A DNA stretch of 64,000 nt from a phage. Location: sequence record PZ452611.1; one strand, written 5' to 3'. A program made the position numbers and the translations under genes. This document shows, piece after piece, positions 1-64,000 of this stretch; positions within the stretch are counted from its first letter, which is position 1, and every line of letters begins with the position of its first letter. The notes below the pieces were generated by a model. It saw nothing but the letters and a program-made list of their open reading frames with translations, had not been told where the DNA came from and searched no databases.

Positions 1-16
1 GAATCCTGTAGGGGTT

Positions 17-361
17 ATGTCCACACTGTGGCGAAAACCTGATTACCGTTTTCATCCTTCGGATTATGGTGGGTATTTACCGGAGGATGATGTAAACCCC
101 TGGTTTCCTGAATTTATAGCTCCACGTGATGCCTATCCAAAAATAACTTGCGGCTGGATAGGCAATGGATTTATAATCCCGGCCACAAAACCTGTCCCGC
201 AAATAGTTGACGCGGTTAGCGGGTATTCCATGCAACACGCCAAGCTGGGTGGAAAGAGTGCAAGAACGAAGATGATCCGAAGCCTCACGCCACGTGGCTG
301 GGCAAAAGCCGTATTCTTAGCAAACGAGCCTGTAGTAAGGAGCAGAATTAATGGGAAGTAA
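17..361 (+). CDS. hypothetical protein
   Basis: 114-aa ORF; ATG at 17 after AGGGG; stop overlaps start of next gene (ATGGGAAGTAA); no motif recognised. Confidence 0.4.
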   Translation: MSTLWRKPDYRFHPSDYGGYLPEDDVNPWFPEFIAPRDAYPKITCGWIGNGFIIPATKPVPQIVDAVSGYSMQHAKLGGKSARTKMIRSLTPRGWAKAVFLANEPVVRSRINGK

Positions 362-2429
362 ATTTATGGCATCTGCATACAACCGTTTCGGTGAGCCAAA
401 CCCGAAAGCAACTAAGTATAAAAGTGGGGGAAGTGTGAAACGAGACTATCGTGATGAAAAAGAGGTTGAAACTGTAGAGACTGTTTTAGAAAATACTAAA
501 ATCGTCCCTGTCCCACAACAAAATATCGGTCTGATGGCTGCACAATATTTTGGTGTGCGATCAGCATTGTCCCAAGAAGACGGTGTGACAGTTACTGCAA
601 CATATTTCCCATATTACGACCGCTACGGGAATCTGTCCGGTTTCAAAAAGCGTGACTGGACGATCCCCAAAGAGCAACGTGGGCACTTTACGACGGTTGG
701 GATCGTAAAGGCTAACTCCCAAATGTTTGGGCAAAAGCTGTGTGCATCTTCTAACAACCGTAAGCAGATTAACGTTTGTGAGGGGGAAGGCGATGTTATT
801 GCAGCATGGCAGGCTGCATATCAGATACAAGTAAAAGGGATTCTCACCAACGCTAAAGCCCCGGCAAAGGTGAAACAGTGGGCTAAAGAGGTCCAGGACG
901 GGATCGATGCAGTTATCAACGGGGGTGATCTGGCAGGAAAACCCTGCCTGCCTTTTGTTGGAATTAACTGTGGATGTGCAAACGCAGTAGATACTTTTGC
1001 AAACAATGAGAAATTTATCCGTAGCTACGGAACAGTGGTCCTTGCAATGGACAACGATGCAGCTAACGAGGTAGAGAAGCAAAAACACGTTATCAAAGGT
1101 GTTGAAGCCACACATAATATCGCGGCATTTTTGATGGCGGATAACGTTTACCACGTGGAATACCCCAGTGAGGTAAACGACCCTGACGGTGTAAAAGATA
1201 TCCGTGACATGCTGAAGGCTAAAAAGCTGGAAGATATTGTCAACATGTTCCGTCACCCAGTCAAATATGTGCCCGATGCTGTATCTGATTTAGAAGACTT
1301 CTCCATTGAATCTCTTCGTAAGAAGACTTCTAATGGCGTAGATATCAGCGCGGAGTTCCCTAAATTGCAGAAGATGCTGAAAGGACTCCACAAAGGCACC
1401 TTGATGATGCTGACAGGCCCATCTGGCGGTGGTAAAACAACTGTAGCCAAGAAACTAGAACACTGCATTGCAAAATACTTGATGGATCCGACATGCCCTA
1501 AAGCCGATGATTATGAAGAGGATGATCGCCTGTGTCTGATTCACCTTGAAGAGGACCCTGAGGAAGCAATTAACTCTCTATACGCCAACCAGTTGGGGTT
1601 TGATGTTAAAGAGTTTGTTGAAGACCCTAGTCAGTTCCTGACTGATCAGGAGCATGCTGAGATTCACCAATCTTGGGCCAAGGCTGGAAAAATCAAAGTG
1701 TTCAAGCATTTTGGGTCTATTCCTGTAGATGAGTTGATCACTAAGCTTAAACAAATGGTGTGTCTGTATCACTGCCGTTACATTGTGCTGGATCACCTGT
1801 CCATGGTAATTTCAGGGCTTAATGTTAAGGATGAGCGCAAAGAACTTGACATGGCTATGACGCAACTAGCCGCGTTCTGCAAGCAGTTTAATGTATTTAT
1901 CTTGGTGATCGCTCACCTGAAACGCATAGAGATTGTGCCTCCAAAGGACAAGGATGGGAATCCGTTACCTTTCTGGTATCCTGTACGAAAAGAGAACCTT
2001 CGGGGTAGTGCCGGATTGGAGCAACTTAGCTGGGTAGTTGTTGGGGTGGAGGCAGAAGAGATGGTGGATCGTTCCCGTGGACGTGTCCGACTGGTAGGTC
2101 TTAAAAACCGCCCAGCAAAAACGTTAGGCATTGCGGATACCTTAGTTATGGATCCCCACACAGGTAAGTTCCATGATGCCAGCAACTGGTACTGGGACAA
2201 AGAAATGCAGATGTTCACAGACGGCGAAGGTGGGGAGGTTGTTTGGAGACCTCAAGCTATGTTTGAGGATCAAGGGCACGCAGTTGTAGAAACACCTGTA
2301 GGTAGGGTTGTGGCTGATAAGGTTGTAACTCCTACTGTTAACCCTGTTGACACACAAGAAGACCTCCCGTATGATGATCCGTCCTCTGACCATGTTCCCG
2401 GTTTTGAGGATGATGAAACACCTTTTTAA
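351..2429 (+). CDS. DNA primase/helicase (TOPRIM primase domain fused to DnaB/T7 gp4-like helicase)
   Basis: RBS AAGGAG 8 nt upstream; TOPRIM motifs VCEGEGD and LAMDNDAANE; Walker A LTGPSGGGKTTVAKK; helicase-type C-terminal half; no N-terminal Cys4 zinc finger seen. Confidence 0.85.
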   Translation: MGSKFMASAYNRFGEPNPKATKYKSGGSVKRDYRDEKEVETVETVLENTKIVPVPQQNIGLMAAQYFGVRSALSQEDGVTVTATYFPYYDRYGNLSGFKKRDWTIPKEQRGHFTTVGIVKANSQMFGQKLCASSNNRKQINVCEGEGDVIAAWQAAYQIQVKGILTNAKAPAKVKQWAKEVQDGIDAVINGGDLAGKPCLPFVGINCGCANAVDTFANNEKFIRSYGTVVLAMDNDAANEVEKQKHVIKGVEATHNIAAFLMADNVYHVEYPSEVNDPDGVKDIRDMLKAKKLEDIVNMFRHPVKYVPDAVSDLEDFSIESLRKKTSNGVDISAEFPKLQKMLKGLHKGTLMMLTGPSGGGKTTVAKKLEHCIAKYLMDPTCPKADDYEEDDRLCLIHLEEDPEEAINSLYANQLGFDVKEFVEDPSQFLTDQEHAEIHQSWAKAGKIKVFKHFGSIPVDELITKLKQMVCLYHCRYIVLDHLSMVISGLNVKDERKELDMAMTQLAAFCKQFNVFILVIAHLKRIEIVPPKDKDGNPLPFWYPVRKENLRGSAGLEQLSWVVVGVEAEEMVDRSRGRVRLVGLKNRPAKTLGIADTLVMDPHTGKFHDASNWYWDKEMQMFTDGEGGEVVWRPQAMFEDQGHAVVETPVGRVVADKVVTPTVNPVDTQEDLPYDDPSSDHVPGFEDDETPF

Positions 2430-2487
2430 TGTTTAACCAAGAGTGGGAGGGGTAGTACAACCGCCTCCCCTTTAAGGAGAACTGTAT

Positions 2488-4911
2488 ATGAGCATGTGGT
2501 CTTTCGATTTTGAGTCATCCGGTTTGCTGGAAGACCCAGATCTTTATTATCACTGCGGCCTGTTTAAAGAGTTGAATAAGAACCGTTTTATGCTGTTCCT
2601 TCCTCTGAATGACCGCACACACTACTCCGAGGAGGATATAGAGAAGGCTAAGAACTTTATTCTGGCAAAGAAAACTCTTTATAAGGATTTTGAAGTTCGC
2701 ATAGCAGATTTTTCAGAGTTGGAAGGTTGGCTTACAGGCAATTCTGACTGGTCACCCACAGCTTTGAACTGCCACAACTGCTACAGCTACGACTTTATGC
2801 TGATGGAGAGATTGTCCGGTATTCATTTTGATATGTTCCGTGATCCTAAGTGCATGGGGACTATCAACGACCACCAGGTTAATCTGTTTGATACGTTGGC
2901 GATGAGCCGAATCTTGTGGCCTGATCGCCCTTTACCAAAAGGTTGTCCGGACTCTGTATTCAACCCGGTTACTAAGAAAATGCAGCCTGTTGGTCCTCAC
3001 GGCCTTATGGCATGGGGCTACGCCCTTGGTAACCAGAAAGTTCAAATTGATGACTGGCGCGATCTTCCGTTGTGGAAGTATGTGGATCGTGTATTCGAGG
3101 ACGTTATCATCCAGGAGCTGCTCTGGAAAGAGCTGGTAGCGGAATCAAAAGGTGTATTCTACGGCAAATCTGACATGCAGAACTTTATGTACGATCCAGC
3201 CAAAGAGAAGCCGAAAGGGTTCAAGAAGATCACCTGGAAGAACGCATTACGTCGAGGCATGCTGCAGCACTTCCTGATGGAGCTGCAGGCCCGTCAGGGT
3301 GTATACTTCGACATAGATGGAGCTATTGCTTTACGTGACCGTTGCGATGCGTGGATGAAAGAAATCGCTGATCGTGTTGAACCACAACTACCTTTAAAAG
3401 AGCTGTCAATGTCTCAGCGGCCCAAGTTCCCTGAAAAGCCGTTTAACCAAGACGGGACAATCTCTAATAATGGTTGGAAATGGTTAAAAGATAAGCTTGG
3501 CTATCCTGTAGACATGAGTGCTTTAGAGTTCAAAGCCCCGCCTAAGCGAGCATTTACCTCTACAGGAGATGTCAGCAAGATGGGGATAAAATGGTGTGAA
3601 GAGATGGGCTGCAAAGACCCCGATAAGATGGCTGATTTCTTGAGAGGCTATATTAAGGGCACCTCCACACCACAACCCTTACCTAAAGAGCTGATGGATC
3701 AGGCAATAAGTGATCTGCAGCAGAAGCGAATGCCTGACTGCAAGATACCTATGAAAATCAGCAATCAGGACGACATCAAGCGATACCTAATCAGTGCTGG
3801 TTGGCTCCCAACAATGTGGAGAACTAAAGATGTAACTAAAGACAGCAAGAAGAAAGCTTTACCTGATGCAGATGTTGATGCACGAGTATATGCATATATG
3901 GACGAGCTTTTGGAGTCAGAGTATTGTGACCTAATTATCAACTTCTGGAACAAAACTGATGCTAAGTTCCAGACAACCGTGCACAAGTTCCGAAGCTTTC
4001 CTAACTCCGAAAGGATTAAAAAGGAAGTATTCGGGAAAATACGTAGAAAAGCCAGGGCACTTATTACTTCTCCGCAACTGAAAGATACGTTTGGACACCT
4101 GTGTCCGAATCTTGAAAAATTGAACGGAGAGATGGCTAAAGATATCGTCTTGTGGTTATCATTGCGAAACCGCAGATCGGTCCTTGATCCAATCAAGGAG
4201 GATAAGGTTGATACTGGTCTTCTTAATCACCCACGTTTGAAGATTGACCATAAGCTTCCTGCTAAAAGCTCTGGATTAACAAACACTTCCAGACAGAAAC
4301 ACAGTATTTGTGCAAACATGCCTAAACCATCTCCTAAAGTGGTTATGGGTAAAGAGATGCGTAGTCTGTGGGGTGTTCCTCCGGGATACTTTGAGATCGG
4401 TATTGACGGGTCCAACTTAGAGCAGCTTATCGGGGCTTGGGGTGCCTTTGAGTTCGACAACGGCTTGTATTATGATGTTGTAAGTAACGGAGACGCACAC
4501 CAAAACAATGCTGAGGCATATACAAAAGTAGCAGGCAGAGAGGTGTCCCGTAACGACGGTAAACCTATCACGTATGGGGTTATGTACGGGGCACAAAAAG
4601 ATAAAGTTGCAGATATGCTGGACATCTCCCCAGAGTTGGGACAAAGGGTAATCGATGCACTCTGGGATGCCAACCCAGGTCTTAAGGGGCGCAAAGAGGA
4701 TCTGGAGAAATTCTGGGAAGCAACAGGTAAGAAGTTTATCTACTCTTTTGATGGTCATGCTATCTGGACCCGATCTAAACACTCTTTACTTAATGCATAC
4801 CAACAAAATGGCGGTGCATCGTTGTGTGACTTAGTTGGAATACTCATGCACCACCAGATGGTGAAGCGTGGGTGGTACGATGAAGGTGTTCGTCGTATTA
4901 TTTATTACCAT
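2488..4911 (+). CDS. DNA polymerase, family A (T7 gp5-like), exon 1: 3'-5' exo domain plus polymerase motifs A and B
   Basis: RBS AAGGAGA; exo I motif FDFESSG; motif A EIGIDGSNLEQL...FEFDNG (T7 GADASGLELR...FDNG); motif B ITYGVMYGAQ; frame stops right after His of motif C (IIYYH-K-stop). Confidence 0.85.
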
Positions 4912-5187
4912 AAATAACATTGTGGCTTCATAGAGTAATCTATGTCGAATAACCTCTTTAACTGCGGGAAGCCTAAACCTTATGGCAAGGTAATCCGCAA
5001 CGAAGCGCTCAAAAGAGCGAACGCTCAGAGGCCATTCCGAAAGGAAGTAGACCAGCAAGTGCGGTCGAAATGGGAGGATTCCTGTGGTTGCTTATCATAG
5101 GAATATGAGATGGTCCGATCCTACGTGAAAACGTATGGCTATGCACGTAATGGTGCGGGGTAGCTTAACGACCTACCTGAACTATTG
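4912..5187 (+). ncRNA. putative group I self-splicing intron (ORF-less) interrupting the DNA polymerase gene
   Basis: 276-nt insert exactly within motif C; follows a U (4911) and ends with G (5187); GUGG 4922-4925 can pair with exon CCAU (P1); P/Q/R/S-like elements aactgcgggaag (4960-4971), aatccgcaac (4992-5001), gtagaccagc, gagatggtcc; stops in polymerase frame. Confidence 0.55.
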
Positions 5188-5541
5188 GATGAGTACCAAC
5201 TTCAAGTGCCTGACACACCGAAGTATAAGACTGTGTACACCTTCGACACAATTGAAGAACTGGAAGCATTTAAGGCAGAGCAGGAAGCCAAACTTCATGT
5301 GTTCGACGGTCATAAGTACAAAAAGGCACGCAAGGATGAGGACGGAAACGAAGTGGTTGACAGAGACGGAAACACGGTGTACGATCCTATCCTGAACGAT
5401 AACGGAAAGCTTGAACTTATCTGGAGCCCTGTGGGTGAAATGGTGGTGCATTGCTTCTGGCAAGCTTCTAAAATGATGGGAGTCCCGTTCCAGATCACAG
5501 GTGAATACTTGTGTGGTAGTAACTGGGGTGATTGTCACTAA
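5188..5541 (+). CDS. DNA polymerase, family A, exon 2: rest of motif C (DEYQLQV) and C-terminus
   Basis: Same frame as exon 1; no ATG/RBS of its own (frame opens after stop at 5161-5163); ends GSNWGDCH, matching Pol I-type C-terminus (E. coli GENWDQAH). Confidence 0.75.
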   Translation, partial: DEYQLQVPDTPKYKTVYTFDTIEELEAFKAEQEAKLHVFDGHKYKKARKDEDGNEVVDRDGNTVYDPILNDNGKLELIWSPVGEMVVHCFWQASKMMGVPFQITGEYLCGSNWGDCH

Positions 5542-5590
5542 TGTAAACTATCAGCACAAGGAGGTGCTGTTGAGCAAAGAGGAGACTTTT

Positions 5591-5875
5591 ATGGTAGTAG
5601 AGCCAACAAAAACATTTACATCCATGACCATTCCTGTTATTATGCAGGTGGAGTGTGTTCAGGTATCTCAAGTGTGGCCTGGCACCAAAATCCCAACAGG
5701 GCCTGATTTCTTTCAGGTTGGGAAAGTGTACAATGTCTGGAAGGCACCAGATTGTTACCCTTTCATTAAAGATGAACGTGGGATGCTGTGGTATCTTGGA
5801 AATGACTTGACACTGCACCTTGGGAATGCTATTATTGCAGTATTCAGATTTAACAAGAAGGAGACCGATCAATGA
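5591..5875 (+). CDS. hypothetical protein
   Basis: ATG with GAGGAG RBS 6 nt upstream; track ORF 5501-5875 trimmed to this start. Confidence 0.45.
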   Translation: MVVEPTKTFTSMTIPVIMQVECVQVSQVWPGTKIPTGPDFFQVGKVYNVWKAPDCYPFIKDERGMLWYLGNDLTLHLGNAIIAVFRFNKKETDQ

Positions 5876-6099
5876 CGACTTTGGTTAAAGCTACCTTTGT
5901 AGAAGAAAAGATGACAGACATGTCATTCTTTAAAGAAGGAAAGACCTACGAGGTTTATTACGATAAAGCTCGTGCAAACAAAATGATTAAAGACGAGGAA
6001 GGGGTTGACTGGTATATCTCTCACCTGGCAAACGGTGAGTATCATATCTACGGAACCACTTTGCTTGCCAAGTTTGTAGTTGTTGAAGAGGACCTATGA
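5872..6099 (+). CDS. hypothetical protein
   Basis: RBS AAGGAGA; ATGA start/stop overlap with upstream gene. Confidence 0.45.
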   Translation: MTTLVKATFVEEKMTDMSFFKEGKTYEVYYDKARANKMIKDEEGVDWYISHLANGEYHIYGTTLLAKFVVVEEDL

Positions 6100-6290
6100 A
6101 AGTAAAGTATCTTGCTGAAGGTATGAATAGGTATTTTACCCTTGGTGAAGAATATTGGCCCTTTACAAACAACGGCGATGTCTACGTGAAAGATAATTTC
6201 GGCACGCCGTGGTTTCTGCACTCTAATGGGCTGGGATACTCCATTTACTGCGGTGCAGTGAACAACACAACTCTTGCAGAGTTCGTTTAG
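6096..6290 (+). CDS. hypothetical protein
   Basis: RBS GAAGAGGA; coupled to upstream gene. Confidence 0.4.
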   Translation: MKVKYLAEGMNRYFTLGEEYWPFTNNGDVYVKDNFGTPWFLHSNGLGYSIYCGAVNNTTLAEFV

Positions 6291-6300
6291 AGGAGGTAGG

Positions 6301-6672
6301 ATGTTAGTAAAAGGTACCCACACAGTCAAACAACGTATTGAAGTTGAGATTGATGATTGTGAGCTGAAGCATATTTTACGGTCATGCTCCAACGTTTTGC
6401 TCCTTAGTATTCTTCAGGAGCGAGCGGAGAATGAGTTCTTAAATGCATTGGCAGGCCGTCCCGGTGACTTCTGTGTGCGTAAGCGTGGTGACAACAAGTC
6501 ATGGTTGTGGGAAATCGATGCCGACTGGGATTACCACAAAAATGAGGGTATAGATGAGCCTATTCGTGAACTGACTGAAAACGAAGTTCAGATGTACGAA
6601 GATGTTTGCCAGTGGGCAAAAAGTCAACAAACCTACCTTGATCCTTGGTGGATGATTGAAAATAGTCGTTGA
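6301..6672 (+). CDS. hypothetical protein
   Basis: ATG 6301 after GAGGAGG; track ORF 6274-6672 trimmed. Confidence 0.45.
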   Translation: MLVKGTHTVKQRIEVEIDDCELKHILRSCSNVLLLSILQERAENEFLNALAGRPGDFCVRKRGDNKSWLWEIDADWDYHKNEGIDEPIRELTENEVQMYEDVCQWAKSQQTYLDPWWMIENSR

Positions 6673-6697
6673 CAAGAAGTAAGGTTAGATGTAAGAT
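6669..6697 (+). promoter_or_regulatory. sigma70-like promoter
   Basis: TTGACA-17-TAAGAT. Confidence 0.45.
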
Positions 6698-6748
6698 ACT
6701 CCTCACAAACAGAGTATTGATTGTTAAATAATTAAGGAGACCTCTAAG

Positions 6749-7003
6749 ATGAAAATCATGTTGAAACCAGAATGCGTTGCAAACGACCGAGCTTTTAAAG
6801 ATTGCACACTTGGCGCTACTTATGAAGCAGAGTTTTGTGAGAACCCTTTGGTAAAAGCCCTTTTGGAAGAAGGGGCCCCTCTATCACAAGAAGAGCTTGA
6901 TGAGCTGGAAAACTCAGCACAGTGCCTTACCTTTAAAGATGATGAAGGAGACTCTGTCTGGTGCACTGTTAACGAAGTAGTTTTTGTAAAAACTGAACAT
7001 TAA
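6749..7003 (+). CDS. hypothetical protein (tandem paralogue 1)
   Basis: RBS TAAGGAGA; shares KPE..NDRAFKDCT and GDSVWCT motifs with 7067-7327. Confidence 0.5.
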   Translation: MKIMLKPECVANDRAFKDCTLGATYEAEFCENPLVKALLEEGAPLSQEELDELENSAQCLTFKDDEGDSVWCTVNEVVFVKTEH

Positions 7004-7006
7004 TAC

Positions 7007-7044
7007 TTGACAACAGCGATAGGACCTAATACAATGGTCCTATC
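7007..7044 (+). promoter_or_regulatory. sigma70-like promoter overlapped by 9-bp inverted repeat (operator-like)
   Basis: TTGACA-17-TACAAT; GATAGGACC (7018-7026) / GGTCCTATC (7036-7044) flank the -10. Confidence 0.45.
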
Positions 7045-7066
7045 AAAACGAAAGGGGACCACAGCA

Positions 7067-7327
7067 ATGACCAAACAATATCAACGAATTAAAGCCAAGG
7101 TTAAGCCAGACTACCTAGAGAAGGACTCTGCTTTTCGGGACTGCACAGCTGACAAAGTTTACACAGGGGCCGTCCTGTTGAACGATGAACTTGAAGTAGA
7201 TATTCTGGGTAAAGAGGCCGTTATCGAGGATGACAACGGTGACTGTGTTTTCTGCACCACACGGGAGCTAGAAGTCTTAGAATACTTCGGTGAAATCTTC
7301 AACTCCTTAGACGACGAGGAAGCGTGA
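7067..7327 (+). CDS. hypothetical protein (tandem paralogue 2)
   Basis: ATG 7067 after AAAGGGGA; KPDYLEKDSAFRDCT and GDCVFCT similar to 6749-7003. Confidence 0.5.
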   Translation: MTKQYQRIKAKVKPDYLEKDSAFRDCTADKVYTGAVLLNDELEVDILGKEAVIEDDNGDCVFCTTRELEVLEYFGEIFNSLDDEEA

Positions 7328-7716
7328 TGAAAAATATTTGGGATATTGATATCTTTGAAGCCTCTAAGCTTGACGGTGCTGATGGAGTGATTATGGTGTC
7401 TGATGGCAAGGCAACACTAACTTCCGGAGACATCATCTATGCCTTGGACGAGCTGGCGCTTCTGAAATCTACCGGTAACACTTTAGAGGAGCGTCTTCAA
7501 GGCTTCGCCTTCAAAGAAGGCACAAATACCGCCATGATGTGCACCACACGGACAGTTCAGGTGGGTAACGGTGTCTATATGATCATTGCTGTGTGTCCTA
7601 AATTCAGCAACGTCAACAAAGATGATACTGACGCTGTCAACGATGTGGTTGTTCTCTTCGTTGGTGACGCTATGGCAGATCTGATGAATGCAGGAGAGGC
7701 AGCAAATGAAGACTGA
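7327..7716 (+). CDS. hypothetical protein
   Basis: ATG overlapping upstream TGA; 129 aa. Confidence 0.4.
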   Translation: MKNIWDIDIFEASKLDGADGVIMVSDGKATLTSGDIIYALDELALLKSTGNTLEERLQGFAFKEGTNTAMMCTTRTVQVGNGVYMIIAVCPKFSNVNKDDTDAVNDVVVLFVGDAMADLMNAGEAANED

Positions 7717-8008
7717 AAACATCACCCCCGCAGGGTTCTTAAAAGTATACCGTGAACTGCTATACACTACAGAGGACAGTGTTCTAGAGTATCCAGAATA
7801 TCTTTTGCTGTATAAGTATCTGCAGGAGGCTGGTGAAAATCTGCCAGTTAGTGCAGAAGGTGGTCCGAACTGGATATACAGCGCATGGAGAAAGGTTGAC
7901 ATTCTCCCAGACCCAGGTAAAGATATGGTAGTTTGGCAGCTTATCAACAACATCGGGATTCCAATCTTTGATGAAGCTGTTAAAATCTATTTTGAACTTG
8001 ACGATTAA
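7706..8008 (+). CDS. hypothetical protein
   Basis: ATG 7706 after GGAGAGG; overlaps 3' end of upstream gene. Confidence 0.4.
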   Translation: MKTENITPAGFLKVYRELLYTTEDSVLEYPEYLLLYKYLQEAGENLPVSAEGGPNWIYSAWRKVDILPDPGKDMVVWQLINNIGIPIFDEAVKIYFELDD

Positions 8009-8025
8009 TATCAGGAGACCTTAAG

Positions 8026-8271
8026 ATGGCTGAAGTAGTTGCTCGCGCAGGACAGAAAGTACGTTGTGTGGAAGTAGGTTTTGGTGGCAAAGGGTGTCAA
8101 AACTTGACTCAAGGTAAGGAATACGCTGTTATTTCTGGTGGTGGCGACGAGAGTATTGTGTTCGAGGGCCACATCCTGGATGCTGAAAACTTTGAAATCT
8201 TTGACGACGATGGAGATCCGATCACCTGCCTGCTGGACGGGAATTGGGGAACTTTCGAAGTGATTGGCTAA
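8026..8271 (+). CDS. hypothetical protein
   Basis: RBS AGGAGA; 81 aa. Confidence 0.45.
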   Translation: MAEVVARAGQKVRCVEVGFGGKGCQNLTQGKEYAVISGGGDESIVFEGHILDAENFEIFDDDGDPITCLLDGNWGTFEVIG

Positions 8272-8354
8272 CAAATACCTATTGTAATTTACAGAAGGGG
8301 ATGCTAAAATAGTGTCTCCTTCTATGTTGTTCAAATAAAATCGGAGATTCCATA

Positions 8355-8720
8355 ATGGAACAAATGAACGATCAAGCGTCGGTTGCGATGAACGAGCAAG
8401 AACAACCTCAAGAATTTTTCTTAGGGTTAAGTAAAGATCAAGTGTCTCTTCTGCTAGTGCTTTCTTCTTTCATGGGAAGACTTCAGGAGCTCACACAACA
8501 GCCAGAGGCTGAACAATTATTCCAAGCTTTGCGTGAAGAAGAAAAATATCGTCGTTTGGACTATGCCTTAGGTTGGGTAGCTCAACAACGGGATATGCTG
8601 ATGGCCCTCTCTGGGACCACAAGTTTTGCAATGGGCCTGTTGGCTCAAGTTCAGGACAAATTAATTCAAGCAGGGTTCGCACACACGGCAAGCACTAACG
8701 AAGAACAAGGAGACAAATAA
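8355..8720 (+). CDS. hypothetical protein
   Basis: RBS GGAGA; 121 aa; stop overlaps next start. Confidence 0.45.
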   Translation: MEQMNDQASVAMNEQEQPQEFFLGLSKDQVSLLLVLSSFMGRLQELTQQPEAEQLFQALREEEKYRRLDYALGWVAQQRDMLMALSGTTSFAMGLLAQVQDKLIQAGFAHTASTNEEQGDK

Positions 8721-9991
8721 TGAGCGTTATTCAACAATTCGCTAACCCAATGAATCCGCGTGAAACTGTTTTACTGGCTCACGGCATGATTAAACGTGTT
8801 AGCATCAAGCCTATCAAAGGTGCTGATCCTACAACAGGTATTAAAACCACTGTGTGGCAAGGTAAGAAAATTGAATCCAGCCACACCATCTCTTTACTGA
8901 TTTCTGAACTGGATTCCTCTGATAACCTGCTTCAAGGTGGTGAAGAGGTCTGGATCAGCATGGGTGATAAGCTGCTTAAACCAGGTCATCAAGACTCTGT
9001 CTCTGTTAAGATTGATGACAAGTGGGAAACCGTAACGCCAGGATGGATCGTAAATATCCCTTTGAAGGCAAACGAGCATAACGGTAAGACCTATTACAAA
9101 GGCTCACTGGCTAAGATGGTTAAGCTGGGCGCAGGAGAGGCTCCAGCAGCGACTCAGCAGCAAAAACAGCAACAAGGTGCACAATCACAAGGCCAGAAGC
9201 AGAAACCTCAGCAGAATGCCAATCAGGACGTTTTACGCATCTATGGCGATGTGACTCAGATTGTTGGCAACGTGGTTACTGTTAATGACCACAAGATTGG
9301 CGAAGGTGCCATGGTTGTCACTGATGAGCAGCTTAAAGACCTGGTGGTAGGTGGTCGTGTTGCAGCCATTGTTGACAAAGACACTGGAAACATTATCAGT
9401 GGTTTCAAAGCCTATCCACCTAAGGCAGAGAACGGCACTCAAGGCTCTGGTGGCAAGCGTAAATCCTCTTACGACCCTATCGGTGTGGAAACGGGGCATA
9501 GCATCAATGCGTTGCAAATCATCCTGGATCGCGGGTTTAAGGTAGACGACCCACTAGGAGTGGCTAAAACACTGCACGTAGTCACCATTGAGCTTAAGAA
9601 AGAGTATGCTCAAGCCACCAACCGAACTGAAGATGAAGTAGGTGCCAGTGTCGGTAATGCGGTGTTGAACGCTTGTCGCCGTATTGACAAGAAAACGAAA
9701 GTTGATGATTTTGCAGCGGCAATTACTGCAGAAGCAAAAGATGTCTTGACTAATCTGGCTGAGCCGTTGTACGATTGGATCAAGAACGGTGCTGGGTCAA
9801 CCGACCATCAAGAACCTCAGGCTGCCAAACAGGAAGCAGCTCCACAGCAAAACACTGTAGACGCTCCTCCTGTAAATGATGAGGAAGATGACCCGATGGA
9901 TCAGAATCCGGCGCAGTATGACTTCTGTGATGACATACCTTTCGCTCCGGTAGGTTTGCAATATGGCAAAAGTAGAATCCACGCATTGTAA
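8720..9991 (+). CDS. putative ssDNA-binding protein (SSB-like acidic tail)
   Basis: RBS AAGGAGA; Gln-rich linker; acidic C-terminal region with DDIPF (E. coli SSB ends DDDIPF), here followed by 15 extra residues; located in replication module. Confidence 0.4.
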
Positions 9992-10586
9992 GAGGTGCAT
10001 CAAGTGCGGGGAGGTGAAAGACCTCTCCGAGTTCTACAAACACCAAAAGATGTCTGACGGTCATCTTAATAAGTGCAAAGAGTGTTGCAAGAAGGCCAGT
10101 AGGGAGGCTGACCAATTTTCCTACGACTCTTCAGAAAAAGGTGTAATACGCGTGCTGTACAAGGCTCAAAAGTGCAACAGCAAGCAAAGAGGTCACCCGC
10201 CTCCGACTTACACCAAAAAAGAGTTTAAGGAGTGGCTATACCTAAACGGTTACAAAGAGTTGTATGATCAATGGGTAGCCAGCGGATACGACAAAAGGAA
10301 AAAGCCTTCTTGTGATAGGATAGATGATTTCAAAGGGTACTCTTTTGATAATATCCGTTTAACTACCTGGGGAGAAAATAAAGACAAGCAGACGGAGGAT
10401 ATTCTGTTGCATAGAAGCACCAGCGGTAGACGGTGTAAAAATGTAAGGAGACTGGACATGAATGGCAACGTTCTTAAAGAATGGGTATCCCACAATTCTT
10501 GTAGAAGAGAAACCGGAATATGTGTTGATTACTACATTCATGAAAAAATTCCAGCTCCCGATGGATACCTCTATGAATACTTTTAG
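9963..10586 (+). CDS. putative HNH-family (homing) endonuclease-like protein, possibly degenerate
   Basis: N-terminal zinc finger [19 protein letters not shown]...[10 protein letters not shown]; C-terminal [20 protein letters not shown] resembles HNH_3-type motif but lacks the His; overlaps 3' end of SSB-like gene. Confidence 0.4.
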
Positions 10587-10648
10587 CACCTAACTGACAT
10601 AGCCCTGCCCGAAAGGGTGGGGCATTTTTGTATAAGGAGATCTGAAAA

Positions 10649-11065
10649 ATGACATTAGAAGATATCATTGTTAAACCTGAGAACTATGACCAATACAACC
10701 TGTCAACTCAATCTGTAGACCTCGGATGCGCCACAGTCAGTGCATGGCTGGTTAACGGAAAAGAGCTTGACGAGTGCCTGGAAGCACACATGTCGGTGAA
10801 TAAATTTCTTGATGAAAATACCCACTGGCTAGAGGGTGCAGGAGTATATGCTTCATGGTTGGAGAGTATGGGATTCGACTACCAATCTGAAGAGGGGTGG
10901 TGGAGCTATTTAGCTATCTGCCCAGAGACGCTGCAATGCTTCATGAAATATTCTGAAGATTTGGAGTACCGGGCGGTGGTTGATAGTGCCATTGCCCGTT
11001 ATAGCCGTAAACCTTTTTCCCACGACATTAAAACTGTGGAAGAGTTTGTTGAAGTTTTCTGTTGA
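10649..11065 (+). CDS. hypothetical protein
   Basis: RBS TAAGGAGA; 138 aa. Confidence 0.45.
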   Translation: MTLEDIIVKPENYDQYNLSTQSVDLGCATVSAWLVNGKELDECLEAHMSVNKFLDENTHWLEGAGVYASWLESMGFDYQSEEGWWSYLAICPETLQCFMKYSEDLEYRAVVDSAIARYSRKPFSHDIKTVEEFVEVFC

Positions 11066-11161
11066 CACAGGTTGAAAGGTGTGCAATTATAACTTCATAG
11101 AACGGGAGGACGTGATGAACGAAGAAAACTGGGATGTATAACTAACAGGAGGCCACTGCCC

Positions 11162-11359
11162 ATGATTTATCGAATCCGTGTAAGAGAAGATGCACCAGGC
11201 TGTTACTTTGACTGGCGTGGGTGGTGGTTTCTCCACCCGATGGATGGACTCACAGATAGAATGCTGGATGCTGCCCTTTATACAGATACCGACATAGAAT
11301 ATAATCTCTATCTGAAGGACGGTATAGATAACGGTCTATTTGAAGCAATTCCTGTGTAA
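11162..11359 (+). CDS. hypothetical protein
   Basis: RBS AGGAGG; promoter-like TTGACA at 11062. Confidence 0.45.
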   Translation: MIYRIRVREDAPGCYFDWRGWWFLHPMDGLTDRMLDAALYTDTDIEYNLYLKDGIDNGLFEAIPV

Positions 11360-11427
11360 GAGACTGTGATAGCCATGTTTTATGATCTTCCTGTAGCACC
11401 ACCACCTGTTGAACCTGGAGAACTAAG

Positions 11428-11853
11428 ATGATCTATGAAATTCCAAAACTGATTCGCGACGATGCCCAAAACGCCCACACCTTTATCATGGGCAAGCGCA
11501 TGGATATTATTTGTCATAAAGATTTCTGGGAAAGTAGTTACTTCACAGAGTATTTTGGTAAACTGGACAATGGTCTGCTGATCCAGTTCTACACCGACGA
11601 GGAAAACAATATCTGCTGGGAGTTCGAAACTGAAGATATCCATAAACTTCTCACCTTCCTCGGTATTAAGGTTGAGGCCAAGTTTGAAGAAGGTGAGTGC
11701 GACGATTGTGGATTCTACGAGGTAACAGATTTCTATCTTCCGAGTGGTGAGAACCTTTACTATGAAAGCCACTTCGGTAACTCCAATATGCCACAGTGCT
11801 GGACTGAGTTTTTTGAAATTGCGGAAGAGGAGCTGGCATACCGTGATTATTGA
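11428..11853 (+). CDS. hypothetical protein
   Basis: RBS GGAGAA; Cys-containing (CDDCG) 141 aa. Confidence 0.45.
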   Translation: MIYEIPKLIRDDAQNAHTFIMGKRMDIICHKDFWESSYFTEYFGKLDNGLLIQFYTDEENNICWEFETEDIHKLLTFLGIKVEAKFEEGECDDCGFYEVTDFYLPSGENLYYESHFGNSNMPQCWTEFFEIAEEELAYRDY

Positions 11854-12301
11854 TACTGTAGAGGGAGATCTAATCTCTCTTTTCAAGAAAGGGTCGGGCC
11901 ACATGATCCACGGTTGTAACTGCTTTCACACAATGGGTGCAGGCATAGCGAAAGATATTGCCCGTGAGTTCCCTCAAGCACTGGCAGCCGACAAAGAGAC
12001 TGCCTATGGTAATCTGGACAAGCTGGGTATGTTTTCTTGTTGGGAGCATTTTGCCAAGAACAGGGTCGTATATGGAATCAACCTGTATACCCAGTTCTAC
12101 CCAGGGCCCAATGCTGAATACTTCTCAATAATGAAAGGTTTTGAGCGAGTCAACGAGGTATTCAAAGGTGTGTCATTGCCGTTCTACATTCCTAAAATTG
12201 GATGCGGTATTGGCGGTCTAAAGTGGGAACATGTAGAAGATGTAATTAATCTTGCAACCACAGATATTGATGTGGTTGTAGTAGAGTACAAAAAGTGTTG
12301 A
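11843..12301 (+). CDS. macro-domain-like protein (ADP-ribose binding/processing family)
   Basis: GDL...HGCNCFHTMGAGIAKDIAREFPQ motif typical of one macro-domain subgroup; probable GTG start 11843 after GAGGAG (start uncertain; longest ORF from 11744). Confidence 0.5.
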   Translation: MIIDTVEGDLISLFKKGSGHMIHGCNCFHTMGAGIAKDIAREFPQALAADKETAYGNLDKLGMFSCWEHFAKNRVVYGINLYTQFYPGPNAEYFSIMKGFERVNEVFKGVSLPFYIPKIGCGIGGLKWEHVEDVINLATTDIDVVVVEYKKC

Positions 12302-12355
12302 CGACCATCTTCTGAGGTGATATAGTTTCCACAACAACTAAGAGAGGAGAGCACT

Positions 12356-12526
12356 GTGGAGACTAAAATCTTAATTCTTGCTGTGGTAGATACAACCGAA
12401 GGAGCTATATTCGAATCTGCAGGAGGGTATTTCTACCTACCCTACGGAAAAAGAACTGCCGAACCGGGTAAAGATTCAATCATCAAAGTGTTCCCGTGTG
12501 CTTTCTGGCTGGAGATTCTGGCATGA
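12356..12526 (+). CDS. hypothetical small protein
   Basis: GTG after AGAGAGGAGAG; 56 aa (below track cutoff); ATGA overlap with next gene; downstream of promoter 12298-12326. Confidence 0.3.
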   Translation: METKILILAVVDTTEGAIFESAGGYFYLPYGKRTAEPGKDSIIKVFPCAFWLEILA

Positions 12527-12735
12527 AAACCTGCATGTGTGTGTCCACGCAATCGGATAATCAAGGGCTGTTTGAAGAATATCCAGTAATAGATGGGCCT
12601 AGCATATCCTTGTGCGACTTCCTGACTGGGACACGTGGTGGCTGTACAAAAGTGATGAATATTCAGGCTATTACTTTGCAAAAACATTTACCGGAGAGTT
12701 GGTATTTGTTCTGGAGGACTGAGGAGGGCTTATGA
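12523..12735 (+). CDS. hypothetical protein
   Basis: ATG overlapping upstream stop; Cys-rich N-terminus. Confidence 0.35.
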   Translation: MKTCMCVSTQSDNQGLFEEYPVIDGPSISLCDFLTGTRGGCTKVMNIQAITLQKHLPESWYLFWRTEEGL

Positions 12736-12926
12736 GAAACAAGAAAGAACTTTACTCTGGCGAGTGGATCAACGATCAACAGATTGGAGAGGTAACCTGC
12801 TTCCGATGTTTTACCAGGTACAATATTAAAACTGCACCAAAAAGTGTTCCAAAGACTGATGGTTATTACATAAAAGAACCTTATTGCCCAAAATGTAAAT
12901 GCCGATTATATTGGAGTAACCTGTAA
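12732..12926 (+). CDS. small zinc-ribbon protein
   Basis: CxxC...CxxC (CFRCF...CPKCKC); ATGA overlap. Confidence 0.4.
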   Translation: MRNKKELYSGEWINDQQIGEVTCFRCFTRYNIKTAPKSVPKTDGYYIKEPYCPKCKCRLYWSNL

Positions 12927-12930
12927 AAGA

Positions 12931-12958
12931 TTGACATCTGAAAACTGCAGTGTATAAT
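12931..12958 (+). promoter_or_regulatory. sigma70-like promoter
   Basis: TTGACA-16-TGTATAAT. Confidence 0.55.
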
Positions 12959-12989
12959 ATATGCATAAACTAACAGAGAGTGATGTATT

Positions 12990-13181
12990 ATGGTAATTTT
13001 TAACCGGGATGGTATCATAGTTAGACAGCACCCGTTCCTTGAATACTATCAAATTGAGCAATGGTGCTACGGGGATTGCAGTCACTCCTATGGGCAAAGT
13101 TGGGGATATCGTACAGTTTTTGAATCCACAGACCTTGACAAAGTAAGACAGAAAGTTTTAGAACTTATTAACAACAAGTGA
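12990..13181 (+). CDS. hypothetical protein
   Basis: downstream of strong promoter 12931-12958. Confidence 0.4.
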   Translation: MVIFNRDGIIVRQHPFLEYYQIEQWCYGDCSHSYGQSWGYRTVFESTDLDKVRQKVLELINNK

Positions 13182-13188
13182 GTATGAT

Positions 13189-13521
13189 ATGGTAACATTA
13201 GAAAGACGTAAAGCTATCGCCGCCACACTGGCAGACATCTTTTGGGAGTGCAATTTAAAAGATACTAGATATTGTGGCGCATCTGTAGATGCATTGTTCC
13301 CACGGCCCACTATTGTTGCAATGGGGAACCTGTTAAACGTAGTGTATGGAGCGTGGGACAAAGAAGGTGGATTTTATATCTGGCAACCTGACTACGGGAC
13401 CTGGAAAGAGGTAAGGGGTGCGGATGACTTTGGGCCTGCAGTTGCTAAGATGGATGGCTGGGAAATCTATGTTGGAAACGACATGAAGCTGAAGGGCGAG
13501 ATTGTTTACTGGTTACCTTAA
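13189..13521 (+). CDS. hypothetical protein
   Basis: RBS GTGAG; 110 aa. Confidence 0.4.
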   Translation: MVTLERRKAIAATLADIFWECNLKDTRYCGASVDALFPRPTIVAMGNLLNVVYGAWDKEGGFYIWQPDYGTWKEVRGADDFGPAVAKMDGWEIYVGNDMKLKGEIVYWLP

Positions 13522-13541
13522 GAAAGTGCAGGAGATAAAGT

Positions 13542-13787
13542 ATGAACAAAGGGTGGACATTTGTAGACGGCGTTAAAAACATGCCTCTAGGAAAGTATAT
13601 TGTAGCCATGGCTGATGAGGATGGCAATGTAGATTTCGGAGCTTGCGAGGTTGTTCTTGCAGGATCTGGTAACTATGTGAGTAAAACCGGGATAATTAAC
13701 GGTCAGTTCTACTTTGATCACAACCCTGTTGTAGCGTATATGGCTATGCCAGAGTTTAAGTTCCCAAAGGAGGATGCAGATGTTTAA
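13542..13787 (+). CDS. hypothetical protein
   Basis: RBS CAGGAGA; 81 aa. Confidence 0.45.
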   Translation: MNKGWTFVDGVKNMPLGKYIVAMADEDGNVDFGACEVVLAGSGNYVSKTGIINGQFYFDHNPVVAYMAMPEFKFPKEDADV

Positions 13788-13977
13788 GCTTAAATCTGCA
13801 TGGAACATCGCTGTGGGTGATGAGATCCGTATCCCCGGTGGGAAGACCATTATGAAGATATCTCGTATTGAGTACGAAGGTGACCGTGTATTCCACATCT
13901 TCGCAGAAGATGGTCGAGAAATTTATATACAGGCAGGTTCTCACATTTATATCCGTAAGAAAGGGGACGACAAATGA
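13780..13977 (+). CDS. hypothetical protein
   Basis: ATG 13780 6 nt after AAGGAGG. Confidence 0.4.
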   Translation: MFKLKSAWNIAVGDEIRIPGGKTIMKISRIEYEGDRVFHIFAEDGREIYIQAGSHIYIRKKGDDK

Positions 13978-14303
13978 CAGAGATCATCATTTCAACTGCA
14001 GGGTATGTGTTCCTGACAATCATTGCACTGACTATTTTGGTGACAGTGTATGGGTTTGTTATCCTTCCTATCCTTGAGACATTTAGTTTGTGTCGGTGTT
14101 GGAGAAAAGCTTACGGTCCACAACCATGGAAGGACTGGCCCCACCTAGTGCGCTTAGCGTTCTCTTATGCTTACGATCACTCCAGCAGTGCATGCATAAC
14201 CGGATACCACGCCCACAACTGGAGCTGGGAAGGGTTGAGGAAATGGAATGTTACAAAGACCATACCTCTGCGCATGTACAAACCTAAAAACAAAGACAGC
14301 TGA
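13974..14303 (+). CDS. hypothetical membrane protein
   Basis: RBS AAAGGGGA; N-terminal hydrophobic helix; last gene before repeat region. Confidence 0.45.
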   Translation: MTEIIISTAGYVFLTIIALTILVTVYGFVILPILETFSLCRCWRKAYGPQPWKDWPHLVRLAFSYAYDHSSSACITGYHAHNWSWEGLRKWNVTKTIPLRMYKPKNKDS

Positions 14304-14610
14304 TACTTGAAAATTCCTGGCATATCAAGTATAAGGGGGATTTCTAAAATGGATTTCCTCCTTTTGATATTTCACCGGGCTGGATATTTTAAAATTCTTA
14401 GAAAATCAGAAAATGGATCGAAAACTAAAATGGATTTTTTCAGCACAGGCGCGGAAAATTGTGCCAATCTATCTAGCCGTTTGCACCATATTCGAGATCA
14501 CCGTTCCAGATTTCCCACACATACACACCTCTCCACCATACCTTTCTCCACTCACTCTTAGTGATTTATGACGGAAAACCCATCGCTATCAGTGAGTTGC
14601 GGTACAATTT

Positions 14611-14795
14611 TTCCAGTACTCGATCTACTTTTCATCTCATGGCTTGGATTTTCTGAAAATTTTTCTCGATAAATTTCTCAGTACTCGATCTGTTTTTCGT
14701 TTTCTGAATCGGATTTTCTGGAAATCGTTCCGGAGCTCGACCTGAAATTTTTGGGGACGAAATCGATTTTTCGTTTTCAGAAATGGATTTTTAAA
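14611..14795. repeat. three imperfect tandem ~60-bp repeats in AT-rich non-coding region
   Basis: cagtactcgatct at 14614 and 14679; ggattttctg recurring; third diverged unit to 14795. Confidence 0.5.
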
Positions 14796-15078
14796 ATTTC
14801 TATATGGGAATATTTTATGGGATACTGTTTTATAGGAAATTGTTACGGAGGGTAATTAGCATGCTAACTAAATTTATGAAATGCGAAAAGTTCTCATTTA
14901 GAATTTTGAATGATAATCATTCTCGTTTGCAGAATAACGGGCACCCCCGGTGATTGTCTCCCGGCCCCTACTGCCCCGGCTTGTTATTATAGTAACACAC
15001 AGGACAAAGAAAGCAAGAAGTTTTTGCATAAATTTTTAGACGATAATGATAATCGTTCTCATTTTATGCAGCGCCCAT

Positions 15079-15114
15079 CCCCGGTGGTTGTCTCCCCCGT
15101 CACCGGTGCCTGCC
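15079..15114. repeat. GC-rich ~36-bp element, copy in forward orientation (partial copy 14944-14962)
   Basis: ccccggtggttgtctcccccgtcaccggtgcctgcc; about 33 of 37 positions match reverse complement of 23739-23786. Confidence 0.55.
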
Positions 15115-15318
15115 GTCCTTTCGATAGGTATATTGTGCCACCTGGCGGGGCCGCTGTCAACACTTTTCAAAAAATTTTTCTAACCTGATGCGCTAACCGC
15201 TGCAACCTGGCGGGGCCAGCCTGGCAGGACCTAACTGACCAGGTAGGAGAGAATGAAGGCTTATAATCTGGTGGGCCTGTGCTATAGGATAGGTAACAAT
15301 TGAAGAGGAGGTACAAAA

Positions 15319-15501
15319 ATGAAAGGTAATATGATCCCCCTGGAAAATGTAGCGATTAATGACGCTGAGGCTATCGCCCTGGTTGAAAAGGCTATGGCGG
15401 GAGCGTTGGAACATAAAGAAGAGTACGAAAAATGGTGGTTAACCTGGCGGGGGCGGCGGCTGGAGAATTCTGCCCAAAAAATAATTTTAACTAATGGTTG
15501 A
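15319..15501 (+). CDS. hypothetical protein
   Basis: perfect RBS GAGGAGG; 60 aa. Confidence 0.45.
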   Translation: MKGNMIPLENVAINDAEAIALVEKAMAGALEHKEEYEKWWLTWRGRRLENSAQKIILTNG

Positions 15502-15580
15502 CAGCTCGGACAGTTCTTGTTATTCTTATCCTCGCAAGGTGAACAACACCACACTAATTAACAGAGAGGATAAAAAAATC

Positions 15581-15778
15581 ATGAACGCCTACGGAATCAA
15601 AGTACGTCGCAGCACTCGCCAGGTGGTCACCGATCAAATGGTTTGCCAGGTGGACGTAACCATCAACAACGGGCAAGGCCTTTATAAATTTCGTCGCGGT
15701 CATAGCTATACCCTGCAACAGCTTAATCGTTGCGCCCTGACAAAAGGTCAGATCAACCACTGGTTTAATAAAAAATAA
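15581..15778 (+). CDS. hypothetical protein
   Basis: ATG after AGAGGATAAAAAAATC; promoter-like TTGACA at 15498. Confidence 0.45.
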   Translation: MNAYGIKVRRSTRQVVTDQMVCQVDVTINNGQGLYKFRRGHSYTLQQLNRCALTKGQINHWFNKK

Positions 15779-15782
15779 GTAT

Positions 15783-15811
15783 TGACATATAGTCCGACAC
15801 CAAATACACTA
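15783..15811 (+). promoter_or_regulatory. sigma70-like promoter
   Basis: TTGACA-17-TACACT. Confidence 0.45.
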
Positions 15812-15842
15812 AAAGCACAAAAGACACTAAGAGGATAAAATC

Positions 15843-16241
15843 ATGAAAACCACTACCTTTAATTTTGATAATGCAGACTTTTCTTTTTCTGATGTCAAGA
15901 ACTGCCGCCGTGATCGTGGATTTTACAAGGCTTATAATCTGGTGGGCCTGGACGATGACAATAATTTGCACGAAGTAGCTGAGATCCGGTATTATGCCGC
16001 CGCCAGTGGGAACACTTACTACTGCGTTTTTTGGATACACGACAACAAGAACAATAAGTACGGCTATACTGGCGGCAAGGCAAGCGGTCACGGTTATGAT
16101 AAAGCTAACGCAGCACTTGAGAGCGCATTAAATGCCATGGGGATCACTGCCGACGGCTGGATCTACGAAGAAGAGTTTTTGTCGGCACTTGCTGACCACC
16201 TAGGCTATAAAAAGCACATTGTAACATGCGCCCACGAATAA
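15843..16241 (+). CDS. hypothetical protein
   Basis: promoter 15783-15811; RBS AAGAGGA; contains 24-nt segment duplicated at 15256-15279. Confidence 0.5.
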   Translation: MKTTTFNFDNADFSFSDVKNCRRDRGFYKAYNLVGLDDDNNLHEVAEIRYYAAASGNTYYCVFWIHDNKNNKYGYTGGKASGHGYDKANAALESALNAMGITADGWIYEEEFLSALADHLGYKKHIVTCAHE

Positions 16242-16323
16242 AAATCATTGACACGCTGCAAAATTTAAGTAAACTAGACACAAAAGGCGGGAATGTTTCC
16301 CGCCAGCACAAAGGAAAAAGATC

Positions 16324-16728
16324 ATGAATAAGAACGTACGCCGCATCATGAACGAGTTGGCAAACGATGAAAAAATTATTGACATGCATTTGATCAACAT
16401 TTGCCGCCGTTGTGTAACATATAACAACCGCGCCGCAAAAGCGCGTGAGATGAACGCAAAAGGCACCTTAAAGCCATTCCAGGTGGTGGTAAAGGCCATT
16501 AAAGATGTAACTAATACGGCAAACCAGGTACAGGGGAACACCAACGAGAGTACCAATATTGATCCGGCTTACATCATGAAACGGATCCGGACCTGCAAGA
16601 ACAAAGAGCAAGTGTATAATGTCATAGACTGGTTGGATTCTATGGGCGATGTGGTTTACAATAGGTTTTCTGCAGCTATCGAGATCCAGCTTGACAGGTT
16701 GGACGGTAAAGTACTAAAAACTTACTAA
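16324..16728 (+). CDS. hypothetical protein
   Basis: TTGACA 16248; 5'-UTR hairpin 16286-16304; RBS AAAGGAAAAAG. Confidence 0.5.
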   Translation: MNKNVRRIMNELANDEKIIDMHLINICRRCVTYNNRAAKAREMNAKGTLKPFQVVVKAIKDVTNTANQVQGNTNESTNIDPAYIMKRIRTCKNKEQVYNVIDWLDSMGDVVYNRFSAAIEIQLDRLDGKVLKTY

Positions 16729-16776
16729 GTTTATTTTTAGATGGCCTTGACTCCAGGGCCATCGATAAAGTAAACT
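16729..16776. repeat. ~48-bp intergenic palindromic element, copy 1
   Basis: tttatttttagatggccttgactccagggccatcgataaagtaaac directly after stop codon. Confidence 0.6.
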
Positions 16777-16808
16777 AATCCCAGTTAAGCGAAAAAGGAG
16801 GCTTGAAG

Positions 16809-16927
16809 ATGAGCACTACACGCCAACACACAAAGGTAACGATTATCGTTTGCATCATTGGTTACATCCTGGCGCAAATGTTGATGGGTAGCGCCAATGA
16901 TTTCGCAAAATTTTTCTTAGACTTTTA
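16809..16927 (+). CDS. small hydrophobic (single-TM) peptide
   Basis: 39-aa ORF after AAAAGGAGG; hydrophobic core VTIIVCIIGYILAQMLMG; below track cutoff. Confidence 0.35.
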
Positions 16928-16928
16928 A

Positions 16929-16956
16929 TTGACAAGCTAACTTAAATCAGTATAAT
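16929..16956 (+). promoter_or_regulatory. sigma70 consensus promoter
   Basis: TTGACA-16-TATAAT. Confidence 0.6.
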
Positions 16957-17008
16957 ACTAAGCACATAAACGGGAAAACTTCCCAGAACACCAAAAGGAG
17001 AAAACATT

Positions 17009-17359
17009 ATGAATACTTCCATCACTATGACCGCCGAAGAAAAAGCCCTGCAGATCGCCGCTCTGAAAAAACAGATTGCAGAACTTGAAGACAAGATCGA
17101 CAATTTTGAAATCGACGAAGACAAATACGACGATAAATATGATGAATGGTTGGACGAGATCTACGGCGAAATTATGATCGGAAACATTTCTTTTCTTCCG
17201 TCGCGTATCCTCAAGGAGCTAGATCCTATCGCTTACCGCTGCGGATTTAGCGACTACATCGACAGCCTGGATATTGAGGACGATGAAGAATACCAGGAAT
17301 TACAGACAGAGCTTGAAGAAGTGAAAGAAGAGCTTGCAGAACTGGAAGAAAACGAGTAA
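17009..17359 (+). CDS. acidic coiled-coil protein
   Basis: consensus promoter 16929-16956; RBS AAAAGGAGAAAACATT; very acidic D/E-rich sequence. Confidence 0.5.
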   Translation: MNTSITMTAEEKALQIAALKKQIAELEDKIDNFEIDEDKYDDKYDEWLDEIYGEIMIGNISFLPSRILKELDPIAYRCGFSDYIDSLDIEDDEEYQELQTELEEVKEELAELEENE

Positions 17360-17408
17360 ATTTATTTTTAGATGGCCTTGACTTCAGGGCCATCAATAAA
17401 GTAAACTT
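17359..17408. repeat. intergenic palindromic element, copy 2
   Basis: aatttatttttagatggccttgacttcagggccatcaataaagtaaac after stop codon. Confidence 0.6.
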
Positions 17409-17448
17409 TAGACTGTTAACACTTAACCAATACAGAGGAGTTAAAACC

Positions 17449-17694
17449 ATGGCCGCACTAATTACCAAATATTATGCCCCTACCAACACCAAAAGCGCCC
17501 GTATCATGGTAAAAGGCTTCGGACGTAAAAAGGTGTACACCTGGGATTATTCCCTAGACATGGAAGACAACTACACCAACGCGATGACAGATTTTATTAA
17601 TGAGCTGAACACGCGGATCTTGACAAATTATAAAATTACCGATATTGCCTATATAGGGGAAGGCGGGATCTGTTTTGTCGGTATCGTCAAATAA
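17449..17694 (+). CDS. hypothetical protein
   Basis: RBS AGAGGAG; 81 aa. Confidence 0.45.
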   Translation: MAALITKYYAPTNTKSARIMVKGFGRKKVYTWDYSLDMEDNYTNAMTDFINELNTRILTNYKITDIAYIGEGGICFVGIVK

Positions 17695-17770
17695 ACTGTT
17701 TTTTCGGTGGTCCTGGTAGCAGGGCCATCTATAAAGATAGTTTATCAGCACAATGAAAGGAGAAAGTAAC

Positions 17771-18124
17771 ATGATCAGCGGGGCAAGTTTTATTATTGGC
17801 GCTATTGCTACGGCTTTAATTGTAAACAAGATCCAATCCAAAAACGAAAAAGAGAGCAACGCGCTTACAGAATACCCATTTTGGGTATTCAACGACAATG
17901 AAGACTACATTATCAAGTACAAGGATGAGAAAGGGGACCAGGTAACACCGAGACCGATCCCAGCTTACAAGATGCAAGAAACATTATACCGCTTAAAGGC
18001 TGGCGGCGCAAAAATCGTAGACTTTTGGGGATATGATTGCAAGGATCAGGAGACTATAAAACGTCGTATCCGGGCGATTCAGGCAAATATTGAGATCAGT
18101 AAAGGGGGCGTTTATGAAAATTAA
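17771..18124 (+). CDS. membrane-anchored hypothetical protein
   Basis: ATG 17771 after AAAGGAGAAAG; N-terminal TM helix. Confidence 0.45.
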   Translation: MISGASFIIGAIATALIVNKIQSKNEKESNALTEYPFWVFNDNEDYIIKYKDEKGDQVTPRPIPAYKMQETLYRLKAGGAKIVDFWGYDCKDQETIKRRIRAIQANIEISKGGVYEN

Positions 18125-18311
18125 TTTCGAAAAAATTGTAAAGCGCCCCCACGATTCCGAAGAGCTGCCGGAACGCCGCCAGCGTAACAATAAACTGAAT
18201 AAACCGAAAAGGTTCGGGAAGATCTGGAGAAATCACTATGATCGCAAATTACCGGGCCTGCTTTTGGAACGTGAACGACAGGCGGAACGATACCGCCACA
18301 AAGACAAATAG
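18114..18311 (+). CDS. small basic protein
   Basis: ATG after AAAGGGGG; Arg/Lys-rich; followed by terminator. Confidence 0.35.
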   Translation: MKINFEKIVKRPHDSEELPERRQRNNKLNKPKRFGKIWRNHYDRKLPGLLLERERQAERYRHKDK

Positions 18312-18319
18312 CAACCAAC

Positions 18320-18348
18320 GCCCCGCCATTGTGCGGGGCTTTTTATTT
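18320..18348 (+). terminator. rho-independent terminator
   Basis: GCCCCGC-cattgt-GCGGGGC followed by TTTTTATTT. Confidence 0.6.
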
Positions 18349-18492
18349 CTATCCCGCCGATAGCGCCCCTGGTTGGCCCTACAAGCGCCATAAAGGCCCC
18401 TACCTATGCAATCCCCTTTCTTAACCTGAAAACAGCGTCTAGGGCCGTTTTATGGCGTTAAAAATATTATTGACAGTAATTCTATTTAAAGC

Positions 18493-18521
18493 TTGACACC
18501 TTGGGATAGTCCGGATATACT
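18493..18521 (+). promoter_or_regulatory. sigma70-like promoter (second TTGACA at 18470)
   Basis: TTGACA-17-TATACT. Confidence 0.5.
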
Positions 18522-18556
18522 AACCACATCAAAGCAAGAAGGAAGGAGTAAACGCC

Positions 18557-18817
18557 ATGCGTAAATTAAAAAATTTTGATAAAGTAGATGTTGTCCTGAA
18601 TAATTTTTACTACTGCAATAATAAAGCCGTTTGGTGGCGTGATAGTTCCACCGATAAAGTTAAAGCGCGCTTTCTCCAAGGGCACTGGCAAGGCCGCCCA
18701 GTGATTAAAATCTCGGGGCAATTGGTAGCGTTTAAAAATTGCCGCCGTGTTGATGACGTTGAAGAGATTCTAAACATTTTACGCCACAATAATTTAAAAA
18801 ATAGTGTTGACAAGTAA
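18557..18817 (+). CDS. hypothetical protein
   Basis: promoter 18493-18521; RBS AAGGAAGGAG. Confidence 0.5.
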   Translation: MRKLKNFDKVDVVLNNFYYCNNKAVWWRDSSTDKVKARFLQGHWQGRPVIKISGQLVAFKNCRRVDDVEEILNILRHNNLKNSVDK

Positions 18818-18834
18818 GTCTCAATAAGTATACT
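18807..18834 (+). promoter_or_regulatory. sigma70-like promoter
   Basis: TTGACA-16-TATACT. Confidence 0.5.
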
Positions 18835-18891
18835 TAAACACACAGGCGGGAAAACTTCCCGCCACTAACAAAGAAAATAGGAGAAAATATC

Positions 18892-19515
18892 ATGACCACC
18901 GTTAACATTACCACAGGTTACAATTTAGCTTTCGACGTGCTGACCGACGAACAAAAAGAAAAAGCCGTTGAAATGGTCCGAGAAAGAGAAGAACACAGCG
19001 GGGATAACTTTTTTGCAGAAAGTGTAATTGAAGACTATAAAGAATATGTCTTTCCAGAGTATGGCCTTGAAGATACCAAGGTACATTGGTCCGGCTTTTG
19101 GTGCCAGGGTGACGGCGCGTCAATCAGTGCGGAAAACGTGGATTTAGAAAAATTCTTGCGTAAAGTAAAGGCCCTGACCAAGTTCCGATCAATTCGTCAC
19201 TTGTTCGGCACAATGCACGATGGCGAGCTATCCGCAAGTGTTGAGCGTGATCCATATAGCCGCTATAGTCACGAAAACACTGTAAGCGGGTACATCGATA
19301 CTACATGGCTAGACCTGACCGCCAAACAAGAAAATAAAGTGGAAGATCTGGAAGAGCTGATCACCGAGACGGTACGGGAGCTATCCCGCAAGGTTTACGT
19401 AGACCTGGAGGAGGCCTATCTAGAACAGTTCACTACCGAAAACCTGATCGGCCTTATTGAGGCCAATGATTGGCGGTTTGATGTGGATGAATATGGAGAG
19501 ATGAGTTTTTCATAA
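18892..19515 (+). CDS. hypothetical protein
   Basis: promoter 18807-18834; 5'-UTR hairpin; RBS; 207 aa acidic. Confidence 0.5.
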   Translation: MTTVNITTGYNLAFDVLTDEQKEKAVEMVREREEHSGDNFFAESVIEDYKEYVFPEYGLEDTKVHWSGFWCQGDGASISAENVDLEKFLRKVKALTKFRSIRHLFGTMHDGELSASVERDPYSRYSHENTVSGYIDTTWLDLTAKQENKVEDLEELITETVRELSRKVYVDLEEAYLEQFTTENLIGLIEANDWRFDVDEYGEMSFS

Positions 19516-19523
19516 ATAAAGTG

Positions 19524-19552
19524 TTGCAATAATCTAAAAACCTGCTATATTA
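19524..19552 (+). promoter_or_regulatory. sigma70-like promoter
   Basis: TTGCAA-16-TATATT. Confidence 0.45.
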
Positions 19553-19604
19553 AAACTCAAGGGGCAAGACGTTTGCCCCCACACAAAACAAAGAGGAAAA
19601 CATC

Positions 19605-19985
19605 ATGAAAAACACTACCAAAGCTATTTACACCGTTATGTTTAACCTGGTTACCTTTCGCGAGGATATGAAAGATCTTCCGCGTGAAACAGTGTGCGAC
19701 CATATCGAAAACTATCGCAAACTAATCAAAGAGTTGCCTTTAAAACGTGATCAGTATGCGGCTAACGCCATGCTTAATGCCATGATCAAAAAGATGATCC
19801 AGTGTGATTTAATTCTAGCCTATGATTATGCGGGTGGTCGTTTTGCAGTATACAATCAGCCCGTGCCCGGTATGGGCACCATCGAAGAATTGCACGCGCT
19901 CAATCTAAAACAAGATGTGTGGGATAGTATGCCCCGCGTGGTGGTGTGGGCAGAAAGCGGGAAGATTTACGGCGATAGTTTTTAA
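19605..19985 (+). CDS. hypothetical protein
   Basis: promoter 19524-19552; hairpin; RBS AAAGAGGAAAACATC. Confidence 0.5.
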   Translation: MKNTTKAIYTVMFNLVTFREDMKDLPRETVCDHIENYRKLIKELPLKRDQYAANAMLNAMIKKMIQCDLILAYDYAGGRFAVYNQPVPGMGTIEELHALNLKQDVWDSMPRVVVWAESGKIYGDSF

Positions 19986-20049
19986 TCAGGTAACAGGCGG
20001 CATATTTGCCGCCTTATTGTTAAACAAAACTGCAAAAGAGGTACATAGA

Positions 20050-20421
20050 ATGGAATTTATTATTTTGGCTGTATTGGTTGCCTTGTTTAACGCCTGGATC
20101 GCTGGCAAGATGGGCAGATCCGCCTTTTTATGGTTTATTATATCTATTTTCCTGGGGGTGGTTGCAACTATTGTATTGGTTATCCTTGCAATTGTTGACA
20201 AGGGGAATAATAGAAAGGGTAAAGTATTTTCAGACCTGTACGACGCTCAAACGTTTGTCAACGCCTATTATAGTGATCTTCCAGTCTCCCTACGCTGCAG
20301 CTTGGCACAACAGGTTTTTGATGAGGCTAAAACCAGAGATCAAGCCCATGAGATATGTTTAACTGAGGCGGATCGCCTATTTGAGAGGAATAGAAAATAT
20401 GTGGGCCAACCGTTTAAATAA
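20050..20421 (+). CDS. hypothetical membrane protein (2 predicted TM helices)
   Basis: ATG after AAAAGAGG; hydrophobic segments. Confidence 0.45.
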   Translation: MEFIILAVLVALFNAWIAGKMGRSAFLWFIISIFLGVVATIVLVILAIVDKGNNRKGKVFSDLYDAQTFVNAYYSDLPVSLRCSLAQQVFDEAKTRDQAHEICLTEADRLFERNRKYVGQPFK

Positions 20422-20531
20422 TGCCACGTTAATTAATCCCTTTAGTGAAGATTTGAAGCCAGCCGCCTGGCGTGACGGATTCAATAACGAACGCTTTATT
20501 TTCAGGCCTGATCTTGAGGAATTTTATAACA

Positions 20532-20657
20532 ATGGATCGAACAACAGCGGAGATAATTTTTCTTGTGGTGTGTGTCGTGATAGGACTCCTGGGGGCCATT
20601 GTAGATCGCGTCACTACTACCAGAAGGAAAGGGGGAGACGATGACAACCAAGGATAA
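20532..20657 (+). CDS. small single-TM peptide
   Basis: 41-aa ORF; competing overlapping frame from 20399 exists. Confidence 0.25.
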   Translation: MDRTTAEIIFLVVCVVIGLLGAIVDRVTTTRRKGGDDDNQG

Positions 20658-20760
20658 GCCATGCACCGATAAGGTGCGCCGCGTTATGGTATGGCTTGAG
20701 ATTATCGCCCTTGAAATATTGCTAGGCGTAGGGATGTACTTTATCGCTGTAAGTAACTAA
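20641..20760 (+). CDS. small single-TM peptide
   Basis: 39-aa ORF after AAAGGGGGAGACG; followed by terminator. Confidence 0.3.
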   Translation: MTTKDKPCTDKVRRVMVWLEIIALEILLGVGMYFIAVSN

Positions 20761-20764
20761 GAAC

Positions 20765-20792
20765 GGCCCCCGATCATGGGGGCCTATCTTTT
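20765..20792. terminator. rho-independent terminator (possibly bidirectional)
   Basis: GGCCCCC-gatcat-GGGGGCC then TATCTTTT; A-run follows. Confidence 0.55.
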
Positions 20793-20816
20793 AAAAAAAA
20801 ATTTTCTTCCGGGGTG

Positions 20817-20845
20817 TTGCAATCCGGTCCGGAATGTGGATAATA
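20817..20845 (+). promoter_or_regulatory. sigma70-like promoter
   Basis: TTGCAA-17-ATAATA. Confidence 0.4.
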
Positions 20846-20900
20846 ACAATCAACGGGGAGCTAATCCCCACCACCACAAAAACCAGAAAGGAGAAACAAA

Positions 20901-21101
20901 ATGAGCAACAATATCCGCGTTATTAACTTCAAAAAAGAAGAAAAAATTGCCGTGCTGATTGACGGTCAAGAAATCTTCAAGGGCGACTATGAAGATCATC
21001 AAACGGCGATTAGTATCACTCGCGTGATTGGTTACCATAATTTCTACCCCCAAGGCGCTGAGGCAGCAGTTAAACGAATCAAAGAGATTGTAGGCCTGTA
21101 A
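20901..21101 (+). CDS. hypothetical protein
   Basis: promoter-like 20817-20845; hairpin; RBS AAAGGAG. Confidence 0.5.
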   Translation: MSNNIRVINFKKEEKIAVLIDGQEIFKGDYEDHQTAISITRVIGYHNFYPQGAEAAVKRIKEIVGL

Positions 21102-21150
21102 AATTTATTTTTAGATGGCCTTGACTTCAGGGCCATCAATAAAGTAAATT
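21100..21150. repeat. intergenic palindromic element, copy 3
   Basis: identical core to copy 2; after stop codon. Confidence 0.6.
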
Positions 21151-21192
21151 TAAACCCTGTTAAAATAATCAGTGCAAAAAGGAGTAATGATC

Positions 21193-21492
21193 ATGTTTAT
21201 ACCCGCCAATAATCTTTATTTCTTTGATGGTCAGATCGTAGACGGTGTGGAAGTGGAGATCACTGGGTGCCCTGGTGGTCAGGCTATGACTTTTCGGAAT
21301 AATGCCTTTGATGATTCTCGTATCGTTATGAGAATGGAAGTTACAAAGCTGGACGACAAGAAAACGCTCATTGACTATTCCGTGAAAGATCATCCAGACT
21401 ACCACATGATCTATGGTGATTTGTGTATTGTTGACCGTGACAAGGTGGGCGGCATTGTGATCGCTATTGTGAACGATGTTTTCTCTGAATAA
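21193..21492 (+). CDS. hypothetical protein
   Basis: ATG 8 nt after AAAAGGAG. Confidence 0.45.
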   Translation: MFIPANNLYFFDGQIVDGVEVEITGCPGGQAMTFRNNAFDDSRIVMRMEVTKLDDKKTLIDYSVKDHPDYHMIYGDLCIVDRDKVGGIVIAIVNDVFSE

Positions 21493-21631
21493 TTCCGGCA
21501 AATGATGCAAAATAAGGCCCCTAGCAGGGCCTGCAGCGATATAATCACATAAAGGCTATGCGGTTGCATGGCCTTTATTATTTTAGCGTTACAGCGTCCC
21601 CAAGGCGCTTAAAAAATTTTTAAAGAAGTAC

Positions 21632-21660
21632 TTGCATCAAGTCCTACAATATGGATAATA
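21632..21660 (+). promoter_or_regulatory. sigma70-like promoter
   Basis: TTGCAT-17-ATAATA. Confidence 0.4.
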
Positions 21661-21716
21661 GGACGTGTCAGGGGGGCGGCCCCCAATCATTAACCGGATA
21701 GATAGGAGTTAAAATC

Positions 21717-22001
21717 ATGGCTATTGTCACCGTTGGCGATGTAGTGGAAATGGAAGCAAAATACTTAAAAGCGGGTATGCATATCCTACGGAATGATCAA
21801 GAATTGTTATTAACGATGGTAGACTATAATCCCGGCCAGGATTATCCAAGCATCGACATACTTTTTGAGTATGTTGATGAAGAATTGAAAGAGGATGAGG
21901 CTTATCAGGGTGAATTCTGCAATTTCTTTTGCCCTGATGAGGTTGTAAAAGTTATCTATCAACCTGGCGTACCTTTCCCGCTGCACGCTATCAATAAATA
22001 A
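21717..22001 (+). CDS. hypothetical protein
   Basis: promoter 21632-21660; hairpin GGGGGCGGCCCCC; RBS ATAGGAG. Confidence 0.5.
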   Translation: MAIVTVGDVVEMEAKYLKAGMHILRNDQELLLTMVDYNPGQDYPSIDILFEYVDEELKEDEAYQGEFCNFFCPDEVVKVIYQPGVPFPLHAINK

Positions 22002-22055
22002 ACCTGGCGGGGCCGAAAAGGCCCCAATTATGAAAATAAAGAGAGGTAAATCATC

Positions 22056-22289
22056 ATGATGGAACAAATTAAACGCGCTGAGGCTATTAATGGCAATGTG
22101 ATCTATTTTGTCAGCAAAAACGAAAAAGGCGTACCATATGCGGCGGTAATAGTACAACCTGACGGCGATTATTGGTTTACTGTATACGGATCTTATTCTT
22201 TCGGGCGTCCGGTTCATGATAGAATTTTGAAAGTAGCGAATCCGACCGGGAAAAATATCACAGCAGAAAAATTTTTTGAAAATAGTTGA
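22056..22289 (+). CDS. hypothetical protein
   Basis: hairpin; RBS AAAGAGAGG. Confidence 0.45.
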   Translation: MMEQIKRAEAINGNVIYFVSKNEKGVPYAAVIVQPDGDYWFTVYGSYSFGRPVHDRILKVANPTGKNITAEKFFENS

Positions 22290-22314
22290 CATGACCATAT
22301 AAGACTGTAATATA
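22286..22314 (+). promoter_or_regulatory. sigma70-like promoter
   Basis: TTGACA-16-TAATAT. Confidence 0.5.
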
Positions 22315-22365
22315 TAAATCAAAGGGGGGCAACAAGCCCCACCAACCACAAAGAGGATAAAAATC

Positions 22366-22545
22366 ATGGCTATTATTGCAAAGACTGAGATCGTAGGCTT
22401 AGATTCTATTCTCCTCGCATATGAGGAAGCTATAGAAATGTATGTGGTTTCCTATGGTGAATATATCCGTGAATATAAATCTATTGATCTGGCTTTTGAA
22501 TGTTATATTCGCCAGGTTAATAAAGCGTACGATGATTATCGTTAA
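22366..22545 (+). CDS. hypothetical protein
   Basis: promoter 22286-22314; hairpin; RBS AAAGAGGA; 59 aa. Confidence 0.4.
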   Translation: MAIIAKTEIVGLDSILLAYEEAIEMYVVSYGEYIREYKSIDLAFECYIRQVNKAYDDYR

Positions 22546-22635
22546 AATAGCTTGACAACAAACAACCATCTAACAAAGCATAATACATAAGGCGGTGGAA
22601 TGGTCCGCCACCTGGAACAAGAAGAGGAAAACAAG

Positions 22636-22740
22636 ATGAAACAGAAATTAATTGATGCGGTGATCCTGGTTATTGCCCTGGGTATTGGCCTGATTGCAAC
22701 CATGTCTAATATGATCTTGTCTTCCAACGGTATCGGGTGA
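22636..22740 (+). CDS. small single-TM peptide
   Basis: 34-aa ORF after hairpin and AAGAAGAGGAAAACAAG. Confidence 0.3.
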   Translation: MKQKLIDAVILVIALGIGLIATMSNMILSSNGIG

Positions 22741-22749
22741 GGTTGGCAA

Positions 22750-22965
22750 ATGATCACTAACAAAACAGGCAAAACAGAATTTTTACGCAACTTACAGATC
22801 GGCAAGCCTGAGATCTGGTATTGCACTAAAACACCACGTGACGAAATGAAAGACTTCACCGCCACGCTGCAACGGGTAAAGATATCCATCACGCAGAAAA
22901 AGGCCTTATTAGTGGTGGAAGGTGAGATCCCCCAAACCGTTGTTATAGTTGAGCGTACAGCATAG
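22750..22965 (+). CDS. hypothetical protein
   Basis: ATG after GAGG; 71 aa. Confidence 0.4.
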   Translation: MITNKTGKTEFLRNLQIGKPEIWYCTKTPRDEMKDFTATLQRVKISITQKKALLVVEGEIPQTVVIVERTA

Positions 22966-23056
22966 TTTAATTTATACCGATACCCGAAAATTAACCAACA
23001 AAGCATAAACAGGCGGTTACCGCCGCCTTAAACGTAGCAGAAAGAGGATAGACACA

Positions 23057-23341
23057 ATGAAAAAGATGATCGCAGTGGTTGCCCTGGTTGTTGGACTTAA
23101 TGCGCCTGTAATGGCTAAAGAGCTGGCAAAAGAGGTTAATCTAACGGATATTCATGCCGTCAATCAAATCGGGGTTACTTATCGCTTATGCCTTGCCGCT
23201 AAAACTTTTAATGACGGTACAACAGAGTACTACGGATTCGAGGGTATCCGGTGCGGTGAGCTTGCTCGCGACCTTAAGGAAGATTCAGACCTGGAGGATC
23301 TGCCCATAACCGTGAACGGGAAAACTTACGTGAACCGTTAA
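23057..23341 (+). CDS. secreted/periplasmic small protein
   Basis: Sec-type signal peptide MKKMIAVVALVVGLNAPVMA; RBS AAAGAGGA. Confidence 0.5.
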   Translation: MKKMIAVVALVVGLNAPVMAKELAKEVNLTDIHAVNQIGVTYRLCLAAKTFNDGTTEYYGFEGIRCGELARDLKEDSDLEDLPITVNGKTYVNR

Positions 23342-23343
23342 CC

Positions 23344-23478
23344 ATGAAAAAGATAATCATCACCTTGGGGATTGTGGTGGCAATATTGGCGCTCTTCCCC
23401 CTTATGGTTAGGTATGTGCTGATCAGTGTTATTCTAGTGGTCAGCGATCTGGTGTTATATATTAACTCATTGTTTTAG
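23344..23478 (+). CDS. small membrane protein
   Basis: 44-aa hydrophobic ORF right after upstream stop. Confidence 0.3.
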   Translation: MKKIIITLGIVVAILALFPLMVRYVLISVILVVSDLVLYINSLF

Positions 23479-23486
23479 GTGCGATA

Positions 23487-23678
23487 ATGACCACTGATGA
23501 AGCTGTAAAAGTGTTGGCGGTATTGAGATATCATAATCAAACAAAGGTTATAAACGATCCTGATTATGTTGACTCAAAGCGTGAAGATGAGACATTGACC
23601 GCAATATGGATTATTCAAGAATTGCTAAAGCGCATGACAGAGAAAAACCGACCGGACTACATAGGCGAAAAAATATAA
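23487..23678 (+). CDS. hypothetical protein
   Basis: 63 aa; followed by terminator-like hairpin. Confidence 0.4.
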   Translation: MTTDEAVKVLAVLRYHNQTKVINDPDYVDSKREDETLTAIWIIQELLKRMTEKNRPDYIGEKI

Positions 23679-23738
23679 TATTTATAAACTACAAAACAGG
23701 GCTTGCAATGGTCCTGTTTTTTGTTATACTTATTCCAC

Positions 23739-23786
23739 GGCAGGCACCTGGCGACGGGGGGAGACAATCACCGGGGGGTGCCTGTC
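23739..23786. repeat. GC-rich element, inverted copy with internal 8-bp stem
   Basis: ggcaggcacctggcgacggggggagacaatcaccggggggtgcctgtc. Confidence 0.55.
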
Positions 23787-23807
23787 ATATAAGAACTATA
23801 AAAACCG

Positions 23808-23836
23808 TTGACATCTGCCAGGGGGTGGGGTAACAT
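23808..23836 (+). promoter_or_regulatory. sigma70-like promoter
   Basis: TTGACA-17-TAACAT. Confidence 0.45.
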
Positions 23837-23890
23837 TTATCTTGAAGGGGCAAAAGTGCCCACACAACAACCAGAAGAGAGGAAAACATT

Positions 23891-24163
23891 ATGTCAAGCT
23901 GGATTAATCAAGAAGTCGAATCACGTTTTAATGCTATTTGGGATCTCATCGAAAAAGAGGACGGAACATCAAGCCCTTACCTCAATAATCTTGAATTCCA
24001 TTTTGTGGAAGCGATGAACGCAGAACATGATCACGAAGGTGGTGCGGACGAGTTCGCTAAAAGGTATGGCTTCAACAATGCCAACGAAATGATCGAGGCG
24101 GTTGTACTCCAGGCTGAGGAAGATTATCAATTAAAAACGCTTGAATTCTGCCGCCGCAAGTAA
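23891..24163 (+). CDS. hypothetical protein
   Basis: promoter 23808-23836; hairpin; RBS GAGAGGAAAACATT. Confidence 0.5.
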   Translation: MSSWINQEVESRFNAIWDLIEKEDGTSSPYLNNLEFHFVEAMNAEHDHEGGADEFAKRYGFNNANEMIEAVVLQAEEDYQLKTLEFCRRK

Positions 24164-24223
24164 TAAGATAATGACACGGGCCAAAAGGCCCACTAATCAG
24201 AACCACACAAAGAGAGAAAGAAA

Positions 24224-24442
24224 ATGACAACCCGTAAAATTAAAGTTGTTTGCATTGAATCTACTGGGGGCGCTTTTGTAGTTGGTCAGGAATATAATGC
24301 GGTTTTAATGGGTACGGATTGGAAGGTTAAAGGCCTTAATGGTTACGAGTACGGCACTACTTGCGGCTTGCGTGGTCGAATCGGATACGTGAGTTTAGAC
24401 AATAAAGAAAAATTTGTTTTCGACACCCTTGTGAGTAAATAG
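24224..24442 (+). CDS. hypothetical protein
   Basis: hairpin GGGCCAAAAGGCCC; RBS. Confidence 0.45.
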   Translation: MTTRKIKVVCIESTGGAFVVGQEYNAVLMGTDWKVKGLNGYEYGTTCGLRGRIGYVSLDNKEKFVFDTLVSK

Positions 24443-24519
24443 CATGAATTGCTAAAGACTGATCTGCGAACTGCTGTATTATCAACTAATCAAAACGAAC
24501 CACATAAAGAGGAAACATC

Positions 24520-24783
24520 ATGAAACGTCTGGATCAGCTTAAATTAGTTCAGTACATGGCCTACAGAATTCTTGAAGTCCAAAAAGGTAGCAAAAAAGAG
24601 GTTTGCGAGAAAGCTTATAAGATCTTTACCCGCAAAAAAGATGACTGGATGCTACGCCAGACCAAAAAGGCTGACATCTTGGGGTACCTGGAAGAAGAGA
24701 TCCGACTTGAAGAGCAAGAAGAGATCCGCCGCAGTGAGGCAGATTATCAGGCAGCTTGGGAAAACTGGATGAGTAACAAATAA
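24520..24783 (+). CDS. hypothetical protein
   Basis: RBS AAAGAGGAAACATC. Confidence 0.45.
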   Translation: MKRLDQLKLVQYMAYRILEVQKGSKKEVCEKAYKIFTRKKDDWMLRQTKKADILGYLEEEIRLEEQEEIRRSEADYQAAWENWMSNK

Positions 24784-24851
24784 TACAACAAGTTGCACGA
24801 TCAGGGGGGCAATAAAGCCCCTTGATCACATAAAAATTATGCTATCCTTGG

Positions 24852-24880
24852 TTGACAAGGATCGGCAGTTTTGCTATATT
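24852..24880 (+). promoter_or_regulatory. sigma70-like promoter
   Basis: TTGACA-17-TATATT. Confidence 0.55.
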
Positions 24881-24929
24881 CTTTTTTGAAGGGAAGTTGT
24901 AAGAAAATTAACTAAGAGGTAAAAACACC

Positions 24930-25349
24930 ATGAACATTAAATCTAATAATCCGGCATATAGCTTTGATAACGCTTTTTGTCACGGTCCGGCGGCGAAAGG
25001 ATTCGAAATCGATGGTAAACTAATTATTGTCAATGTTGACGGGGAAGAGGTTGCAGTATATCCGGTGGCAGACGTTAAAAGCCGTTTGCAATGCCGCATG
25101 GATGTTACCGCCTACCAGCTTGATCCGGTCCGCATAGTTGCCCTGGTCCTGGAGGAAGAGATCAAAGCCATGCATCATAGCAATAAGTTTATCGGTGACG
25201 CGCAAGATAATATGAAGGTATGCCGCTATAAAGTTAATGAAGTGCTTAAAGAATACGGCTTCAAAGATCTGATGATCAAGCGTGATGAAAAATTCCGTTA
25301 TCGTAACGACCTGGCAAATCGAATCTATGAAATATACGAATCATTATAA
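24930..25349 (+). CDS. hypothetical protein
   Basis: promoter 24852-24880; RBS AAGAGG; last plus-strand gene, followed by terminator. Confidence 0.5.
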   Translation: MNIKSNNPAYSFDNAFCHGPAAKGFEIDGKLIIVNVDGEEVAVYPVADVKSRLQCRMDVTAYQLDPVRIVALVLEEEIKAMHHSNKFIGDAQDNMKVCRYKVNEVLKEYGFKDLMIKRDEKFRYRNDLANRIYEIYESL

Positions 25350-25367
25350 TTTCTTAACTAAACTATC

Positions 25368-25395
25368 AGGGGCTTTAAAAGGCCCCTTTCTTTTG
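25368..25395 (+). terminator. rho-independent terminator ending plus-strand arm
   Basis: AGGGGC-tttaaaag-GCCCCT then TTCTTTTG. Confidence 0.55.
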
Positions 25396-26347
25396 TCTGT
25401 ATTTCTCCTACCACAAACGGCCCAGCCTGGCAAGTGGAATAATTGACTAGCCAGCAATTACCAACACTGTACAAATATACATATAAAATAACTATTGCAT
25501 AATCTTTCATCTTGTGGTAGCAGGGCCATTTTTACACGTTTTCCTTCCAAAATTGCACGTAATGCAGCTATTGCATAAAATTTAACCTGATGCACATCTT
25601 CAATAGCTTGTCAACAACTAAAAATCTTTATAAGTCATACACTTACATAACCACAAAAGCGTGTTCTACGTGAAAAATCGAGTATAACTATAGCCGCCAG
25701 ATCTCAGAATTTACGTACGCTCACCATTCTATAGTCTGCTAAGTATTTATTCCAACCATAGAATAACAGAATAGTCAATACCTGCATAAAATAATTATTC
25801 GTGTAAACTGCATAACATAAATCAGCCGGGGTGTCAACATTTTTCGTAAACGGCTCGAAATTATCACTGTGAGCTATCATAAACAGAGAAATCTTTAGTC
25901 GTCTAATGTTTACTGTACGTTACTATACTAACTGGAATCATTAGATGACTAATAAAAAGATAAGAAATCATTAACAATGCAATTGTTTTATTCATAACAA
26001 TAAGGCAACTATGCAAACGAATGGCATGGCGCGACGGAGTCGCGACATAATATAAAAGCAGTAACCATCACCCCCGTGATAGTTTGTCTGCAAACTATTA
26101 ATCAGATCATAGTTGCCTTGTATTTAGTTAATCATGACATAAACTCAGGCATAGCCTTCGTCTCGAGGATGTTAACAAGCAAGGCAACTATAGATCTTCT
26201 AATAGTTGCCCTGCTTTTATATTATGTCATAGAAACACCCGAAGGGGTGACCAAAGGTCACCTGGCATAGCCAGTGAAATATTGTAAACAAGTTAATTAT
26301 TATCATGCAAACGAATGGCATGGCTTATCATCTCTGTGTAAATAGTT

Positions 26348-26511
26348 TGTTTGTAAACAGTTTATACGTGAACAGTTAGCTGTGTAAACTATCAGGCATG
26401 TAAGCTATTGAGCATGTAAACAGTAAAGGTCGTGAACAGTAAGCGAGCGAATAGTAATGGCGTGAACAATGACAGCGTAAACAGTCAGGCATGTCAATTA
26501 TGTTCAGTGTG
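26348..26511. repeat. tandem array of 11 units, 15-16 bp period, consensus n6-GTRAACAGT (iteron-like)
   Basis: 9-mers start at 26348, 26363, 26378, 26394, 26410, 26426, 26442, 26457, 26472, 26487, 26503. Confidence 0.7.
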
Positions 26512-27953
26512 TCACCATTATGTCATATTGTGTCAGACAAGTTTTTCTCCTCTTTGTCAAGTGCTGCATGAAAAATTTACAATCTGGTATGGTAGCATTT
26601 TTGCGGCCCTGTTTACATTCAGTACTGTATGTATAAGCCTTGTTGTGTGGGCGCTTAGACGTCTAGACGGTTGGAAGTCTGCAGGTCAATATCTAATCTA
26701 TTGGTTGCTAACTATATCCCACACAAATAGTAAGAAATGCAATTGTTATATGCGTAAACTGTAACTCATGTTATCAATCCCTGTATGGATCGCCAGTGGT
26801 GCGCATAATAGGTATTATGTTAAATTGCCAGTAATGATAACTATTCTCACAGTGATAGGTATTCTCATTCAACCCCACAAGATAGGTTGCAAATGTTGTG
26901 CCACTGTGTGAACGGCCTCGCCTATTAATTTGCCTCACTGCCTCGATATTTGAGAATTATTATAAGAATGAGAAGTATTCCCATTTCGTCCGCCTGGCAG
27001 CACTCCTGTAGGTCAGGTCAAAATCGGGAGAGAACTGGACCTGTTCAGATATTTCTGGCTGGCTCTTCAGGTCTGTGTGGGAAAAGCCGACCCCTCCGGC
27101 GGCGGGGAGGGGGTCAATTAAAAAATTTACGGGGCATATGAAGCGCTCTTCAGGTAAGGCATGTATTATGGGATGAAACCCTCTTCAGGAAATGATATTT
27201 GTGGGTGTGATATTTGCTGGAAAGCTAGATATGACTGGACTCCTGGCGGGGCAGGGGTAGTACAGACAGGGGAAATATGGGGGATGTAGTTGGGTAAATT
27301 GATCAGGCAGGTAGAGTATGGAATATGTTACGAGTATGTTAAATATGGAGGGTGAATATCTGCAGGATTTGTGTGTAAAATCAAAGACTTAAGTGGTGTT
27401 GTGGTATTTTCTATAAATAATTCAAGTTTAATAGGTGATATTTGTCCCTATCCACTTTGTGTGGTAAACAGATTCAGATGAGATTGGTTTACGAGTGTAT
27501 ACATAATATACAAATTAAAGATACAAGAAACCCCCCTCCCCCTTCGGCTACCATTCACCTTTTCCTCTGACTGGTACTTAAACACTTATTCAGACTCTTC
27601 AGGTTATCACCCATATATCATATGGCAGTGACTGGTGTCCTCCGGCCCCTCTTTCGTCACCCGTCCGCTTCGCCATGCTAATGCCATAGCCAATGGTTCG
27701 GTTGTTCACCCTGTTCACTCAGGTGTATCTCCATACCCCTTCAAACCGAAGAGAACAGAAAACCCGAATTACTCGGTAAAAGAAAAGAGAAGAACTTAAT
27801 TTTATCAGGATAAGCAAGAATGTCAAGGCATGACTGCTCACTAAACAAGCAAACAGTCATGTGTGGGAGGTAAGTGATTGTGGTGGTAGGAAATTTAGTT
27901 GAAAGATGTGTTATAGGTGCTCCCAGCACTTTAGCCGGGTAGCTAATTGTGTG

Positions 27954-28169
27954 TCAGTCCAGCGGTTCATCCTCTACTTCACTGAAATCAATGTTCATGG
28001 TCTCTTCCCAACCATCGATCTCAGCACAAGAGTGAAGTTCTTTAGGGTTTACTCCCAAAGCCTCAGCAACAGAGTCTATATTTAACACCTCTGGCAGGTA
28101 TGATTCATCGAATTCAAGGTAAATCAGGCCACGAGTGTTGTCAGCCCCACCAAATATTTCTATCTTCAT
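27954..28169 (-). CDS. hypothetical protein
   Basis: ATG (MKIEIFGG) 5 nt after GAGGAG; track ORF trimmed. Confidence 0.4.
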   Translation of the reverse strand: MKIEIFGGADNTRGLIYLEFDESYLPEVLNIDSVAEALGVNPKELHSCAEIDGWEETMNIDFSEVEDEPLD

Positions 28170-28289
28170 GAAATCTCCTCTGGAAATGAGAGTGTGAACA
28201 GGGTTTATACGTTCCAATGCACTGGAATTATGCACGTTTGCCTCTTCAGGCCATGCTTTAGCATGAGGAACCTGTGTGGGCTCGGTGCT

Positions 28290-28595
28290 TCATAGTCTAC
28301 CACCCCTGAACTCTTCGTGCTCAGGCATAATAGAGAACCAGATATCTACGATGTCCTCCCACGTCAGGTCATCAGCCTCAGGATCTATCTGGAGCGAAGA
28401 TGGAGAATCTTCAGAATCGAAGTTTTCCTCTTTCGCTGGCTCAGCCAAGGGACATATAGTCACTCCTTTGGATGTCTCTTCAGATGCATGTGTGTTTATC
28501 ATGTTCCACCCGTGAGTATTCCTGCAACAGCTGCTATGGACGTAATGATCATCAGGATCACCACCAAAACTTCGGACAATGTTTTCATTGTGCAC
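28290..28595 (-). CDS. hypothetical protein
   Basis: ORF only; start uncertain. Confidence 0.35.
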   Translation of the reverse strand: MHNENIVRSFGGDPDDHYVHSSCCRNTHGWNMINTHASEETSKGVTICPLAEPAKEENFDSEDSPSSLQIDPEADDLTWEDIVDIWFSIMPEHEEFRGGRL

Positions 28596-28862
28596 TCCAT
28601 ATTCTCTAGACTATGTGTTGATACTATCACTGGAGCGGTAATGTGTCAACAGAAACGCCGCGAGGGTTTGGTTAAAATCCGAGCGTATGGTGATTTGGGT
28701 CAAAACGGACGTGCGTTCTCGCTACGCTCGAAAGAGAGATTTGTTTGTAGACCGTCCTTAAACGCTCTGTAACGAGATTATCTGTCCAAGGTATGCAATC
28801 GTGCACCAGATAAAGAAAAGGACGCCACAGAGCGTCCTAGGTGTCTTAAATTTGATATTTTG

Positions 28863-29174
28863 CTATACCCATGAGGGTTTATCAAGGTTGGAGTAGCTGA
28901 AAGGTGTCAAAAGGTGATTGTCAAAATCTCTCAAACTATCCAGATCTTTTTCCTCGTCCTGGCACCATCTGTGCCTACATTTATTGTTGTAGTGCATAGA
29001 ATGCATAGCGTTCTGCAACTTAACAGGTACAAGTGATTCAGGAGTAGATAGTATTGTTGGGTATGCCAGAACCACCTCAAACAGTGGAAACACATCGAAA
29101 CTAAAGTCTACCTCTGCAGAGGTTGATGGCATATAGGAGTATTTAGCCGCCTTTGTAGACATAATCCACCTCAC
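28863..29174 (-). CDS. hypothetical protein
   Basis: ORF; coupled to upstream gene. Confidence 0.4.
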   Translation of the reverse strand: MRWIMSTKAAKYSYMPSTSAEVDFSFDVFPLFEVVLAYPTILSTPESLVPVKLQNAMHSMHYNNKCRHRWCQDEEKDLDSLRDFDNHLLTPFSYSNLDKPSWV

Positions 29175-29503
29175 ACAGGTTTGATAATACCTTTACCGAA
29201 TAACTCTTCGTATCTAATCCTATCCGGATCCCACTCCTGGATAATTTCGAAGACAATATCCAACCCTGGGATGATCACTTCTCCAGTGTCAAGCTTAGCA
29301 AGAACAAAACCGGAAGGTTGAATGGTTTCCCAGTTACGGCGATCAGAGTAGAGTACTTCGAAAATATCACCAACCTCAACCCGTTTCTGTTGCTCAAGAT
29401 GCTCCAGGTTCTCTTTCATGCGGATGCAGCGGATTTTTCGTGCAGGCCATAGACCGCCTGCATCACGTTCATTTAGCTCTTTTACAGTAATCGGTATACC
29501 CAT
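29171..29503 (-). CDS. hypothetical protein
   Basis: RBS GAAGGAG; preceded by terminator hairpin. Confidence 0.45.
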   Translation of the reverse strand: MGIPITVKELNERDAGGLWPARKIRCIRMKENLEHLEQQKRVEVGDIFEVLYSDRRNWETIQPSGFVLAKLDTGEVIIPGLDIVFEIIQEWDPDRIRYEELFGKGIIKPV

Positions 29504-29523
29504 CCCAAATCTCCTTCATAGAT

Positions 29524-29552
29524 AGTAAAAAGAGGGGCCCAAGCCCCCCTCT
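29524..29552 (-). terminator. rho-independent terminator (minus strand)
   Basis: AGAGGGG/CCCCTCT stem; T-run on minus strand. Confidence 0.5.
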
Positions 29553-29558
29553 TTGTCA

Positions 29559-29864
29559 TTATTCTACAGAGCGTTTGAACAGAATGTCTGCCTCGGACAT
29601 GTGCTCAACCTCTTCTTCGATTTTAGCTCGACGTTTTTCAGCCTCATAGCGAATATCGAACTCAGTAGCCACCAGAGATTTGATGAATTTAGGAGAATAC
29701 AGATGATCCTGCTTCTCAACGAGAATGATATCCTTAATGGCATCTTTCAGATCTTTAATCTGAAGTTGGAGTTCCACCAGTTCTTCGATTGTTTTGCGAA
29801 GGCGATCACGCTCTGCAGTGTCAGAAGGAAGAGAGGTGAACAGTTCAACTTTAGATTTAGCCAT
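29559..29864 (-). CDS. coiled-coil protein
   Basis: charged helical sequence; terminator downstream. Confidence 0.45.
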   Translation of the reverse strand: MAKSKVELFTSLPSDTAERDRLRKTIEELVELQLQIKDLKDAIKDIILVEKQDHLYSPKFIKSLVATEFDIRYEAEKRRAKIEEEVEHMSEADILFKRSVE

Positions 29865-29892
29865 AGTAAGAGTCTCCTTATGTTGTTTTAAA

Positions 29893-30144
29893 TTAACGTT
29901 CTACAAAAATACCGTTCAGTTCAATAACCAGGAATTTCTGGTCTTCACTATCGTCTCGTGCCAGCACCTCACAGACGTATCGGTCATCTCCATCATCATC
30001 GCAGTCAAATACAAGACTGAGAACTTTATCATGATAAACCTTCGCCACTACCGCCTCGTAAGTATTGCCGATTGTGAATCCAAGATAATCTCCAATGCAT
30101 TTGACAACAACATGATCGCCAGCATTCAAGTCAATCTTCGTCAT
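29893..30144 (-). CDS. hypothetical protein
   Basis: ATG (MTKIDL) 7 nt after AAGGAG; track ORF trimmed. Confidence 0.4.
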   Translation of the reverse strand: MTKIDLNAGDHVVVKCIGDYLGFTIGNTYEAVVAKVYHDKVLSLVFDCDDDGDDRYVCEVLARDDSEDQKFLVIELNGIFVER

Positions 30145-30299
30145 TACTGCGCTCCTTGGGTAATAATATTGTATGTAAAACTTTAACCAGAGATGTGAAT
30201 AACGCCCCAAAACACACCGATAGCGCTAAAACAGACAAGGCCATCATTAAAGCTTCAGTAAAATCAGTCACTCCTCACCTCTTGTTAGTCACTATACTG

Positions 30300-30563
30300 T
30301 CATTTATCCTTGCCGTCAAGAACTTTTTTAAATCTTTCAGGGATATCGCCTGTTCTTAGATAGCTCATGACCTCACAAGGTTCCCACTTGAATTTCTTAC
30401 AAAGCAGGGCGGCTGAGATTGTTTCATTGCGAAAAGAAAGGATATTAATATCCCATTCTGAGAACCCCAACTTCCGAAGGGTAGCTACAGAAATCCTCAC
30501 CGCAACCCAGCAGCAAAAACATGCAACAAACGCCACTGCTATAACCCACATCAGGATGTTCAT
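30300..30563 (-). CDS. membrane protein
   Basis: N-terminal TM helix. Confidence 0.4.
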   Translation of the reverse strand: MNILMWVIAVAFVACFCCWVAVRISVATLRKLGFSEWDINILSFRNETISAALLCKKFKWEPCEVMSYLRTGDIPERFKKVLDGKDK

Positions 30564-30652
30564 ATAAGCACCTTACTGAAATACAAGACACAGTGTTAAG
30601 GTTACTGACCAGCAAATAATTAATAGTGCCGTTGCAACCTTGGCAAGATTTA

Positions 30653-30940
30653 TCATAGTGCCTCTAAGATTTCATATCCTTCTGGTCGGAATACAAGCCA
30701 CTCCGTGGCTCCGTTTGGTCGATACGCTTTATACAGAACAACCTGATCTCGGCACATGCACATGGCTACATAGTTTTCATCCACACCTGCAGCCTGCATT
30801 GCATCTTCTTCTCCGGCAACTGCTTTGCTTACAACTTCCTTGGTAGGCAGGTGTGCGATCAGCTCGTCACCATCATTAATTCCAAAATGGCGGAGTTCTC
30901 CATTGGTATCTTTAATCTTAATCTTAACCAGATCTTTCAT
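30653..30940 (-). CDS. hypothetical protein
   Basis: ORF in tightly packed array. Confidence 0.4.
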   Translation of the reverse strand: MKDLVKIKIKDTNGELRHFGINDGDELIAHLPTKEVVSKAVAGEEDAMQAAGVDENYVAMCMCRDQVVLYKAYRPNGATEWLVFRPEGYEILEAL

Positions 30941-31269
30941 TAGTCTTCCTCCAGGTTCAAAGGCCCTAAGATTTCATATGCCAGATTAGAAGTTACCAGA
31001 GGGTCTTCTGCATCTTTAGTATTATACCACCCGTGGATAACTAGAGCTCCACCACGCTGCATGTCAAACTGGAACTGTTTTGCCATGTACTCATCAATCT
31101 CTAGGATTTCCATGAGGTATTTAATGTTTGGAAGATACGCAGTCACTACAGTTCCTTCCACCAATCCTTCAGGCCAACCCACGTCCGGATGACAATCTGG
31201 AACTAGAGTGGTCAGCTTAATGGTGTACGCTTTTTCTGCACGAGCCTTCAGTAACGGGTCAATCTTCAT
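30940..31269 (-). CDS. hypothetical protein
   Basis: ORF; start/stop overlaps. Confidence 0.4.
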   Translation of the reverse strand: MKIDPLLKARAEKAYTIKLTTLVPDCHPDVGWPEGLVEGTVVTAYLPNIKYLMEILEIDEYMAKQFQFDMQRGGALVIHGWYNTKDAEDPLVTSNLAYEILGPLNLEED

Positions 31270-31619
31270 TATTCGTCCTCCTCTTCGGTGCCTGCTTCCA
31301 GTAATAAGTTAAGAATATCTTCTGCACAAGGCTCATAGAACTCTTGACCTTCATTATCGATGATTTTGTAGTCATCCCCGCGAATAATCAGAGGATCACT
31401 CTCAAAATTATCGAGACCTTTAACAACGACAACACGATCGATTGCCATCATTGTAAGAACTTTATCGACATCTTCCTCTGCTACACCATACTGCAGTAGA
31501 ATGTCTTTGGTAGGAGGAACAGCATCTACCACAACACCGTTACCAAAACCTTCCGGCAAGTTAGCTAAAATATCTTCCGGAACCACACTAACATCAAAAC
31601 CAGTAATTTCTACTTTCAT
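31269..31619 (-). CDS. hypothetical acidic protein
   Basis: ORF; acidic. Confidence 0.4.
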   Translation of the reverse strand: MKVEITGFDVSVVPEDILANLPEGFGNGVVVDAVPPTKDILLQYGVAEEDVDKVLTMMAIDRVVVVKGLDNFESDPLIIRGDDYKIIDNEGQEFYEPCAEDILNLLLEAGTEEEDE

Positions 31620-31880
31620 TTACAGCACCTCTTCGTCAACTACTTCATAAAAATGGCCTGGGATTGCAATAGCGTTCTCACCTTCACCTACAAACACAGT
31701 TCCGTCAAGAATCAACATCATAAGAATTTCTGGAATATCCTCTTCCGGAACGTTGCCAAAACCTTTAATCAGTGTGTAGGTTGGAAGATTTACCTCTAAG
31801 ATGTCACCATCTTTAGAGCGGAAATCAACACCATCCTGAATCTCTGCCATTTCAAGGTTTTTCAGTTTAATCTTCATCAA
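31620..31880 (-). CDS. hypothetical protein
   Basis: ORF. Confidence 0.4.
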   Translation of the reverse strand: MMKIKLKNLEMAEIQDGVDFRSKDGDILEVNLPTYTLIKGFGNVPEEDIPEILMMLILDGTVFVGEGENAIAIPGHFYEVVDEEVL

Positions 31881-31956
31881 TCAGTCTCCCGTCTTGTTAA
31901 GATGAAGGTATTATTTCACACAGGGTTGGTGTTGTCAACACCTGTGTGCAAGAAAA

Positions 31957-32352
31957 TTACTGAAACAGTGCAGATAAATTACCTTCTGGTGGGAACTTAT
32001 CTGCCAAAAACGGTGTTAGCACAGTAGCCTTCTGAAGATCTGGGGTCCACTCGTTGTTCAGAACATCCCAGTAGTACGCAATGTTGCTGTGTGGGTGCCG
32101 CATTACGAACTTTTTCCCTTCGTAGTCATCTGAAACCTCTACAGAAGAAATAACAACAGAATCTTCAAGGGTTTCTTCATAGAAAGATCCGCCTTCAAAT
32201 TTCCAACGAGATGCAAGAGCCCCTGCCTTGAACGCTGCAGATAACGGACTGTCGGCAAGAACATACATTTCTTGCACTCTGTCGCTGCGATCTTTGCTTC
32301 TTACGTTGTACACAGTATCTGAGCTATACTCAACACGGTATAGGCTTACCAT
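31957..32352 (-). CDS. hypothetical protein (paralogue of 34159-34557)
   Basis: shares HP.S...YW....N.WTP......PL motif with 34159-34557. Confidence 0.45.
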   Translation of the reverse strand: MVSLYRVEYSSDTVYNVRSKDRSDRVQEMYVLADSPLSAAFKAGALASRWKFEGGSFYEETLEDSVVISSVEVSDDYEGKKFVMRHPHSNIAYYWDVLNNEWTPDLQKATVLTPFLADKFPPEGNLSALFQ

Positions 32353-32684
32353 TACCGCACCTCCTCAATAACTTCCACATCTGAACCCACCACAAATGCA
32401 AAAGGACAGGTTTCATGAAAGACATCCGGATCGCCGCCAAGCTTGCTAACAATTTCTCCACCACTAATAAACACAAGCTCACCGATATTCATCAGATTGC
32501 TGAAATAGTATCCATAATGATTAAAGAATGCAGCAGGGTCAGGTAGACTAGTAGCCTCAAGTTCTACATCGGTTGAGATTACTTTCTTATCATAACCTCT
32601 CGCCTTCTGAGATGCAAGATCTGCAGAATCTTCAGGCGACCGGAGATGCACAGGAATTGTTTCACCAATAAAGCGTACTTTCAT
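32352..32684 (-). CDS. hypothetical protein
   Basis: ATG (MKVRFIGE); track ORF trimmed. Confidence 0.35.
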   Translation of the reverse strand: MKVRFIGETIPVHLRSPEDSADLASQKARGYDKKVISTDVELEATSLPDPAAFFNHYGYYFSNLMNIGELVFISGGEIVSKLGGDPDVFHETCPFAFVVGSDVEVIEEVR

Positions 32685-32688
32685 ATTA

Positions 32689-32952
32689 TCACCCAACAAC
32701 CATAGCTTCAAAAGGGGTCATGAACGAATAAACGGCATCATCATCTGCTTCAGGGAATGCTCCCAAAGACTTCATGTCCGAGCCCTTGACAAATACAAGG
32801 TTTTGATCAAAAGCTTCTTGGGGGTCAATCCGATACATATTTCGTAGAATATCACCTACCTCTTCATCAAGAGGTGAGTATGCTGTGCACGTTTTTCCGA
32901 TCAAGCTTTGAGAATCAGGGTATCCACCTGAAGTTTTAAAATAAACAATCAT
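32689..32952 (-). CDS. hypothetical protein
   Basis: ORF. Confidence 0.35.
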   Translation of the reverse strand: MIVYFKTSGGYPDSQSLIGKTCTAYSPLDEEVGDILRNMYRIDPQEAFDQNLVFVKGSDMKSLGAFPEADDDAVYSFMTPFEAMVVG

Positions 32953-33043
32953 ATAGTATCACCTCTGGTAAGAGATTGGGATTCCTTTCCCACAAATAAT
33001 TACAAATCTTCCTTATCGAGGAAGTATGCTAATCCAAGCAGGA

Positions 33044-33313
33044 TTATTCCTCTACAATCTCATACACATCAGGAGTTACAATCAACTCTTCTCCGTTACC
33101 CGGTGCAACAAACACCACCAAACCTTCAGGTGTGTGCTTTTTAGCCATCTCGATAACATCTTCGCGCAGAGCTGGCTCCATCAGATCAAAACCTTCACCC
33201 AGGGCATCACGAACCACCTTCATATAGTCCACTGGTTGTGCTTCAACAATCATGCCTTCAACCAGTCCACAGTTTTTGTCTGCCAGCTCAGTTTTGAATA
33301 ATTTAATTTTCAT
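33044..33313 (-). CDS. hypothetical protein
   Basis: ORF. Confidence 0.4.
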   Translation of the reverse strand: MKIKLFKTELADKNCGLVEGMIVEAQPVDYMKVVRDALGEGFDLMEPALREDVIEMAKKHTPEGLVVFVAPGNGEELIVTPDVYEIVEE

Positions 33314-33450
33314 TTAGAGGTCTCCTCAATTATTTGATATTAATAGCCGTAACCTAACACATTAACTACAATTGCGATTGCAAACATAATTTCAAAGCAT
33401 GCAATCTCTACATTTGGGACTAATTTCTTAATCACACCCATTGTAGCACC

Positions 33451-33768
33451 TCATTCTCCAAAGTCAATCTTTACTTTGCCTTTCCCCTTACCTTTCTTTC
33501 CACCACATTTAGCCAGCTGACGTGCTGCAACATCTACCATACGGTCAGTTGCCTCGTAAGCATCACTGCCTTTAGCTTTGGCAATAACTTCTTTTCCAGA
33601 ATTGTCAAAAATGAACGCCATAACTTCCTGGTGATCATTTTCAACTTTTACACTCACACGTGCATAGTTGGCAGAGGGGTGCAAACGCTCCAGCTTAGAC
33701 ATTTTGTGGGAAATGAAAGACACCATACCTTCAGTGATTTCTACGTTGCCAGTGATTTCAATTTGCAT
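33451..33768 (-). CDS. hpf: ribosome hibernation promoting factor / RaiA (YfiA) family homologue
   Basis: MQIEITGNVEITEGM...KLERL...VKVEN...GKEVIAKAKGSDAYEATDRMVDVAARQLAK aligns along its length with E. coli HPF (MQLNITGNNVEITEA...KLEQY...KVEK...GGEIHASAEGQDMYAAIDGLIDKLARQLTK); own promoter 33816-33844 and 5'-UTR hairpin. Confidence 0.7.
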   Translation of the reverse strand: MQIEITGNVEITEGMVSFISHKMSKLERLHPSANYARVSVKVENDHQEVMAFIFDNSGKEVIAKAKGSDAYEATDRMVDVAARQLAKCGGKKGKGKGKVKIDFGE

Positions 33769-33815
33769 AACGTGTTCCTTTTAAAGAAGAGGGAACCAAA
33801 CCCTCTTTGAAAACA

Positions 33816-33844
33816 ATGATACTAAATCTGAAGCGTTGTGTCAA
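33816..33844 (-). promoter_or_regulatory. sigma70-like promoter upstream of hpf-like gene
   Basis: minus strand TTGACA-17-TATCAT, then hairpin AAAGAGGG...CCCTCTTT and RBS. Confidence 0.5.
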
Positions 33845-33850
33845 CAGTTT

Positions 33851-34141
33851 TTACAGCTTGTTGTCGATAGTTTTTAAAATATCTACAGCAAGATCTGCCA
33901 TTTTTCGAACATACTCTGCAAACTCAACAGGATCCTTGATCAAAGAATTCACAGGGTCGTACCCTAGAGCGTTCAAAATGGCTGCAGCATCTACAACCTT
34001 CTCATCATTTGCGAAGATCTCTCCGTCAAACTTGTAGGTCCATTTTGAGTCAACCTTAGCAGAGCAGGGTTTGTCCATGCTTGTTACACCATCGTCTTTA
34101 AACTCTCCTGCGTTATCAATATTCAGAACTAAATCCATCAT
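33851..34141 (-). CDS. hypothetical protein
   Basis: ORF. Confidence 0.4.
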   Translation of the reverse strand: MMDLVLNIDNAGEFKDDGVTSMDKPCSAKVDSKWTYKFDGEIFANDEKVVDAAAILNALGYDPVNSLIKDPVEFAEYVRKMADLAVDILKTIDNKL

Positions 34142-34158
34142 AGTGGTACCTCACTGTT

Positions 34159-34557
34159 TCAGTTTAGCTTTTCTTCAACAACCCCATAGCTTGGGACAGA
34201 ATCAAGAGCTTTCTGGTTTAAAAGTGGTGTAGCAGAATCTGCAAACGGTGTCCAAGTTTTTGTTCTGGAATTCCAGTAATGCTTCACTCTGGAATCTGGA
34301 TGCACTATAACAAAAACTTTTTCACTTGTCAACACATTAATTTCTTCTACACCCTTGCTGATAATTTCTCCGTCATAGCCCCCAGTCTGGTATCCTTCGT
34401 ACCAGGTTCTTGCATAGGCATAGCCAGCCTGCCAGCATGCAGCCTCCTCCGAGGTGGAGATTACGTAGAAGTCCTTCTCAAATTCCGGAATACGCCCTTG
34501 CTTTACGCTCCAAGCTCCGCGAATTTTCATTGTAACTTTGAACAGTTTATTTTTCAC
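34159..34557 (-). CDS. hypothetical protein (paralogue of 31957-32352)
   Basis: sequence similarity to 31957-32352. Confidence 0.45.
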   Translation of the reverse strand: MKNKLFKVTMKIRGAWSVKQGRIPEFEKDFYVISTSEEAACWQAGYAYARTWYEGYQTGGYDGEIISKGVEEINVLTSEKVFVIVHPDSRVKHYWNSRTKTWTPFADSATPLLNQKALDSVPSYGVVEEKLN

Positions 34558-34569
34558 AACGGTTACCCA

Positions 34570-34824
34570 TCACAGCTCTGCAATATCTGCATCTGACCCT
34601 ACCCCAAAGGCATAATAGGACTCTTCCCCGAAATAATATTCAGGTGCACCAGCGGTGATCAGGTCTGATCCTAAGATAAACACCACGTTGTGGCCTACAT
34701 AACTGTGATGTTGCCGCACAGGATCATCCCACGGCAACCCTTCAAAGTATACCGCAGGAACGACCTTTCCCTTCAGGAAGGATTGTCCCAAGTAGACGTT
34801 AGAATCAAGAATTTTAACCTTCAT
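34570..34824 (-). CDS. hypothetical protein (MKVK.LD family paralogue)
   Basis: MKVKILDSNVYLGQ...DLITAGAPE shared with 34814-35041 and 38469-38702. Confidence 0.45.
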   Translation of the reverse strand: MKVKILDSNVYLGQSFLKGKVVPAVYFEGLPWDDPVRQHHSYVGHNVVFILGSDLITAGAPEYYFGEESYYAFGVGSDADIAEL

Positions 34825-35041
34825 GATCGTCCTCCACTACCTCTACATCCTCGCCTAGGGCAAAGTTGTAGGTCCACTGACTGTCAAAGCAGTCCTGAGG
34901 TGCACCAGCGGCAATAAGATCTGCTCCTTTTATTTTTAAAAGGTCAGGGTAATCTTCGTTAGGGACAGCAGTAAACACTTTTCCTACTAAAGGCTCCTGA
35001 CCAATATAGAAGCTTGAATCTAAAACTTTAACTTTCATCAA
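34814..35041 (-). CDS. hypothetical protein (MKVK.LD family paralogue)
   Basis: MKVKVLDSSFYIGQ...DLIAAGAPQ. Confidence 0.45.
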   Translation of the reverse strand: MMKVKVLDSSFYIGQEPLVGKVFTAVPNEDYPDLLKIKGADLIAAGAPQDCFDSQWTYNFALGEDVEVVEDDHEG

Positions 35042-35325
35042 CGGTCTCCATCAGGTGGTTGTGGGACGTAAACACTGTTACGAATATCGTCCGCAGTATA
35101 GTAATAAGTGTCTCCAACCCTATCTCTGGCTGCAATGTACTCTGCTATGCCAATAAGTGCCATTGATTTGGTGGCGTATCTTCCCAACTCGTTAGCTCCC
35201 CAGTAGAATTTAGACCAATAGGGAATAAGACCGAACAAATATACCTTTTGACGAACTTCCCAGTAAGTGCCTTTCCCGACAAGTTTAAACTCGACTTCAC
35301 CACTGTTAATCTTTTTCATTATCAA
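35038..35325 (-). CDS. hypothetical protein
   Basis: ORF. Confidence 0.4.
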   Translation of the reverse strand: MIMKKINSGEVEFKLVGKGTYWEVRQKVYLFGLIPYWSKFYWGANELGRYATKSMALIGIAEYIAARDRVGDTYYYTADDIRNSVYVPQPPDGDR

Positions 35326-35618
35326 TCTCCCTCCACCGTGGTCGGATTGTCAGTAAGAAATTGAGCATTAGCTGGAGGCACACCTGACATTTTCCACACA
35401 ACCATAAGTTTGTAACCAGGCACTCTATTAAGTGCAGATCGAGTAGAGTTTGTGCACGTATATTTTCGCTTTCCAAACCCGTTCTCAAGCATGATCCAGT
35501 ATCCCGTGTCTTTATCACCTGGAATTGGTAATCCCTCATCGTCCACCCATTGAATGGACCATGGCACGATGGCTACAGCTTTATATTTAAACTTTTTAAA
35601 CCACTCAAAAAGTTTCAT
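35322..35618 (-). CDS. hypothetical protein
   Basis: ORF. Confidence 0.4.
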   Translation of the reverse strand: MKLFEWFKKFKYKAVAIVPWSIQWVDDEGLPIPGDKDTGYWIMLENGFGKRKYTCTNSTRSALNRVPGYKLMVVWKMSGVPPANAQFLTDNPTTVEGD

Positions 35619-35713
35619 AATTCAGCCTCGCATAGACATAATCACTATAAACAGGCAAACAATGAATCCGAATGCCACGCCACCCATAAACGTTAATATT
35701 GATGCAATCATAG

Positions 35714-35899
35714 TCAATCAGCCTCGCTTGGCAACTCTTCCACCTTAACATGCCGAAAAGTGTTACCGTAATGGTTGATCCATGACATCAGCTCACTTTC
35801 TTGCTCTTCCTCTGGGATGAACTCTCGAATACTGACAAGTTTTAAGAAAACCCAATCACAATCTGCACCCATTCTACCAGACAGACAATAGTGCTTCAT
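35714..35899 (-). CDS. hypothetical protein
   Basis: ORF. Confidence 0.3.
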   Translation of the reverse strand: MKHYCLSGRMGADCDWVFLKLVSIREFIPEEEQESELMSWINHYGNTFRHVKVEELPSEAD

Positions 35900-35918
35900 A
35901 AAAACCCTCCATCCTGGT

Positions 35919-36119
35919 TTAGAATACTGCCTCTTTTAATGATCCAAGGAGCAGCAGGTGTGAAATCTGATCCACATCCATGGTAGATTCAATCTCCTCT
36001 TTTTTGAAAGGTTCTCGGCAAAACAGTACTACATTTGGGTTTTCGCTACGCACTATATAATACAGATCGTTCAAATCATTCTCATAGTAGGTATTAAATT
36101 TAAGAATTTTGTCACTCAT
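35919..36119 (-). CDS. hypothetical protein
   Basis: ORF. Confidence 0.35.
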   Translation of the reverse strand: MSDKILKFNTYYENDLNDLYYIVRSENPNVVLFCREPFKKEEIESTMDVDQISHLLLLGSLKEAVF

Positions 36120-36403
36120 TTTCTAATCCTCTTCTTAGATTTTTGTGCAGAAACGCTTTCTGCAATACGAGACAGGCGTTCTTCTGAAGCTTTACCTACC
36201 CCAGGTTTCTTGAGCGGGTTATCTTTATGACCGCAATCCAATTGGATGCTAGATACCTCCCCAACCTTGTAAGTCAATTCTAACAAAAGGTTGTCGTCCT
36301 TGTCAAATGTTTTTACGATAAATTTTTTATCGTCCTCCTGAACTTCATACCTAGTACCTGCAGTATACAGCATGGTGCCATCAGTGTAGGATATCCAAAT
36401 CAT
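36116..36403 (-). CDS. hypothetical protein
   Basis: ORF. Confidence 0.4.
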   Translation of the reverse strand: MIWISYTDGTMLYTAGTRYEVQEDDKKFIVKTFDKDDNLLLELTYKVGEVSSIQLDCGHKDNPLKKPGVGKASEERLSRIAESVSAQKSKKRIRK

Positions 36404-36747
36404 TGCACCTCCTTCTGCTGCAACAGCATTAACTCTTTGTTGGAAATCTTTACTGCTGTCTTTATTGTTCCATCTTCACGGAACCACGACCAGAATTCTA
36501 CAGTGTCACCACTATCAAGCAAGGCATGACCATGGTAAAAATCCTTGTCCTTAGACAGTTTCTCATCTATATCTGCATCGACACATTCGTGATCCATAGC
36601 ATTTTGCCTGAATGCATCGGTTATGCCAATGCATGCCTTGCTCTCAAGACTGGTATATCCGATATCTTTTAATTCAGTTTCCCAAGTCCAGTATCCTACA
36701 AAAGCCACAACAGCTACCCACATTAATATCGATTTAATCTTTGACAT
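36400..36747 (-). CDS. membrane-anchored/secreted protein
   Basis: N-terminal hydrophobic segment MSKIKSILMWVAVVAFVGYWTW. Confidence 0.4.
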   Translation of the reverse strand: MSKIKSILMWVAVVAFVGYWTWETELKDIGYTSLESKACIGITDAFRQNAMDHECVDADIDEKLSKDKDFYHGHALLDSGDTVEFWSWFREDGTIKTAVKISNKELMLLQQKEVQ

Positions 36748-36807
36748 TCTCTCTACCTCTTTCTTAATTTGTTTAATTATGGCACATCCTTTGTGCCTTG
36801 TTGCACA

Positions 36808-37269
36808 CTACTTAAACAACAGTTCAAAATAGTGCAAAATTAACAGAAGTTGAATTACGCCTAGCACAACAGCAAGTATGTTAATCTTAGAATCAAAAAA
36901 CTTCTTAACTTTTACCCTAAAAGGTTCCTTAATGTCCTTTACGATCCTATCTATAGATGACCTCATATCCCTGATTACCATCCTGAACATTAAAGACGGA
37001 TGATCCCTCTCTGTAACGGAATCGAAAACATACTCTCTTTGATCACAAGGGCCGCCAGCTCTGCGTATTAACCTCTCCACAGAGACCTCGTACGACACAC
37101 CTGTAACGTAATCATCTATGACAAGGAGTGACGGGTCTTTATCGTCCAAGGGTATCAAAGTTATCTTTCCAGATTTTGTTAAAATTTCTCCTTTTTCAAG
37201 TAAGGTGTACCAATGCTCTCTGCCAAGACTGTTGAGGCACGTTTTTACATATTTAACAAACATCGTCAC
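36808..37269 (-). CDS. hypothetical protein
   Basis: ORF; C-terminal hydrophobic segment. Confidence 0.4.
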   Translation of the reverse strand: MTMFVKYVKTCLNSLGREHWYTLLEKGEILTKSGKITLIPLDDKDPSLLVIDDYVTGVSYEVSVERLIRRAGGPCDQREYVFDSVTERDHPSLMFRMVIRDMRSSIDRIVKDIKEPFRVKVKKFFDSKINILAVVLGVIQLLLILHYFELLFK

Positions 37270-37469
37270 CCCTCATCGCACGTCTGATATAACCACTCTA
37301 TAAAATCTTGATACCATTCGCCCTCTGAGCGCTCCGTAGGCCAATAATCTTCACCCTCTCGTGCATTAAAATCTGAGTATTCAACTTTCCACTCCTTTAC
37401 CAGCTCGTGGAGAAGGTTTTCAGCCTGCTCTAAAGATTTATTTTTTGCCATTGCTGTCTCCTTTTTCAA
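37266..37469 (-). CDS. hypothetical protein
   Basis: ORF. Confidence 0.35.
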   Translation of the reverse strand: MKKETAMAKNKSLEQAENLLHELVKEWKVEYSDFNAREGEDYWPTERSEGEWYQDFIEWLYQTCDEG

Positions 37470-37670
37470 GATAGTTATACATCAGAACTGCACCACCTAA
37501 GATGGCTACCAGTAACAATACCCCAGATAGCATCTCAATAAACATGGCTTGAAACACTGGAAGGTCTCCCTAAATTAACGCACCATTTTAAATACATGCT
37601 CTTTTCCCATAAAGGTGCCTGGCTAAGATCTGCGTAGAACGCAATCTCTTTAAGAACAGTATAAACAGTT

Positions 37671-37907
37671 TTAGGTGCGGTCTCCATCCCTACTCTCCTT
37701 TTTCTCCTTACGGATATTCTTGTAGTAATCAACTAGGCACATTATTACAATGAAGATAACAATAGGCCAAAAAGGTGCAGCAGTGATGATGGTGATAAAA
37801 TCATCAAACTTCACCTTTCGTCTAGCTACGATGCATACACCTGTCAAGAATACCGCTGTTATAACGGCTATTACCAGGTAACCTATTAGCACAGCATTTA
37901 TACTCAT
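37671..37907 (-). CDS. membrane protein (2 TM)
   Basis: two hydrophobic helices. Confidence 0.4.
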   Translation of the reverse strand: MSINAVLIGYLVIAVITAVFLTGVCIVARRKVKFDDFITIITAAPFWPIVIFIVIMCLVDYYKNIRKEKKESRDGDRT

Positions 37908-37938
37908 TAGTCCTCCCTTTTGTAGGTTAAATTATATA

Positions 37939-38472
37939 CTACAGATGGTTGCTTATGGTGTCAAGAAAATTATCTCGTTCTTTCTCGGAGTTTTCACAGG
38001 TGTAGCTGAAAAACATATCTAGAATAACCTTATTGATATATTCCAGCTCCTCTGTGTTCAGGTACTTAGCAGGATCTACAATGACATCCCAAATATCATA
38101 CAGACCACACTCATGATATCCATAACGCCACTCAATTGTCAAGCTGAGCGGCAAATCTTTACCGTCACAAACAACCTTCCATCTACATATGTTGGTATCT
38201 GGGCGTATCTGTGCACGGTATACCTGTACAAAATCCAATTTGAATTTGAGGTATTCGTCATGCAATTTAAGCACAAAGCTCTCGATTTGTGGAGACACTT
38301 TTGCAGCAAACTGTGCGTATTTGTATTTGCACTGGATGATCTTTCTGCGTTTTGCAGTTAAATTTTTTGCCGCCAGTTGTTCTTCAGTGTATCTCCACCT
38401 ACGATCAACAAACGCAACAGGGTCTTTGTCCCCATAGAGGTCTTCCCAGTTAATCAGAAGCATACCTGTCAC
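37939..38472 (-). CDS. hypothetical protein
   Basis: 177-aa ORF. Confidence 0.45.
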   Translation of the reverse strand: MTGMLLINWEDLYGDKDPVAFVDRRWRYTEEQLAAKNLTAKRRKIIQCKYKYAQFAAKVSPQIESFVLKLHDEYLKFKLDFVQVYRAQIRPDTNICRWKVVCDGKDLPLSLTIEWRYGYHECGLYDIWDVIVDPAKYLNTEELEYINKVILDMFFSYTCENSEKERDNFLDTISNHL

Positions 38473-38702
38473 TCCTCCACAACTTCAAGGCCTTTGCCGC
38501 CTCGTTCTGGTAGATTACTTAAAGACAGGTAATACGTATAGTCAGGAGAGATCCTGCCAGACTCTGCACCTGCAGCTAATAAATCTTTTCCCTTAACCAT
38601 GACAACATTATCGTTTGCAGATAACCGTTTTGCTTCCACAATTTTACCAATGCAGTCAACCAAGGAAGGGTATCCTAAATCTGTAAGAAATTTAACTTTC
38701 AT
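38469..38702 (-). CDS. hypothetical protein (MKVK.LD family paralogue)
   Basis: MKVKFLTDLGY...DLLAAGAESG. Confidence 0.45.
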   Translation of the reverse strand: MKVKFLTDLGYPSLVDCIGKIVEAKRLSANDNVVMVKGKDLLAAGAESGRISPDYTYYLSLSNLPERGGKGLEVVEE

Positions 38703-38741
38703 GCTACCTCCTACTTCTACCGTCCCTGGTAAGATAAATTA

Positions 38742-39140
38742 TTACTGAACAGAGCGCGGAGCTGGGAAGGATAACTCTTCTAAAGAGAAGATTTCATTTC
38801 CCACAATCCATGTTGCCGGATCATCTGGGTTGACTGGATAGATAATCATCACCTCGTCCGTGTTACATACCCGCTTTTTACCTGTGAGGTTATCAGCAAC
38901 CCGCATGCGCGGTTCTTCAGAAATACACAGGTAGCCTCCTCGGCCCACTGTTCCTTCCACAGGATCCTGCCCTTTGATTACAATGATTATCTTCTCCCCT
39001 GTGGCGATATTGCCTTGCACACTAACAGTTTGACCAACTTTAGATGTGCCGAACTTGGTGGTTTCAAACATTAAATCTCGAATTACTGTTGCATAGTCTC
39101 CAGACACTTTCTTACCTTCTTTAGTGATCTCAATCTTCAT
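38742..39140 (-). CDS. hypothetical protein
   Basis: ORF. Confidence 0.4.
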   Translation of the reverse strand: MKIEITKEGKKVSGDYATVIRDLMFETTKFGTSKVGQTVSVQGNIATGEKIIIVIKGQDPVEGTVGRGGYLCISEEPRMRVADNLTGKKRVCNTDEVMIIYPVNPDDPATWIVGNEIFSLEELSFPAPRSVQ

Positions 39141-39409
39141 ACACTGGGCTCCTTAAATGAATCTATGTAATCAATTAAATCCCAAGCATCCCTATGACCT
39201 GTCAGAGGGTATACTTCTCCAAGAGGGATCATAGCAATAAGTCTATCAAAAACCCAATCTGGACGCAACATTTTATGGTGATACTCCCACTCACCTTCTA
39301 CAGACTTTTTCTGAGTGATCAGGATCTCTGTGTAGTGTTTCGCCTGTCTTGAGTAGATTGAGAATGACTTGTACATAAATGACCCCCTCTTGTTGAAAAC
39401 AAAATACAC
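39137..39409 (-). CDS. hypothetical protein
   Basis: ORF. Confidence 0.4.
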   Translation of the reverse strand: MYFVFNKRGSFMYKSFSIYSRQAKHYTEILITQKKSVEGEWEYHHKMLRPDWVFDRLIAMIPLGEVYPLTGHRDAWDLIDYIDSFKEPSV

Positions 39410-39411
39410 TA

Positions 39412-39726
39412 CTACCAGGTCACTGTCAAGTAGGCAACTGTGTTATTTTTCTCCGGAGAGATGCCAACAACATCCACCTGCAGACCTCCTGCCCTCAAAT
39501 CCCCAACAATGTGCGGGAAGTAATCTGAGAGATGCGAGGGTAGATTTATCGAAAATCCGCATCCCAGAAAGCCTGCTAACGCTTTATTTTGTATCTCCCC
39601 TACAATCGCATCATAAATGGAGTTAAGCTCGTCAGGGAGCGTTACAGGACGTTTTAGCGCTAACTGGTGTAATTTGTCCTTAGCACTCATTTTCATTTCA
39701 GGTCTACCTCTGGTGGTGCCAACCAC
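39412..39726 (-). CDS. hypothetical protein
   Basis: ORF; overlaps methyltransferase 3' end. Confidence 0.35.
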   Translation of the reverse strand: MVGTTRGRPEMKMSAKDKLHQLALKRPVTLPDELNSIYDAIVGEIQNKALAGFLGCGFSINLPSHLSDYFPHIVGDLRAGGLQVDVVGISPEKNNTVAYLTVTW

Positions 39727-40226
39727 ATAAATGGCGGCAAGCCTAAACGGTTTTTCTTATCCCACACAAAATATGCATATGCTTGCCCGTCAGTTCTGCC
39801 ATTTGATTGAAATGACGGACGCTTAGATATTGTGATCACAGTGGTAGGTGCATTATCAAGCCACCATTCAAATCTGGCTTTGCTTTCCAGAAAATTAAGA
39901 CGTAAAAGCATAATAACTACGTCAGCATCTTTCAACGCCTTGTCTACAAACTCACGAGCCAAGCTGTATGGTGGGTTGGTGATAATACAGTCAACATGGT
40001 TGTATTCTGTATTCAGATAGTCAACACCTTCTTGGATTTCTCCCCATGCAGATCCTAACGGCATACGGGAGTAGAACACACCTGAGGCACTATTCCTGCA
40101 AGGCTCTAAGTAGGTCCAGTCTTCTGGGAACGGAATAAGGTCATACAGCCCTTCTGCACACCACTCCGGTGTCACATACTCATCGTAGGCGTTACGTTGT
40201 TCATCAGGTTTTCTAGCACAAGTCAT
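39693..40226 (-). CDS. N6-adenine methyltransferase-like protein (probably DNA)
   Basis: motif IV DCIITNPPY; 177 aa. Confidence 0.6.
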   Translation of the reverse strand: MTCARKPDEQRNAYDEYVTPEWCAEGLYDLIPFPEDWTYLEPCRNSASGVFYSRMPLGSAWGEIQEGVDYLNTEYNHVDCIITNPPYSLAREFVDKALKDADVVIMLLRLNFLESKARFEWWLDNAPTTVITISKRPSFQSNGRTDGQAYAYFVWDKKNRLGLPPFMWLAPPEVDLK

Positions 40227-40277
40227 GCAAATCTCCAGATCATAAAAGCCCTCCGAAGAGGGCTTTAGAATTAATGT

Positions 40278-41327
40278 TTAAACTTCTTCGACAATTCCTG
40301 CACCCAGGATTTTTTCATTGAGCTCTTTTGCTGTTTTAATAATATTATCTACCAGACGCTTGCGAGTCTTATCTTTCACCTTAACCTCTTCACCGCCGTT
40401 CAGAGTAGTCTTCAATTGAGACAGAATATCCTGAAGTTCAACGACAGAGAATCTCTGCAGATCTTCTGAAGTAATCTCACCCAGGGCAATTCGGACGGTC
40501 TCGCCACTTTCCATCTGCAGATTCAGGAACACAGTGTGAACATCACCTTTCGAACCACCCGCTTTTGCAGATTCAACAGCATGAACTAACTCATCTAAAG
40601 ATGTGCACTGGTGAATCTCCGGAAGACCTGCTTCACCTAACACGCCTTCTTCATCACCTTTTGCCAGAAGCTTTTTCGGTTTTTGTCCGTTCTGGATGCG
40701 TTGTATGTTGCCTTCATCCAGAATAATAGCTCCAGTGCGTGCTGCCAGCTCTTCTCCGTCCAACCACACTTCGCCACCAGCTGTGATGGATGCGATCTCA
40801 TCTTCTGTCAGCACCCCACCGTAGTATTTTTCGATTAAGCGTTCGAAACGTTTTTTCCAGTAGCTGACCTGAGTATTCATGTTCACACCGTTACCATAAG
40901 TGCCACCTTGGTAGTAGTGGAACATAAACTCTGTGTCCGGAGCCACAGTGCGTTCTTTGCAACCCAGCCATAAGATTGTTCCCGCAGAGCAGCACATCCC
41001 TTCAGCATGTGCAACAACGCTTGCCTGAGACTCGCGGAATGCCTGCAGATAAGCCATTGCAATGTGCACGCAACCCCCAGGACTATTGATGATCACCCGA
41101 ATGCTTTCTTCCGGCTGAGCCATACGGATCGTCTGCAGACGAGACATATGATCTTGTAAGTCTTCCAAATCGTCGATATAAAGAACGTGGTCAACAACTG
41201 GTGTTGGGTAGCTGTATGTTTCCATAATACCACCCGGCATACCGAACATTTTATTACTCATAGGTTCGAAACCGTTCTGTTTTTCTTTCATGCCGTGTAC
41301 CATGGTGCTACGAGGTGTTAAATTCAT
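40278..41327 (-). CDS. ClpP-like serine protease (S14 family) with ~150-aa C-terminal extension
   Basis: VIINSPGGCV...GMCCSAGTILWLGC...FMFHYYQGG parallels ClpP YINSPGG...GQAASMGAFLL...VMIHQPLGG (catalytic Ser/His context). Confidence 0.6.
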   Translation of the reverse strand: MNLTPRSTMVHGMKEKQNGFEPMSNKMFGMPGGIMETYSYPTPVVDHVLYIDDLEDLQDHMSRLQTIRMAQPEESIRVIINSPGGCVHIAMAYLQAFRESQASVVAHAEGMCCSAGTILWLGCKERTVAPDTEFMFHYYQGGTYGNGVNMNTQVSYWKKRFERLIEKYYGGVLTEDEIASITAGGEVWLDGEELAARTGAIILDEGNIQRIQNGQKPKKLLAKGDEEGVLGEAGLPEIHQCTSLDELVHAVESAKAGGSKGDVHTVFLNLQMESGETVRIALGEITSEDLQRFSVVELQDILSQLKTTLNGGEEVKVKDKTRKRLVDNIIKTAKELNEKILGAGIVEEV

Positions 41328-41387
41328 GAGAAATCCTTAATATTGGAAGTTGAAAGCTATTTATTTAAACCTGATTCACATTTACCT

Positions 41388-41699
41388 TTATTTAGCAATC
41401 ACTATAGAGTACTTACGATTGTCAGAAGCATCGCAGCTCAATGATTGCCAGTCTACCACATACCACGTATCATTGTCAACAATCACTTTATCGCCTGTTC
41501 TGTAGCAGGTGCTGCTTTCAATAATCCGAGACTCGATAAAGAATCTGTGTCGGCGCTCACGTAGCAACGCTAAGTTGATTATATTGCCACCACTGTCCTT
41601 GATCCATACATTCTTGGATCCTTTATATGCCAGAATTGTCTCGCCGTTATAGACAAACAGGCAGTATATTTTATTTAGTTTCTCTTGTATTGTGGCCAT
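41388..41699 (-). CDS. hypothetical protein
   Basis: ORF. Confidence 0.4.
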   Translation of the reverse strand: MATIQEKLNKIYCLFVYNGETILAYKGSKNVWIKDSGGNIINLALLRERRHRFFIESRIIESSTCYRTGDKVIVDNDTWYVVDWQSLSCDASDNRKYSIVIAK

Positions 41700-41802
41700 A
41701 CTATCTCCTTCTCCTTGTCTTGTCCGATAATAATATCTAAAGCTTACCTGTTTGTCAACAACTGTTTTAGATATTTAAGGGTGGAATAACCACCCTTCTG
41801 TA

Positions 41803-42591
41803 TTACTCGGAAACAGGGGTCCAAATATGATTTGCACGATCCTCTATAAGATTGAGAGCAATCTGACGACCCAACCCGGAACGAACGACATCGTCTGGAC
41901 TATCAAAGCTGATCATTCCAACCTCGGGATCTGGATGACGAGTAAAGAAATCCGTCACCCATGCAAGGCCAGATTTACCAGGGATGTCACGTTGACTATT
42001 ATCGCCCATAATTACAAGGGTGGCCTGATCAGAGATCCTTGTAATAATTGACAACATTTCTTCAGGGTTAGTTTGCTGTGCCTCGTCAATCAGGACAAAG
42101 CATCGCTCATCGAAACTACGACCACGAATGCTTTCAACTTCACAAATCTCGATACGGCTGTTCTGACCATCTCCCAGCATTGCGGCAAAAGCACCTTTGC
42201 CAACACGACGACAAATAGTGTCCATCATGCTTCGAAGATAGGGCCACAGTTTTTGCATTGCATTCCCTGGTTTAAATCCTGAAGTCTTTCCTGTCTGAAC
42301 GTAAGGACGTGCAACAATGATCTTATCAATCTCGTTCTTACGCAGAAGATCACCTGCATATGCAGATGCCATGAATGTCTTACCGGATCCAAACACACCG
42401 TTTACAATAATAATCTTACGTGACCCTAGATAATCAAGATACTTTTGCTGCTTCTTATTCATTGGTCGGAGAGCTGGAGCAGTGTGCTCTCTTTCGTCAG
42501 CAAATTTCTCAGCAGCCTTACGCAGGCGATCAGATTTGCGAGCCTCTCTAGCTTCATCACGCATGCGTTTTGTTTCTTTAGCTCGACCCAT
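41803..42591 (-). CDS. phoH: PhoH-like ATPase
   Basis: Walker A GVFGSGKTFMASAYA; PhoH-like length and layout. Confidence 0.7.
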   Translation of the reverse strand: MGRAKETKRMRDEAREARKSDRLRKAAEKFADEREHTAPALRPMNKKQQKYLDYLGSRKIIIVNGVFGSGKTFMASAYAGDLLRKNEIDKIIVARPYVQTGKTSGFKPGNAMQKLWPYLRSMMDTICRRVGKGAFAAMLGDGQNSRIEICEVESIRGRSFDERCFVLIDEAQQTNPEEMLSIITRISDQATLVIMGDNSQRDIPGKSGLAWVTDFFTRHPDPEVGMISFDSPDDVVRSGLGRQIALNLIEDRANHIWTPVSE

Positions 42592-42629
42592 GTTGGGACT
42601 CCTTTCAGATTGAGATGTGCCAAGTACTT

Positions 42630-42980
42630 TTACTGCAACAGTTTTTCAATAGCCGCTTCCATGCTGCTTGCAACAGCCTGAACTCGGATATTCATCTCTT
42701 CTTGGTGGATCAGCTCCTTAAGCTCTTTAACGGTAAATTCTTTAGAGAAACCTTCCACCATGATCTTGTGCAAGGCTTCTTGCGTGTCCACTTGCAAGAA
42801 CTTTTCCAGTTTGTTGGCAGAGGCTTCTAAATCAGCCCGAATACGAGGGTCATCTGTGCGATTCAGCATTAGACGTAAGCCATCAAGATTAGTAGAAATA
42901 GCATCTGCATGTTGAGTAACTAACCGTGGCAAAATGAGATCTACAAACTTATTAGCCAAATCGATACGTTCTTGTGTCAC
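42630..42980 (-). CDS. hypothetical protein
   Basis: GTG start overlapping stop of a 37-aa Lys-rich ORF (42977-43090). Confidence 0.35.
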   Translation of the reverse strand: MTQERIDLANKFVDLILPRLVTQHADAISTNLDGLRLMLNRTDDPRIRADLEASANKLEKFLQVDTQEALHKIMVEGFSKEFTVKELKELIHQEEMNIRVQAVASSMEAAIEKLLQ

Positions 42981-43152
42981 TGTTGCACCCCCTCTTCATC
43001 CTCATGATATTTCTTTTCACGCTTGTGTTTTTTCTTAAGCTCAAGCGCAATCTCTTTTTTGTACGCCTTCTTCAAGGCTTTTTTAGCCATTTGGCACCTC
43101 CTCTGCTTTCATTACGACAATTATAACCAACTTAACAAAGCTTTGTCAACGA

Positions 43153-43626
43153 TTAGTCAACCTGAACCCAACCACCTGCTACCTTTTTAAACATTCTTTG
43201 GTTATCACTGCCTCTAAAGGGTTTTTTGGTGGGGTTATCTTTTTCGTACTTACCATCCATAATGTAATCAACACTATCTTTAATGTGATCAGGGACTTCT
43301 TCAAACAAATACCCTGTGTACACCCAGATAGTTTTTGTGTTGCCGAAGCGTTCACGGATAGCACAAATGATTGAATACATACCATCAATATTGTAAGGCG
43401 CTAAAGGCTCGCCACCGCATAATGTAACGCCGGTAATATGGTTTGGTTCTATAGAGCTAAGTATGCTCTCAATTGTGTCATTTGTTAACGGTTCCCCTTT
43501 AGCTGGGGACCAAACACTTTTGTTTTGGCAACCTACGCAGTGATGTGGACAACCAGAACAGAACACTGTTGTCCTAATACCTGGGCCGTCAACCATGCTA
43601 CACTCTATAATATTAACAACATTCAT
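43153..43626 (-). CDS. nrdG: anaerobic ribonucleotide reductase activating protein (radical SAM)
   Basis: CSGCPHHCVGC radical-SAM cluster motif; adjacent to nrdD. Confidence 0.8.
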   Translation of the reverse strand: MNVVNIIECSMVDGPGIRTTVFCSGCPHHCVGCQNKSVWSPAKGEPLTNDTIESILSSIEPNHITGVTLCGGEPLAPYNIDGMYSIICAIRERFGNTKTIWVYTGYLFEEVPDHIKDSVDYIMDGKYEKDNPTKKPFRGSDNQRMFKKVAGGWVQVD

Positions 43627-43859
43627 TCCTTGCCCTCTTTGAGGTAGGGATATTCAGGCCCACAATAATCTCTATCTAAGAAAACAGCTTCTTCCCCTCT
43701 GGAATCAGTAGATTTATAATACCCATCACCCTGGTAACTAACGAACCAGTAGCACCCATCATCGCTTTCTACTGTTGTGGCTCTGTCCGAATGAAAGATA
43801 ATTTCGTAATCCTTACCGAATGTAAACCATCTGTTAGCTTTTACACAGACACCTATCAT
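43623..43859 (-). CDS. hypothetical protein
   Basis: ORF coupled to nrdG. Confidence 0.4.
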   Translation of the reverse strand: MIGVCVKANRWFTFGKDYEIIFHSDRATTVESDDGCYWFVSYQGDGYYKSTDSRGEEAVFLDRDYCGPEYPYLKEGKE

Positions 43860-44188
43860 AAGGAACCTCTCTTCTGTGGTGTGCTTCTATTCAAGATAAG
43901 CTTATAAAAGTCCATTTGATGAAGCCGTATAACTTTTTATACTTACGCTTCAATGCTAACAATTTTATCTTGATTTTCTTGATAGATTTCCGCATTTCGA
44001 CCCCTTATGCTTATAAGTACTCCGCGTCGCATTCAGGACAATGCCAAATAAAATCGTCCAGTGCCTTGCACCAACGAAGATTGCAACGACAACCACACTT
44101 GCAAATTTTATAAATACCTTTAGACATACTGTACCTCCTAGTTCACTGTGCCAACAATATGCCACATCCTTGTGGCTTTTGTCAAGTA

Positions 44189-46312
44189 TCAGCAACCACA
44201 ACTTCCGTAGTGCTTAACCCGTTCTATAACTTCCGCTTGCTTACCTTTATTGTAAGGACGGGAGTTAGGACTGGAAAGGTATCCAGACACACGTCGAATT
44301 ACGCTGATCGTTCCCTCTTCATGGTTTCCACACTCTGGACATACAAAGCCTTTAGCTGTTGCACTGAACTCACCAGAGAAACCACACTTGAGACATTTAT
44401 CCACAGGCTGGTTGATACCAAAATACATAATGTGTTTATATCCGAAATCAACAAGAGCTTCCAAAGCATCTAAGTTGTTTTTCAGATTTGGTGTCTCTAC
44501 GTATCCGATGTTGCCACCAGAAGAGATCATAGCAAAACCTTCCTCATACTCCCACTTATCAAAAGGAGAGCTATTGATCCATACTGGCTGATGGAAACTG
44601 TTGGTGAGATATTCATGCTCGTGCTTCAACACTTCAGGATATTCACGATCCAGACAGGTTGCAGCTTTATAGCATAGACTCTCAGAAGGGGTGCCGTACA
44701 AGCTAAACGCTAGTCTACTTTCCTTCTTGTATCGCTCACAAGCATCTCTCATGTGCTGAAGTATTCCAAGAGCTAAAGCCTTGTCACCCTCCCTGCCCAA
44801 AATCTGACAGGTTTCATACACACCAATATACCCAATACTGATGGAAGCGTACCCGTCATAGAAGAGTTTATCAATACTCTCTTCAGGATCCAGGCGAGCA
44901 AGAGCGCCTTCACACCACATGATAGGGTTCTGCCCTGCCTTTGTTCCTTTTAGACGGTTAACCCTTACAAGGTGAGCTTCATACGCCAAATCCAGATACT
45001 CGTCAAGAACTGCAAAGAAATCAACACCTTCCGTTTTAGCTTTTGCCGCAATCATTGGCAGGTTAAGGCTAACAACGCCTAAGTTAAATCTGCCAAGGTA
45101 TTTCTCCTCGCCTGTTTCCAAGTCATTGTATTTGCTAAGAAAACTCCGGCAACCCATGCTCGTTACTTTACCATCTGTCGAGCCTGTCACTTTACGATTT
45201 AGTGGAACAGAAACAAAGTCAGGATAAATCCGCTCTGCAGAGCATTCCAGAGCTAATCGTTTCAAATCATAGTTAGGATCTCCAGGGTTCATGTTGACAC
45301 CCTCTTCTAGGAAGAACAGCACTTTAGGGAACACAGGTGTGATACGTTCTTCACCAAGACCCATTTTGTGGACTTTCAAGTAGTTTTTGGTAATCATTCT
45401 ACCAAAGACCGAGGTATCCAGTCCTAAACTTAATGTTATGAATGGAGTTTGCCCGTTGACAGAAGTTAACGTATTGATTTGATAGAGCAAAGTCTGCATG
45501 CTGTCAAATACGTCTTTATCTGTCATTTGCATTGCAACAGTCTCAGCATCTGGCAACCAATGTTCCTGGCAAAATTTAAGGTTCTTCTCATAGGTCGCTT
45601 CAGCATACTGTGCCAGATAATGATCAATATGGCTCATAGTCTGACCCCCATATTGAGCACTAGCTACTGCACTAGAGATTTGGCTAAGGATTGTTGTTGC
45701 AACCCCTATTGACTTAGGCTTACTGACATGGGCGTTACCAATGTTGAATCCGTTTTCCAACATATCTGGATAATTTACCAAACAACAGTTTGTTAACGGA
45801 CTGATCAAGTAGTCAAGATCATGCACATGGATGAAGCCTCTATTGTGCTCTTCTGAGACACGGTCTGGCAGGATCTGTGTTGATGCAAGGTGTTTGCTAA
45901 GGATGCCTGCAAGCAGGTCACGATGAGTGTGTACATGATTGGTAGGCTTATTTGCGTTTTCTTTTGTAAATTCATCACAAGTGCGATCCAAGAAGCCACT
46001 AATATCTGCAAGCAGTTTTCCACCTGCCTCTCTGTTATTATCTCTTGTCTGCCTATACTGGATGTATTCTCTGGCTGCACATTTTAAACCCATATCCATA
46101 AGAGCGTCTTCAACAAGGATATGGATATTTTTTACAGAGATCGTGCACTGGTCGGTTGGTAGATTGTTAGCAACAACTTCATTAACCGCGCAGGCGATCC
46201 GGTAAGCTTCTTCTTCAGTATGTCCAGACTCAAGTAAGGCGGACTCTGCCGCCTTGATCACCTTAATTCCGTTATAGAACTCTTCTCTACCGTCCCGTTT
46301 TACAACTTTCAC
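44189..46312 (-). CDS. nrdD: anaerobic ribonucleoside-triphosphate reductase (class III)
   Basis: 707 aa; C-terminal zinc ribbon CLKCG...CPECG and glycyl-radical region RRVSGYL. Confidence 0.8.
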   Translation of the reverse strand: MKVVKRDGREEFYNGIKVIKAAESALLESGHTEEEAYRIACAVNEVVANNLPTDQCTISVKNIHILVEDALMDMGLKCAAREYIQYRQTRDNNREAGGKLLADISGFLDRTCDEFTKENANKPTNHVHTHRDLLAGILSKHLASTQILPDRVSEEHNRGFIHVHDLDYLISPLTNCCLVNYPDMLENGFNIGNAHVSKPKSIGVATTILSQISSAVASAQYGGQTMSHIDHYLAQYAEATYEKNLKFCQEHWLPDAETVAMQMTDKDVFDSMQTLLYQINTLTSVNGQTPFITLSLGLDTSVFGRMITKNYLKVHKMGLGEERITPVFPKVLFFLEEGVNMNPGDPNYDLKRLALECSAERIYPDFVSVPLNRKVTGSTDGKVTSMGCRSFLSKYNDLETGEEKYLGRFNLGVVSLNLPMIAAKAKTEGVDFFAVLDEYLDLAYEAHLVRVNRLKGTKAGQNPIMWCEGALARLDPEESIDKLFYDGYASISIGYIGVYETCQILGREGDKALALGILQHMRDACERYKKESRLAFSLYGTPSESLCYKAATCLDREYPEVLKHEHEYLTNSFHQPVWINSSPFDKWEYEEGFAMISSGGNIGYVETPNLKNNLDALEALVDFGYKHIMYFGINQPVDKCLKCGFSGEFSATAKGFVCPECGNHEEGTISVIRRVSGYLSSPNSRPYNKGKQAEVIERVKHYGSCGC

Positions 46313-46587
46313 TTTTTCTCTCCAAAACCATTTTTAACAAAAGAGATGAAATCGTCGGCACCGCCTATATGGACACTTTCAAGATTGCTTTCTAAGAAGA
46401 TCTGCGGCAACGTTCTGGGTACGATTGGACTGCACTTCTCAATAAGCTCTTCTTTTGTGTAACCCTCGCCAAGTGTCTTATATACAAAAGGCAGACCTTT
46501 ACTGACTGCAAATTCTTTTGCTCTTACACAATGTGGGCAGTTATCTTTACCGTAAATAATAAAGAAAAAAGATTTTTCACAGCTCAT
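46309..46587 (-). CDS. glutaredoxin-like protein
   Basis: CPHC active site, TLPQIF, IGGADD; between nrdB and nrdD. Confidence 0.75.
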   Translation of the reverse strand: MSCEKSFFFIIYGKDNCPHCVRAKEFAVSKGLPFVYKTLGEGYTKEELIEKCSPIVPRTLPQIFLESNLESVHIGGADDFISFVKNGFGEKK

Positions 46588-46590
46588 GTA

Positions 46591-47679
46591 TTAAAACTCC
46601 CAAATTTCTTCTTCAGCGTCGTTAACAGTTGTGTTGACGCGGTAGTCAGTGTTCGACATTTCTTGGTTCGCCGTCTGTTGCAATGAAGGTTTCATCCACA
46701 CCTGCATAAACGGTAGAGGGTCCTTTGTTGGCGGCACAAAGTCTTTGTCGATGCCATAGTAATCATAAATTGGTGAGCAGTTATAGTCAACCCATTCTTT
46801 AAGCAACGGTGAGTTAAGACCTATAATCGCTCTTCCCTCGCTGAAAATATAGTCACTCCAACCGTACTCTTTGGTTCGTACTTCATCAAGAATCTCTTTT
46901 AACTCCCCTTTTATCTCAAGGAAGCTTTTCTCCCATGCCGGATCATTAAGCAGGATATCAATGATGGCAAAATCACCTTTCGAGTGTAGCATTTCGTCAA
47001 GCATGATTTTTTGAACAAGCTGCGCCACCTGAACAAAAATACCCTGTTCAGCTACTGCGAAAGTGCATGCAAAACTTGCAATAAACTCAATACTTTCCAG
47101 GGCTAAAAGTGCAAAAAGCGCTCTAAGAATGCATTTCCGCACAATATCTTCTTTAACACTAGAAGGATCCAGTCGGTATTTTGCACCAATAACCTCAAGC
47201 TCTTGCATGTATTTGACAATAACGCCAGATCTGCTCAGAACGTTTTGGTTTTCCTGAATCTCTTCTATAATCTCACGGGCATTGGGGAGGCATTGTCTAA
47301 CAATCTCTGAGTAAGTTAGTGCGTGAAGAACTTCAATCTCTGACTGTTTCATCAATAGAGTGAAAAGCTCACTATTAGTGATGAATGGTGAAAAGAGGCA
47401 GATGATCGATCTTGCCGCAACGCTATCAGCCTCCCATTGCCACATCAAGGTCTGCACCATCACATCATAAGTTGACTTGGAGCATGTTACAAAATCTGAA
47501 ATAGATTGCGACAAATCAACTTCATCCTCTGCCCAGTCTTGTTCTTTTTGTTTTTTGTATAGTTCAAACAGTTGTGGATATTTTTTGTTGATAGAGTCGT
47601 ACATACCCATTTGCTGTCCTAGAAACAGCGGATAGTCACCAGTTTTATGAGCGGTGTTCTCAGCATTAAATACAGCCAT
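46591..47679 (-). CDS. nrdB: ribonucleotide reductase class Ia beta subunit
   Basis: 362 aa immediately downstream of nrdA; R2-like helical protein. Confidence 0.75.
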   Translation of the reverse strand: MAVFNAENTAHKTGDYPLFLGQQMGMYDSINKKYPQLFELYKKQKEQDWAEDEVDLSQSISDFVTCSKSTYDVMVQTLMWQWEADSVAARSIICLFSPFITNSELFTLLMKQSEIEVLHALTYSEIVRQCLPNAREIIEEIQENQNVLSRSGVIVKYMQELEVIGAKYRLDPSSVKEDIVRKCILRALFALLALESIEFIASFACTFAVAEQGIFVQVAQLVQKIMLDEMLHSKGDFAIIDILLNDPAWEKSFLEIKGELKEILDEVRTKEYGWSDYIFSEGRAIIGLNSPLLKEWVDYNCSPIYDYYGIDKDFVPPTKDPLPFMQVWMKPSLQQTANQEMSNTDYRVNTTVNDAEEEIWEF

Positions 47680-47718
47680 TATTCTAACCTCTAAAATGGG
47701 GCCGAAGCCCCTTTAAAA

Positions 47719-50034
47719 TTATAGTGCACAACTTTCGCAATACGGATCTTCAACTGAACTATCTGCAATCAAAGGATAGTTCTTTCTGGTTTCATCTTCA
47801 GCCTGCTTCTTGGCATGAAGTTCCTCTGCCAAGGAGTCACCAGCACCAACCCTGGAGTTTAAATAATACCATGTCTTCATCCCGAATTTAGTGGCACGGA
47901 TAAGGTACCCTAGCTGCTCCTTCATTGAAATTTTACCATCTTTCAACTTGGTGTAGTCTATGTATAAATCCGCGCTGATTGCCTGACCTGTGAATTTTTG
48001 AATCACAGCATACATATCGATCATGTCGTTAGTATCAACGTCCCAAGCCGAGGTGTAATACTCTTTCAACTCATCATAGTCAGGAACGATAAACAGCACC
48101 TGCCCTTGTGGCGATTTTTTAAAGATAATGTGCTCACGGACAGGATAAACCCCATTAGTGGTGTTTGTTGCCAGCGAAGAGCTTTCATTAGGCATATATG
48201 CTTCAAGAACGCTATTACGTAGCCCACCATTTTCAATGATTTCTTTACGTAACCCTTCCCAATCCTGTTTAAGAGAAGGATCTTTCACCACGCTATCGAC
48301 CTCTTTGTTATAGGTGTCGATTGGTAACCAACCTTCTGGATATTTTGTTTTATGCATCCACTCGCAGACACCACGCTCTTTTGCCAACCGTAAACTTGCC
48401 TTATGCAAGCTGTAGCTGTGAAGTTCTGCAAGATCGTGAACAAGCTGTTTACTTTCAGGAGATCCGTAAGTAACCTTGTGGCTGGCAATAAAATGTGCAA
48501 CATTGGTAAGGCCAACTCCGATGGATCTGCGTTTTTTAACAGTGCTCTCCATATTTTCATACGGATATGTCATGATTTCCATAACATTGTCAATCATAAG
48601 CACCGTGTAATATGCAACATCCTCATACTCCTCTGGGGTAACCCTTCCAGCTACAAGTGATGACAGGAAGCACAATGCAACTTCGCCATCATCAACATCG
48701 TGCTTGAAGATATTACGCATATCTGAATAGCCTTTTGTCGGGAGGGCTATTTCTGCACACAGGTTACTTGAATAGATCACATCTTTAAAAGGTGTATGTC
48801 TATTCATCTCGTCTGTCCAGTATACGAACAGCCTTCCAACCTCAATACGCTGCGTGAGCAGTTCAACAGCAAGATCTCTAGCTCGGATCCATGTTTTAGG
48901 AATACTGTCATCTTTAGCGATACGATCAACCTCTGCATCAAACTCCTCCATAGACATGGTGAAGATACCTTCATGCAGTTGAGGCGCGTGCTTATAAGAA
49001 ACAAGCATCCAATCTAAATTCTTAGCCACACGGTTGATAAACGACCTATTAATACCTATAGAGTAGTCCATGGTGTTGATTCTTTTTGAAGCAACAGTCA
49101 TAGGGTTTCTCAAACGGATTAGCTCATCAATCTGCGGGTCTAGTGCAAGGAATGATACTGTTGCAGAACCGCCACGTGATTGTTGTCTGTTCTCCTTAAC
49201 CCCAGCATCAATACCTCGATAATATGGAATCTTACCCATGTGTTTAATAGTGTTACCACGAACACCATCGCCTGCAGATCTTGATGATAAATAGTAGCCG
49301 ATACCTGCTTGGTTAACCGTCATTGTGTACGCAACTTCACGTGCCACACCAATAGATTTTGCTGTATCATCAGCTTTTATTACACAACAAGATGCATACC
49401 CTGTCTTACCTGTGCGCAGCCCGTTTAAGTACGGTGTCGGGGCATTGATCTTTAAGTCGGACAGATAAGTGTATAATTTTACAACATCGTTGATACGACG
49501 TTCTTTCGGCATATTCTTCATGACAGCCATTGCTATCCCCATAAACATCATCTGGGGAGATTCAAACAAGGTGTCTTTAAGAGTATCCTTGATCCCGTAT
49601 TTGTCGCGAAACTGTTTAAGGACTGCATAGCCATAACCGAGATCTTTACTGTGGTCAATAACAGCGTCTAAAGTGTTTAGCTCGGTAAAGCTATAGCCCA
49701 TATCCTCCCAATACCCTTTCTCAACCATGGTATTGTAAAATGATGGTAAGGAAGGGATCTTTGTAAACCCTCCAAAAGCCTCTTTATAAATCTGACCAAT
49801 AAGAACACGACCAGCCATACGGGAATGTTCTTCGTCTTTACGGCTAACACAGGAGTCTATGATAGCTTGGTTAACTTCTTTGGTTGTACATCCATCATAC
49901 AGTCGTTTGTATGCATCCAGTGCAATATGTGACCAATTGCCGTTACCGTCGTCACCGAAAATAGCTGCCTTATTTAAACGTTCTGGATCGAATGCCACTT
50001 CACATCCGTTGCTTTTAATTACCTTGGTGATCAA
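47719..50034 (-). CDS. nrdA: ribonucleotide reductase class Ia alpha subunit
   Basis: 771 aa; N-terminal ATP-cone; NLCAEI active-site motif; C-terminal CESC tail. Confidence 0.9.
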   Translation of the reverse strand: MITKVIKSNGCEVAFDPERLNKAAIFGDDGNGNWSHIALDAYKRLYDGCTTKEVNQAIIDSCVSRKDEEHSRMAGRVLIGQIYKEAFGGFTKIPSLPSFYNTMVEKGYWEDMGYSFTELNTLDAVIDHSKDLGYGYAVLKQFRDKYGIKDTLKDTLFESPQMMFMGIAMAVMKNMPKERRINDVVKLYTYLSDLKINAPTPYLNGLRTGKTGYASCCVIKADDTAKSIGVAREVAYTMTVNQAGIGYYLSSRSAGDGVRGNTIKHMGKIPYYRGIDAGVKENRQQSRGGSATVSFLALDPQIDELIRLRNPMTVASKRINTMDYSIGINRSFINRVAKNLDWMLVSYKHAPQLHEGIFTMSMEEFDAEVDRIAKDDSIPKTWIRARDLAVELLTQRIEVGRLFVYWTDEMNRHTPFKDVIYSSNLCAEIALPTKGYSDMRNIFKHDVDDGEVALCFLSSLVAGRVTPEEYEDVAYYTVLMIDNVMEIMTYPYENMESTVKKRRSIGVGLTNVAHFIASHKVTYGSPESKQLVHDLAELHSYSLHKASLRLAKERGVCEWMHKTKYPEGWLPIDTYNKEVDSVVKDPSLKQDWEGLRKEIIENGGLRNSVLEAYMPNESSSLATNTTNGVYPVREHIIFKKSPQGQVLFIVPDYDELKEYYTSAWDVDTNDMIDMYAVIQKFTGQAISADLYIDYTKLKDGKISMKEQLGYLIRATKFGMKTWYYLNSRVGAGDSLAEELHAKKQAEDETRKNYPLIADSSVEDPYCESCAL

Positions 50035-50282
50035 TTTGCTTCCTCCACTTCATTAACGTATTTATCAAGGCAGGTATCAGTATCTTGCTGGATAAAGGTA
50101 TCCTCTTCTACAGAGATATTTATAATTTTACCTGTATACTCGTCATAATAAACATCATCATACATTTTAATATCGTTTGTCAGGCCGTTGAACCAAAGCC
50201 AGCCAACATATTCTGCCCGACTTGCAAAACCAAGATCCTTCCACTTGGAGTTATGACTCATCTTCACCACCTTAGCTTTCAA
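50031..50282 (-). CDS. hypothetical protein
   Basis: ORF coupled to nrdA. Confidence 0.4.
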   Translation of the reverse strand: MKAKVVKMSHNSKWKDLGFASRAEYVGWLWFNGLTNDIKMYDDVYYDEYTGKIINISVEEDTFIQQDTDTCLDKYVNEVEEAN

Positions 50283-50772
50283 TACCGAATAATTTTTCTA
50301 GGCGATGCAGATCTTCAAAATTGAAAGGTTCATCAACAATATGAATATCTTCAGCCTTTTCAGATTGTTTTGTATATTTTCTTACATTAACACGATCCTC
50401 TACAGGGATATCATACGGAAGATCTTGAACAAGCATTGCCTCACCAGGTGCTTTATCTACATCTAAAATATCTACACCGTTATACATTTGTGGGTATCTA
50501 AAGTCTGCACGCATGACACCAGCAAATACATCTGCCTTTCGATAATGGGTTGGCTTATTTTTGCATCTAACGTTTTTTCCACGAAGAACATCAATATTTT
50601 TTAAATCAAACCCTACGGCGAAGAGTGCAGCTCGGAGACCGTTTCGTGTGCGAACGTTAAACCCAGGTACGGTAGCTAGGAAATCTAAAGTAACTGAAAT
50701 AAATGTCTTTTTAGGAATCATAACATTACTCATATCTGTCTCCATTTCTGGCTCACCAACAAAGTGAGCCAT
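50272..50772 (-). CDS. hypothetical protein
   Basis: 166-aa ORF. Confidence 0.4.
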   Translation of the reverse strand: MAHFVGEPEMETDMSNVMIPKKTFISVTLDFLATVPGFNVRTRNGLRAALFAVGFDLKNIDVLRGKNVRCKNKPTHYRKADVFAGVMRADFRYPQMYNGVDILDVDKAPGEAMLVQDLPYDIPVEDRVNVRKYTKQSEKAEDIHIVDEPFNFEDLHRLEKLFGIES

Positions 50773-50831
50773 TATTATAGATTATCTGATACTATTAGTC
50801 AACACAAAAGTTACCTATCGCTGTGATAGGA

Positions 50832-51815
50832 TTAACCTTTCACGAAGTGGTTATTAAGCAGTTGTCTGTGCTGAACCCACCCACAAAAGTTGGCAGACCA
50901 GAATTTACCATCACGGTCTTGATGGGTTACACCTTCCTGCCAAGTACTAATGTCTTGTGTGATTTCACATGAAGACAGGTAGTAGTTTAAACGTTCCATT
51001 GCGTTATCGTGATCCATAGGTGTTGCCTGGTGTTCGTAAGGGCTTGCATGAATACGATCCCCACCAATCAATTTTTTAGCCACACTGTCTGCCTTTTCAA
51101 ACGTACTGTCAATATTTCGATAAGATACTTGTGCACAGCAACTAGCACTAATAGACAGAGCTTCTTTAGTATCAAGAATGCAGAGCTTTCCTTCTGTGTC
51201 ACGTACAGCGTAGTTAAACTCTCCGTCCAAATAAACGTGCTCTACATATGGAGTGTGCCATTGACCTGGTTTAAGGATTTCAGGAGTGCTATTCACAAGA
51301 GCTTCCCACATACAATTAGCCAACATCTGAATCGTAGGATCCGCATCGTGCCAGCAACGGAGATGGAAAAAATTATTCCACTCTGTGCTTGTTACAACTG
51401 TTTTCATGCGTTGGAACGGCTCTACTAAGCGGTTACATACTTGTTTATGGTAACCAGCAAGGGCGAACTTCTCTGCATGCCAAGCGGCGTTTTTTGCAGC
51501 TTCTTTCCAAAACTCTTCAGGGGTTAGCTCCATGTCAGTGTACTCTACACGGATCTTTTGATCGTGTTCCCCACCATCTTCCATCCCTTGCTTATTTACA
51601 CCGAAGCGAACTGGCATTGCCGGATTCTCCACAATCTGCTGCAGCATCTTGCCGACAGGCACTGCACGGGAAGACATGGCGTTTCGGCTGAATACTCGAT
51701 GCGTCATAAGCTCTGAGTGAATAATTCGAGGATACTCTAGCTCAAAAGTGGTGATGCGCTTACCTTTCTCGGAAATGCTGTCAGCAATGATCTTTGCAGT
51801 GCACAGTTTTAGCAT
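50832..51815 (-). CDS. thyX: flavin-dependent thymidylate synthase
   Basis: ThyX motif in ELEYPRIIHSELMTHRVFSRNAMSSRA; 327 aa. Confidence 0.8.
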   Translation of the reverse strand: MLKLCTAKIIADSISEKGKRITTFELEYPRIIHSELMTHRVFSRNAMSSRAVPVGKMLQQIVENPAMPVRFGVNKQGMEDGGEHDQKIRVEYTDMELTPEEFWKEAAKNAAWHAEKFALAGYHKQVCNRLVEPFQRMKTVVTSTEWNNFFHLRCWHDADPTIQMLANCMWEALVNSTPEILKPGQWHTPYVEHVYLDGEFNYAVRDTEGKLCILDTKEALSISASCCAQVSYRNIDSTFEKADSVAKKLIGGDRIHASPYEHQATPMDHDNAMERLNYYLSSCEITQDISTWQEGVTHQDRDGKFWSANFCGWVQHRQLLNNHFVKG

Positions 51816-52015
51816 TATTTAGCTCTCCTTGTTTTAATTTTGGAAATTTCGTCTGGGTTTATATTGGCCTTAAATGCAAGGTATCTGTTAAACATATCAG
51901 AGCACATGTCTTGGGTGATCCTGGAGGCATACACTAGCTTACCCCCCAGATCATATACCTCCAGCCAGTCACCGTATCTGACTACAGGATCTCCACCTTT
52001 AGAACATCTGCCCAT
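51815..52015 (-). CDS. hypothetical protein
   Basis: 66-aa ORF. Confidence 0.35.
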   Translation of the reverse strand: MGRCSKGGDPVVRYGDWLEVYDLGGKLVYASRITQDMCSDMFNRYLAFKANINPDEISKIKTRRAK

Positions 52016-52016
52016 T

Positions 52017-52610
52017 TCAAATACCTTCTAAAAACTTTCCTATTTTATACCAACTATTAGCGGTATAGTCAACACTGACCTTTAACTCCTCGAATTGCTC
52101 ATAAGGCGTATCTTTTAGGATTTTAATAACTTCAGGTCGTGAAGCGAATTGGTTAAGGTATTCATGCCTGTCGTCAATTATAACATCTACAGCCACATTT
52201 CCTTTGAAATGTGTGGCGTAGAAGCCGTGACCCTGGGTGTGATCGTCCAGATCCATAAAATCACTGGTCCAACGCTTTAAGAACCTTGATTTAGATGCAA
52301 GGTGACCTTTCTTGCATACCGAGATAAATGCAAGCTTGTGACCACGAGCCACCAAATCTTTCATAACCTCAATAGCCCCCTCTTCAGGCTTAAGAAAGTC
52401 GTAGAGGAATGGGTCACTCCAGAAATCAAAAGGCCCTATGATGTTTTCTTTGGGGCGATCAGGCCAATACTTTGGCAGATCGTAATACATCAGCCCATTA
52501 GAAGGTTTAACGACTGTCTTACTGGCTGGACCATACAAACGCTCCAACCACTCCCACCATGCTGTTCCTGAATCTACCAGTGTCAAATCTACATCAATTC
52601 CGATTAACAT
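52017..52610 (-). CDS. HAD-superfamily phosphatase (putative 5'-deoxyribonucleotidase)
   Basis: motif I GIDVDLTLVD (DxDxT); DD in DVIIDDRHEY. Confidence 0.55.
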   Translation of the reverse strand: MLIGIDVDLTLVDSGTAWWEWLERLYGPASKTVVKPSNGLMYYDLPKYWPDRPKENIIGPFDFWSDPFLYDFLKPEEGAIEVMKDLVARGHKLAFISVCKKGHLASKSRFLKRWTSDFMDLDDHTQGHGFYATHFKGNVAVDVIIDDRHEYLNQFASRPEVIKILKDTPYEQFEELKVSVDYTANSWYKIGKFLEGI

Positions 52611-53221
52611 TCTTCTTGGGCCTCTTTAGCATCAATATACTTGCACACAATCTCCGATGCACATTCCCAAGGTGCACCTTCAGGATTTACAACATCGAAC
52701 TCAATCCCTTTTATTCCGTTCTTTTCCAGACTTAGATAGGTTCTGGAATCATTTCCCCAGTCATATCCGACACGGTGAATACGGAACAACAACAGATCTC
52801 CACCTGTGCTGTATGCGTACTCACTAAGGCATGCCAGCTCCTCTTTGAATCCACCATCGGAGTAAACAACAACCCCTTTACCTTTAGGGAAATCTTTCTT
52901 CAAGGATGTGACTGCGGCCTTACCGAAAGCATCTTCACCAAAGATAGGTTTAATCAGATTTTCACTACAATGGATCATCCATTCTCGCGGAGAAACATGC
53001 TTGCCGTCTATCATTAAGAAAGGGCAAGGCTCTTCTTTGTAGTGGCGGTCATAAAGTGCATTCCAGAGTTGAGGAGTTACACCAGCTGCCTTAATTGCCA
53101 CGCTGAAGAGCATCTCCTTAACCTCACGGTGGTGTGAGTTAGGAATAGCTTCCAACAAGAGATCTGCAATGTGATCCTTACCACTGCTGGGTGGGGCGTT
53201 AAGAACAATAATATCCATCAA
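52604..53221 (-). CDS. deoxynucleoside monophosphate kinase-like protein
   Basis: N-terminus MMDIIVLNAPPSSGKDHIAD resembles T4 gp1 dNMP kinase (MKLIFLSGVKRSGKDTTADF). Confidence 0.55.
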   Translation of the reverse strand: MMDIIVLNAPPSSGKDHIADLLLEAIPNSHHREVKEMLFSVAIKAAGVTPQLWNALYDRHYKEEPCPFLMIDGKHVSPREWMIHCSENLIKPIFGEDAFGKAAVTSLKKDFPKGKGVVVYSDGGFKEELACLSEYAYSTGGDLLLFRIHRVGYDWGNDSRTYLSLEKNGIKGIEFDVVNPEGAPWECASEIVCKYIDAKEAQEEC

Positions 53222-53421
53222 AAACCTCCGTGGTATTCTTCAACTGCATCAATAATACTTTTACACTTATCTACCAGCTCGTTAGCCACTACAGCATCGT
53301 CTTCCCAAACAGCTTCCTCAATCTGATCAAGCAATGATCGCATCTTGCCCATCATTTCTGGGATAAAGTTTTCTGAAAAGCTGTCTGGAATTGTTAACTT
53401 TAGTGTCATTGCGGTCTCCAA
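53218..53421 (-). CDS. hypothetical protein
   Basis: 67-aa acidic ORF. Confidence 0.35.
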   Translation of the reverse strand: METAMTLKLTIPDSFSENFIPEMMGKMRSLLDQIEEAVWEDDAVVANELVDKCKSIIDAVEEYHGGF

Positions 53422-53436
53422 CCATACTATGCGTTA

Positions 53437-53895
53437 TTAGAAGTTTGTTTTTACACGTCCCTTTTCATCGACCTCGTTATTAGCTAAAAGCGTTACAAAG
53501 TCTGTGAAACGGACATGAAGAACTCTTTTCTTATCAAGGTATCCTAAAGCCACCCCTGAGAAATTTAGCATCAAAGGGGCTAAAGAAGCTCTGGCACTGA
53601 AATGCTGTTGTTCTACCCTTCCAACACCCTTAGTGTAGGATGGGTTAAGATTGTAAGTTCTGAATCCTAGTTTTGTTGGAGCTTTAGAATTAAAAACAAC
53701 TTTATAGCGTTTCTTACTCAACTTATGCTCCAGGATAAGCATTCCCTTATCACCCTTGATAAGTTGAAAATCTGTAAAGTGCTCTTTTAAGACGAAAGGT
53801 AGTGCCAGCCCCATCGCCTGCCCCCTTTGTACCGCTGTCTCACCAAAAGCTTTTGCATCAGTAAGTTCTTTGGTCAAGTCTATGCTTTTGATCAT
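53437..53895 (-). CDS. hypothetical protein
   Basis: 152-aa ORF. Confidence 0.4.
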   Translation of the reverse strand: MIKSIDLTKELTDAKAFGETAVQRGQAMGLALPFVLKEHFTDFQLIKGDKGMLILEHKLSKKRYKVVFNSKAPTKLGFRTYNLNPSYTKGVGRVEQQHFSARASLAPLMLNFSGVALGYLDKKRVLHVRFTDFVTLLANNEVDEKGRVKTNF

Positions 53896-54706
53896 ACCTA
53901 GTCTCCAAAATGTATTGTAGTTCTTTCTTACCTATACTCTTCATTCCGGCAGTCTTACCTGCTTCTTCTTGAAAAGAAGAATAGCATTCAGCAAACACTC
54001 TGTCAACACCGTCAACTAAAGATTTTATGAAATATGTTGATTCTTCAGATTTTGGGTCATCATCCCCCAATACTTTTCCAGCATTATACCCAACACGTCT
54101 TACACAGAAGTCGTAGTCATCTGGTGTGCTAAAAGAAAATAACTTATTCTCTCCAATCTTTACAGGATCCCTATTGCACTCCTTTTTCTCCCAAATTTGG
54201 AAAACACATGGCACGTCATAAGGTTTGCCATTAAGTAAAAACGAGTTCTTAGGGCACCTTTCGCTGTAGACAAGGTGCATCGACATGTCCAATTTGTTTG
54301 CAAAAAATATTTTTTCAAATGTCCTCGGCAAGATGAAGGCTATGGCCCCTCCAAGCTCTAGCAATGATGCACAATGGTTGAAGAATTTGCAAGCTAAAGA
54401 TGAATTCTTGCCAAATGGTGGGTTACCTATGAAGACATCTGCCTTGGGGTGCACCTCCAAGAAGTTTGCCTGAATGCACGGTGTTGGCCCTTCAAATTCA
54501 GGATCTGGTACTAAATCGTACGACAGTATCTCTGAAAATAGTTTTGAAAAAGAACCCCTTCCAGCAGAGGGCTCAACGTATGCACAATTCCCATACTTAT
54601 CTTTTACTTTACCAACAAGATATTCTGCATACTCAGGGTTTGTGTAATATTTGTCGTTGGACTCTTTCTTGCTCAAAGTGCCTCCAAAAGGAAAAGGGAG
54701 GCGCAA
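53858..54706 (-). CDS. N6-adenine methyltransferase-like protein
   Basis: AdoMet motif I VEPSAGRGSF and motif IV FIGNPPFG. Confidence 0.6.
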   Translation of the reverse strand: MRLPFPFGGTLSKKESNDKYYTNPEYAEYLVGKVKDKYGNCAYVEPSAGRGSFSKLFSEILSYDLVPDPEFEGPTPCIQANFLEVHPKADVFIGNPPFGKNSSLACKFFNHCASLLELGGAIAFILPRTFEKIFFANKLDMSMHLVYSERCPKNSFLLNGKPYDVPCVFQIWEKKECNRDPVKIGENKLFSFSTPDDYDFCVRRVGYNAGKVLGDDDPKSEESTYFIKSLVDGVDRVFAECYSSFQEEAGKTAGMKSIGKKELQYILETRYDQKHRLDQRTY

Positions 54707-54721
54707 GCCTCCCCATAATTG

Positions 54722-55711
54722 TTAGATTATCTGAATCAGGGTGTTTTTCATTTCTTCTCTGGTACGGATGTTGTTACGGTCACGAACAACAGATCCACAA
54801 CCTTCGCAGCGGTATGTTTTAAATGCACTCAGCTGAGTATATGCCAAAGCTTCTTCCTCGTGAAGGTGTTCTCCACCACAGCGTGGGCAACGAACCTTTG
54901 GCTCCTCGTCCTGGTAGTACAATGACATGTTTGGGTGCTGCTTAGCAAACGGGCGAGCCAGCAAATACAGTCCTTCCAGAGACAGGATATCACCAACATT
55001 ATACTCCCGCATCTGTTTAAATGCCTCAAGATCGCCATGGACACACTTGATCCACATTTCAAATGTGTGGTCAATCAGTTTCTGCCGGGCTAGTTGGAAG
55101 TATTTGCATGCATACTCCAAAGTGTTTGCATTCAAACGAAATGCCTTCTTGATCATTTTAAGGGTGTCAACCTCTTTGTAGGGGCTTGTTGGAGGCAACC
55201 CGTGAAATGCAAATCGTTGGTTGGCCCACCCGCAGTCAAAACCTGAATTGTGGGCTACTGCGACATCGCATTTATCCAGATAATACCACAAATCCTGAAT
55301 CAATTCGAGATCATTGTGAATATCCTCATCCCACATTTTGTAATCGGGAAGAGCGCAGTCAACCACACTAGGGCTGTCTAACCACTTACCTGCGAAAGTT
55401 AGCATATAAGGCATAACTTCAATACCACAGGTTTGAATGTTGGTCTTATAGTGCCCAAAGAACCAGCCGTTTGTTGGGGATGTCTCTGTATCATACACCC
55501 AAACTTTAGCGCCTTTGTGCTCTTCAAGGAAGCGCTCCGTTGCTTCTCCTACAATCTCTGACATATTCTCTTGTGCACGTTTAAGCTGTAGTCGGATCCA
55601 ACTCTCACGTGACTCACGGCCTAAAAATTCACGAGCGATTTGTCTATTAGTGTATCCTTGTTGCTTTAGTGTTAAAATTTGCTCAAGAGTTAACTTTGTC
55701 ATCATCGTCAA
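54722..55711 (-). CDS. DnaQ-like 3'-5' exonuclease (DEDDy) with N-terminal HTH and C-terminal zinc ribbon
   Basis: Exo I VYDTETS, Exo II AHNSGFDCGW, Exo III YNVGD; HTH GYTNRQIAREF; CPRCG...CEGCG. Confidence 0.55.
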   Translation of the reverse strand: MTMMTKLTLEQILTLKQQGYTNRQIAREFLGRESRESWIRLQLKRAQENMSEIVGEATERFLEEHKGAKVWVYDTETSPTNGWFFGHYKTNIQTCGIEVMPYMLTFAGKWLDSPSVVDCALPDYKMWDEDIHNDLELIQDLWYYLDKCDVAVAHNSGFDCGWANQRFAFHGLPPTSPYKEVDTLKMIKKAFRLNANTLEYACKYFQLARQKLIDHTFEMWIKCVHGDLEAFKQMREYNVGDILSLEGLYLLARPFAKQHPNMSLYYQDEEPKVRCPRCGGEHLHEEEALAYTQLSAFKTYRCEGCGSVVRDRNNIRTREEMKNTLIQII

Positions 55712-55717
55712 GATTCC

Positions 55718-55939
55718 TTAGTAAAACTGAAGAATGTCTTTTAAAGCGAAGTCACGATATTCGCCCTTGTCTACATCGAAGGCATGCATCAACCACTGCT
55801 CTTCTTTATGATATTCTGTAGAGCCAAACCATAAATTAGGCTCAGTAACGCAGCGATCTGCAACAACACCTTTCCAGTTACGGTATTTCATCCTGATCAG
55901 AACTGAATCGCAAGGATTGAATACCTTTTTCATCCCCAT
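55718..55939 (-). CDS. hypothetical protein
   Basis: ORF; start uncertain (overlaps upstream gene). Confidence 0.3.
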   Translation of the reverse strand: MGMKKVFNPCDSVLIRMKYRNWKGVVADRCVTEPNLWFGSTEYHKEEQWLMHAFDVDKGEYRDFALKDILQFY

Positions 55940-56483
55940 AGAAATCTCTCTCCTCAGTTTTCTTTATAAACTCCTGCATGTAGAACTCAATAGCCTCATG
56001 CTTGGTGCACTCTGGATTAATGACAAGATTGAGATCTGATTCTGCTCGTGCAATGATCGTAGCTTTAGAGCATCTCCTCAAGAACTTTGTCATATCATCT
56101 CTGTAGTTTTTGTGGAGCGGGAAGTCGCTGTAGTCTTTCTCCAGATAGTCAGCCATCCGGCGCAACGCCTCTGATAAACTGCAATCTGTATACTCGTTAC
56201 AGTATTTCATCCAGTATTTAAGCACATACCCCTCAAAGGTATTAGTGCACTGAGACAAAACACCCCTGCAACGACCAGTCAGATGATCATGATCTAGACA
56301 AGGCTTACGAAGTGGCTCGCACAAGATAGGATCAAGACCATCCTGCTCCTCTGACAATTCTTTTCGAAAGTTGGCTATGTCTTTAGAATCTTTTAGCCAC
56401 CCGTTATGAACGGGTGCTTTGACAGCTTTCTTTCTTATTTTACGCTTTGCGATAATCCCTCCAGATGCGCCCTGCCTATCCAA
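55878..56483 (-). CDS. endonuclease VII-like (T4 gp49-type) nuclease
   Basis: LDHDHLTGRCRGVLSQCTN motif (DHDH.TG..RG.LC..CN). Confidence 0.6.
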   Translation of the reverse strand: MDRQGASGGIIAKRKIRKKAVKAPVHNGWLKDSKDIANFRKELSEEQDGLDPILCEPLRKPCLDHDHLTGRCRGVLSQCTNTFEGYVLKYWMKYCNEYTDCSLSEALRRMADYLEKDYSDFPLHKNYRDDMTKFLRRCSKATIIARAESDLNLVINPECTKHEAIEFYMQEFIKKTEERDFYGDEKGIQSLRFSSDQDEIP

Positions 56484-57064
56484 TAAGCATCTGCAAGATC
56501 GGCCTTACCTTGTACCAAATTGATCCCATCTAGGAACCCAGGTTCAGATACTTCACAGGCCTTAACCATCAACTTTTTATCCATCGTAACAGGTTTCTTC
56601 ACAGTATGCTCTTTACCTGTCTTTTTGTCAAGCTTTTTCTTCTCCTCGAAAGCAAGTTCCTCAGGAAGATGACTACGAGCAAACTTTTTGGCAGTTGTTG
56701 GTGTCACTGTGTGGACCTTAAATAGGCCGTCATTTTCACAATCAGCTAAAGCATCCCAAAGCATAACTTCAAGACCGTAAAACAATCCAGCCAGTTCACG
56801 TGTGGCATCCCCGCGTGATCCAAAGGAAAGCCCTTCCATAACTACGGTGTCAACGCCGTGCGTGTGGATATAATATCTGACCTGTTTGCAGATCCAGTCA
56901 ATACGCTCAGCAGCTGTTGCAAAAGAAACCGTCCCTGGTTTCTTCTCTTTTGCAGATGAGCTTTGAGTTCGTAACACAACCTTATGAACAGGCTTTCCAT
57001 CGTCCCATACAACGCAAGCTGTGTGTGTCAACGACTGGTCTATGGATAATAGACGCTCTCTCAT
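56435..57064 (-). CDS. RuvC-like Holliday junction resolvase
   Basis: LLSIDQSLTHTACVV (RuvC ILGIDPGSRVTGYGV-like), VVMEG, DLADAYWIGRAHL acidic residues. Confidence 0.5.
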   Translation of the reverse strand: MRERLLSIDQSLTHTACVVWDDGKPVHKVVLRTQSSSAKEKKPGTVSFATAAERIDWICKQVRYYIHTHGVDTVVMEGLSFGSRGDATRELAGLFYGLEVMLWDALADCENDGLFKVHTVTPTTAKKFARSHLPEELAFEEKKKLDKKTGKEHTVKKPVTMDKKLMVKACEVSEPGFLDGINLVQGKADLADAYWIGRAHLEGLSQSVK

Positions 57065-57393
57065 ACTTCCTCATCCTCCTCTCCTTCATCAGGAGCATAA
57101 GCCTTATCTTTGAACAAGACGAGAGAGCAAAGCTTAACATCTGTTTCCACACTGGTGAACATGCATAACCGCTCGCCCTCAATCAGTTCACAATCCTCTT
57201 TTAAAACAGCAGACCATACACGGTCATCTGCGTAATCATCCGTGTACAGGATGTATGAAATGGTGTCATCTTCATACAACCGCCACATACCTGTGGCAAC
57301 AACGAATGTATTTTTTGTTTTAAGTGTCCCTGTTGTATGATCATCCTCAAAAACAGCTTCCATAATTGCGTTATCTACAGCATTTTTAGTCAT
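57061..57393 (-). CDS. hypothetical protein
   Basis: 110-aa ORF. Confidence 0.4.
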   Translation of the reverse strand: MTKNAVDNAIMEAVFEDDHTTGTLKTKNTFVVATGMWRLYEDDTISYILYTDDYADDRVWSAVLKEDCELIEGERLCMFTSVETDVKLCSLVLFKDKAYAPDEGEEDEEV

Positions 57394-58532
57394 CAGATTG
57401 CTCCAACATTTCTAAGAACGTTAACAAGTTTTGTCTGGTCATTAAATGTCCGCTTCATATACAAACAGTCAAAAATTATACTCATCCATTGACCTACGGA
57501 AATTCTACGATCAATACCATTGAAGTCAGTATACTTAACAACACCTTTCGGGAACCACTTCTTGTACTGATCAATAATAGCCACCCACATCTCCTTTGGA
57601 GTGCTGCACTGAGACAGTAGGTAGAATGCTGAGGCATCCCCAAACTTACCCTTACCGATAAGTCCTTGATACGGCTTGATGTTGTCAGCAGAGTCACCAC
57701 ACAGCATTTGGTATCCGAAGAACAGCATTCCGTAACCACCAACCTCTCCATTAGGCTTCATGAAGATGTTACCCATACCGTTATCGATCAGCATAGGGGT
57801 TTCCCTTACAAAATCTCCCTTATCGTTTCGCATAGGATCGAACACAAGCCCTGGTAGTGTTCTTTGGTCCTTATCAATAGAGATAATAAACTTGTTGAAC
57901 TTACCTGTTTTTTGGTAGTGGTTCCAACCTTCAAATTGCTGGATAGCTAACCAGTCGTCAGCCTCGATACCGTTGATCACTTGAGCATTATACTGCTTTT
58001 GGAGATACTGTCTTGCATCTCCAAGCAGCAGTGGTCGAAGAGTATTGTTACGGTTGGCTTTATATCTTTCCGGCATTGGAAGATCTAGCCTGAAGTTACC
58101 TGTGCCTCCAAGTACCCCAACGCACCGATCTTCCGGAATACCGAGATAATTAAGGACTGCATTAGCTTTACACTTAATTGTGTGCAAGCAGTTCTCTACA
58201 GGATCAGGGGTTTGGATATCCAAGACATCGAAATCCTCTCGTGTCCACGGAATAAACTCCTTGCCAGCCTTTTTACATGCAGCTTCACGGTTGGTATTCT
58301 CAGCTTTTAACCAACCACCAACGGTGTTCTTCTGCCGCCCCCAGAACTCTGTTCGTGTTTTAAACATCTTCTTACGTCCGGAGGCTTTGTGTGTTACCTC
58401 AATTGTCCTTTTTTCACAACTTGCTGCAGCTTGATATGCAACCTGATCGAAGTCATAATAAACTATAGCGTCAGGTTCAAGAAGATCAGCCAGACAATCT
58501 ATGGACTCAATAAGTGGATATTCTCTACTCAA
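57393..58532 (-). CDS. 5'-3' exonuclease / flap endonuclease (T5 D15 / RNase H family)
   Basis: GIEADDWLA motif (FEN G.EADD); 379 aa. Confidence 0.6.
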   Translation of the reverse strand: MSREYPLIESIDCLADLLEPDAIVYYDFDQVAYQAAASCEKRTIEVTHKASGRKKMFKTRTEFWGRQKNTVGGWLKAENTNREAACKKAGKEFIPWTREDFDVLDIQTPDPVENCLHTIKCKANAVLNYLGIPEDRCVGVLGGTGNFRLDLPMPERYKANRNNTLRPLLLGDARQYLQKQYNAQVINGIEADDWLAIQQFEGWNHYQKTGKFNKFIISIDKDQRTLPGLVFDPMRNDKGDFVRETPMLIDNGMGNIFMKPNGEVGGYGMLFFGYQMLCGDSADNIKPYQGLIGKGKFGDASAFYLLSQCSTPKEMWVAIIDQYKKWFPKGVVKYTDFNGIDRRISVGQWMSIIFDCLYMKRTFNDQTKLVNVLRNVGAI

Positions 58533-58833
58533 AGACCCTCCTGTTAGTTATTCTGCAAGATGGTTGGATGCTGTAATGGAATGCATCATCACTTTCTGCA
58601 ATAAGTGACTCAACATCCCAATACTTTTCAAAAAGGAACGGATTAGAACCCCAGTGATGAGTTATTTTCATCAAGGAGTCTGGTATCAGATAACCAGAGA
58701 TCTTAACTACATCGCCAGGTTGAATTGTGTTTTCATGAAGGTTGCTTGCCTTCTTCAGGATCATACCTTTATGATTCTCGTTTGCATACAACTGGACAAT
58801 ATCTTTATCTTCAACAATAAAAATTTTAAGCAT
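58525..58833 (-). CDS. hypothetical protein
   Basis: ORF. Confidence 0.4.
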   Translation of the reverse strand: MLKIFIVEDKDIVQLYANENHKGMILKKASNLHENTIQPGDVVKISGYLIPDSLMKITHHWGSNPFLFEKYWDVESLIAESDDAFHYSIQPSCRITNRRVFE

Positions 58834-58892
58834 ATCTAGTTCTCCTGGTTTATAAATATCTGAACGATAATATCAGATTAATAACACTTTTG

Positions 58893-59186
58893 TCAAGACT
58901 TTTTAGTCTTTCTTGGAGAGCTTTTTGTTGATCTTTTCCTTTTGTGGTAGATTCCAAGTGCAGCGTTTTCTTGGGCGCACGTTTTAACAGTTCTCAGACA
59001 AGAACTTTCAGCTTTAGGCAGGTTTAACTCCCACCAACCAAGCCAGTAAAGTTCTGATTCAGACAACTGCTCAGATTCAGCCTTCCGATACAAGGTTCGC
59101 ATACCTCTGATGATATCGTCCAGAGGTGTATCGAATACAAAAGCTGTCTTATCGAATTTCTCTTTTACAGGTCTCTTAGCCATCAA
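58893..59186 (-). CDS. hypothetical protein
   Basis: ORF; basic C-terminus. Confidence 0.4.
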   Translation of the reverse strand: MMAKRPVKEKFDKTAFVFDTPLDDIIRGMRTLYRKAESEQLSESELYWLGWWELNLPKAESSCLRTVKTCAQENAALGIYHKRKRSTKSSPRKTKKS

Positions 59187-59640
59187 GGTAACCCTCTATC
59201 CACGAAAAGTCAGTCTTCCATTCTGGAACTTTACTAAGCTCACGCCACTCTGCAAAGCAGTCTCGGTAATACGCCTCTGCCATACCTTTGGTGATCTTAT
59301 TCACCTTAGCCAACTGATTAACTGCCTGAGCATACTTTCCACGGATATTTGCTAACCCAGGATGCACCGATGTGTGACAATCTGGGCACAACGCTATCAG
59401 TCCGACAAGCCGGATCACTCCCTCTTCGAAAGTGTAAAGTTCATGGCACTCCACTGGATGTTTGCTACCTTTACCGCCGCACACCTCACAAGTGTAGTTG
59501 GCTTCTCTATAGCACTTCTTACGGATCTTATCCCACTCACTCTTCTTCACAGCGTTTCGGAGGTTATTATACCAAGCTGTTTCTGGGATCAGTTGCACAA
59601 TAAGCCTGCGTTCAGACTTCATTAAACGTCCGTCTTCCAC
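59176..59640 (-). CDS. zinc-finger HNH-like nuclease-domain protein
   Basis: CEVCG...HPVECHELY...CPDCH pattern. Confidence 0.35.
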   Translation of the reverse strand: MEDGRLMKSERRLIVQLIPETAWYNNLRNAVKKSEWDKIRKKCYREANYTCEVCGGKGSKHPVECHELYTFEEGVIRLVGLIALCPDCHTSVHPGLANIRGKYAQAVNQLAKVNKITKGMAEAYYRDCFAEWRELSKVPEWKTDFSWIEGYLDG

Positions 59641-59649
59641 GTATCCTCC

Positions 59650-59856
59650 TCATTCAAAGAAATGGGTGCGAGGGCAGGAACCTGCCTCACCTTGTTTCAC
59701 AAGTTCGTAGAGCTCACCTTGGCTTGTCTCATAAAGGCAAATACGTTTACCATTGTCCCGATATACATCGACAAGATACGCTGTTTCACCTGCAAACACG
59801 ACACCACAGGCCAGACATGCTGCCATGAACAAAATTGCCAACAGAAAATCTTTCAT
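59650..59856 (-). CDS. small secreted protein, possible lipoprotein/spanin-like
   Basis: N-terminal signal-like MKDFLLAILFMAACLACG (imperfect lipobox); immediately downstream of endolysin. Confidence 0.35.
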   Translation of the reverse strand: MKDFLLAILFMAACLACGVVFAGETAYLVDVYRDNGKRICLYETSQGELYELVKQGEAGSCPRTHFFE

Positions 59857-59919
59857 GGTTAAACCCTCCTAAACATTTTATGAGGTAAAAATACCACGTC
59901 CGTGTGGTTATGTCAATGA

Positions 59920-60390
59920 TCAATCAAGGACAACACCGCCTGCCTTTTTAAACACCTCGATCAACTTCTCAATCTTCTGTTCATGCTGACCATATCCAGC
60001 ACCAGGTAACGAAGCCCAGCGGGAACGGCATTTATGGATAGCCTCGTGGATACGCCCTTCGTCAATGTCAGCGAGAGCCTTGCACTCACGGATCAGTTGC
60101 AACGCAATCTTGTCCTGACTGGCAGGGCCAAAATCTGGTAATCCTAACTGTTTCATATAGTGTTTAGCAAACTTCTCCAAAACCTGGTAACGCCCAGCAG
60201 CGGAGGAGGTAAGTTTAGCATTTAGCTTAACGTAAACACCGGGGTGCTTGCTGTAATCGCTGAACAGCTTGCCGCCGACTATGACATCGTACCCCCGATC
60301 CTTGGTAGGTTGTCTACCATTATCTGTGCCTTCCGAATATGCGATCATATCCAAGAAAGCTTTTCGTTGAACATTTTTATCAAGTTTCAT
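59920..60390 (-). CDS. endolysin, lambda R-like lytic transglycosylase
   Basis: NVQRKAFLDMIAYSEGTDNGRQPTKDRGYDVIVGG...WASLPGAGYGQ nearly co-linear with lambda R (NQRKAFLDMLAWSEGTDNGRQ...GYDVIVGG...WASLPGAGYGQ). Confidence 0.85.
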   Translation of the reverse strand: MKLDKNVQRKAFLDMIAYSEGTDNGRQPTKDRGYDVIVGGKLFSDYSKHPGVYVKLNAKLTSSAAGRYQVLEKFAKHYMKQLGLPDFGPASQDKIALQLIRECKALADIDEGRIHEAIHKCRSRWASLPGAGYGQHEQKIEKLIEVFKKAGGVVLD

Positions 60391-60513
60391 TTTTCATACT
60401 CTCCAGTTTACTCATAACTAACCCGATCAACAACACTGCATAGTGTGGTTATGTAGGTGCCAATTGAAAACCATCATTCAATTGGTTACCGTTACCTACT
60501 AGACCTTCCTACA

Positions 60514-61779
60514 TTATTCCAGCACCTCCCAAGTTTCTGGATTAAGATTGCGGAATGCGATACCCACAGGGAATTGAGGCACACCGTCCACCGTACGCTG
60601 TTGGAATTTTATCGTGATAAATTTGCCAACATATGAGCAGCATTTTTCGTAGTTCCTTACGGCAAAAGTGCCTTTCATTTTGCATTTGCATTGTGTCCCA
60701 TCTTTCTCTTCGCAGATAAGAACACCTTCCCCGTTTTTATCTTTTTCAACACCGATCACTTTTGCTTCAACATCGGTGAACAGTTTCCACTTGAGCAGAT
60801 CAGTAGAGCGTTGACCGTATTCGTAGGTGCCACGGAAGTTACGAATAATAGATCCTTCATAACCTTCCTGCATGTACTGTCCGATGGAGTTGCGAACCTC
60901 TTCCTCGTTGTAGGAGATCTTGAAAGGAACACCCTCGACGTTGGTGAGATGGTTAACTTCACAATAATCAATAACTTCCTGAAGATTTGTGGCCCGATCT
61001 TCCCAGCGATGGATGCAATCAGGAACATCGAACACCATCAGTTTCAGGTCATAAGAGCAGTAACCTCCATACCGATCAGAATCACGGACAGGTTCTTCAT
61101 AAACCGGATGATCAACCTTGTTGAAGTCTTTCCATGTCTCCTCTCCGGCCTTGATCGCTTTCTCACGGCGTTTTATGTCTGCCATGAAATCCTTATCAAT
61201 TTCTTTCTCAATGTCTTCCAGACTACGCCATTTCTTAACGAGGGAGGTTATTTTCTGCAACGGTAAACCGTGAATGTAGAACTCCCCATCAAATTCATCA
61301 AAGCCTGTTTCTTCATGCAGGTCTTGTAGCTCACGGAGGATGTTACCTTTCGGCTCATACACTTTGTTACCGCGAGAGATGAATTTAGGTACACCGTCTA
61401 CGAATTTGACAAAGCAACGGTTCCCGTCAAGTTTGTGTTGCAGGTGGCATGGATACACAATAGCGTGTGGTTTTTTCGAAGCATCTTGCGCCAGCATAGG
61501 TGAAATGTCAATGGCCTCAAGGTCTTCGACATTTTCTTTGTAACCCAGCCGGACTTGCTTTTCCCATTTAGACTGCGCCTCTAAAACAGCTTGTTCTTCT
61601 GCTGTAGTTTCGTTGGATCGCCCGATGTTTTTGGCTTCACATTTTGTGGTTTTTGATTGTACAGCGCCACCAACCCTGCCGAACACAACAATAACCTCGT
61701 TGCCGCTTGTATCTACTTTCCACATCTGGATGGACCCGTCTTTATTGCGAGCATAAAGTGTTGTTTTGAATTGATGCAT
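60514..61779 (-). CDS. ATP-dependent DNA ligase
   Basis: motif I KLDGNR; 421 aa. Confidence 0.8.
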   Translation of the reverse strand: MHQFKTTLYARNKDGSIQMWKVDTSGNEVIVVFGRVGGAVQSKTTKCEAKNIGRSNETTAEEQAVLEAQSKWEKQVRLGYKENVEDLEAIDISPMLAQDASKKPHAIVYPCHLQHKLDGNRCFVKFVDGVPKFISRGNKVYEPKGNILRELQDLHEETGFDEFDGEFYIHGLPLQKITSLVKKWRSLEDIEKEIDKDFMADIKRREKAIKAGEETWKDFNKVDHPVYEEPVRDSDRYGGYCSYDLKLMVFDVPDCIHRWEDRATNLQEVIDYCEVNHLTNVEGVPFKISYNEEEVRNSIGQYMQEGYEGSIIRNFRGTYEYGQRSTDLLKWKLFTDVEAKVIGVEKDKNGEGVLICEEKDGTQCKCKMKGTFAVRNYEKCCSYVGKFITIKFQQRTVDGVPQFPVGIAFRNLNPETWEVLE

Positions 61780-62048
61780 TACTCTACCTCTTCCTTAAAA
61801 ATTTTAAACATCTCTTCTTTACTCATTACCAACCAGTCACCCATAAAATCAACAAGCCAATCACCCTGGTACAAGACTAGGTTACCAAACGGCTCTACAA
61901 GCTCACACATACGACGAAGATCTCTGGTCCGAACAGGTGACGATGTAAACACACCTGTATCAATCCACCGTTGCAGATCAGATACTGATGAAGAGCTTCC
62001 GTCAAACTGGTGTGCTTCTACAGGTTTAGCAAGATTAAATAACGGCAT
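61779..62048 (-). CDS. hypothetical protein
   Basis: ORF coupled to ligase. Confidence 0.4.
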   Translation of the reverse strand: MPLFNLAKPVEAHQFDGSSSSVSDLQRWIDTGVFTSSPVRTRDLRRMCELVEPFGNLVLYQGDWLVDFMGDWLVMSKEEMFKIFKEEVE

Positions 62049-62343
62049 TGCAGTCCTCCTTCTCTAATAGGTCTTTTATCGGGTAAACAAGCAGGTGTGG
62101 ATCGTAATAATTTATAGTTTTATTCTGCCACACTATGAACTTAATTACAACTAAATTTACCACATCTTTATCTCCATGTAGTCCAACACACAGATTTGTC
62201 CATATTTTGTGGTTGAATACTTTGCTGTCGATGTAGATCTTAGTGTCAAACTTATCCTCTATCCTACCTATAAGTTTAACCAATTCTTTCATCTGATCTC
62301 CAAACACAGCATCGTTTTCAAGATCTCTGGAGTGCTTGTACAT
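62035..62343 (-). CDS. hypothetical protein
   Basis: ORF. Confidence 0.4.
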   Translation of the reverse strand: MYKHSRDLENDAVFGDQMKELVKLIGRIEDKFDTKIYIDSKVFNHKIWTNLCVGLHGDKDVVNLVVIKFIVWQNKTINYYDPHLLVYPIKDLLEKEDCNAVI

Positions 62344-62406
62344 AACTTTCTACCTCACTTGCATACTTTCCGAAACAAGTAAAGCCGGGTAATCCCGGCT
62401 ATGTTG

Positions 62407-63120
62407 TTAAATATACTCTGTTACATCCTTGAAGCTCGAAGGCTTCATGATCTTACCTTTACTGTCAAGGAATATGATAACTTTATTACCGTTGTAGAAT
62501 TCTTCCTTGGCAACAAAACCTTCATATCGACCATCAAAGCGTCGTTCAAGATCTTTAATCTCCAACTCGATTAGTTGTTCAGCAGGCATATCTGCACTGG
62601 CACCGTGTGAATACCGTAGATGGTTGACCCGTGCAAACTTGCTGTCATTCGATTTGAGAACCTTACGCATCATCCCGCACACATCGCCGCGAAGCTGGAA
62701 CAGCAAAGCTGTTGACAACTCTGCTAAGCGGTAAGCAGACGCTCTTTGCTTAGAGGTGTTTTTCGCAGCGATCAGTGTATCATAGAACTCGCCGATCTTG
62801 AACTTAAGACCTCGCGGATTATCAAACAGGTTTGACCACTTTTCGTGATTATCATTAACAAGATAAGCGGCATAACTTGTGACAACGTGAAGATCGCAGG
62901 CCTCTTTTAGCAGGTGATCTCCACCATCACCTTTCTCCAGCTCTTCCAAAACCTCATTGAACTCTTCCTCAATGAAGCTAAGCTGTAATTCGAATGGTGT
63001 GTATGATTTTTTCACTTTAGCTGCCACACGGTTCCAGTTTTCCACCCAATTGGCAGACCAAAGGTAGTTTTCAGGCTGAGACAGTTTTTCCAGGTTGTCG
63101 ATCAGTTTAGTATTCAGCAT
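62407..63120 (-). CDS. MazG-like nucleotide pyrophosphohydrolase domain protein
   Basis: FIEEEFNEVLEELEKGD...LLKEACDLHVV resembles MazG E..E..E...D motif. Confidence 0.4.
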   Translation of the reverse strand: MLNTKLIDNLEKLSQPENYLWSANWVENWNRVAAKVKKSYTPFELQLSFIEEEFNEVLEELEKGDGGDHLLKEACDLHVVTSYAAYLVNDNHEKWSNLFDNPRGLKFKIGEFYDTLIAAKNTSKQRASAYRLAELSTALLFQLRGDVCGMMRKVLKSNDSKFARVNHLRYSHGASADMPAEQLIELEIKDLERRFDGRYEGFVAKEEFYNGNKVIIFLDSKGKIMKPSSFKDVTEYI

Positions 63121-63133
63121 TAAAGGTCTCCTT

Positions 63134-63895
63134 TTAAAGTTCCATAAAGTTTTCTACAGTTTCAATAAATGCTTTATCAGAGAAAGCGTCAACAGCACCG
63201 TTAAACCATACAGGGATCCCGCGATCCTCATATTGATAAAGGTCGCTACGTGAAATGCCACTTCCATCTGCACTCTGCGAATCATACTTGTTTACAATCA
63301 GCAGTTTTGTTCCTTTACAAGTAGCAGGAAACAATTCCCAGTTAAAATTAATAACTGTGTTAGAACAACCCACTAGGATCACCATATCATTGCTGGTGAG
63401 AGATGTCAACAGGTCATACATGTCTGTATACTTAGGAGCAACCTCGCCGAAGAACACTACATTGGGCTTAACCCAGGTATACTTGCCTGTATCTACCTCC
63501 GTGTATCCGATATTTTTAATTACATCATTACCTTCAGCATCTTCGTAGGTGATTTCAGGCAAATACCCGTGGACATGTAAAATATCTTCATGTTTTACAC
63601 CAGCACGCTCCAGCAAATCATCTACATTGGTGGTAAGGTTGATCACACGACCAGACCAGCGGGAATACCACTCAGCGATCCGAAGATGTGCAAGGTTAGG
63701 ATCAACACTGCCCAGAGCTACACGACGTGCATTGTAAAAGTCATGCACCTTATAGTAGTTCTTGGCAAAGGTGTGGATGTTGCACACCTCATCGATGCTG
63801 AAATTCTCCCACATTGCAGTGCTACCAGATCGGAAGGTGGGAATACCAGATTCTGCGCTCAAACCAGCACCAGAAATAACAATAAGTCGTCGCAT
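63134..63895 (-). CDS. Sir2-family NAD-dependent deacylase/ADP-ribosyltransferase-like protein
   Basis: GAGLSAESGIPTFR, TTNVDDLLERAG, HG, VVFFGE, VGCSNTV motifs; no Zn-ribbon cysteines. Confidence 0.7.
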   Translation of the reverse strand: MRRLIVISGAGLSAESGIPTFRSGSTAMWENFSIDEVCNIHTFAKNYYKVHDFYNARRVALGSVDPNLAHLRIAEWYSRWSGRVINLTTNVDDLLERAGVKHEDILHVHGYLPEITYEDAEGNDVIKNIGYTEVDTGKYTWVKPNVVFFGEVAPKYTDMYDLLTSLTSNDMVILVGCSNTVINFNWELFPATCKGTKLLIVNKYDSQSADGSGISRSDLYQYEDRGIPVWFNGAVDAFSDKAFIETVENFMEL

Positions 63896-63904
63896 AAATG
63901 TCCT

Positions 63905-64000
63905 TAGTAGATGTTTTGTTTGATCTCTATTCCAAACTTCTTGAATGAGTCAGCAGCAAGCATAAATTTACGAGCTGCCGATGGATTAGAAGTATGCACG
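63905..64000 (-). CDS. hypothetical protein, 3' end only (gene continues beyond window)
   Basis: open frame to window edge ending ...FKKFGIEIKQNIY-stop; AAGGAC RBS of Sir2 follows. Confidence 0.35.

Follow-up and report, generated by a model that had tools for sequence, protein, structure and literature searches.

About 1 kb of the coliphage rV5 genome, two small genes according to the annotation, is better interpreted as a control region without genes, most likely, to judge from its motifs, a replication-start or switch region. The window (the whole 64,000-nucleotide stretch analysed) is that of Escherichia phage rV5, and the module was located at positions 14304-15318, extending to the right of the interval 14304-14900 that an earlier note had singled out as an origin-like or protein-binding locus. 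That interval is best explained as the left two-thirds of a non-coding, cis-acting DNA module of approximately 1 kb, predicted to be a fixed-geometry assembly site for several proteins. Tentatively, the locus is taken to be a once-per-genome cis-acting DNA site, a replication origin of the iteron type into which leftward transcription would run and to which host Fur would provide an input. The following features were delimited.

14300-14335, unstranded: weak, non-conserved inverted repeat CTGATACTTGA / TCAAGTATAAG, overlapping the gp195 stop codon
14336-14372, plus strand: terminator-like hairpin GGGGGA...TCCTCC followed by TTTTGATATTT; it takes in the gp194 ATG with its supposed Shine-Dalgarno sequence, and also the first AAATGGATTT
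14366-14389, plus strand: two GATATTT repeats (14366, 14383)
14404-14447, plus strand: near-invariant block I, AAAATCAGAAAATGGATCGAAAACTAAAATGGATTTTTTC, containing two AAATGGAT motifs
14448-14605, unstranded: variable spacer, showing ~65% identity and indels of 1-2 nt within the genus
14606-14670, plus strand: repeat unit 1, with iteron CAGTACTCGATCT (14614-14626), T-tracts, GGATTTTCTG (14646) and AAAATTTTT
14671-14744, plus strand: repeat unit 2, with iteron CAGTACTCGATCT (14679-14691), GGATTTTCTG (14711) and half-iteron GAGCTCGACCT (14733-14743)
14745-14800, plus strand: repeat unit 3, with degenerate iteron GGGGACGAAATCGA (14753-14766), an AT-rich hairpin ACGAAA/TTTCGT and AAATGGATTT (14781)
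14880-14898, unstranded: degenerate Fur-like box AATGCGAAAAGTTCTCATT, 29 bp left of box A, the spacing seen in the box arrays of relatives
14909-14927, unstranded: Fur-like box A AATGATAATCATTCTCGTT, core TGATAATCATTCTCG with 2 mismatches to TGATAATnATTATCA; the most conserved element across genera
14933-14988, unstranded: GC-rich imperfect inverted repeat A, conserved centre GGTGATTGTCTCC
14986-15016, minus strand: promoter-like P1, -35 TTGCTT (15016..15011), 16 bp, -10 TACTAT (14994..14989), overlapping TATAAT (14991..14986)
15042-15063, unstranded: Fur-like box B GATAATGATAATCGTTCTC, 17/19 against the classical consensus GATAATGATAATCATTATC, core TGATAATCGTTCTCA with 2 mismatches to the 7-1-7 motif
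15068-15117, unstranded: GC-rich inverted repeat B, centre GGTGGTTGTCTCC, stem CCGGTG/CACCGG; paralogue of A and of a copy at 23737-23788
15132-15181, minus strand: promoter-like P2, UP-like A/T-rich tract (15181..15161), -35 TTGACA (15160..15155), 17 bp, TG-extended -10 CACAAT (15137..15132)
15182-15318, plus strand: variable right edge with (A)ACCTGGCGGGGCC repeats, ending where the next small gene begins (Shine-Dalgarno sequence and ATG, 15319)

Read from left to right, the layout runs from a terminator-like hairpin through the GATATTT repeats and a spacer whose length is conserved to three units of ~65-75 bp, followed by 2-4 Fur-box-like palindromes and two tandem minus-strand promoters. 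The same architecture (order, orientation and spacing) was found in Vequintavirus, Seunavirus, Certrevirus, Mydovirus and Henunavirus, and a partial version in Phapecoctavirus and one Aeromonas phage. Short motifs are kept in this way across phage genera and the intervening sequence is not; the spacer, for example, retains a length of ~163-178 bp and the iteron zone one of ~254-264 bp, while the sequence of the spacer is not kept. This pattern supports well the suggestion of the earlier note that the region is a protein-binding locus, as predicted from sequence. The repeats described in the note are real, not due to chance, and conserved in related genera.

The module is non-coding and strongly selected, on the basis of the identities between rV5 and FV3, the absence of indels, broken reading frames and disagreement among annotators. 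It is conserved above the level of the flanking genes: rV5 and FV3 are 99% identical in units A and B, 95% in block I and 87% in the iteron zone, and 86% in the adjacent gp195 coding sequence, and not one indel separates seven genomes over 14606-15010. By contrast with the annotation, in which gp194 (14349-14561) and gp193 (14910-15188) encode small proteins, gp194 is cut to 14-37 aa by 1-2 nt indels in four of the seven genomes. The variable sites of gp193 are distributed 5/8/10 by codon position, with no third-position excess, and one genome carries a frameshift. Pfam gave no match for gp193 and a single one far below threshold (E 0.04) for gp194, and the annotators of related genomes called different ORFs at the locus or none. 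The claim that both ORFs lack a ribosome-binding site held for gp193, which has no Shine-Dalgarno sequence and whose ATG lies inside Fur box A, but not for gp194, whose ATG at 14349 is preceded by the strong Shine-Dalgarno-like AAGGGGGA (AAGGAGGA in relatives). The latter is better read as the 5' arm of the terminator-like hairpin. Translation of the two ORFs is accordingly judged highly improbable, even with this upstream sequence, a gp193 frame open in all seven genomes compared and an existing PHROG family for gp193; the 99% nucleotide identity exceeds that of the neighbouring real genes.

The description of the region as AT-rich and non-coding was upheld. The GC content of 14304-14900 is 0.363, against a window mean of 0.429, placing it in the lowest 1% of 597-bp windows, and falls to 0.325 over 14606-14900. 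DNA curvature, which the earlier note had proposed as a check, was predicted using wedge parameters and showed a peak centred at 14648 (z -4.5), the seventh strongest within the 64 kb. GATC (Dam) sites were not enriched at the locus, a point against an origin. The genomic setting proposed in the note, a boundary between replication genes and a small-gene island, was not borne out: small ORFs flank the locus on both sides (PMC3606486), and upstream gp195 encodes a small protein of a PHROG family with no assigned function and no Pfam match. A search near the locus for an initiator protein gave no candidate, which likewise counts against an origin; the flanking proteins fell into function-unassigned PHROG families without a Pfam domain.

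A single matching place was reported in the rV5 record, and no further one in 50 kb of FV3; a "second place" reported in FV3-type genomes was dismissed as simply a match between units 1 and 2. Searches of Rfam, the literature and bacterial genomes yielded no family, paper or homologue for the module. A scan of species representatives for a bacterial-chromosome source returned only scattered matches at about chance level, the E. coli genome gave one weak match, and scans of IMG/VR and metagenomes added almost only close relatives. Searches for tRNA and tmRNA genes were negative. Literature on Fur boxes, origins or transcriptomes in rV5-like phages contained nothing on the locus, and no published description of the control region was found. 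Elsewhere in the window, a second large non-coding block (25352-27957) carries 16-bp repeats of its own and Fur-like boxes.

At the left edge, the inverted repeat described previously is present, with 11-nt arms (14300-14310 and 14325-14335) that are 91% complementary, but it is not conserved, being degraded in FV3 (TCAAACAT) and with a different inverted repeat at this place in phage isim. The adjacent hairpin at 14336-14372, which we infer would act as a terminator, folds more stably as plus-strand RNA (-13.3 kcal/mol, z -2.07) than as minus-strand RNA (-5.2, z 0.1); relatives have GGAGGA in place of GGGGGA, and this G/A variation preserves a G-U pair on the plus strand only. The GATATTT repeats that follow number 2-5 in relatives, at the same relative place and all on the plus strand. 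Of the motif copies, reported as at least six, three are exact AAATGGATTT (14347, 14428 and 14781), which has no further exact match in the 64 kb when both strands are searched; two are exact GGATTTTCTG (14646 and 14711, its sole exact occurrences), and the copy at 14411 is only a variant, AAATGGATCG. Within Vequintavirus the plus strand of the spacer is G-poor and C-rich, a composition not kept outside the genus.

The iteron zone consists of three imperfect direct units starting at 14606, 14671 and 14745, thus spaced by 65 and 74 bp and 74-75% identical, each combining an iteron (gGTaCTCGATC), T-tracts and a GGATTTT box. The tandem ~60-bp units of the earlier note therefore exist as imperfect copies, but the ~65-bp array was not reported by Tandem Repeats Finder because the units are too diverged. 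The motif said to be shared by all three is intact in two, the third holding a degenerate form, and a half copy lies at 14733-14743. Within the 64 kb, exact GTNCTCGATC occurs at 14616 and 14681 only, alongside degenerate copies, and shuffled sequences gave ~0.5. Relatives carry 3-6 same-strand iterons, 63-78 bp apart and 100-290 bp left of the Fur boxes; unit 3 aligns with the third iteron in other genera, and phiTE has half-iterons at the same place as the rV5 half-iteron. Iteron copies were found in Vequintavirus, Seunavirus, Certrevirus and Mydovirus, as well as in TH18 and ABPH49, both unclassified, and degenerate ones in Henunavirus and an Aeromonas phage. Phapecoctavirus, where the Fur boxes and promoters are retained and these iterons are not, counts against an origin.

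The host proteins proposed previously as binders, IHF, Fis and DnaA, have no consensus sites at the locus, which also counts against an origin. The sequence points instead to Fur, which was overlooked, most Fur sites and all promoters lying just beyond the right-hand coordinate then chosen. The 17/19 match of box B has an expectation of 0.07 per window, and five of the six best Fur boxes in the 64 kb fall inside the two non-coding blocks. In relatives the boxes show 0-1 mismatches to the 7-1-7 motif (one perfect match in Klebsiella phage DP) and form arrays of 2-4, 29 bp apart; one matches the box-like sequence of the ryhB promoter at all but 2 of its 19 positions. The phage palindrome AATGAgAATcATTCTCATT thus resembles the boxes of the E. 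coli Fur regulon, fitting TGATAATnATTATCA with 0-2 mismatches, but differs in lying, as a putative Fur site, in 29-bp-spaced arrays of strictly lytic phages and not over a recognisable rightward -35/-10. The candidate over box A, TTGAAT-18-CAGAAT, scores 8/12 and its key -10 A is not conserved. The boxes sit downstream of P1 and P2, and in Seunavirus and Mydovirus adjoin a third leftward promoter at -40..-74.

P2 scored 10/12 plus the TG, and 25 of the 27 nt of its UP tract and -35 are also present in a promoter-like site that precedes a gene on the plus strand (22265-22291). P2-type sites recur at +227..253 in 22 of 24 anchored genomes. P1 matches at only 8/12 in rV5, a weakness that counts against the origin reading; of the 14 anchored genomes from outside Vequintavirus, 11 have a sigma-70-like site at its offset (+84..87) when the threshold is 9/12. 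Minus-strand sigma-70-like sites occur at conserved offsets, with variable spacers, in nearly all genera, and plus-strand sites are rare and inconsistent. Each of the tandem minus-strand promoters is followed by a GC-rich inverted repeat, and both are predicted to be directed at the AT-rich iteron zone, their positions kept across genera. In other genera a small leftward gene (DUF7170 or a function-unassigned PHROG, varying between genera) lies immediately right of P2, so that leftward transcription exists at the locus. The right edge is less constant, a 49-bp segment of 15182-15318 being missing from FV3-type genomes. A structured RNA at the GC-rich inverted repeats was considered and dropped, because folding z-scores were unremarkable (-0.2 to -1.8), RNAalifold returned a 4-bp stem only and G-U pairs favoured neither strand; the anchored outer stem was 64% Watson-Crick.

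An origin is a reasonable hypothesis given the locus-unique iterons, the predicted bent AT-rich DNA and the adjacent promoters. Binding events, promoter activity, transcription direction and origin function were deduced from the motifs observed and from their uniqueness, conservation and spacing. Rightward transcription out of the upstream genes would halt at the hairpin (14336-14372). Host RNA polymerase would initiate at the tandem minus-strand promoters P2 (15160..15132) and P1 (15016..14986), and leftward transcription would cross the Fur-box array (15045, 14909, 14880) and then enter the bent AT-rich three-iteron zone (14800 to 14606), where a phage protein may bind gGTaCTCGATC. Opening of the zone, or the transcript itself, could provide a start for the T7-like primase-helicase and PolA-type polymerase, and Fe-Fur bound at the boxes might gate how much of that transcription arrives at the iterons, so that initiation would follow the iron status of the host. 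The rV5 genome does encode both enzymes, a primase-helicase of the gp4-like kind and a polymerase of the PolA family (PMC3606486). The locus shares with iteron origins (lambda ori, P1 oriR, R6K, pSC101 and the RepA-bound iterons of the Vibrio phage satellite PLE) its same-strand copies of ~10-13 bp at one locus, AT-rich bent DNA, a non-coding stretch and nearby transcription; it differs in a spacing of 63-78 bp rather than ~20 bp, the absence of a recognisable adjacent initiator gene and the lack of DnaA and IHF sites. In T7, replication starts where tandem promoters precede an AT-rich region. Such transcription-primed origins (the T7 primary origin with 1.1A/1.1B, T4 oriF/oriG, ColE1 RNA II) resemble the rV5 locus in its two tandem promoters leading into an AT-rich zone, its T7-type replisome and, in Vequintavirus, a predicted transcript that is purine- and G-rich over the spacer, but they lack its iterons, its host sigma-70-type promoters opposing the surrounding genes and its Fur boxes between promoters and AT-rich zone. 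The G-rich composition of the leftward RNA is limited to Vequintavirus, which counts against an origin, as does a cumulative GC skew without a turn at the locus; the authors of the rV5 genome found skew changes only at switches in the direction of transcription and could not locate an origin by skew (PMC3606486). The block at 25352-27957 could be a rival origin candidate.

A transcription switch or insulator, which we regard as doubtful, would have leftward promoters gated by Fur give rise to an antisense or non-coding RNA of ~0.7-0.9 kb that, by collision or pairing, controls upstream read-through into the small-gene island, the iterons and GATATTT repeats being operators of a phage regulator. 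It accounts for conserved minus-strand promoters within a long plus-strand transcription unit (PMC3606486), for a terminator-like hairpin at the left edge and for Fur boxes directly downstream of the promoters or beside the third one in Seunavirus and Mydovirus. In Vequintavirus the plus-strand spacer is, moreover, of a Rho-loading type, with a 96-nt window at the 99th percentile of pyrimidine content, but this composition is confined to the genus. Other genera add a conserved GC-rich element ending in a plus-strand terminator-like hairpin, in which G-U pairs favour the plus strand; against this, Rfam (E ≤ 1, positions 12000-18000 of the window and six related loci) gave no match, and the short RNAalifold stem and modest z-scores given above speak against a functional RNA. 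Iterons at a single place are unusual for operators, and distances kept without sequence suggest DNA geometry rather than RNA. Two narrower ideas about RNA were rejected: a CsrA sponge (plus-strand AUGGAU motifs are many, but GGA is not kept in Seunavirus or Certrevirus) and a Rho-acting leader-peptide attenuator using the gp194 start, whose ORF length is not conserved. The pseudo-ToxI of phiTE, likewise a non-coding tandem-repeat locus in a phage of the rV5 type, consists of 36-nt units at 106.7 kb (PMC3475682); it shows no sequence resemblance and is a separate locus, the escape locus lying at 106,714-106,772 and the module homologue at ~39-40 kb.

It is improbable that the locus is a pac site, where headful packaging would begin once the small subunit of terminase had bound the repeated boxes on bent DNA. 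The rV5 relatives PhiTE and PVP-SE1 are reported to be terminally redundant and circularly permuted (PMC3475682) and may therefore need such a site, and the few direct repeats at fixed spacing, the predicted bend and the single occurrence in the sequence examined resemble lambda cosB (R1-R3 with its IHF bend), SPP1 pacL/pacR and P1 pac. The locus, however, sits among the early genes, a long way from those for terminase, and the promoters and Fur boxes would have no obvious role. Several public records begin within a few kb of it, and one Salmonella phage record inside it, but record starts vary widely among genomes, and an assembly break would account equally well for a start within tandem repeats. 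Fixed genome ends or a terminal repeat, suggested by 'repeat_region' and 'attL' features in two records, were disfavoured because the relatives are circularly permuted and these small features are annotation artefacts. Multicopy Fur boxes are able to titrate Fur, as in the Fur titration assay. A decoy, with 3-6 boxes per genome copy titrating Fur as the phage multiplies, de-repressing host iron uptake and other Fur-repressed genes, and the left repeats serving a separate function, nevertheless seems quite unlikely. The near-consensus arrays of 2-4 boxes kept across hosts with the same Fur box, and the concentration of the best boxes in two non-coding blocks, would suit it, as would the ribonucleotide reductases that these phages carry (anaerobic NrdD/G is annotated in FV3; Certrevirus CB7 has NrdA/NrdB and NrdD/G, PMC7344957). 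Fur is, however, abundant, so that such a small number of boxes in each genome may be too low; the strict 29-bp spacing, together with a constant position with respect to the promoters and iterons, points to a local function, and the remainder of the module would be left unexplained.

Against the preferred reading of a transcription-entered iteron origin, we know of no precedent for one gated by Fur. Lytic phages of Vequintavirinae and Stephanstirmvirinae and an Aeromonas phage might conceivably sense host iron through Fur, the 29-bp-spaced boxes gating antisense transcription into a once-per-genome iteron zone and so making replication (or an early-to-middle switch) iron-dependent; alternatively, the array may double as a Fur decoy. 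The analysis corrects the annotation of two "hypothetical proteins" (gp193 and gp194) and defines a compact cis element conserved across several phage genera. The iteron zone is the obvious first candidate for phage-dependent replicons and genome engineering. Phages of the rV5 type are among the coliphages with the broadest host range and serve as components of cocktails for biocontrol and therapy. Should the Fur boxes prove functional, a virulent phage would have made a metal regulator of its host part of the control of its replication or gene timing, which would bear on phage performance in iron-poor settings such as the gut and infected tissue.

The window was identified as the reverse strand of Escherichia phage rV5 (NC_011041/DQ832317), and the rV5 record position equals 131970 minus the window position. 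The region 14304-14900 is enclosed by a long rightward (window plus-strand) transcription unit, genes 10-1-238-164, and small genes without known function lie on both flanks (PMC3606486). It forms the left part of a ~1 kb locus (14304-15318), with the replication genes ~6-14 kb upstream. The gene immediately before the locus, gp195, belongs to a PHROG family of unknown function and had no match in Pfam. Two hypothetical proteins are annotated here in the rV5 record:

14349-14561, gp194, hypothetical protein
14910-15188, gp193, hypothetical protein

Coding capacity and constraint were assessed over seven Vequintavirus genomes, in which the locus was 82-100% identical and nearly constant in length. 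Between rV5 and phage FV3, identity was 95% in block I (14336-14447), 66% in the spacer (14448-14605), 87% in the iteron zone, and 99% in each of the two units right of 14880, with 86% at the end of the gp195 gene. The gp194 frame was shortened to 14-37 codons in four of the seven genomes; that of gp193 was open but frameshifted in one, its variation by codon position was 5/8/10, and it had no Shine-Dalgarno sequence and a start within a palindrome. Annotators of related genomes disagreed on the ORFs here, calling different ones, on either strand, or none. A coding region was given next to no credence, coding and chance were effectively excluded as explanations, and the locus is non-coding and under strong constraint. 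In all seven genomes the plus strand of the Vequintavirus spacer was poor in G and rich in C although identity was only ~65%, and a 96-nt window of it reached the 99th percentile for pyrimidine content. Such a spacer would suit either the loading of Rho onto RNA transcribed rightward or stable hybrid formation by RNA transcribed leftward; little weight was placed on this because the bias was absent from the other genera compared.

The repeats described in the earlier note were re-examined. The region was AT-rich as claimed (GC 0.363 versus 0.429 for the window, in the lowest 1% of same-size windows). The inverted repeat at the left edge exists but was not conserved in relatives. AAATGGATTT had three exact occurrences in 64 kb, all within 14347-14790, and GGATTTTCTG had two, both at this locus. 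Three imperfect direct units were real (starting at 14606, 14671, and 14745; 74-75% identical; spacing 65 and 74 bp), but CAGTACTCGATCT occurred in only two, the third being degenerate, and Tandem Repeats Finder missed them because they are too diverged. The statement that the ORFs lack a ribosome binding site was wrong for the annotated gp194 start. The RBS-like sequence there forms the 5' arm of a hairpin with a T-run behind it. As RNA, this hairpin folded well on the plus strand alone (-13.3 kcal/mol, z -2.1, versus -5.2, z 0.1, on the minus strand), and it is likely a terminator of the upstream genes. Curvature predicted with a wedge model peaked at 14648 (z -4.5, seventh strongest in the window). 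Each iteron carried one GATC, with no GATC enrichment at the locus, and the proposed host factors IHF, DnaA, and Fis had no consensus sites there.

With 14860-15320 as query, a sensitive search retrieved 258 phage records from several genera. The following parts recurred with order and orientation kept:

GATATTT, 2-5 copies, just past the upstream stop codon
spacer of ~163-178 bp, length kept, sequence differing
3-6 same-strand iterons gGT(a/t/c)CTCGATC, spacing 63-78 bp
with each iteron, T-tracts, a G(G/T)ATTTT box, and an A/T run after the iteron
2-4 palindromes of the form AATGAgAATcATTCTCATT
GC-rich imperfect inverted repeat with conserved centre GGTGnTTGTCTC
promoter-like hexamers, minus strand

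This arrangement was found in Seunavirus (GAP31, KE22), Certrevirus (phiTE, F2M1E, POP18), Mydovirus (BIS47, DP), Henunavirus (Hena1), and the unclassified TH18 and ABPH49; Phapecoctavirus (anhysbys, ESCO13), KP13-16, and Aeromonas phage 2L372X carried a partial module. The iteron zone spanned ~254-264 bp across genera. Distances were conserved while sequence was not, which argues for proteins assembling on the DNA in fixed geometry. Only two positions in the window carried an exact iteron (~0.5 in shuffles). BLAST showed no second iteron locus in the rV5 record, and there was none in the 50 kb of FV3 examined.

The palindromes are candidate Fur sites, judged by their match to the consensus. 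Box B (15042-15060) agreed with the classical Fur consensus, 19 bp long, at all but two positions (17/19; 0.07 such matches expected per window). The 7-1-7 motif TGATAATnATTATCA, allowing up to two mismatches, had only six sites in 64 kb versus ~0.6 expected: 14911 and 15047 at this locus, 26291, 26835, and 26951 in the other large non-coding block, and 62846. Boxes of relatives had 0-1 mismatches, that of Klebsiella phage DP being perfect, and were arrayed at exactly 29 bp; rV5 retains a third box in degenerate form, 29 bp to the left of box A (14909-14927). A box-like sequence of the E. coli ryhB promoter, AATGAGAATGATTATTATT, differed from a box of phage anhysbys at two positions. In the alignment across genera, no columns were better conserved than those of the phage boxes, as expected for the site of a conserved host protein. 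No mention of Fur boxes in these phages was found in the literature.

A simple sigma-70 scan located a minus-strand promoter-like site, P2 (TTGACA-17-CACAAT with a TG extension, 15160..15132). A second and weaker one is P1 (TTGCTT-16-TACTAT overlapping TATAAT, 15016..14986). The A/T-rich upstream tract and -35 of P2 (15155-15181) share 25 of 27 nt, AGAAAAATTTTTTGAAAAnnGTTGACA, on opposite strands with 22265-22291, a plus-strand promoter-like site followed by TAATAT and a gene from ~22367; this site has no promoter annotation in the rV5 record. By the same criteria in 24 genomes, measured from the GAATnnCGGGCA anchor, minus-strand sites lay at +227 to +253 in 22; of the 14 genomes outside Vequintavirus, 11 had one at +84 to +87. 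Seunavirus and Mydovirus showed a third, at -40 to -74, and plus-strand sites were rare and inconsistent. Hexamers and spacing were kept while spacers varied, a pattern typical of genuine promoters, which these predicted sites may be. Just right of them, other genera carry a small leftward gene (DUF7170 in some, otherwise a PHROG of unknown function).

One copy of the GC-rich inverted repeat lay downstream of each predicted leftward promoter. A third, ACGGCAGGCACC...GGAGACAATCACC...GGTGCCTGTCAT (23737-23788), is oriented opposite to units A (14933-14988) and B (15068-15117); it lies just upstream of annotated promoter P168, past a terminator-like hairpin, is conserved in FV3, and gave good folds for either strand (z about -3). 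Outside Vequintavirus, a GC-rich element that is strongly conserved, CGAACTACCGGCGATCCACCTTCC...GGTACGTTAGCCCCGCCTTTTCGCCGTGGGGTGGCG with a T/C run, takes the place of unit B (related loci L015 1640-1760, L010 2640-2740, L008 2680-2770, L017 1650-1730). Its stem TACCGG/CCGGTA showed G-U variants compatible with plus-strand RNA, Rfam returned no match, and it may be a small RNA or terminator.

Among close relatives the flanking genes varied and the module was retained, which places it at a boundary between exchangeable gene cassettes: a ClpP-like gene replaces gp195 in SYGMH1, the gp195 C-terminus differs in isim, and phiWec193 has no gp192. An exact 24-bp duplicate, AAGGCTTATAATCTGGTGGGCCTG, with TATAAT inside, was present at 15256-15279 (partly inside a 49-bp segment absent from FV3-type genomes) and 15927-15950. 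The motif (A)ACCTGGCGGGGCC recurred at 15140, 15204, and 22001, the last as left arm of a GGGGCC-GAAAA-GGCCCC hairpin past a gene end, with a near copy within gp192 at ~15441. Sixteen records (MG0656xx) titled 'Campylobacter phage', stated host C. jejuni, were 91-92% identical to rV5 across the locus, had genome sizes as in rV5-like coliphages, and look mislabelled or contaminated. The record of Salmonella phage vB_Sen_SG_WM_RUS_R7, filed as Demerecviridae yet matching Seunavirus, begins inside the module just past the third iteron unit (1-126), with an 80-bp 'attL' repeat annotated there; this start is likely an assembly break in repeats.

From sequence features, the locus was tentatively read as a replication origin. 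This possibility was placed first because the locus occurs once, lacks coding capacity, keeps a fixed geometry, and joins repeats on one strand and bent AT-rich DNA to neighbouring promoters that would fire into those repeats. Its repeats resemble iteron origins; its promoters resemble the T7 primary origin or T4 oriF, in keeping with the T7-type replisome found in these phages. Against an origin, no initiator is visible, and a 2.6 kb block at 25352-27957 (record 104013-106618), called 'non-coding' by the rV5 authors and the only place near the locus where they report a skew change (PMC3606486), competes as a candidate origin or terminus. This block has its own 16-bp repeats, CATGTAAACnnT (26368, 26384, 26400, 26477, and 26754), three Fur-like boxes (26291, 26835, and 26951), and five GATATTT copies (26945-27437), and genes converge on it from both sides in the FV3 map.

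The main rival to an origin, rather unlikely in our estimate, is a transcription switch in which Fur-gated antisense transcription and a terminator would split the long rightward unit. A pac site would fit the repeats and bending, yet its location and the Fur boxes do not fit, and it was considered improbable. A Fur decoy, which could coexist with any of the other readings, was given a similarly slim chance. Iterons, Fur boxes, and promoters are each known kinds of element. No earlier description seems to exist of their combination, of its retention by strictly lytic phages from several genera, or of the Fur-box array.

Follow-up and report, generated by a model that had tools for sequence, protein, structure and literature searches.

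Early Leader Elements in Other Phages

In lambda (nutL/nutR) and HK022 (putL/putR), the leader transcribed from an early promoter carries a short conserved element; the promoters face opposite ways, so that the elements of a pair lie inverted to each other in the genome, with a central segment between them. A second comparison is offered by the promoter-early stem-loops (PeSLs) of T4-type phages, in which a terminator hairpin is joined to an early sigma-70 promoter between small early genes, with flanks that vary among relatives (Comeau et al. 2014, PMC4122927). Further systems to be considered are the 5′-terminal stabiliser stem-loops formed by the first transcribed bases (e.g., in the ompA 5′ UTR), Fur-repressed promoters such as that of iucA, and the Hin/Gin/Cin invertible segments, which are bordered by short inverted repeats.

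The rV5-like phages (Vequintavirinae, Stephanstirmvirinae) are in wide use as candidates for therapy and biocontrol; a literature search turned up neither a transcriptome for them nor any account of the elements described here. The window, i.e., the whole stretch of 64,000 nucleotides that was analysed (PZ452611.1), is coliphage rV5, the reverse complement of DQ832317 at 99.9% identity, and it carries a GC-rich element in three copies, A1, A2 and B. These are best explained as three paralogous promoter-proximal leader/operator cassettes, a reading to which, mechanism included, we give a probability of roughly 0.5; that the element is a promoter-proximal cassette, inverted owing to diverging promoters, is in itself likely. 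An odd repeat is thus turned into a defined, testable architecture of three unannotated predicted promoters and a 32-nt block kept across subfamilies, to which are added Fur boxes close to the consensus, in a phage that is strictly lytic, and, in sister genera, a candidate structured RNA.

Three Copies Behind Predicted Diverging Promoters

The inverted match reported in the earlier note, between 15079-15114 and the reverse complement of 23739-23786, was recovered over 38 columns, of which 34 match, 2 are mismatched and 2 hold one-base gaps, and when the alignment is widened to 15061-15116, 48 of 58 columns match the B copy. The partial direct copy placed at 14944-14962 is, without a mismatch over its 19 nt, the reverse complement of 23759-23777, and the duplication around it was likewise found (14909-14962 against 15045-15096, ~41 of 54 columns). 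Exactly three copies of a 16-nt core, CCGGTGRTTGTCTCCC, are present in the 64 kb (14947 and 15081 on the plus strand, 23759 on the minus strand), as against a mean of 0.54 matches in shuffled sequence even with up to 3 mismatches permitted, and a BLAST search with the 56-nt B element hit three places in the rV5 record, which are the three copies of the window. The two copies of the inverted pair do bracket an 8.7-kb stretch with ORFs that are small hypotheticals; the region of small genes extends from ~12 to 25.4 kb, beyond both of them, so that the repeats enclose part of a larger region and not the discrete island that had been proposed.

All promoters in the following map are predictions, with P_B and P_A2 detected by a tool in rV5 and P_A1 read from the sequence.

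14606..14791, plus strand: three direct repeats of 65-74 nt, CAGTACTCGATCT ... GAAAATTTTTC
14906..14924, no strand: Fur-box-like palindrome 1, TTGAATGATAATCATTCTC, 15/19 to the consensus GATAATGATAATCATTATC, directly downstream of the A1 leader
14931..14982, minus strand: A1 leader with the GC-rich element (the former partial direct copy), nhmmer E = 2.7e-8, conserved block at 14965-14931
14989..15016, minus strand: predicted promoter P_A1, -35 TTGCTT (15016-15011), 16-nt spacer, extended -10 TGtTACTAT (-10 at 14994-14989)
15042..15060, no strand: Fur-box-like palindrome 2, GATAATGATAATCGTTCTC, 17/19 to the consensus, between the A2 leader and P_A1
15066..15125, minus strand: A2 leader, a B-type paralogue (main copy of the earlier note, 15079-15114)
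15132..15181, minus strand: predicted promoter P_A2, A/T-rich UP-like tract, -35 TTGACA (15160-15155), 17-nt spacer, TG-CACAAT (-10 to 15132), 10/12 match, TG present
23693..23720, plus strand: predicted terminator hairpin, stem of 11 pairs ahead of a T run, the loop holding the -35 of P_B
23703..23730, plus strand: predicted promoter P_B, -35 TTGCAA, 16-nt spacer, extended -10 TGtTATACT, 9/12 match, TG present
23737..23791, plus strand: B leader with the GC-rich element, beginning where transcription is predicted to start, conserved block at 23755-23791 (nhmmer match)
23808..23836, plus strand: P168, the next predicted early promoter, TTGACA-17-TAACAT, which would drive ORF167

P_B has no GenBank annotation, and its TTGnnn and TGnTATnCT are kept across 7 genera; promoters homologous to P_A1 (TTGCxx-17-TATWWT) are present in 24 other sequences, and P_A2 shares 93% identity over 27 nt with the plus-strand early promoter at 22265-22291. 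Other readings of the same bases were set aside. A sigma-54 promoter in 'TGGCAC...GC' has the wrong spacing by eye, the spacing of a T4 MotA box at TTGCTTTC is better for an ordinary -35, and a leaderless mini-ORF at the A1 transcription start is not kept. Protein coding was rejected as well: over the same conserved bases, the open frame of ORF198 (annotated at 14910-15188) differs between genera, and the long frames of the C-rich strand are broken in phi92, A73 and ChuuTotoro. ORF198 looks spurious.

In each cassette, an early promoter of the host sigma-70 type would thus be followed by a GC-rich leader, the first part to be transcribed, with the block GGGAGACAAnCACCGGnnnTGCCCGCTATTC, and in the A units by Fur-box-like palindromes; P_A2 and P_A1 would fire leftward and P_B rightward. 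The elements would be inverted because they follow diverging promoters, as with lambda nutL/nutR. From this arrangement we infer active promoters and a block acting in cis, on the transcript or on the elongation complex just past the promoter.

Conservation and Fixed Orientation

The search with nhmmer covered 13 rV5-like genomes of at least 7 genera, including members of Vequintavirus, Seunavirus, Certrevirus and Mydovirus and of the Stephanstirmvirinae. One minus-strand A1 block was found in each genome (13/13), and 11 of the 13 have, in addition, one plus-strand B block, 8-11 kb from A1, i.e., the element is conserved among relatives, which the earlier note had left to be checked. B was not found by nhmmer in phi92 and ChuuTotoro, which both have A1, and B is therefore dispensable; A2 was additionally detected in Vequintavirus. 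The distance from the -10 to the start of the ~32-nt block, which lies downstream, is 23-28 nt in A1 units and 27-28 nt in every B unit, promoter hexamers and spacing are kept in every unit, and the orientation of the block relative to its promoter is fixed throughout. In all 14 metagenome contigs, A2 is followed by A1 in tandem with constant orientation, and a scan of IMG/VR returned 3 loci only. The B cassette (87% over 85 nt) is the sole stretch alignable between rV5 and Stephanstirmvirinae, and A1 with its Fur-box stretch is 81-89% identical between genera. A host origin was rejected, there being no match among 5,426 E. coli genomes.

The same comparison bears on the idea, raised in the earlier note, that the copies are targets of a site-specific recombinase that inverts or excises the 8.7-kb segment. 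The inverted arrangement with its perfect 19-nt core recalls the repeats that border Hin/Gin/Cin segments, but in rV5 there is neither an invertase gene found, nor orientation polymorphism, nor a hix- or gix-like sequence. A Pfam scan of the 20 window ORFs of at least 185 aa found no resolvase, integrase or other site-specific recombinase domain, in agreement with the note's own remark on the missing gene; the orientation of the segment relative to its flanks is identical in 13 of 13 genomes, and in 69 Vequintavirus records a single co-linear place covers 80% or more of 14000-24500. The copies have moreover diverged in several genera, with A1 and B cores differing within several genomes, and each is accounted for by its own promoter. 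Recombinase targets are hardly credible on this evidence, and the alternatives named in the same note, paired operator sites or cassette boundaries, pointed broadly in the right direction, in that each copy sits in a promoter-proximal module and B is a terminator/promoter joint. A fixed genome end or a T5-like first-step-transfer boundary was also rejected, as rV5, PVP-SE1 and PhiTE are circularly permuted (PMC3606486, PMC3475682), and no link was found to the pseudo-ToxI locus of PhiTE.

Leader RNA or DNA Site

The form of cassette that we prefer, and hold tentatively, is one that works at the RNA level: the 5′ end of the leader would pair with the CCCGCUAU arm and display the GAGACAAnCACC motif, and the leader would set the stability of the transcript or its elongation/termination behaviour. 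Several foldings are consistent with this. Strong sense-strand hairpins are formed by Vequintavirus B (z = -3.7 to -4.4; the B leader of rV5 has an MFE of -25.7 kcal/mol, z = -3.7) and by Certrevirus A1 (z = -3.1), the 6-bp 5′-terminal helix of A1 is 93% paired as against 24-60% when slid, and many units open their transcript with a stem that leaves 0-2 nucleotides unpaired at the 5′ end. The last feature is shared with the 5′-terminal stabilisers, which, unlike these elements, need no invariant 32-nt sequence, and about half of the rV5-like units fold with ordinary energy. Across genera, the mean MFE z-score of A1 and B units is -0.8, with sense no better than antisense; covariation in the P1 helix does not go beyond shuffles, cognate arms of A1 and B pair no better than non-cognate ones in an arm-swapping test (p = 0.45), and RNAalifold consensus folding of A1 and B found next to nothing. 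A known RNA family was rejected, as Rfam covariance models, applied with the gathering score and also with a cutoff of E ≤ 10, gave nothing beyond noise near the two loci.

As the covariation of the hairpins is weak, both RNA and DNA action of the block are retained, and the strong conservation of primary sequence fits a protein-binding DNA site equally well. In the DNA case, the 32-bp block would be a double-stranded site at +20 to +55 for a conserved host or phage protein, which would hinder promoter escape or elongation at the three promoters, possibly together with neighbouring Fur. Sequence conservation with neither significant covariation nor consistent folding energy speaks for this, as do the fixed distance from the -10 and the adjoining Fur-box arrays; against it, the block is non-palindromic, long for a single site and never changes its orientation to the promoter, strong sense-strand hairpins with G-U pairs that favour the RNA sense occur in some clades, and no candidate binding protein was identified. 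We consider such an operator unlikely, if worth keeping in mind.

The nut and put elements offer a close parallel to the preferred leader, in that the rV5 elements lie in predicted early-promoter leaders with fixed orientation. They differ in that rV5 has no N-like protein and read-through would be hypothetical, the sequences are unrelated, the covariation of the rV5 hairpins across genera is not significant and the hairpins are strong in two clades only, and the leftward units face no genes. The tail CGCTATTC agrees at 6 of 8 positions with lambda boxA, CGCTCTTA, a weak resemblance, and the likeness of these elements to ops is weak as well.

Also in favour of a leader RNA, the A2 element of the other genera folds into three helices that are 98.8% paired; one pair is AU in 12 sequences and GC in 9, and one G-U pair is invariant. 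A wider and distinctly doubtful reading takes A1, A2 and B of rV5 as an undescribed promoter-proximal RNA family that might reprogram the host RNA polymerase or prime replication, the A2 of other genera as a structured RNA of ~100 nt that hardly varies and has an ops-like motif, GCCGGTAG, and the Fur boxes as an iron-responsive step, or as a means of titrating host Fur that would feed the phage's own iron-dependent ribonucleotide reductase.

Fur-like Boxes, Direct Repeats and Predicted Leftward Transcripts

The matches of the two palindromes (17/19 and 15/19) to the 19-bp consensus are above chance, as is the number of 7-1-7 Fur motifs (4, with 0.15 expected), and in other genera Fur-like boxes occur in arrays of 3-6. 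In the quality of their boxes and their tandem arrays, these sites resemble Fur-repressed promoters; they differ in that rV5 is strictly lytic, no iron-uptake gene is nearby, and the boxes, as candidate binding sites, come after the leftward promoters, which are the better-supported ones. If Fur or a protein like it were bound there, it might gate the length of the transcript, and if the boxes are functional, the early transcription of a lytic phage would be tied to the iron status of its host.

One Fur-like box lies between -35-like and -10-like hexamers. These could form a rightward promoter (TTGAAT-18-CAGAAT, 14907-14936) whose RNA would be complementary to the A1 and A2 leaders and, over 19 nt, to the B leader, so coupling the ends of the segment to iron status. 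The placing of the hexamers on either side of the box is that of classical Fur-repressed promoters, most Vequintavirinae genera have them too, and in rV5 the A1 and B copies are perfect 19-nt complements; the promoter is weak, though (8/12, under the scan threshold), poorly kept in Stephanstirmvirinae and at B, and the A1 and B cores are not the same in several genomes. Such a trans-acting antisense RNA seems very improbable.

To the left of the A units every gene is on the plus strand, and the leftward transcripts have no gene to express. A conserved leftward small gene beside A was rejected, as such genes are found in only some genera, belong to at least four unrelated families and have no homologue detected in rV5 or Certrevirus. 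In the path of the transcripts lie the iteron-like direct repeats, which are kept in other genera, and P_A2 and P_A1 might thus transcribe into an AT-rich origin (14606-14924) and activate or prime replication, the G-rich RNA forming an R-loop as in T4 oriF, ColE1 RNA II or lambda ori and the palindromes serving as initiator or Fur sites. The three repeats with CTCGATC, kept in several genera, the ~800-nt gap with no credible gene, the G-rich leaders and the fact that the rV5 origin is not known (PMC3606486) are in keeping with this. It leaves B unexplained, since B precedes ordinary genes; the G runs are not kept in every unit, and GATC is not enriched over the local background in the repeat gap, where GC is 0.37 as against 0.42 locally. 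The published skew shifts lie elsewhere, at 104425-105475 of the record or ~26.5-27.5 kb of the window, with no change at the repeats (PMC3606486), and the larger non-coding region at ~26.5-27.5 kb, with its GTRAACAG repeats, is an at least equally good candidate. An origin at the A units is improbable.

The B Cassette as a Possible Genomic Joint

B is the only copy with a PeSL-type fusion of terminator and sigma-70 promoter, and the fusion is kept across genera, including the hairpin at 23693..23720, which is found in all of them and can fold on both strands. As in the PeSLs, the neighbours of B are small early genes that vary among relatives, with at least three unrelated families downstream of it in different genera. 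The likeness ends with the phage group, with the conserved GC-rich leader, which lies outside the PeSL definition (PMC4122927), and with the copy number, rV5-like genomes having 2-3 copies each.

If the cassettes were recombination joints only, i.e., homology patches that shuffle small early genes in the manner of PeSLs, the GC block would have no regulatory role of its own. The fusion at B, the different neighbours that it has in different genera and the sharing of the cassette together with a gene next to it, whose protein is 82% identical between subfamilies, would suit this. Homology patches require, however, neither a fixed position after the -10 nor a 32-nt block that is invariant across subfamilies, and two or three copies per genome contrast with the many recurrences of other promoter stem-loops; as the whole explanation, shuffling is decidedly improbable. 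Also in its favour is F4M1E, where a 4-nt patch of A1 equals the phage's own B copy, which suggests gene conversion.

The repeats and their gene setting

The window was identified by megablast as the reverse complement of Escherichia phage rV5 (DQ832317/NC_011041) at 99.9% identity, with record position 117970 corresponding to window 14000. An earlier note had described two inverted GC-rich elements and a partial third copy, and these repeats are real: 15079-15114 matches the reverse complement of 23739-23786 in 34 of 38 columns, and the 19 nt of 14944-14962 are fully complementary to 23759-23777. There are exactly three occurrences of the 16-nt core CCGGTGRTTGTCTCCC in the 64 kb, compared with a mean of 0.54 matches in shuffled sequence even at up to three mismatches, and BLAST matched three places in the rV5 record, corresponding to the left-hand copies A1 (14944-14962) and A2 (15079-15114), both on the minus strand, and the right-hand, plus-strand copy B. 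The best explanation is that these are three paralogous promoter-proximal leader or operator cassettes. Neither an Rfam family nor a host homologue was found for them, and no paper describing them was found in the literature.

The pair was also thought to enclose most of a small-gene island. It does bracket small genes, but these flank it on both sides, so that it encloses part of a larger small-gene region rather than a discrete island. From about 12 to 25.4 kb, in window orientation, every annotated gene is a small, plus-strand, “hypothetical” early gene (ORF212 to ORF164), and several sigma-70 promoters are annotated within this region. The rV5 genome has been described as circularly permuted, with 33 promoters and 20 terminators listed and an origin that could not be located (PMC3606486). 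Elsewhere in the window, a group I intron (4902-5137, plus strand; Rfam RF00028, 64.7 bits) starts at the end of the family-A DNA polymerase ORF 2488-4917, and the polymerase gene therefore appears to be split by it.

Promoters and geometry

Every copy lies directly downstream of a predicted, unannotated sigma-70-type promoter on its own strand:

23703-23730, plus strand: P_B, promoter of B, TTGCAA-16-TATACT with TG upstream (scan tool)
23693-23720: terminator hairpin, the loop of which holds the -35 of P_B
15160-15132, minus strand: P_A2, promoter of A2, TTGACA-17-CACAAT with TG (scan tool)
15016-14989, minus strand: P_A1, promoter of A1, TTGCTT-16-TGtTACTAT (minus-strand reading)

The TTGnnn and TGnTATnCT of P_B are kept in all genera, and the block, a conserved part of the leader, starts 27-28 nt past the -10 in every B unit. 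An equivalent of P_A1, TTGCxx-17-TATWWT, is present in 24/24 other A1 units, and the A/T tract before P_A2 shares 93% identity with its counterpart at a plus-strand early promoter. Given the strands of these predicted promoters, A2 and A1 would fire leftward and B rightward, and the elements would be inverted because their promoters diverge, a geometry like that of the lambda antitermination leaders nutL and nutR.

Two further repeats were seen in the same region. The motif AACCTGGCGGGGCC recurs at 15139-15155, 15204-15220, 15441-15457 and 22001-22017; one copy makes up the P_A2 spacer, which is the same in phage A73, and the remaining copies are small GC hairpins. Repeats of 51 nt (16727-16777, 17358-17408, 17693-17743 and 21101-21151) form a hairpin GATGGCC...GGCCATC with TTGACT in the loop; these promoter stem-loops lie between small early genes and resemble the T4-type promoter-early stem-loops (PeSLs).

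Conservation across phages

The 56-nt B element is present in 129 phage records, and its 38-nt core is found in Certrevirus, Justusliebigvirus and one “Pseudomonas” phage, always directly after a terminator hairpin. In phages of Pectobacterium, Cronobacter, Klebsiella, Salmonella, Enterobacter and Serratia, the left-hand region is 81-89% conserved across 65-88 nt. Among 13 fetched genomes from at least seven genera, oriented by gene direction, all 13 carry one minus-strand A1 at the left and 11 carry one plus-strand B, 8-11 kb to the right of A1. A hidden Markov model (HMM) of the block found no B in phi92 and ChuuTotoro, and in the genomes compared no block copies beyond A1 and B except A2 in Vequintavirus; the A2-then-A1 tandem was present in 14/14 metagenome contigs. 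The invariant part, of about 32 nt, is GGGAGACAAnCACCGGnnnTGCCCGCTATTC.

The host labels of some of these records look doubtful. A B cassette of about 220 nt is 95-98% identical between OR584014 (“Pseudomonas phage PsgM04F”) and E. coli phage PD211 or E. coli Justusliebigviruses, and numerous records labelled “Campylobacter phage” are Vequintavirus genomes.

Recombination and exchange

The suggestion that the elements are recombinase targets was rejected: no resolvase or integrase domain was found in the 20 scanned window ORFs of at least 185 aa, all genomes examined show a single orientation, and the copies have diverged from one another within several genomes. In addition, 69 records are co-linear across 80% or more of 14000-24500. 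Gene conversion may occasionally occur between A1 and B, as a 4-nt patch in F4M1E suggests.

The genes adjoining B differ between genera, and B may thus serve as a PeSL-like exchange joint alongside a regulatory role (PMC4122927). The gene after B shows 82% protein identity between a Phapecoctavirus and a Certrevirus (L008 22071-22439 versus L011 14597-14974, loci from these related phages), far above what is typical between these subfamilies, which suggests that gene and cassette were recently exchanged as one.

RNA, DNA or coding sequence

The proposed leader would contain a 5′ arm, a CCCGCTAT arm and GAGACAAnCACC. The MFE z-score averaged only -0.8 over 20 distinct units, with sense no better than antisense; RNAalifold gave almost no consensus fold for the block, and cognate 5′ and 3′ arms paired no better than swapped arms (p = 0.45). 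A 6-bp helix between the first transcribed bases and CGYYAU is 93% paired, versus 24-60% when slid, and pairs no better than with shuffled partners. In Vequintavirus B and Certrevirus A1 the hairpins are strong, with z of about -3 to -4.4, and variants such as rV5, JEP1 and S127 retain pairing in shifted registers, with wobble pairs favoring the sense strand. These data fit a leader that is transcribed and carries a sequence-specific motif, and they also accommodate the block as a double-stranded operator.

Protein coding was rejected as well, as the long open frames of the C-rich strand lie in different frames in different genera and are disrupted in three genomes. GenBank ORF198 (14910-15188, plus strand, 92 aa) covers both A leaders and the palindromes described next; its frame is not conserved in relatives, and it is unlikely to be a real gene.

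Fur-box-like palindromes

The A leaders are immediately followed by AT-rich palindromes, which share 17/19 (15042) and 15/19 (14906) positions with the E. coli Fur consensus GATAATGATAATCATTATC. The window contains four occurrences of the 7-1-7 motif, versus 0.15 expected. In other genera three to six Fur-like boxes follow A1 in tandem, and in several genera they also follow B; no published description of them was found in the literature. The boxes are constant across genera with widely diverged proteins, which suggests that they are recognized by a host factor that is itself conserved, and not by a protein specific to one phage. Control of the cassettes by Fur is probable. Speculatively, the iron-dependent NrdB offers a possible rationale for the arrays; rV5 encodes NrdD and class Ia NrdA/NrdB (44189-50034, minus strand).

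The A2 position outside Vequintavirus

Outside Vequintavirus the A2 position is occupied by a nearly invariant element of about 100 nt, which in rV5 is replaced by a B-type paralogue, the copy at 15079-15114. It was located as follows, with 19 further sequences in the alignment:

L011 6540-6660, minus strand: A2 element
L008 12150-12270, minus strand: A2 element

Its consensus has three helices, which are 98.8% paired; one pair covaries, being A-U in 12 sequences and G-C in 9, and one G-U pair is invariant. The element contains GCCGGTAGYTCG, with the ops-like motif GCCGGTAG, which we take to resemble the RfaH ops site GGCGGTAGCGTG, as a lead only. No Rfam match to the element was found in gathering scans of L008-L012 or in an E ≤ 10 scan of L011.

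In several genera a lone small gene on the opposite strand, from at least four unrelated families, lies directly upstream of P_A2; rV5 and Certrevirus yielded no homologue:

L008 12314-12580: small gene upstream of P_A2
L013 4367-4633: small gene upstream of P_A2
L009 9461-9652: small gene upstream of P_A2
L014 8532-8714: small gene upstream of P_A2
L016 14028-14237: small gene upstream of P_A2

Leftward transcripts and the origin

The predicted leftward A1 and A2 transcripts have no gene to express, and would reach the Fur boxes and then three direct repeats of 65-74 nt (14606-14791). This placing of the repeats, on the left side of the boxes, is conserved across genera, with equivalents in L009, L010, L011 and L016. 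As these RNAs would face no gene and run into repeats, activation or priming of an origin is a serious rival to the regulatory cassettes, but it leaves B unexplained, and the published skew shift falls on a larger stretch of non-coding sequence at 25.5-27.4 kb. The direct repeats have AAAAATTTTT tracts and a core resembling GGTACTCGATCG. The large gene-free region (~25500-27400), a candidate origin or termination zone, holds at least eight GTRAACAG repeats (26330-26490), and more Fur-like boxes occur in it at 26835 and 26951.

Follow-up and report, generated by a model that had tools for sequence, protein, structure and literature searches.

The locus lies in a window of 64,000 nt, in which positions 15253-25349 were 99.9% identical to the reverse strand of positions 106618-116717 of Escherichia phage V5/rV5 (DQ832317), i.e., the rV5 early-gene island. 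Its genes correspond to ORFs 197-164 of that record, each annotated as 'hypothetical'. All 29 genes are on the plus strand, and six of them are translationally coupled without an intergenic region. The last terminator, together with 2.6 kb of non-coding DNA, separates the island from a convergent gene block on the right.

15189-25390 (+), island of 29 small genes (rV5 ORFs 197-164), in transcription blocks separated by five intrinsic terminators
18320-18339 (+), intrinsic terminator GCCCCGCCATTGTGCGGGGC, then TTTTTATTT (terminator scan, as for the next four)
20765-20784 (+), intrinsic terminator
21549-21578 (+), intrinsic terminator with a 13-bp stem, then TATTATTTT
23693-23720 (+), intrinsic terminator
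25368-25387 (+), intrinsic terminator closing the island

The products range from 34 to 207 aa and include single-TM peptides (g5, g15, g21 and g24), a protein with a signal peptide (g23), acidic (g6, g11 and g18) and basic proteins (g2, g9 and g10), which agrees with the sizes and protein features quoted in an earlier sequence-only reading of this DNA; that reading had not identified the DNA as belonging to a published phage. The true start of g2 is at position 15581, the annotated start at 15494 being wrong. With regard to function, g9 belongs to the T7 gp1.1 family (PF08200) and is the sole product named by Pfam. All 29 products matched PHROGs families of unknown function, NCBIfam and PDB sequence searches of the island products gave no matches, and neither did fold searches of g11. 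Since 28 of the 29 proteins were without assignable function in the Pfam, PHROGs, NCBIfam and PDB sequence searches, the host-takeover or anti-defence role proposed earlier found no support, no island gene being linked to either by domain, family or fold searches. We infer the 'early' timing only from the promoter type and the one T7 gp1.1 homologue.

Ten promoters matching at least 10 of the 12 consensus bases were present on the plus strand of the island and none on the minus strand, while 1.9 ± 1.5 were expected from dinucleotide shuffles (maximum of 6 in 200 shuffles). Promoter density on the sense strand was equal in other parts of the window, e.g., 10 matches in 30-40 kb. An upstream match of at least 9 of 12 bases preceded 15 of the 29 genes, and about 26 of the 29 had a strong Shine-Dalgarno (SD) site. 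Among nine Vequintavirus genomes, the most conserved intergenic positions were the -35, -10 and SD columns, with 2%, 7% and 9% variable columns, respectively, compared to approximately 26% elsewhere. Sequence comparison shows purifying selection on both the promoter and the SD columns. The earlier picture of small genes, each with its own promoter and a strong SD, was supported, and these genes are ORFans. The following promoters are found before g2, g3, g10 and g29.

15498-15526 (+), g2 promoter, TTGACA-17-TATTCT
15782-15810 (+), g3 promoter, TTGACA-17-TACACT, without a hairpin
18493-18521 (+), g10 promoter, TTGACA-17-TATACT, without a leader hairpin
24799-24827 (+), hairpin 5' of the g29 promoter
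24852-24880 (+), g29 promoter, TTGACA-17-TATATT, with an extended -10 box

A strict scan for a promoter followed by a GC hairpin and then by SD and ATG returned six modules in the island versus none in each of 100 shuffles, and none on the plus strand of the rest of the window. With relaxed criteria, 10 of the 29 genes, i.e., 10 of the 23 intergenic regions, had the complete set of promoter, hairpin and RBS. Hence, of the earlier statement that most genes carry this module, the features proved real and far above chance, but 'most' was an overstatement, the full arrangement being confined to those ten. The composite leader begins with an A/T-rich stretch behind the stop of the preceding gene and continues with a host sigma70 promoter, a G-run/C-run hairpin, a spacer and a strong SD, the spacer between hairpin and SD being G-poor, CA-rich and unstructured.

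16248-16326 (+), g4 module: TTGACA-16-TAAACT at 16248-16275, hairpin GGCGGGAATGTTTCCCGCC at 16286-16304, AGCACAAAGGAAAAAGATC-ATG (leader fold -14.6 kcal/mol, z -4.3)
16929-17011 (+), g6 module: consensus TTGACA-16-TATAAT at 16929-16956, weak hairpin GGGAAAACTTCCC at 16972-16984, AAAAGGAGAAAACATT-ATG
18807-18894 (+), g11 module: TTGACA-16-TATACT at 18807-18834, hairpin GGCGGGAAAACTTCCCGCC at 18845-18863, strong SD, ATG at 18892 (leader fold z -5.6)
19524-19607 (+), g12 module: TTGCAA-16-TATATT at 19524-19551, hairpin GGGGCAAGACGTTTGCCCC at 19561-19579, CACACAAAACAAAGAGGAAAACATC-ATG
20817-20903 (+), g16 module: TTGCAA-16-GATAAT at 20817-20844, hairpin GGGGAGCTAATCCCC at 20855-20869, CA-rich leader, SD, ATG at 20901
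21632-21719 (+), g18 module: weak TTGCAT-16-GATAAT (8/12) at 21632-21659, hairpin GGGGGCGGCCCCC at 21672-21684, SD, ATG at 21717
22286-22368 (+), g20 module: TTGACA-16-TAATAT at 22286-22313, hairpin GGGGCAACAAGCCCC at 22326-22340, ACCAACCACAAAGAGGATAAAAATC-ATG (leader fold z -5.7)
22552-22638 (+), g21 module: TTGACA with a poor -10 box, hairpin AGGCGGTGGAATGGTCCGCCACCT at 22590-22613, AGAAGAGGAAAACAAG-ATG
23808-23893 (+), g26 module: TTGACA-17-TAACAT at 23808-23836, hairpin GGGCAAAAGTGCCC at 23848-23861, CA-rich leader, SD, ATG at 23891
24141-24226 (+), g27 module: weak TTGAAT-17-TAAGAT (8/12) at 24141-24169, hairpin GGGCCAAAAGGCCC at 24178-24191, leader ACTAATCAGAACCACACAAAGAG (leader fold z -3.7)

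Three further genes (g13, g19 and g23) have a hairpin and an RBS without a recognisable promoter, four hairpins that belong to a 51-nt repeat, D1, surround the -35 box (16727, 17358, 17693 and 21101), and five genes lack a leader hairpin. The four hairpins quoted earlier (16286-16304, 19561-19579, 23013-23028 and 24178-24191) and the AAAGAGGAAAACATC RBS site (19590-19604) were indeed located there; however, true intrinsic terminators and the hairpins embracing a -35 box had been lumped into the same class of 5'-UTR hairpins.

19995-20014 (+), terminator-like hairpin AGGCGGCATATTTGCCGCCT, then TATTGTT, preceding g13
22002-22058 (+), g19 leader: hairpin GGGGCCGAAAAGGCCCC at 22009-22025 directly after the g18 stop, SD, no promoter (leader fold z -3.9)
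23011-23059 (+), g23 leader: hairpin AGGCGGTTACCGCCGCCT at 23011-23028 and strong SD, no recognisable promoter
16727-16777 (+), D1 copy 1, before g5: TTTATTTTTA, hairpin GATGGCC[TTGACTCCA]GGGCCATC with the -35 box in its loop, -10 box TAAACT
17358-17408 (+), D1 copy 2, before g7
17693-17743 (+), degenerate D1 copy, before g8: -35 box lost, hairpin kept
21101-21151 (+), D1 copy 4, before g17, 98% identical to copy 2

In the rV5 modules, the first base of the hairpin lies 9-12 nt beyond the -10 box (sd 1.05 nt), while the distance from hairpin to ATG is looser (sd 3.6 nt); in 23 Stephanstirmvirinae modules, the hairpin mostly starts 10 nt after the -10 box. In both sets, the placement differed from a uniform one (P<1e-4). 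Each module leader folds as a single 5' hairpin with the remainder open, with z values of -3 to -5.7 for eight leaders and the weakest hairpin at g6 (leader z -2.0). The position, tighter to the promoter than to the ATG, is thus as expected for a stabilising stem-loop, as had been suggested, and the hairpin is most likely a putative 5'-terminal mRNA stabiliser.

The gene-sense strand carries 100 of the 104 hairpin instances. The terminator scan flagged at least five hairpins on the minus strand only (16304-16286, 18863-18845, 19580-19560, 22340-22326 and 23028-23011), as would be seen if they acted on the opposite strand, followed by a T-rich run, and stopped antisense transcription from the convergent block on the right. 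We regard this as barely credible: the T-richness is merely the complement of an A-rich initial transcribed region, the minus strand of the island has no promoter of at least 10/12 bases, the terminator and non-coding DNA at the right end already separate the convergent blocks, and hairpin placement follows the plus-strand promoter to within 1 nt.

Promoter-early stem-loops (PeSLs) were defined in RB49 and phi1, together with their role in indels and mini-circles (PMC2839356, PMC4122927), and were originally interpreted as transcriptional attenuators or insulators damping read-through from upstream co-oriented promoters. If this applied here, each cassette would be expressed mainly from its own promoter. 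In line with this, downstream lacZ was lowered by one RB49 stem-loop lacking a U-tract to the same degree as by rrnB T1 (n=1, PMC2839356), although this lone reporter experiment comes from another phage and could also reflect altered mRNA or translation. Hairpins are also present right after an upstream stop at the promoterless g13, g19 and g23 and around the D1 -35 box, the degenerate D1 copy at 17693 retained its hairpin despite losing the -35 box, and one GenBank record (ASO2A, n=1) labels the element 'terminator'. However, no U-tract follows the promoter-downstream hairpins (0-3 T in the next 8 nt, mostly 0-1), unlike the five canonical terminators, which are used where termination is evidently wanted, and an attenuator would not need placement to 1 nt relative to the -10 box. 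Attenuation is therefore considered unlikely as the general explanation.

Across the nine Vequintavirus genomes, stems were 21% variable versus 53% for loops (p=2.6e-5), but their conservation did not differ significantly from that of the remaining intergenic columns (21% vs. 26%, p=0.19). Every orthologue retains a hairpin: the whole g23 loop is replaced in Mangalyan with the stem kept, the g12 stem is re-made with equal energy in ECP26, and the g18 hairpin is kept in 9/9 genomes with G-C to G-U changes. In RNAalifold analyses of orthologues, no pair had changed on both sides, only from G-C to G-U. Internal mismatches comprised seven G.T and five A.C, so they show no preference for the sense RNA over the DNA or the antisense strand.

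Comparison of island content among related phages, as proposed in the sequence-only reading, revealed single genes gained, lost and swapped at the leaders. Breakpoints of single-gene indels fall inside module repeats. In ECP26, two D1 copies, one of them copy 1, have undergone a clean crossover, so that g5 and g6 are missing; a 32-nt RBS/start repeat (22620-22651, g21 leader) is the site of a 291-nt gene cassette in five relatives; and the g27 leader, repeated at 24485-24520, bounds a presence/absence polymorphism of g27 whose junction has a 27-36 nt leader overlap. Inserted cassettes arrive with their own promoter, hairpin and RBS. Furthermore, g19, g20 and g27 share 92-94% identity with genes of Stephanstirmvirinae, another subfamily, with non-homologous flanks. 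Very probably, the mutual similarity of the leaders lets the phage recombination machinery use them as portable homology, single ORFs being excised, inserted and exchanged with their expression signals intact. That relatives gain, lose and exchange genes with breakpoints at the modules is a point the earlier reading had missed.

These breakpoints and the D1-D1 deletion inside repeats are also compatible with leaders that are repeated DNA without RNA function, homogenised by frequent recombination or by gene conversion, the palindrome being a DNA-level hot spot or cruciform. The linker GTATCACATAG is conserved among paralogous Stephanstirmvirinae modules, so that the fixed spacing there could reflect common descent; wobble pairs give no strand signal and there is no formal covariation; the polarity, G first and C second, is identical on either DNA strand; and the PeSL authors speculated on a protein recognising GGGG...CCCC. 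In rV5, by contrast, the linkers from -10 box to hairpin differ in sequence but keep a length of 9-12 nt. Simple copying also fits poorly with the 29 distinct stems seen at one position in 39 unique hairpins from the phages compared, divergence is 2.5 times faster in loops than in stems, and mapped crossovers lie in the RBS/leader or D1 loop and not specifically in stems. We consider a purely DNA-level role quite improbable.

A very improbable explanation is that the hairpin binds a phage or host protein, a repressor or endoribonuclease, switching early cassettes off together, as with T4 RegA/RegB. The common position and the G-rich-then-C-rich polarity in more than 100 leaders from two phage subfamilies would fit, and early-gene shut-off has to be explained in rV5, in which T4-type late transcription factors are absent and an Srd-like protein is present (PMC3606486). 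However, searches of the island products recovered nothing resembling RegA or RegB, and 29 distinct stems with variable loops have no sequence in common that a specific binder could recognise.

Returning to the stabiliser, host RNA polymerase would fire the island promoters immediately after infection. With transcription predicted to begin about 7 nt past the -10 box, the hairpin would lie 2-5 nt from the transcript 5' end, where it could hinder RppH and 5'-end-dependent RNase E entry, as the ompA and T7 phi10 stem-loops do, while the open CA-rich spacer and strong SD would give high translation. We put the chances of this 5'-end protection with high translation a little short of even. The hairpins embracing a -35 box (n=4) and the promoterless ones (n=3) cannot be 5'-terminal on their own transcript; on read-through transcripts, in-promoter or promoterless hairpins may act as an intercistronic barrier or insulator.

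The T7 phi10 5' stem-loop leader is a comparable mRNA-stabilising case. PMC3997798 lists 5' stem-loop stabilisers of ompA and papA. The module matches the PeSL cassettes of RB49/phi1 (PMC2839356), a likeness that the earlier reading had missed, and we lean modestly towards viewing the island as the hyperplastic early-gene region of rV5, made of ORFan cassettes, most with a PeSL-type leader, outside the T4 group. In RB49, however, 12 of 13 promoter-proximal PeSL hairpins are inside the promoter; 5'-end protection therefore cannot be the single function of all PeSL hairpins. In Justusliebigvirus and Phapecoctavirus phages, the corresponding regions are filled with the same architecture as in rV5, and phi92-like and phAPEC8-like phages show the module in a more stereotyped form than rV5 does.

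Window 15253-25349 showed 99.9% identity with Escherichia phage V5/rV5 (DQ832317/NC_011041, positions 106618-116717, reverse strand), its content corresponding to rV5 ORFs 197-164, and about 220 further phage records aligned with the island, mostly from Vequintavirus and with 90-95% identity. In GenBank, all ORFs of the island are described as hypothetical and six or seven sigma70 promoters only are annotated there; the rV5 genome paper counts 33 promoters and 20 terminators over the whole genome and does not mention leader hairpins (PMC3606486). We transferred the deposited CDSs to the window and re-picked their starts by ribosome sites (for instance, 15581 instead of 15494, and 22636 instead of 22600), which gave 29 plus-strand genes, here g1 to g29, with products of 34-207 aa. 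Six of these genes are translationally coupled and the 23 others are preceded by 54-245 nt of intergenic DNA, and a strong Shine-Dalgarno sequence (SD; AAAGAGGA/AAGGAG type) is located 5-9 nt upstream of the ATG in about 26 of the 29. The DQ832317 annotation contains probable errors in window 15494-15778, 21193-21492 and 22600-22740. The annotated starts of ORF196 and ORF173 are probably too early, each overlapping the promoter or hairpin of its own gene, ORFs 178 and 177 form a single 99-aa gene in the window sequence, and ORFs 187, 180 and 168 are apparently spurious.

With regard to promoters, sites matching at least 10 of 12 bases numbered 10 on the plus strand of the island and none on the minus strand, compared with 1.9 +/- 1.5 in shuffled sequences, and at a threshold of at least 9 of 12 bases a promoter was present upstream of 15 of the 29 genes. 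This density is not peculiar to the island, since window 30-40 kb has 10 promoters on its own sense strand. A strict scan for the complete module, that is, a promoter, a GC hairpin starting 6-16 nt past the -10 box and, after another 15-40 nt, an SD and ATG, returned six instances in the island; 100 dinucleotide shuffles and the rest of the plus strand of the 64-kb window gave none. The elements have an upstream stop codon in an A/T-rich stretch (e.g., TAAAAATCATTGACA, TAAAATAGCTTGACA, TTTATTTTTAGATGG) and carry the SD and start codon at their 3' end. GC hairpins were found in 17 of the 23 intergenic regions, in 10 cases past the -10 box, in four around the -35 box and in three with no promoter, and the leader hairpin is missing in five genes. 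Hence, 10 of the 14 promoter-associated hairpins sit approximately 10 nt downstream of the -10 box and are predicted to be transcribed. Five canonical terminators divide the island into blocks.

Leader classes and terminators of the plus-strand island (window positions)
Full modules at relaxed thresholds (n=10): g4, g6, g11, g12, g16, g18, g20, g21, g26, g27
Hairpin and SD without recognisable promoter (n=3): g13, g19, g23
51-nt repeat in four intergenic regions, -35 box inside the hairpin loop: TTTATTTTTA-GATGGCC[TTGACTYCA]GGGCCATC-RATAAAG-TAAACT
16727: copy of the 51-nt repeat
17358: copy of the 51-nt repeat
17693: degenerate copy of the 51-nt repeat, hairpin kept, -35 box lost
21101: copy of the 51-nt repeat
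18320: terminator (hairpin, then T-run)
20765: terminator (hairpin, then T-run)
21549: terminator (hairpin, then T-run)
23693: terminator (hairpin, then T-run)
25368: terminator (hairpin, then T-run)

The sequence-only reading had placed a promoter, a 5' hairpin and a strong ribosome-binding site before most of some 28 small genes. The features that it quoted are real; taken together, the strict scan and the leader classes indicate that most genes can be credited with the three-part module only by lumping the hairpin classes. Outside the island, a minus-strand gene is preceded by a like promoter (TTGACA-17-TATCAT), the 5' hairpin AAGAGGGTTTGGTTCCCTCTT and an RBS (window 33816-33844, minus strand), and the promoter-hairpin-RBS design is therefore not strictly limited to the island.

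The position of the hairpin within the module was tightly defined: it starts 9-12 nt past the -10 box (sd 1.05 nt), with a looser distance to the ATG (sd 3.6 nt), and departs from uniform placement within the leader (P<1e-4). If transcription started at the usual 6-8 nt past the -10 box, the stem would be located 2-5 nt from the transcript 5' end; for stabilisers of the ompA or T7 phi10 type, at most about 4-5 unpaired nt are expected before the hairpin. A single hairpin is predicted in each leader (-9 to -15 kcal/mol; z of -3 to -5.7 in eight leaders), and the leader downstream of it, SD included, is predicted to be unpaired, with a CA-rich, G-poor spacer (e.g., ACCACCACAAAAACC) and 0-3 T in the 8 nt past the hairpin. 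As the most likely role of the hairpin we tentatively propose a 5'-terminal stem-loop that, paired with an open CA-rich spacer and a strong SD, would shield early mRNAs from RppH and 5'-end-dependent RNase E; the position of the hairpin is the one feature that points to this stabilising role. A rival role is that of an attenuator or insulator, which we regard as unlikely; on the other side stand the few T residues that follow the stem. At least five module hairpins were flagged as terminator-like, on the minus strand only, a result of the A-rich initial transcribed region, and a role as antisense terminators is extremely improbable. Any single universal role, mRNA protection included, is opposed by the hairpins embracing the -35 box, by the promoter-less ones and by those of the T4-type phage RB49.

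Two other candidates were discarded, namely plus-strand intrinsic termination by the module hairpins downstream of a promoter, which have no U-tract, and RNase III sites, the stems being of 5-9 bp only. The leader of g2 (15527-15580) is unlike the others: a predicted pairing between UAUCCUC at the 5' end of the leader and the SD, GAGGAUA (-10.7 kcal/mol, z -3.8), would sequester the SD.

Conservation was measured as the share of variable columns in nine Vequintavirus genomes.

Variable columns by module part, nine Vequintavirus genomes
-35 box: 2%
-10 box: 7%
SD: 9%
Stems: 21%
Loops: 53%
Remaining intergenic positions: about 26%

Loops varied 2.5 times faster than stems (p=2.6e-5), and no significant difference was observed between stems and other intergenic columns in these nine genomes (p=0.19). 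A hairpin was retained at the same place in every orthologue, including g23 of the rV5 relative Mangalyan, in which the whole loop is replaced, the g16 orthologues, which show differing stem-and-loop solutions, and g12 of another relative, ECP26, in which the stem is re-made with equal energy. RNAalifold analysis of the g18 and g12 orthologues detected G-C to G-U changes only and no pair altered on both sides, and a search of IMG/VR for further g11 relatives yielded two close loci only, too few for covariation. Internal mismatches were of the G.T type in seven cases vs five of the A.C type, which does not tell sense RNA apart from DNA or the antisense strand. Since MAFFT did not bring the differing stem lengths of 32 paralogous leaders into register, structure-anchored counts were used in place of a covariance model. 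An Rfam scan of 14-28 kb returned RF03091 only, as a sub-threshold chance match (31.5 bits vs a gathering score of 94.4).

As for the encoded proteins, PHROGs assigned all 29 island products to families of unknown function. The sole product with a named family was that of g9 (18114-18311, rV5 ORF189), which matched the bacteriophage T7 gene 1.1 protein family (Pfam PF08200, E 2.6e-11), itself a family of unknown function. Pfam, PHROGs and NCBIfam gave a function for none of the other 28 proteins, NCBIfam and PDB sequence searches with the island proteins produced no match, and neither did a fold search with the predicted model of g11 (pLDDT 87.8). According to the annotation, rV5 ORFs 167, 205, 206 and 209 are similar to RB49 proteins. 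Homology searches (Pfam, PHROGs, NCBIfam, PDB) were uninformative as to inhibitors of host processes or defence systems among the island products, and the host-takeover or anti-defence roles suggested from the sequence found no support. The functional side of the sequence-only reading is supported in part for the 5' hairpin, by its position only, and is unsupported for the genes.

We also examined the corresponding regions in Justusliebigvirus (alia, EmilieFrey) and Phapecoctavirus (phiWec179), both genera of the Stephanstirmvirinae. These regions were full of a more stereotyped version of the module, TTGACA-16-TAAGAT-GTATCACATAG-[hairpin]-CACAAC-AGAAGAGAGA-N-ATG, in which the hairpin is mostly found exactly 10 nt past the -10 box. 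Twelve sequences contained 104 module instances, of which 100 lie on the gene-sense strand, with a total of 39 unique hairpins and 29 distinct stems. The G-rich arm comes first and the C-rich arm second in 28 of the 29 distinct stems (window and other loci), as in the promoter-early stem-loop cassettes (PeSLs) of RB49, and no C-first hairpin occurred among the module hairpins of the window and the compared loci. Such a constant orientation would be in line with a protein-binding switch, for which the fast-changing loops speak less well and which we hold to be highly improbable. The consensus module matched at 828 places, spread over 194 phage records; most of the listed phAPEC8-like phages have 7-11 per genome.

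A non-coding element of about 60 nt (ACGGCAGGCACCTGG...GGGGAGACAATCACCGG...TGCCTGTC; window 23738-23790) lies between the terminator at 23693-23720 and the promoter at 23808 and is accompanied by a promoter-like site (23703-23730). It is conserved in the Justusliebigvirus and Phapecoctavirus loci, with an invariant AATCACC core, folds as RNA with -25.7 kcal/mol (z -2.8), and is possibly a small RNA or else a site bound by a protein.

Gene content differs among nine close relatives, and we mapped indels by pairwise comparisons with eight relatives only; within this set, cassette-sized differences had their junctions within module repeats. In ECP26, which is without g5 and g6, a clean crossover internal to the 51-nt repeat joins the left half of copy 16727 to the right half of copy 17358. 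In five phages, an additional gene of 246 nt is inserted at a 32-nt repeat (22620-22651) comprising the RBS, ATG and first codons, and g27 is missing in six of the eight relatives, with a junction overlap of 17-36 nt between the similar leaders 24192-24227 and 24485-24520. The extra cassettes of Mangalyan come with their own promoter, hairpin and RBS, and their stems differ. Furthermore, three segments were highly similar across subfamilies, with non-homologous flanking leaders.

Segments shared across subfamilies (window positions, plus-strand genes)
22053-22282: g19, 92% identity to EmilieFrey
22354-22547: g20, 94% identity to alia
24206-24523: g27 and downstream spacer, 93% identity to phiWec179

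Because of the mapped breakpoints, we consider it likely that single ORFs are gained, lost and exchanged by way of the leaders, which would act as portable homology. These junctions would also be in line with hairpins that serve DNA-level recombination only, an explanation which is quite unlikely, and on the other side of which stands the fixed distance from the -10 box. Very unlikely as well is a dedicated cassette-exchange system common to Vequintavirinae and Stephanstirmvirinae, two coliphage subfamilies without other kinship, with the G-run/C-run hairpin bound by a putative phage protein acting as a recombination helper or global early-mRNA regulator; if this were true, the island would resemble an integron that lacks an integrase and has a shared post-transcriptional switch. 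In practical terms, the leaders may mark places for accessory gene insertion or removal in therapeutic rV5-like phages, and single ORFs with 92-94% identity across subfamilies suggest that cocktail phages have recently exchanged genes.

Several other repeats were observed in and around the island. The motif ACCTGGCGGGGCC occurs at 15140, 15205, 15442 and 22002, with a variant at 27241 (five copies vs 0.5 expected), and its copies border deletions 15153-15200 in JLBYU08 and 15263-15440 in LL12. An exact 24-nt repeat, AAGGCTTATAATCTGGTGGGCCTG, is found at 15256-15279 (intergenic, before g1) and at 15927-15950 (inside the g3 CDS) and may be a trace left by an old recombination event. Immediately upstream of the island, 14606-14791 contains three tandem-like copies of a 47-60-nt unit with a spacing of 65-74 nt. 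Between the island and the convergent minus-strand block, about 2.6 kb without convincing genes (25390-27950), the 'non-coding' box of the rV5 paper, hold many short repeats (GTAAACAGT, GTGAACAGT, GCAACTAT, CATGTAAGCTAT) and could be an origin or packaging region.

Among the closest known systems are the PeSLs, which in RB49/phi1 combine strong sigma70 promoters, GGGG...CCCC stem-loops and SDs, flank ORFans in hyperplastic regions, are sorted by position into five subclasses, give rise to mini-circles and mediate indels (PMC2839356, PMC4122927); they are also present in PST/T4 and nt-1/KVP40 (Arbiol 2010, PMC2839356; Comeau 2014, PMC4122927). The rV5 elements share with them the succession of stop codon, A/T-rich stretch, sigma70 promoter, adjacent GGGG...CCCC stem-loop, CA-rich leader, SD and ATG, the concentration among ORFans in a hyperplastic region, and element-bounded indels between close relatives, and one of the five described subclasses has its stem-loop downstream of the -10 box, as in rV5. 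They depart from the PeSLs described so far in that the phage is Vequintavirus V5 and not a T4-type (Straboviridae) genome, which concerns taxonomic range rather than mechanism. The carriers of the rV5 type (Vequintavirinae, Stephanstirmvirinae) are unrelated to T4, nucleotide similarity of their leaders to RB49 elements is limited to the consensus parts, and circular ORF-PeSL mini-circles in infected cells, terminator or attenuator activity of the stem-loop and promoters of very high strength in vivo are properties of the RB49 type, the rV5 elements being known from sequence alone. In the RB49 region, 12 of 13 promoter-proximal hairpins are inside the promoter and only one is downstream of the -10 box, and therefore rV5 and its neighbours mainly use the rare downstream subclass, with a hairpin predicted to be transcribed. 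In the literature, we found no description of PeSL-type elements outside T4-type phages, and no transcriptomics, transcript-start data or hairpin description for rV5-like, phi92-like or phAPEC8-like phages. The rV5 feature is real, non-random and conserved, in a known phage, and is best filed as a kind of PeSL outside the T4 group, distinguished by its fixed hairpin position, predicted to be transcribed. If so, these cassettes would be not a T4-like peculiarity but a general device of large virulent coliphages, by which accessory early genes would be carried, expressed and traded. The fixed hairpin of rV5 and phi92/phAPEC8, approximately 10 nt past the -10 box, offers a clean natural test of 5' mRNA stabiliser vs attenuator.

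Other systems resemble parts of this design. In the host-takeover module of Bacillus phage SPO1, 24 small genes have strong early promoters and strong SDs, and its host shut-off functions were demonstrated experimentally, whereas the rV5 island genes are known as sequences; to our knowledge, no 5' hairpin rule has been described for it. In both, small early ORFans form a dense array, each with its own host promoter close to consensus and with a strong ribosome-binding site; the hosts and phage lineages differ. As a precedent for the stabilising role, the T7 phi10 leader, GGGAGACCACAACGGTTTCCC followed by a strong SD, has the same layout as the rV5 module. An SPO1-like design is mentioned in PMC2839356, and stabilising 5'-terminal stem-loops are attributed to the E. 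coli ompA and papA 5' UTRs (Emory, Bouvet and Belasco 1992, as cited in PMC3997798). The ompA, papA and T7 phi10 leaders and those of rV5 have in common a hairpin a few nt from the 5' end, predicted in rV5, followed by a spacer without structure and then a strong SD. The rV5 5' ends are predicted and not mapped, the promoters are those of host sigma70 and not of T7, and, in contrast to ompA and T7 phi10, the rV5 element is repeated before many genes and also found without a promoter. Finally, in integron cassettes and lambdoid morons, too, a single gene travels together with its expression signals and enters permissive sites between genes. Integrons rely on attC sites and an integrase, whereas no dedicated recombinase is evident in rV5, and morons lack a conserved flanking linker, whereas in rV5 the homology is the regulatory leader itself.
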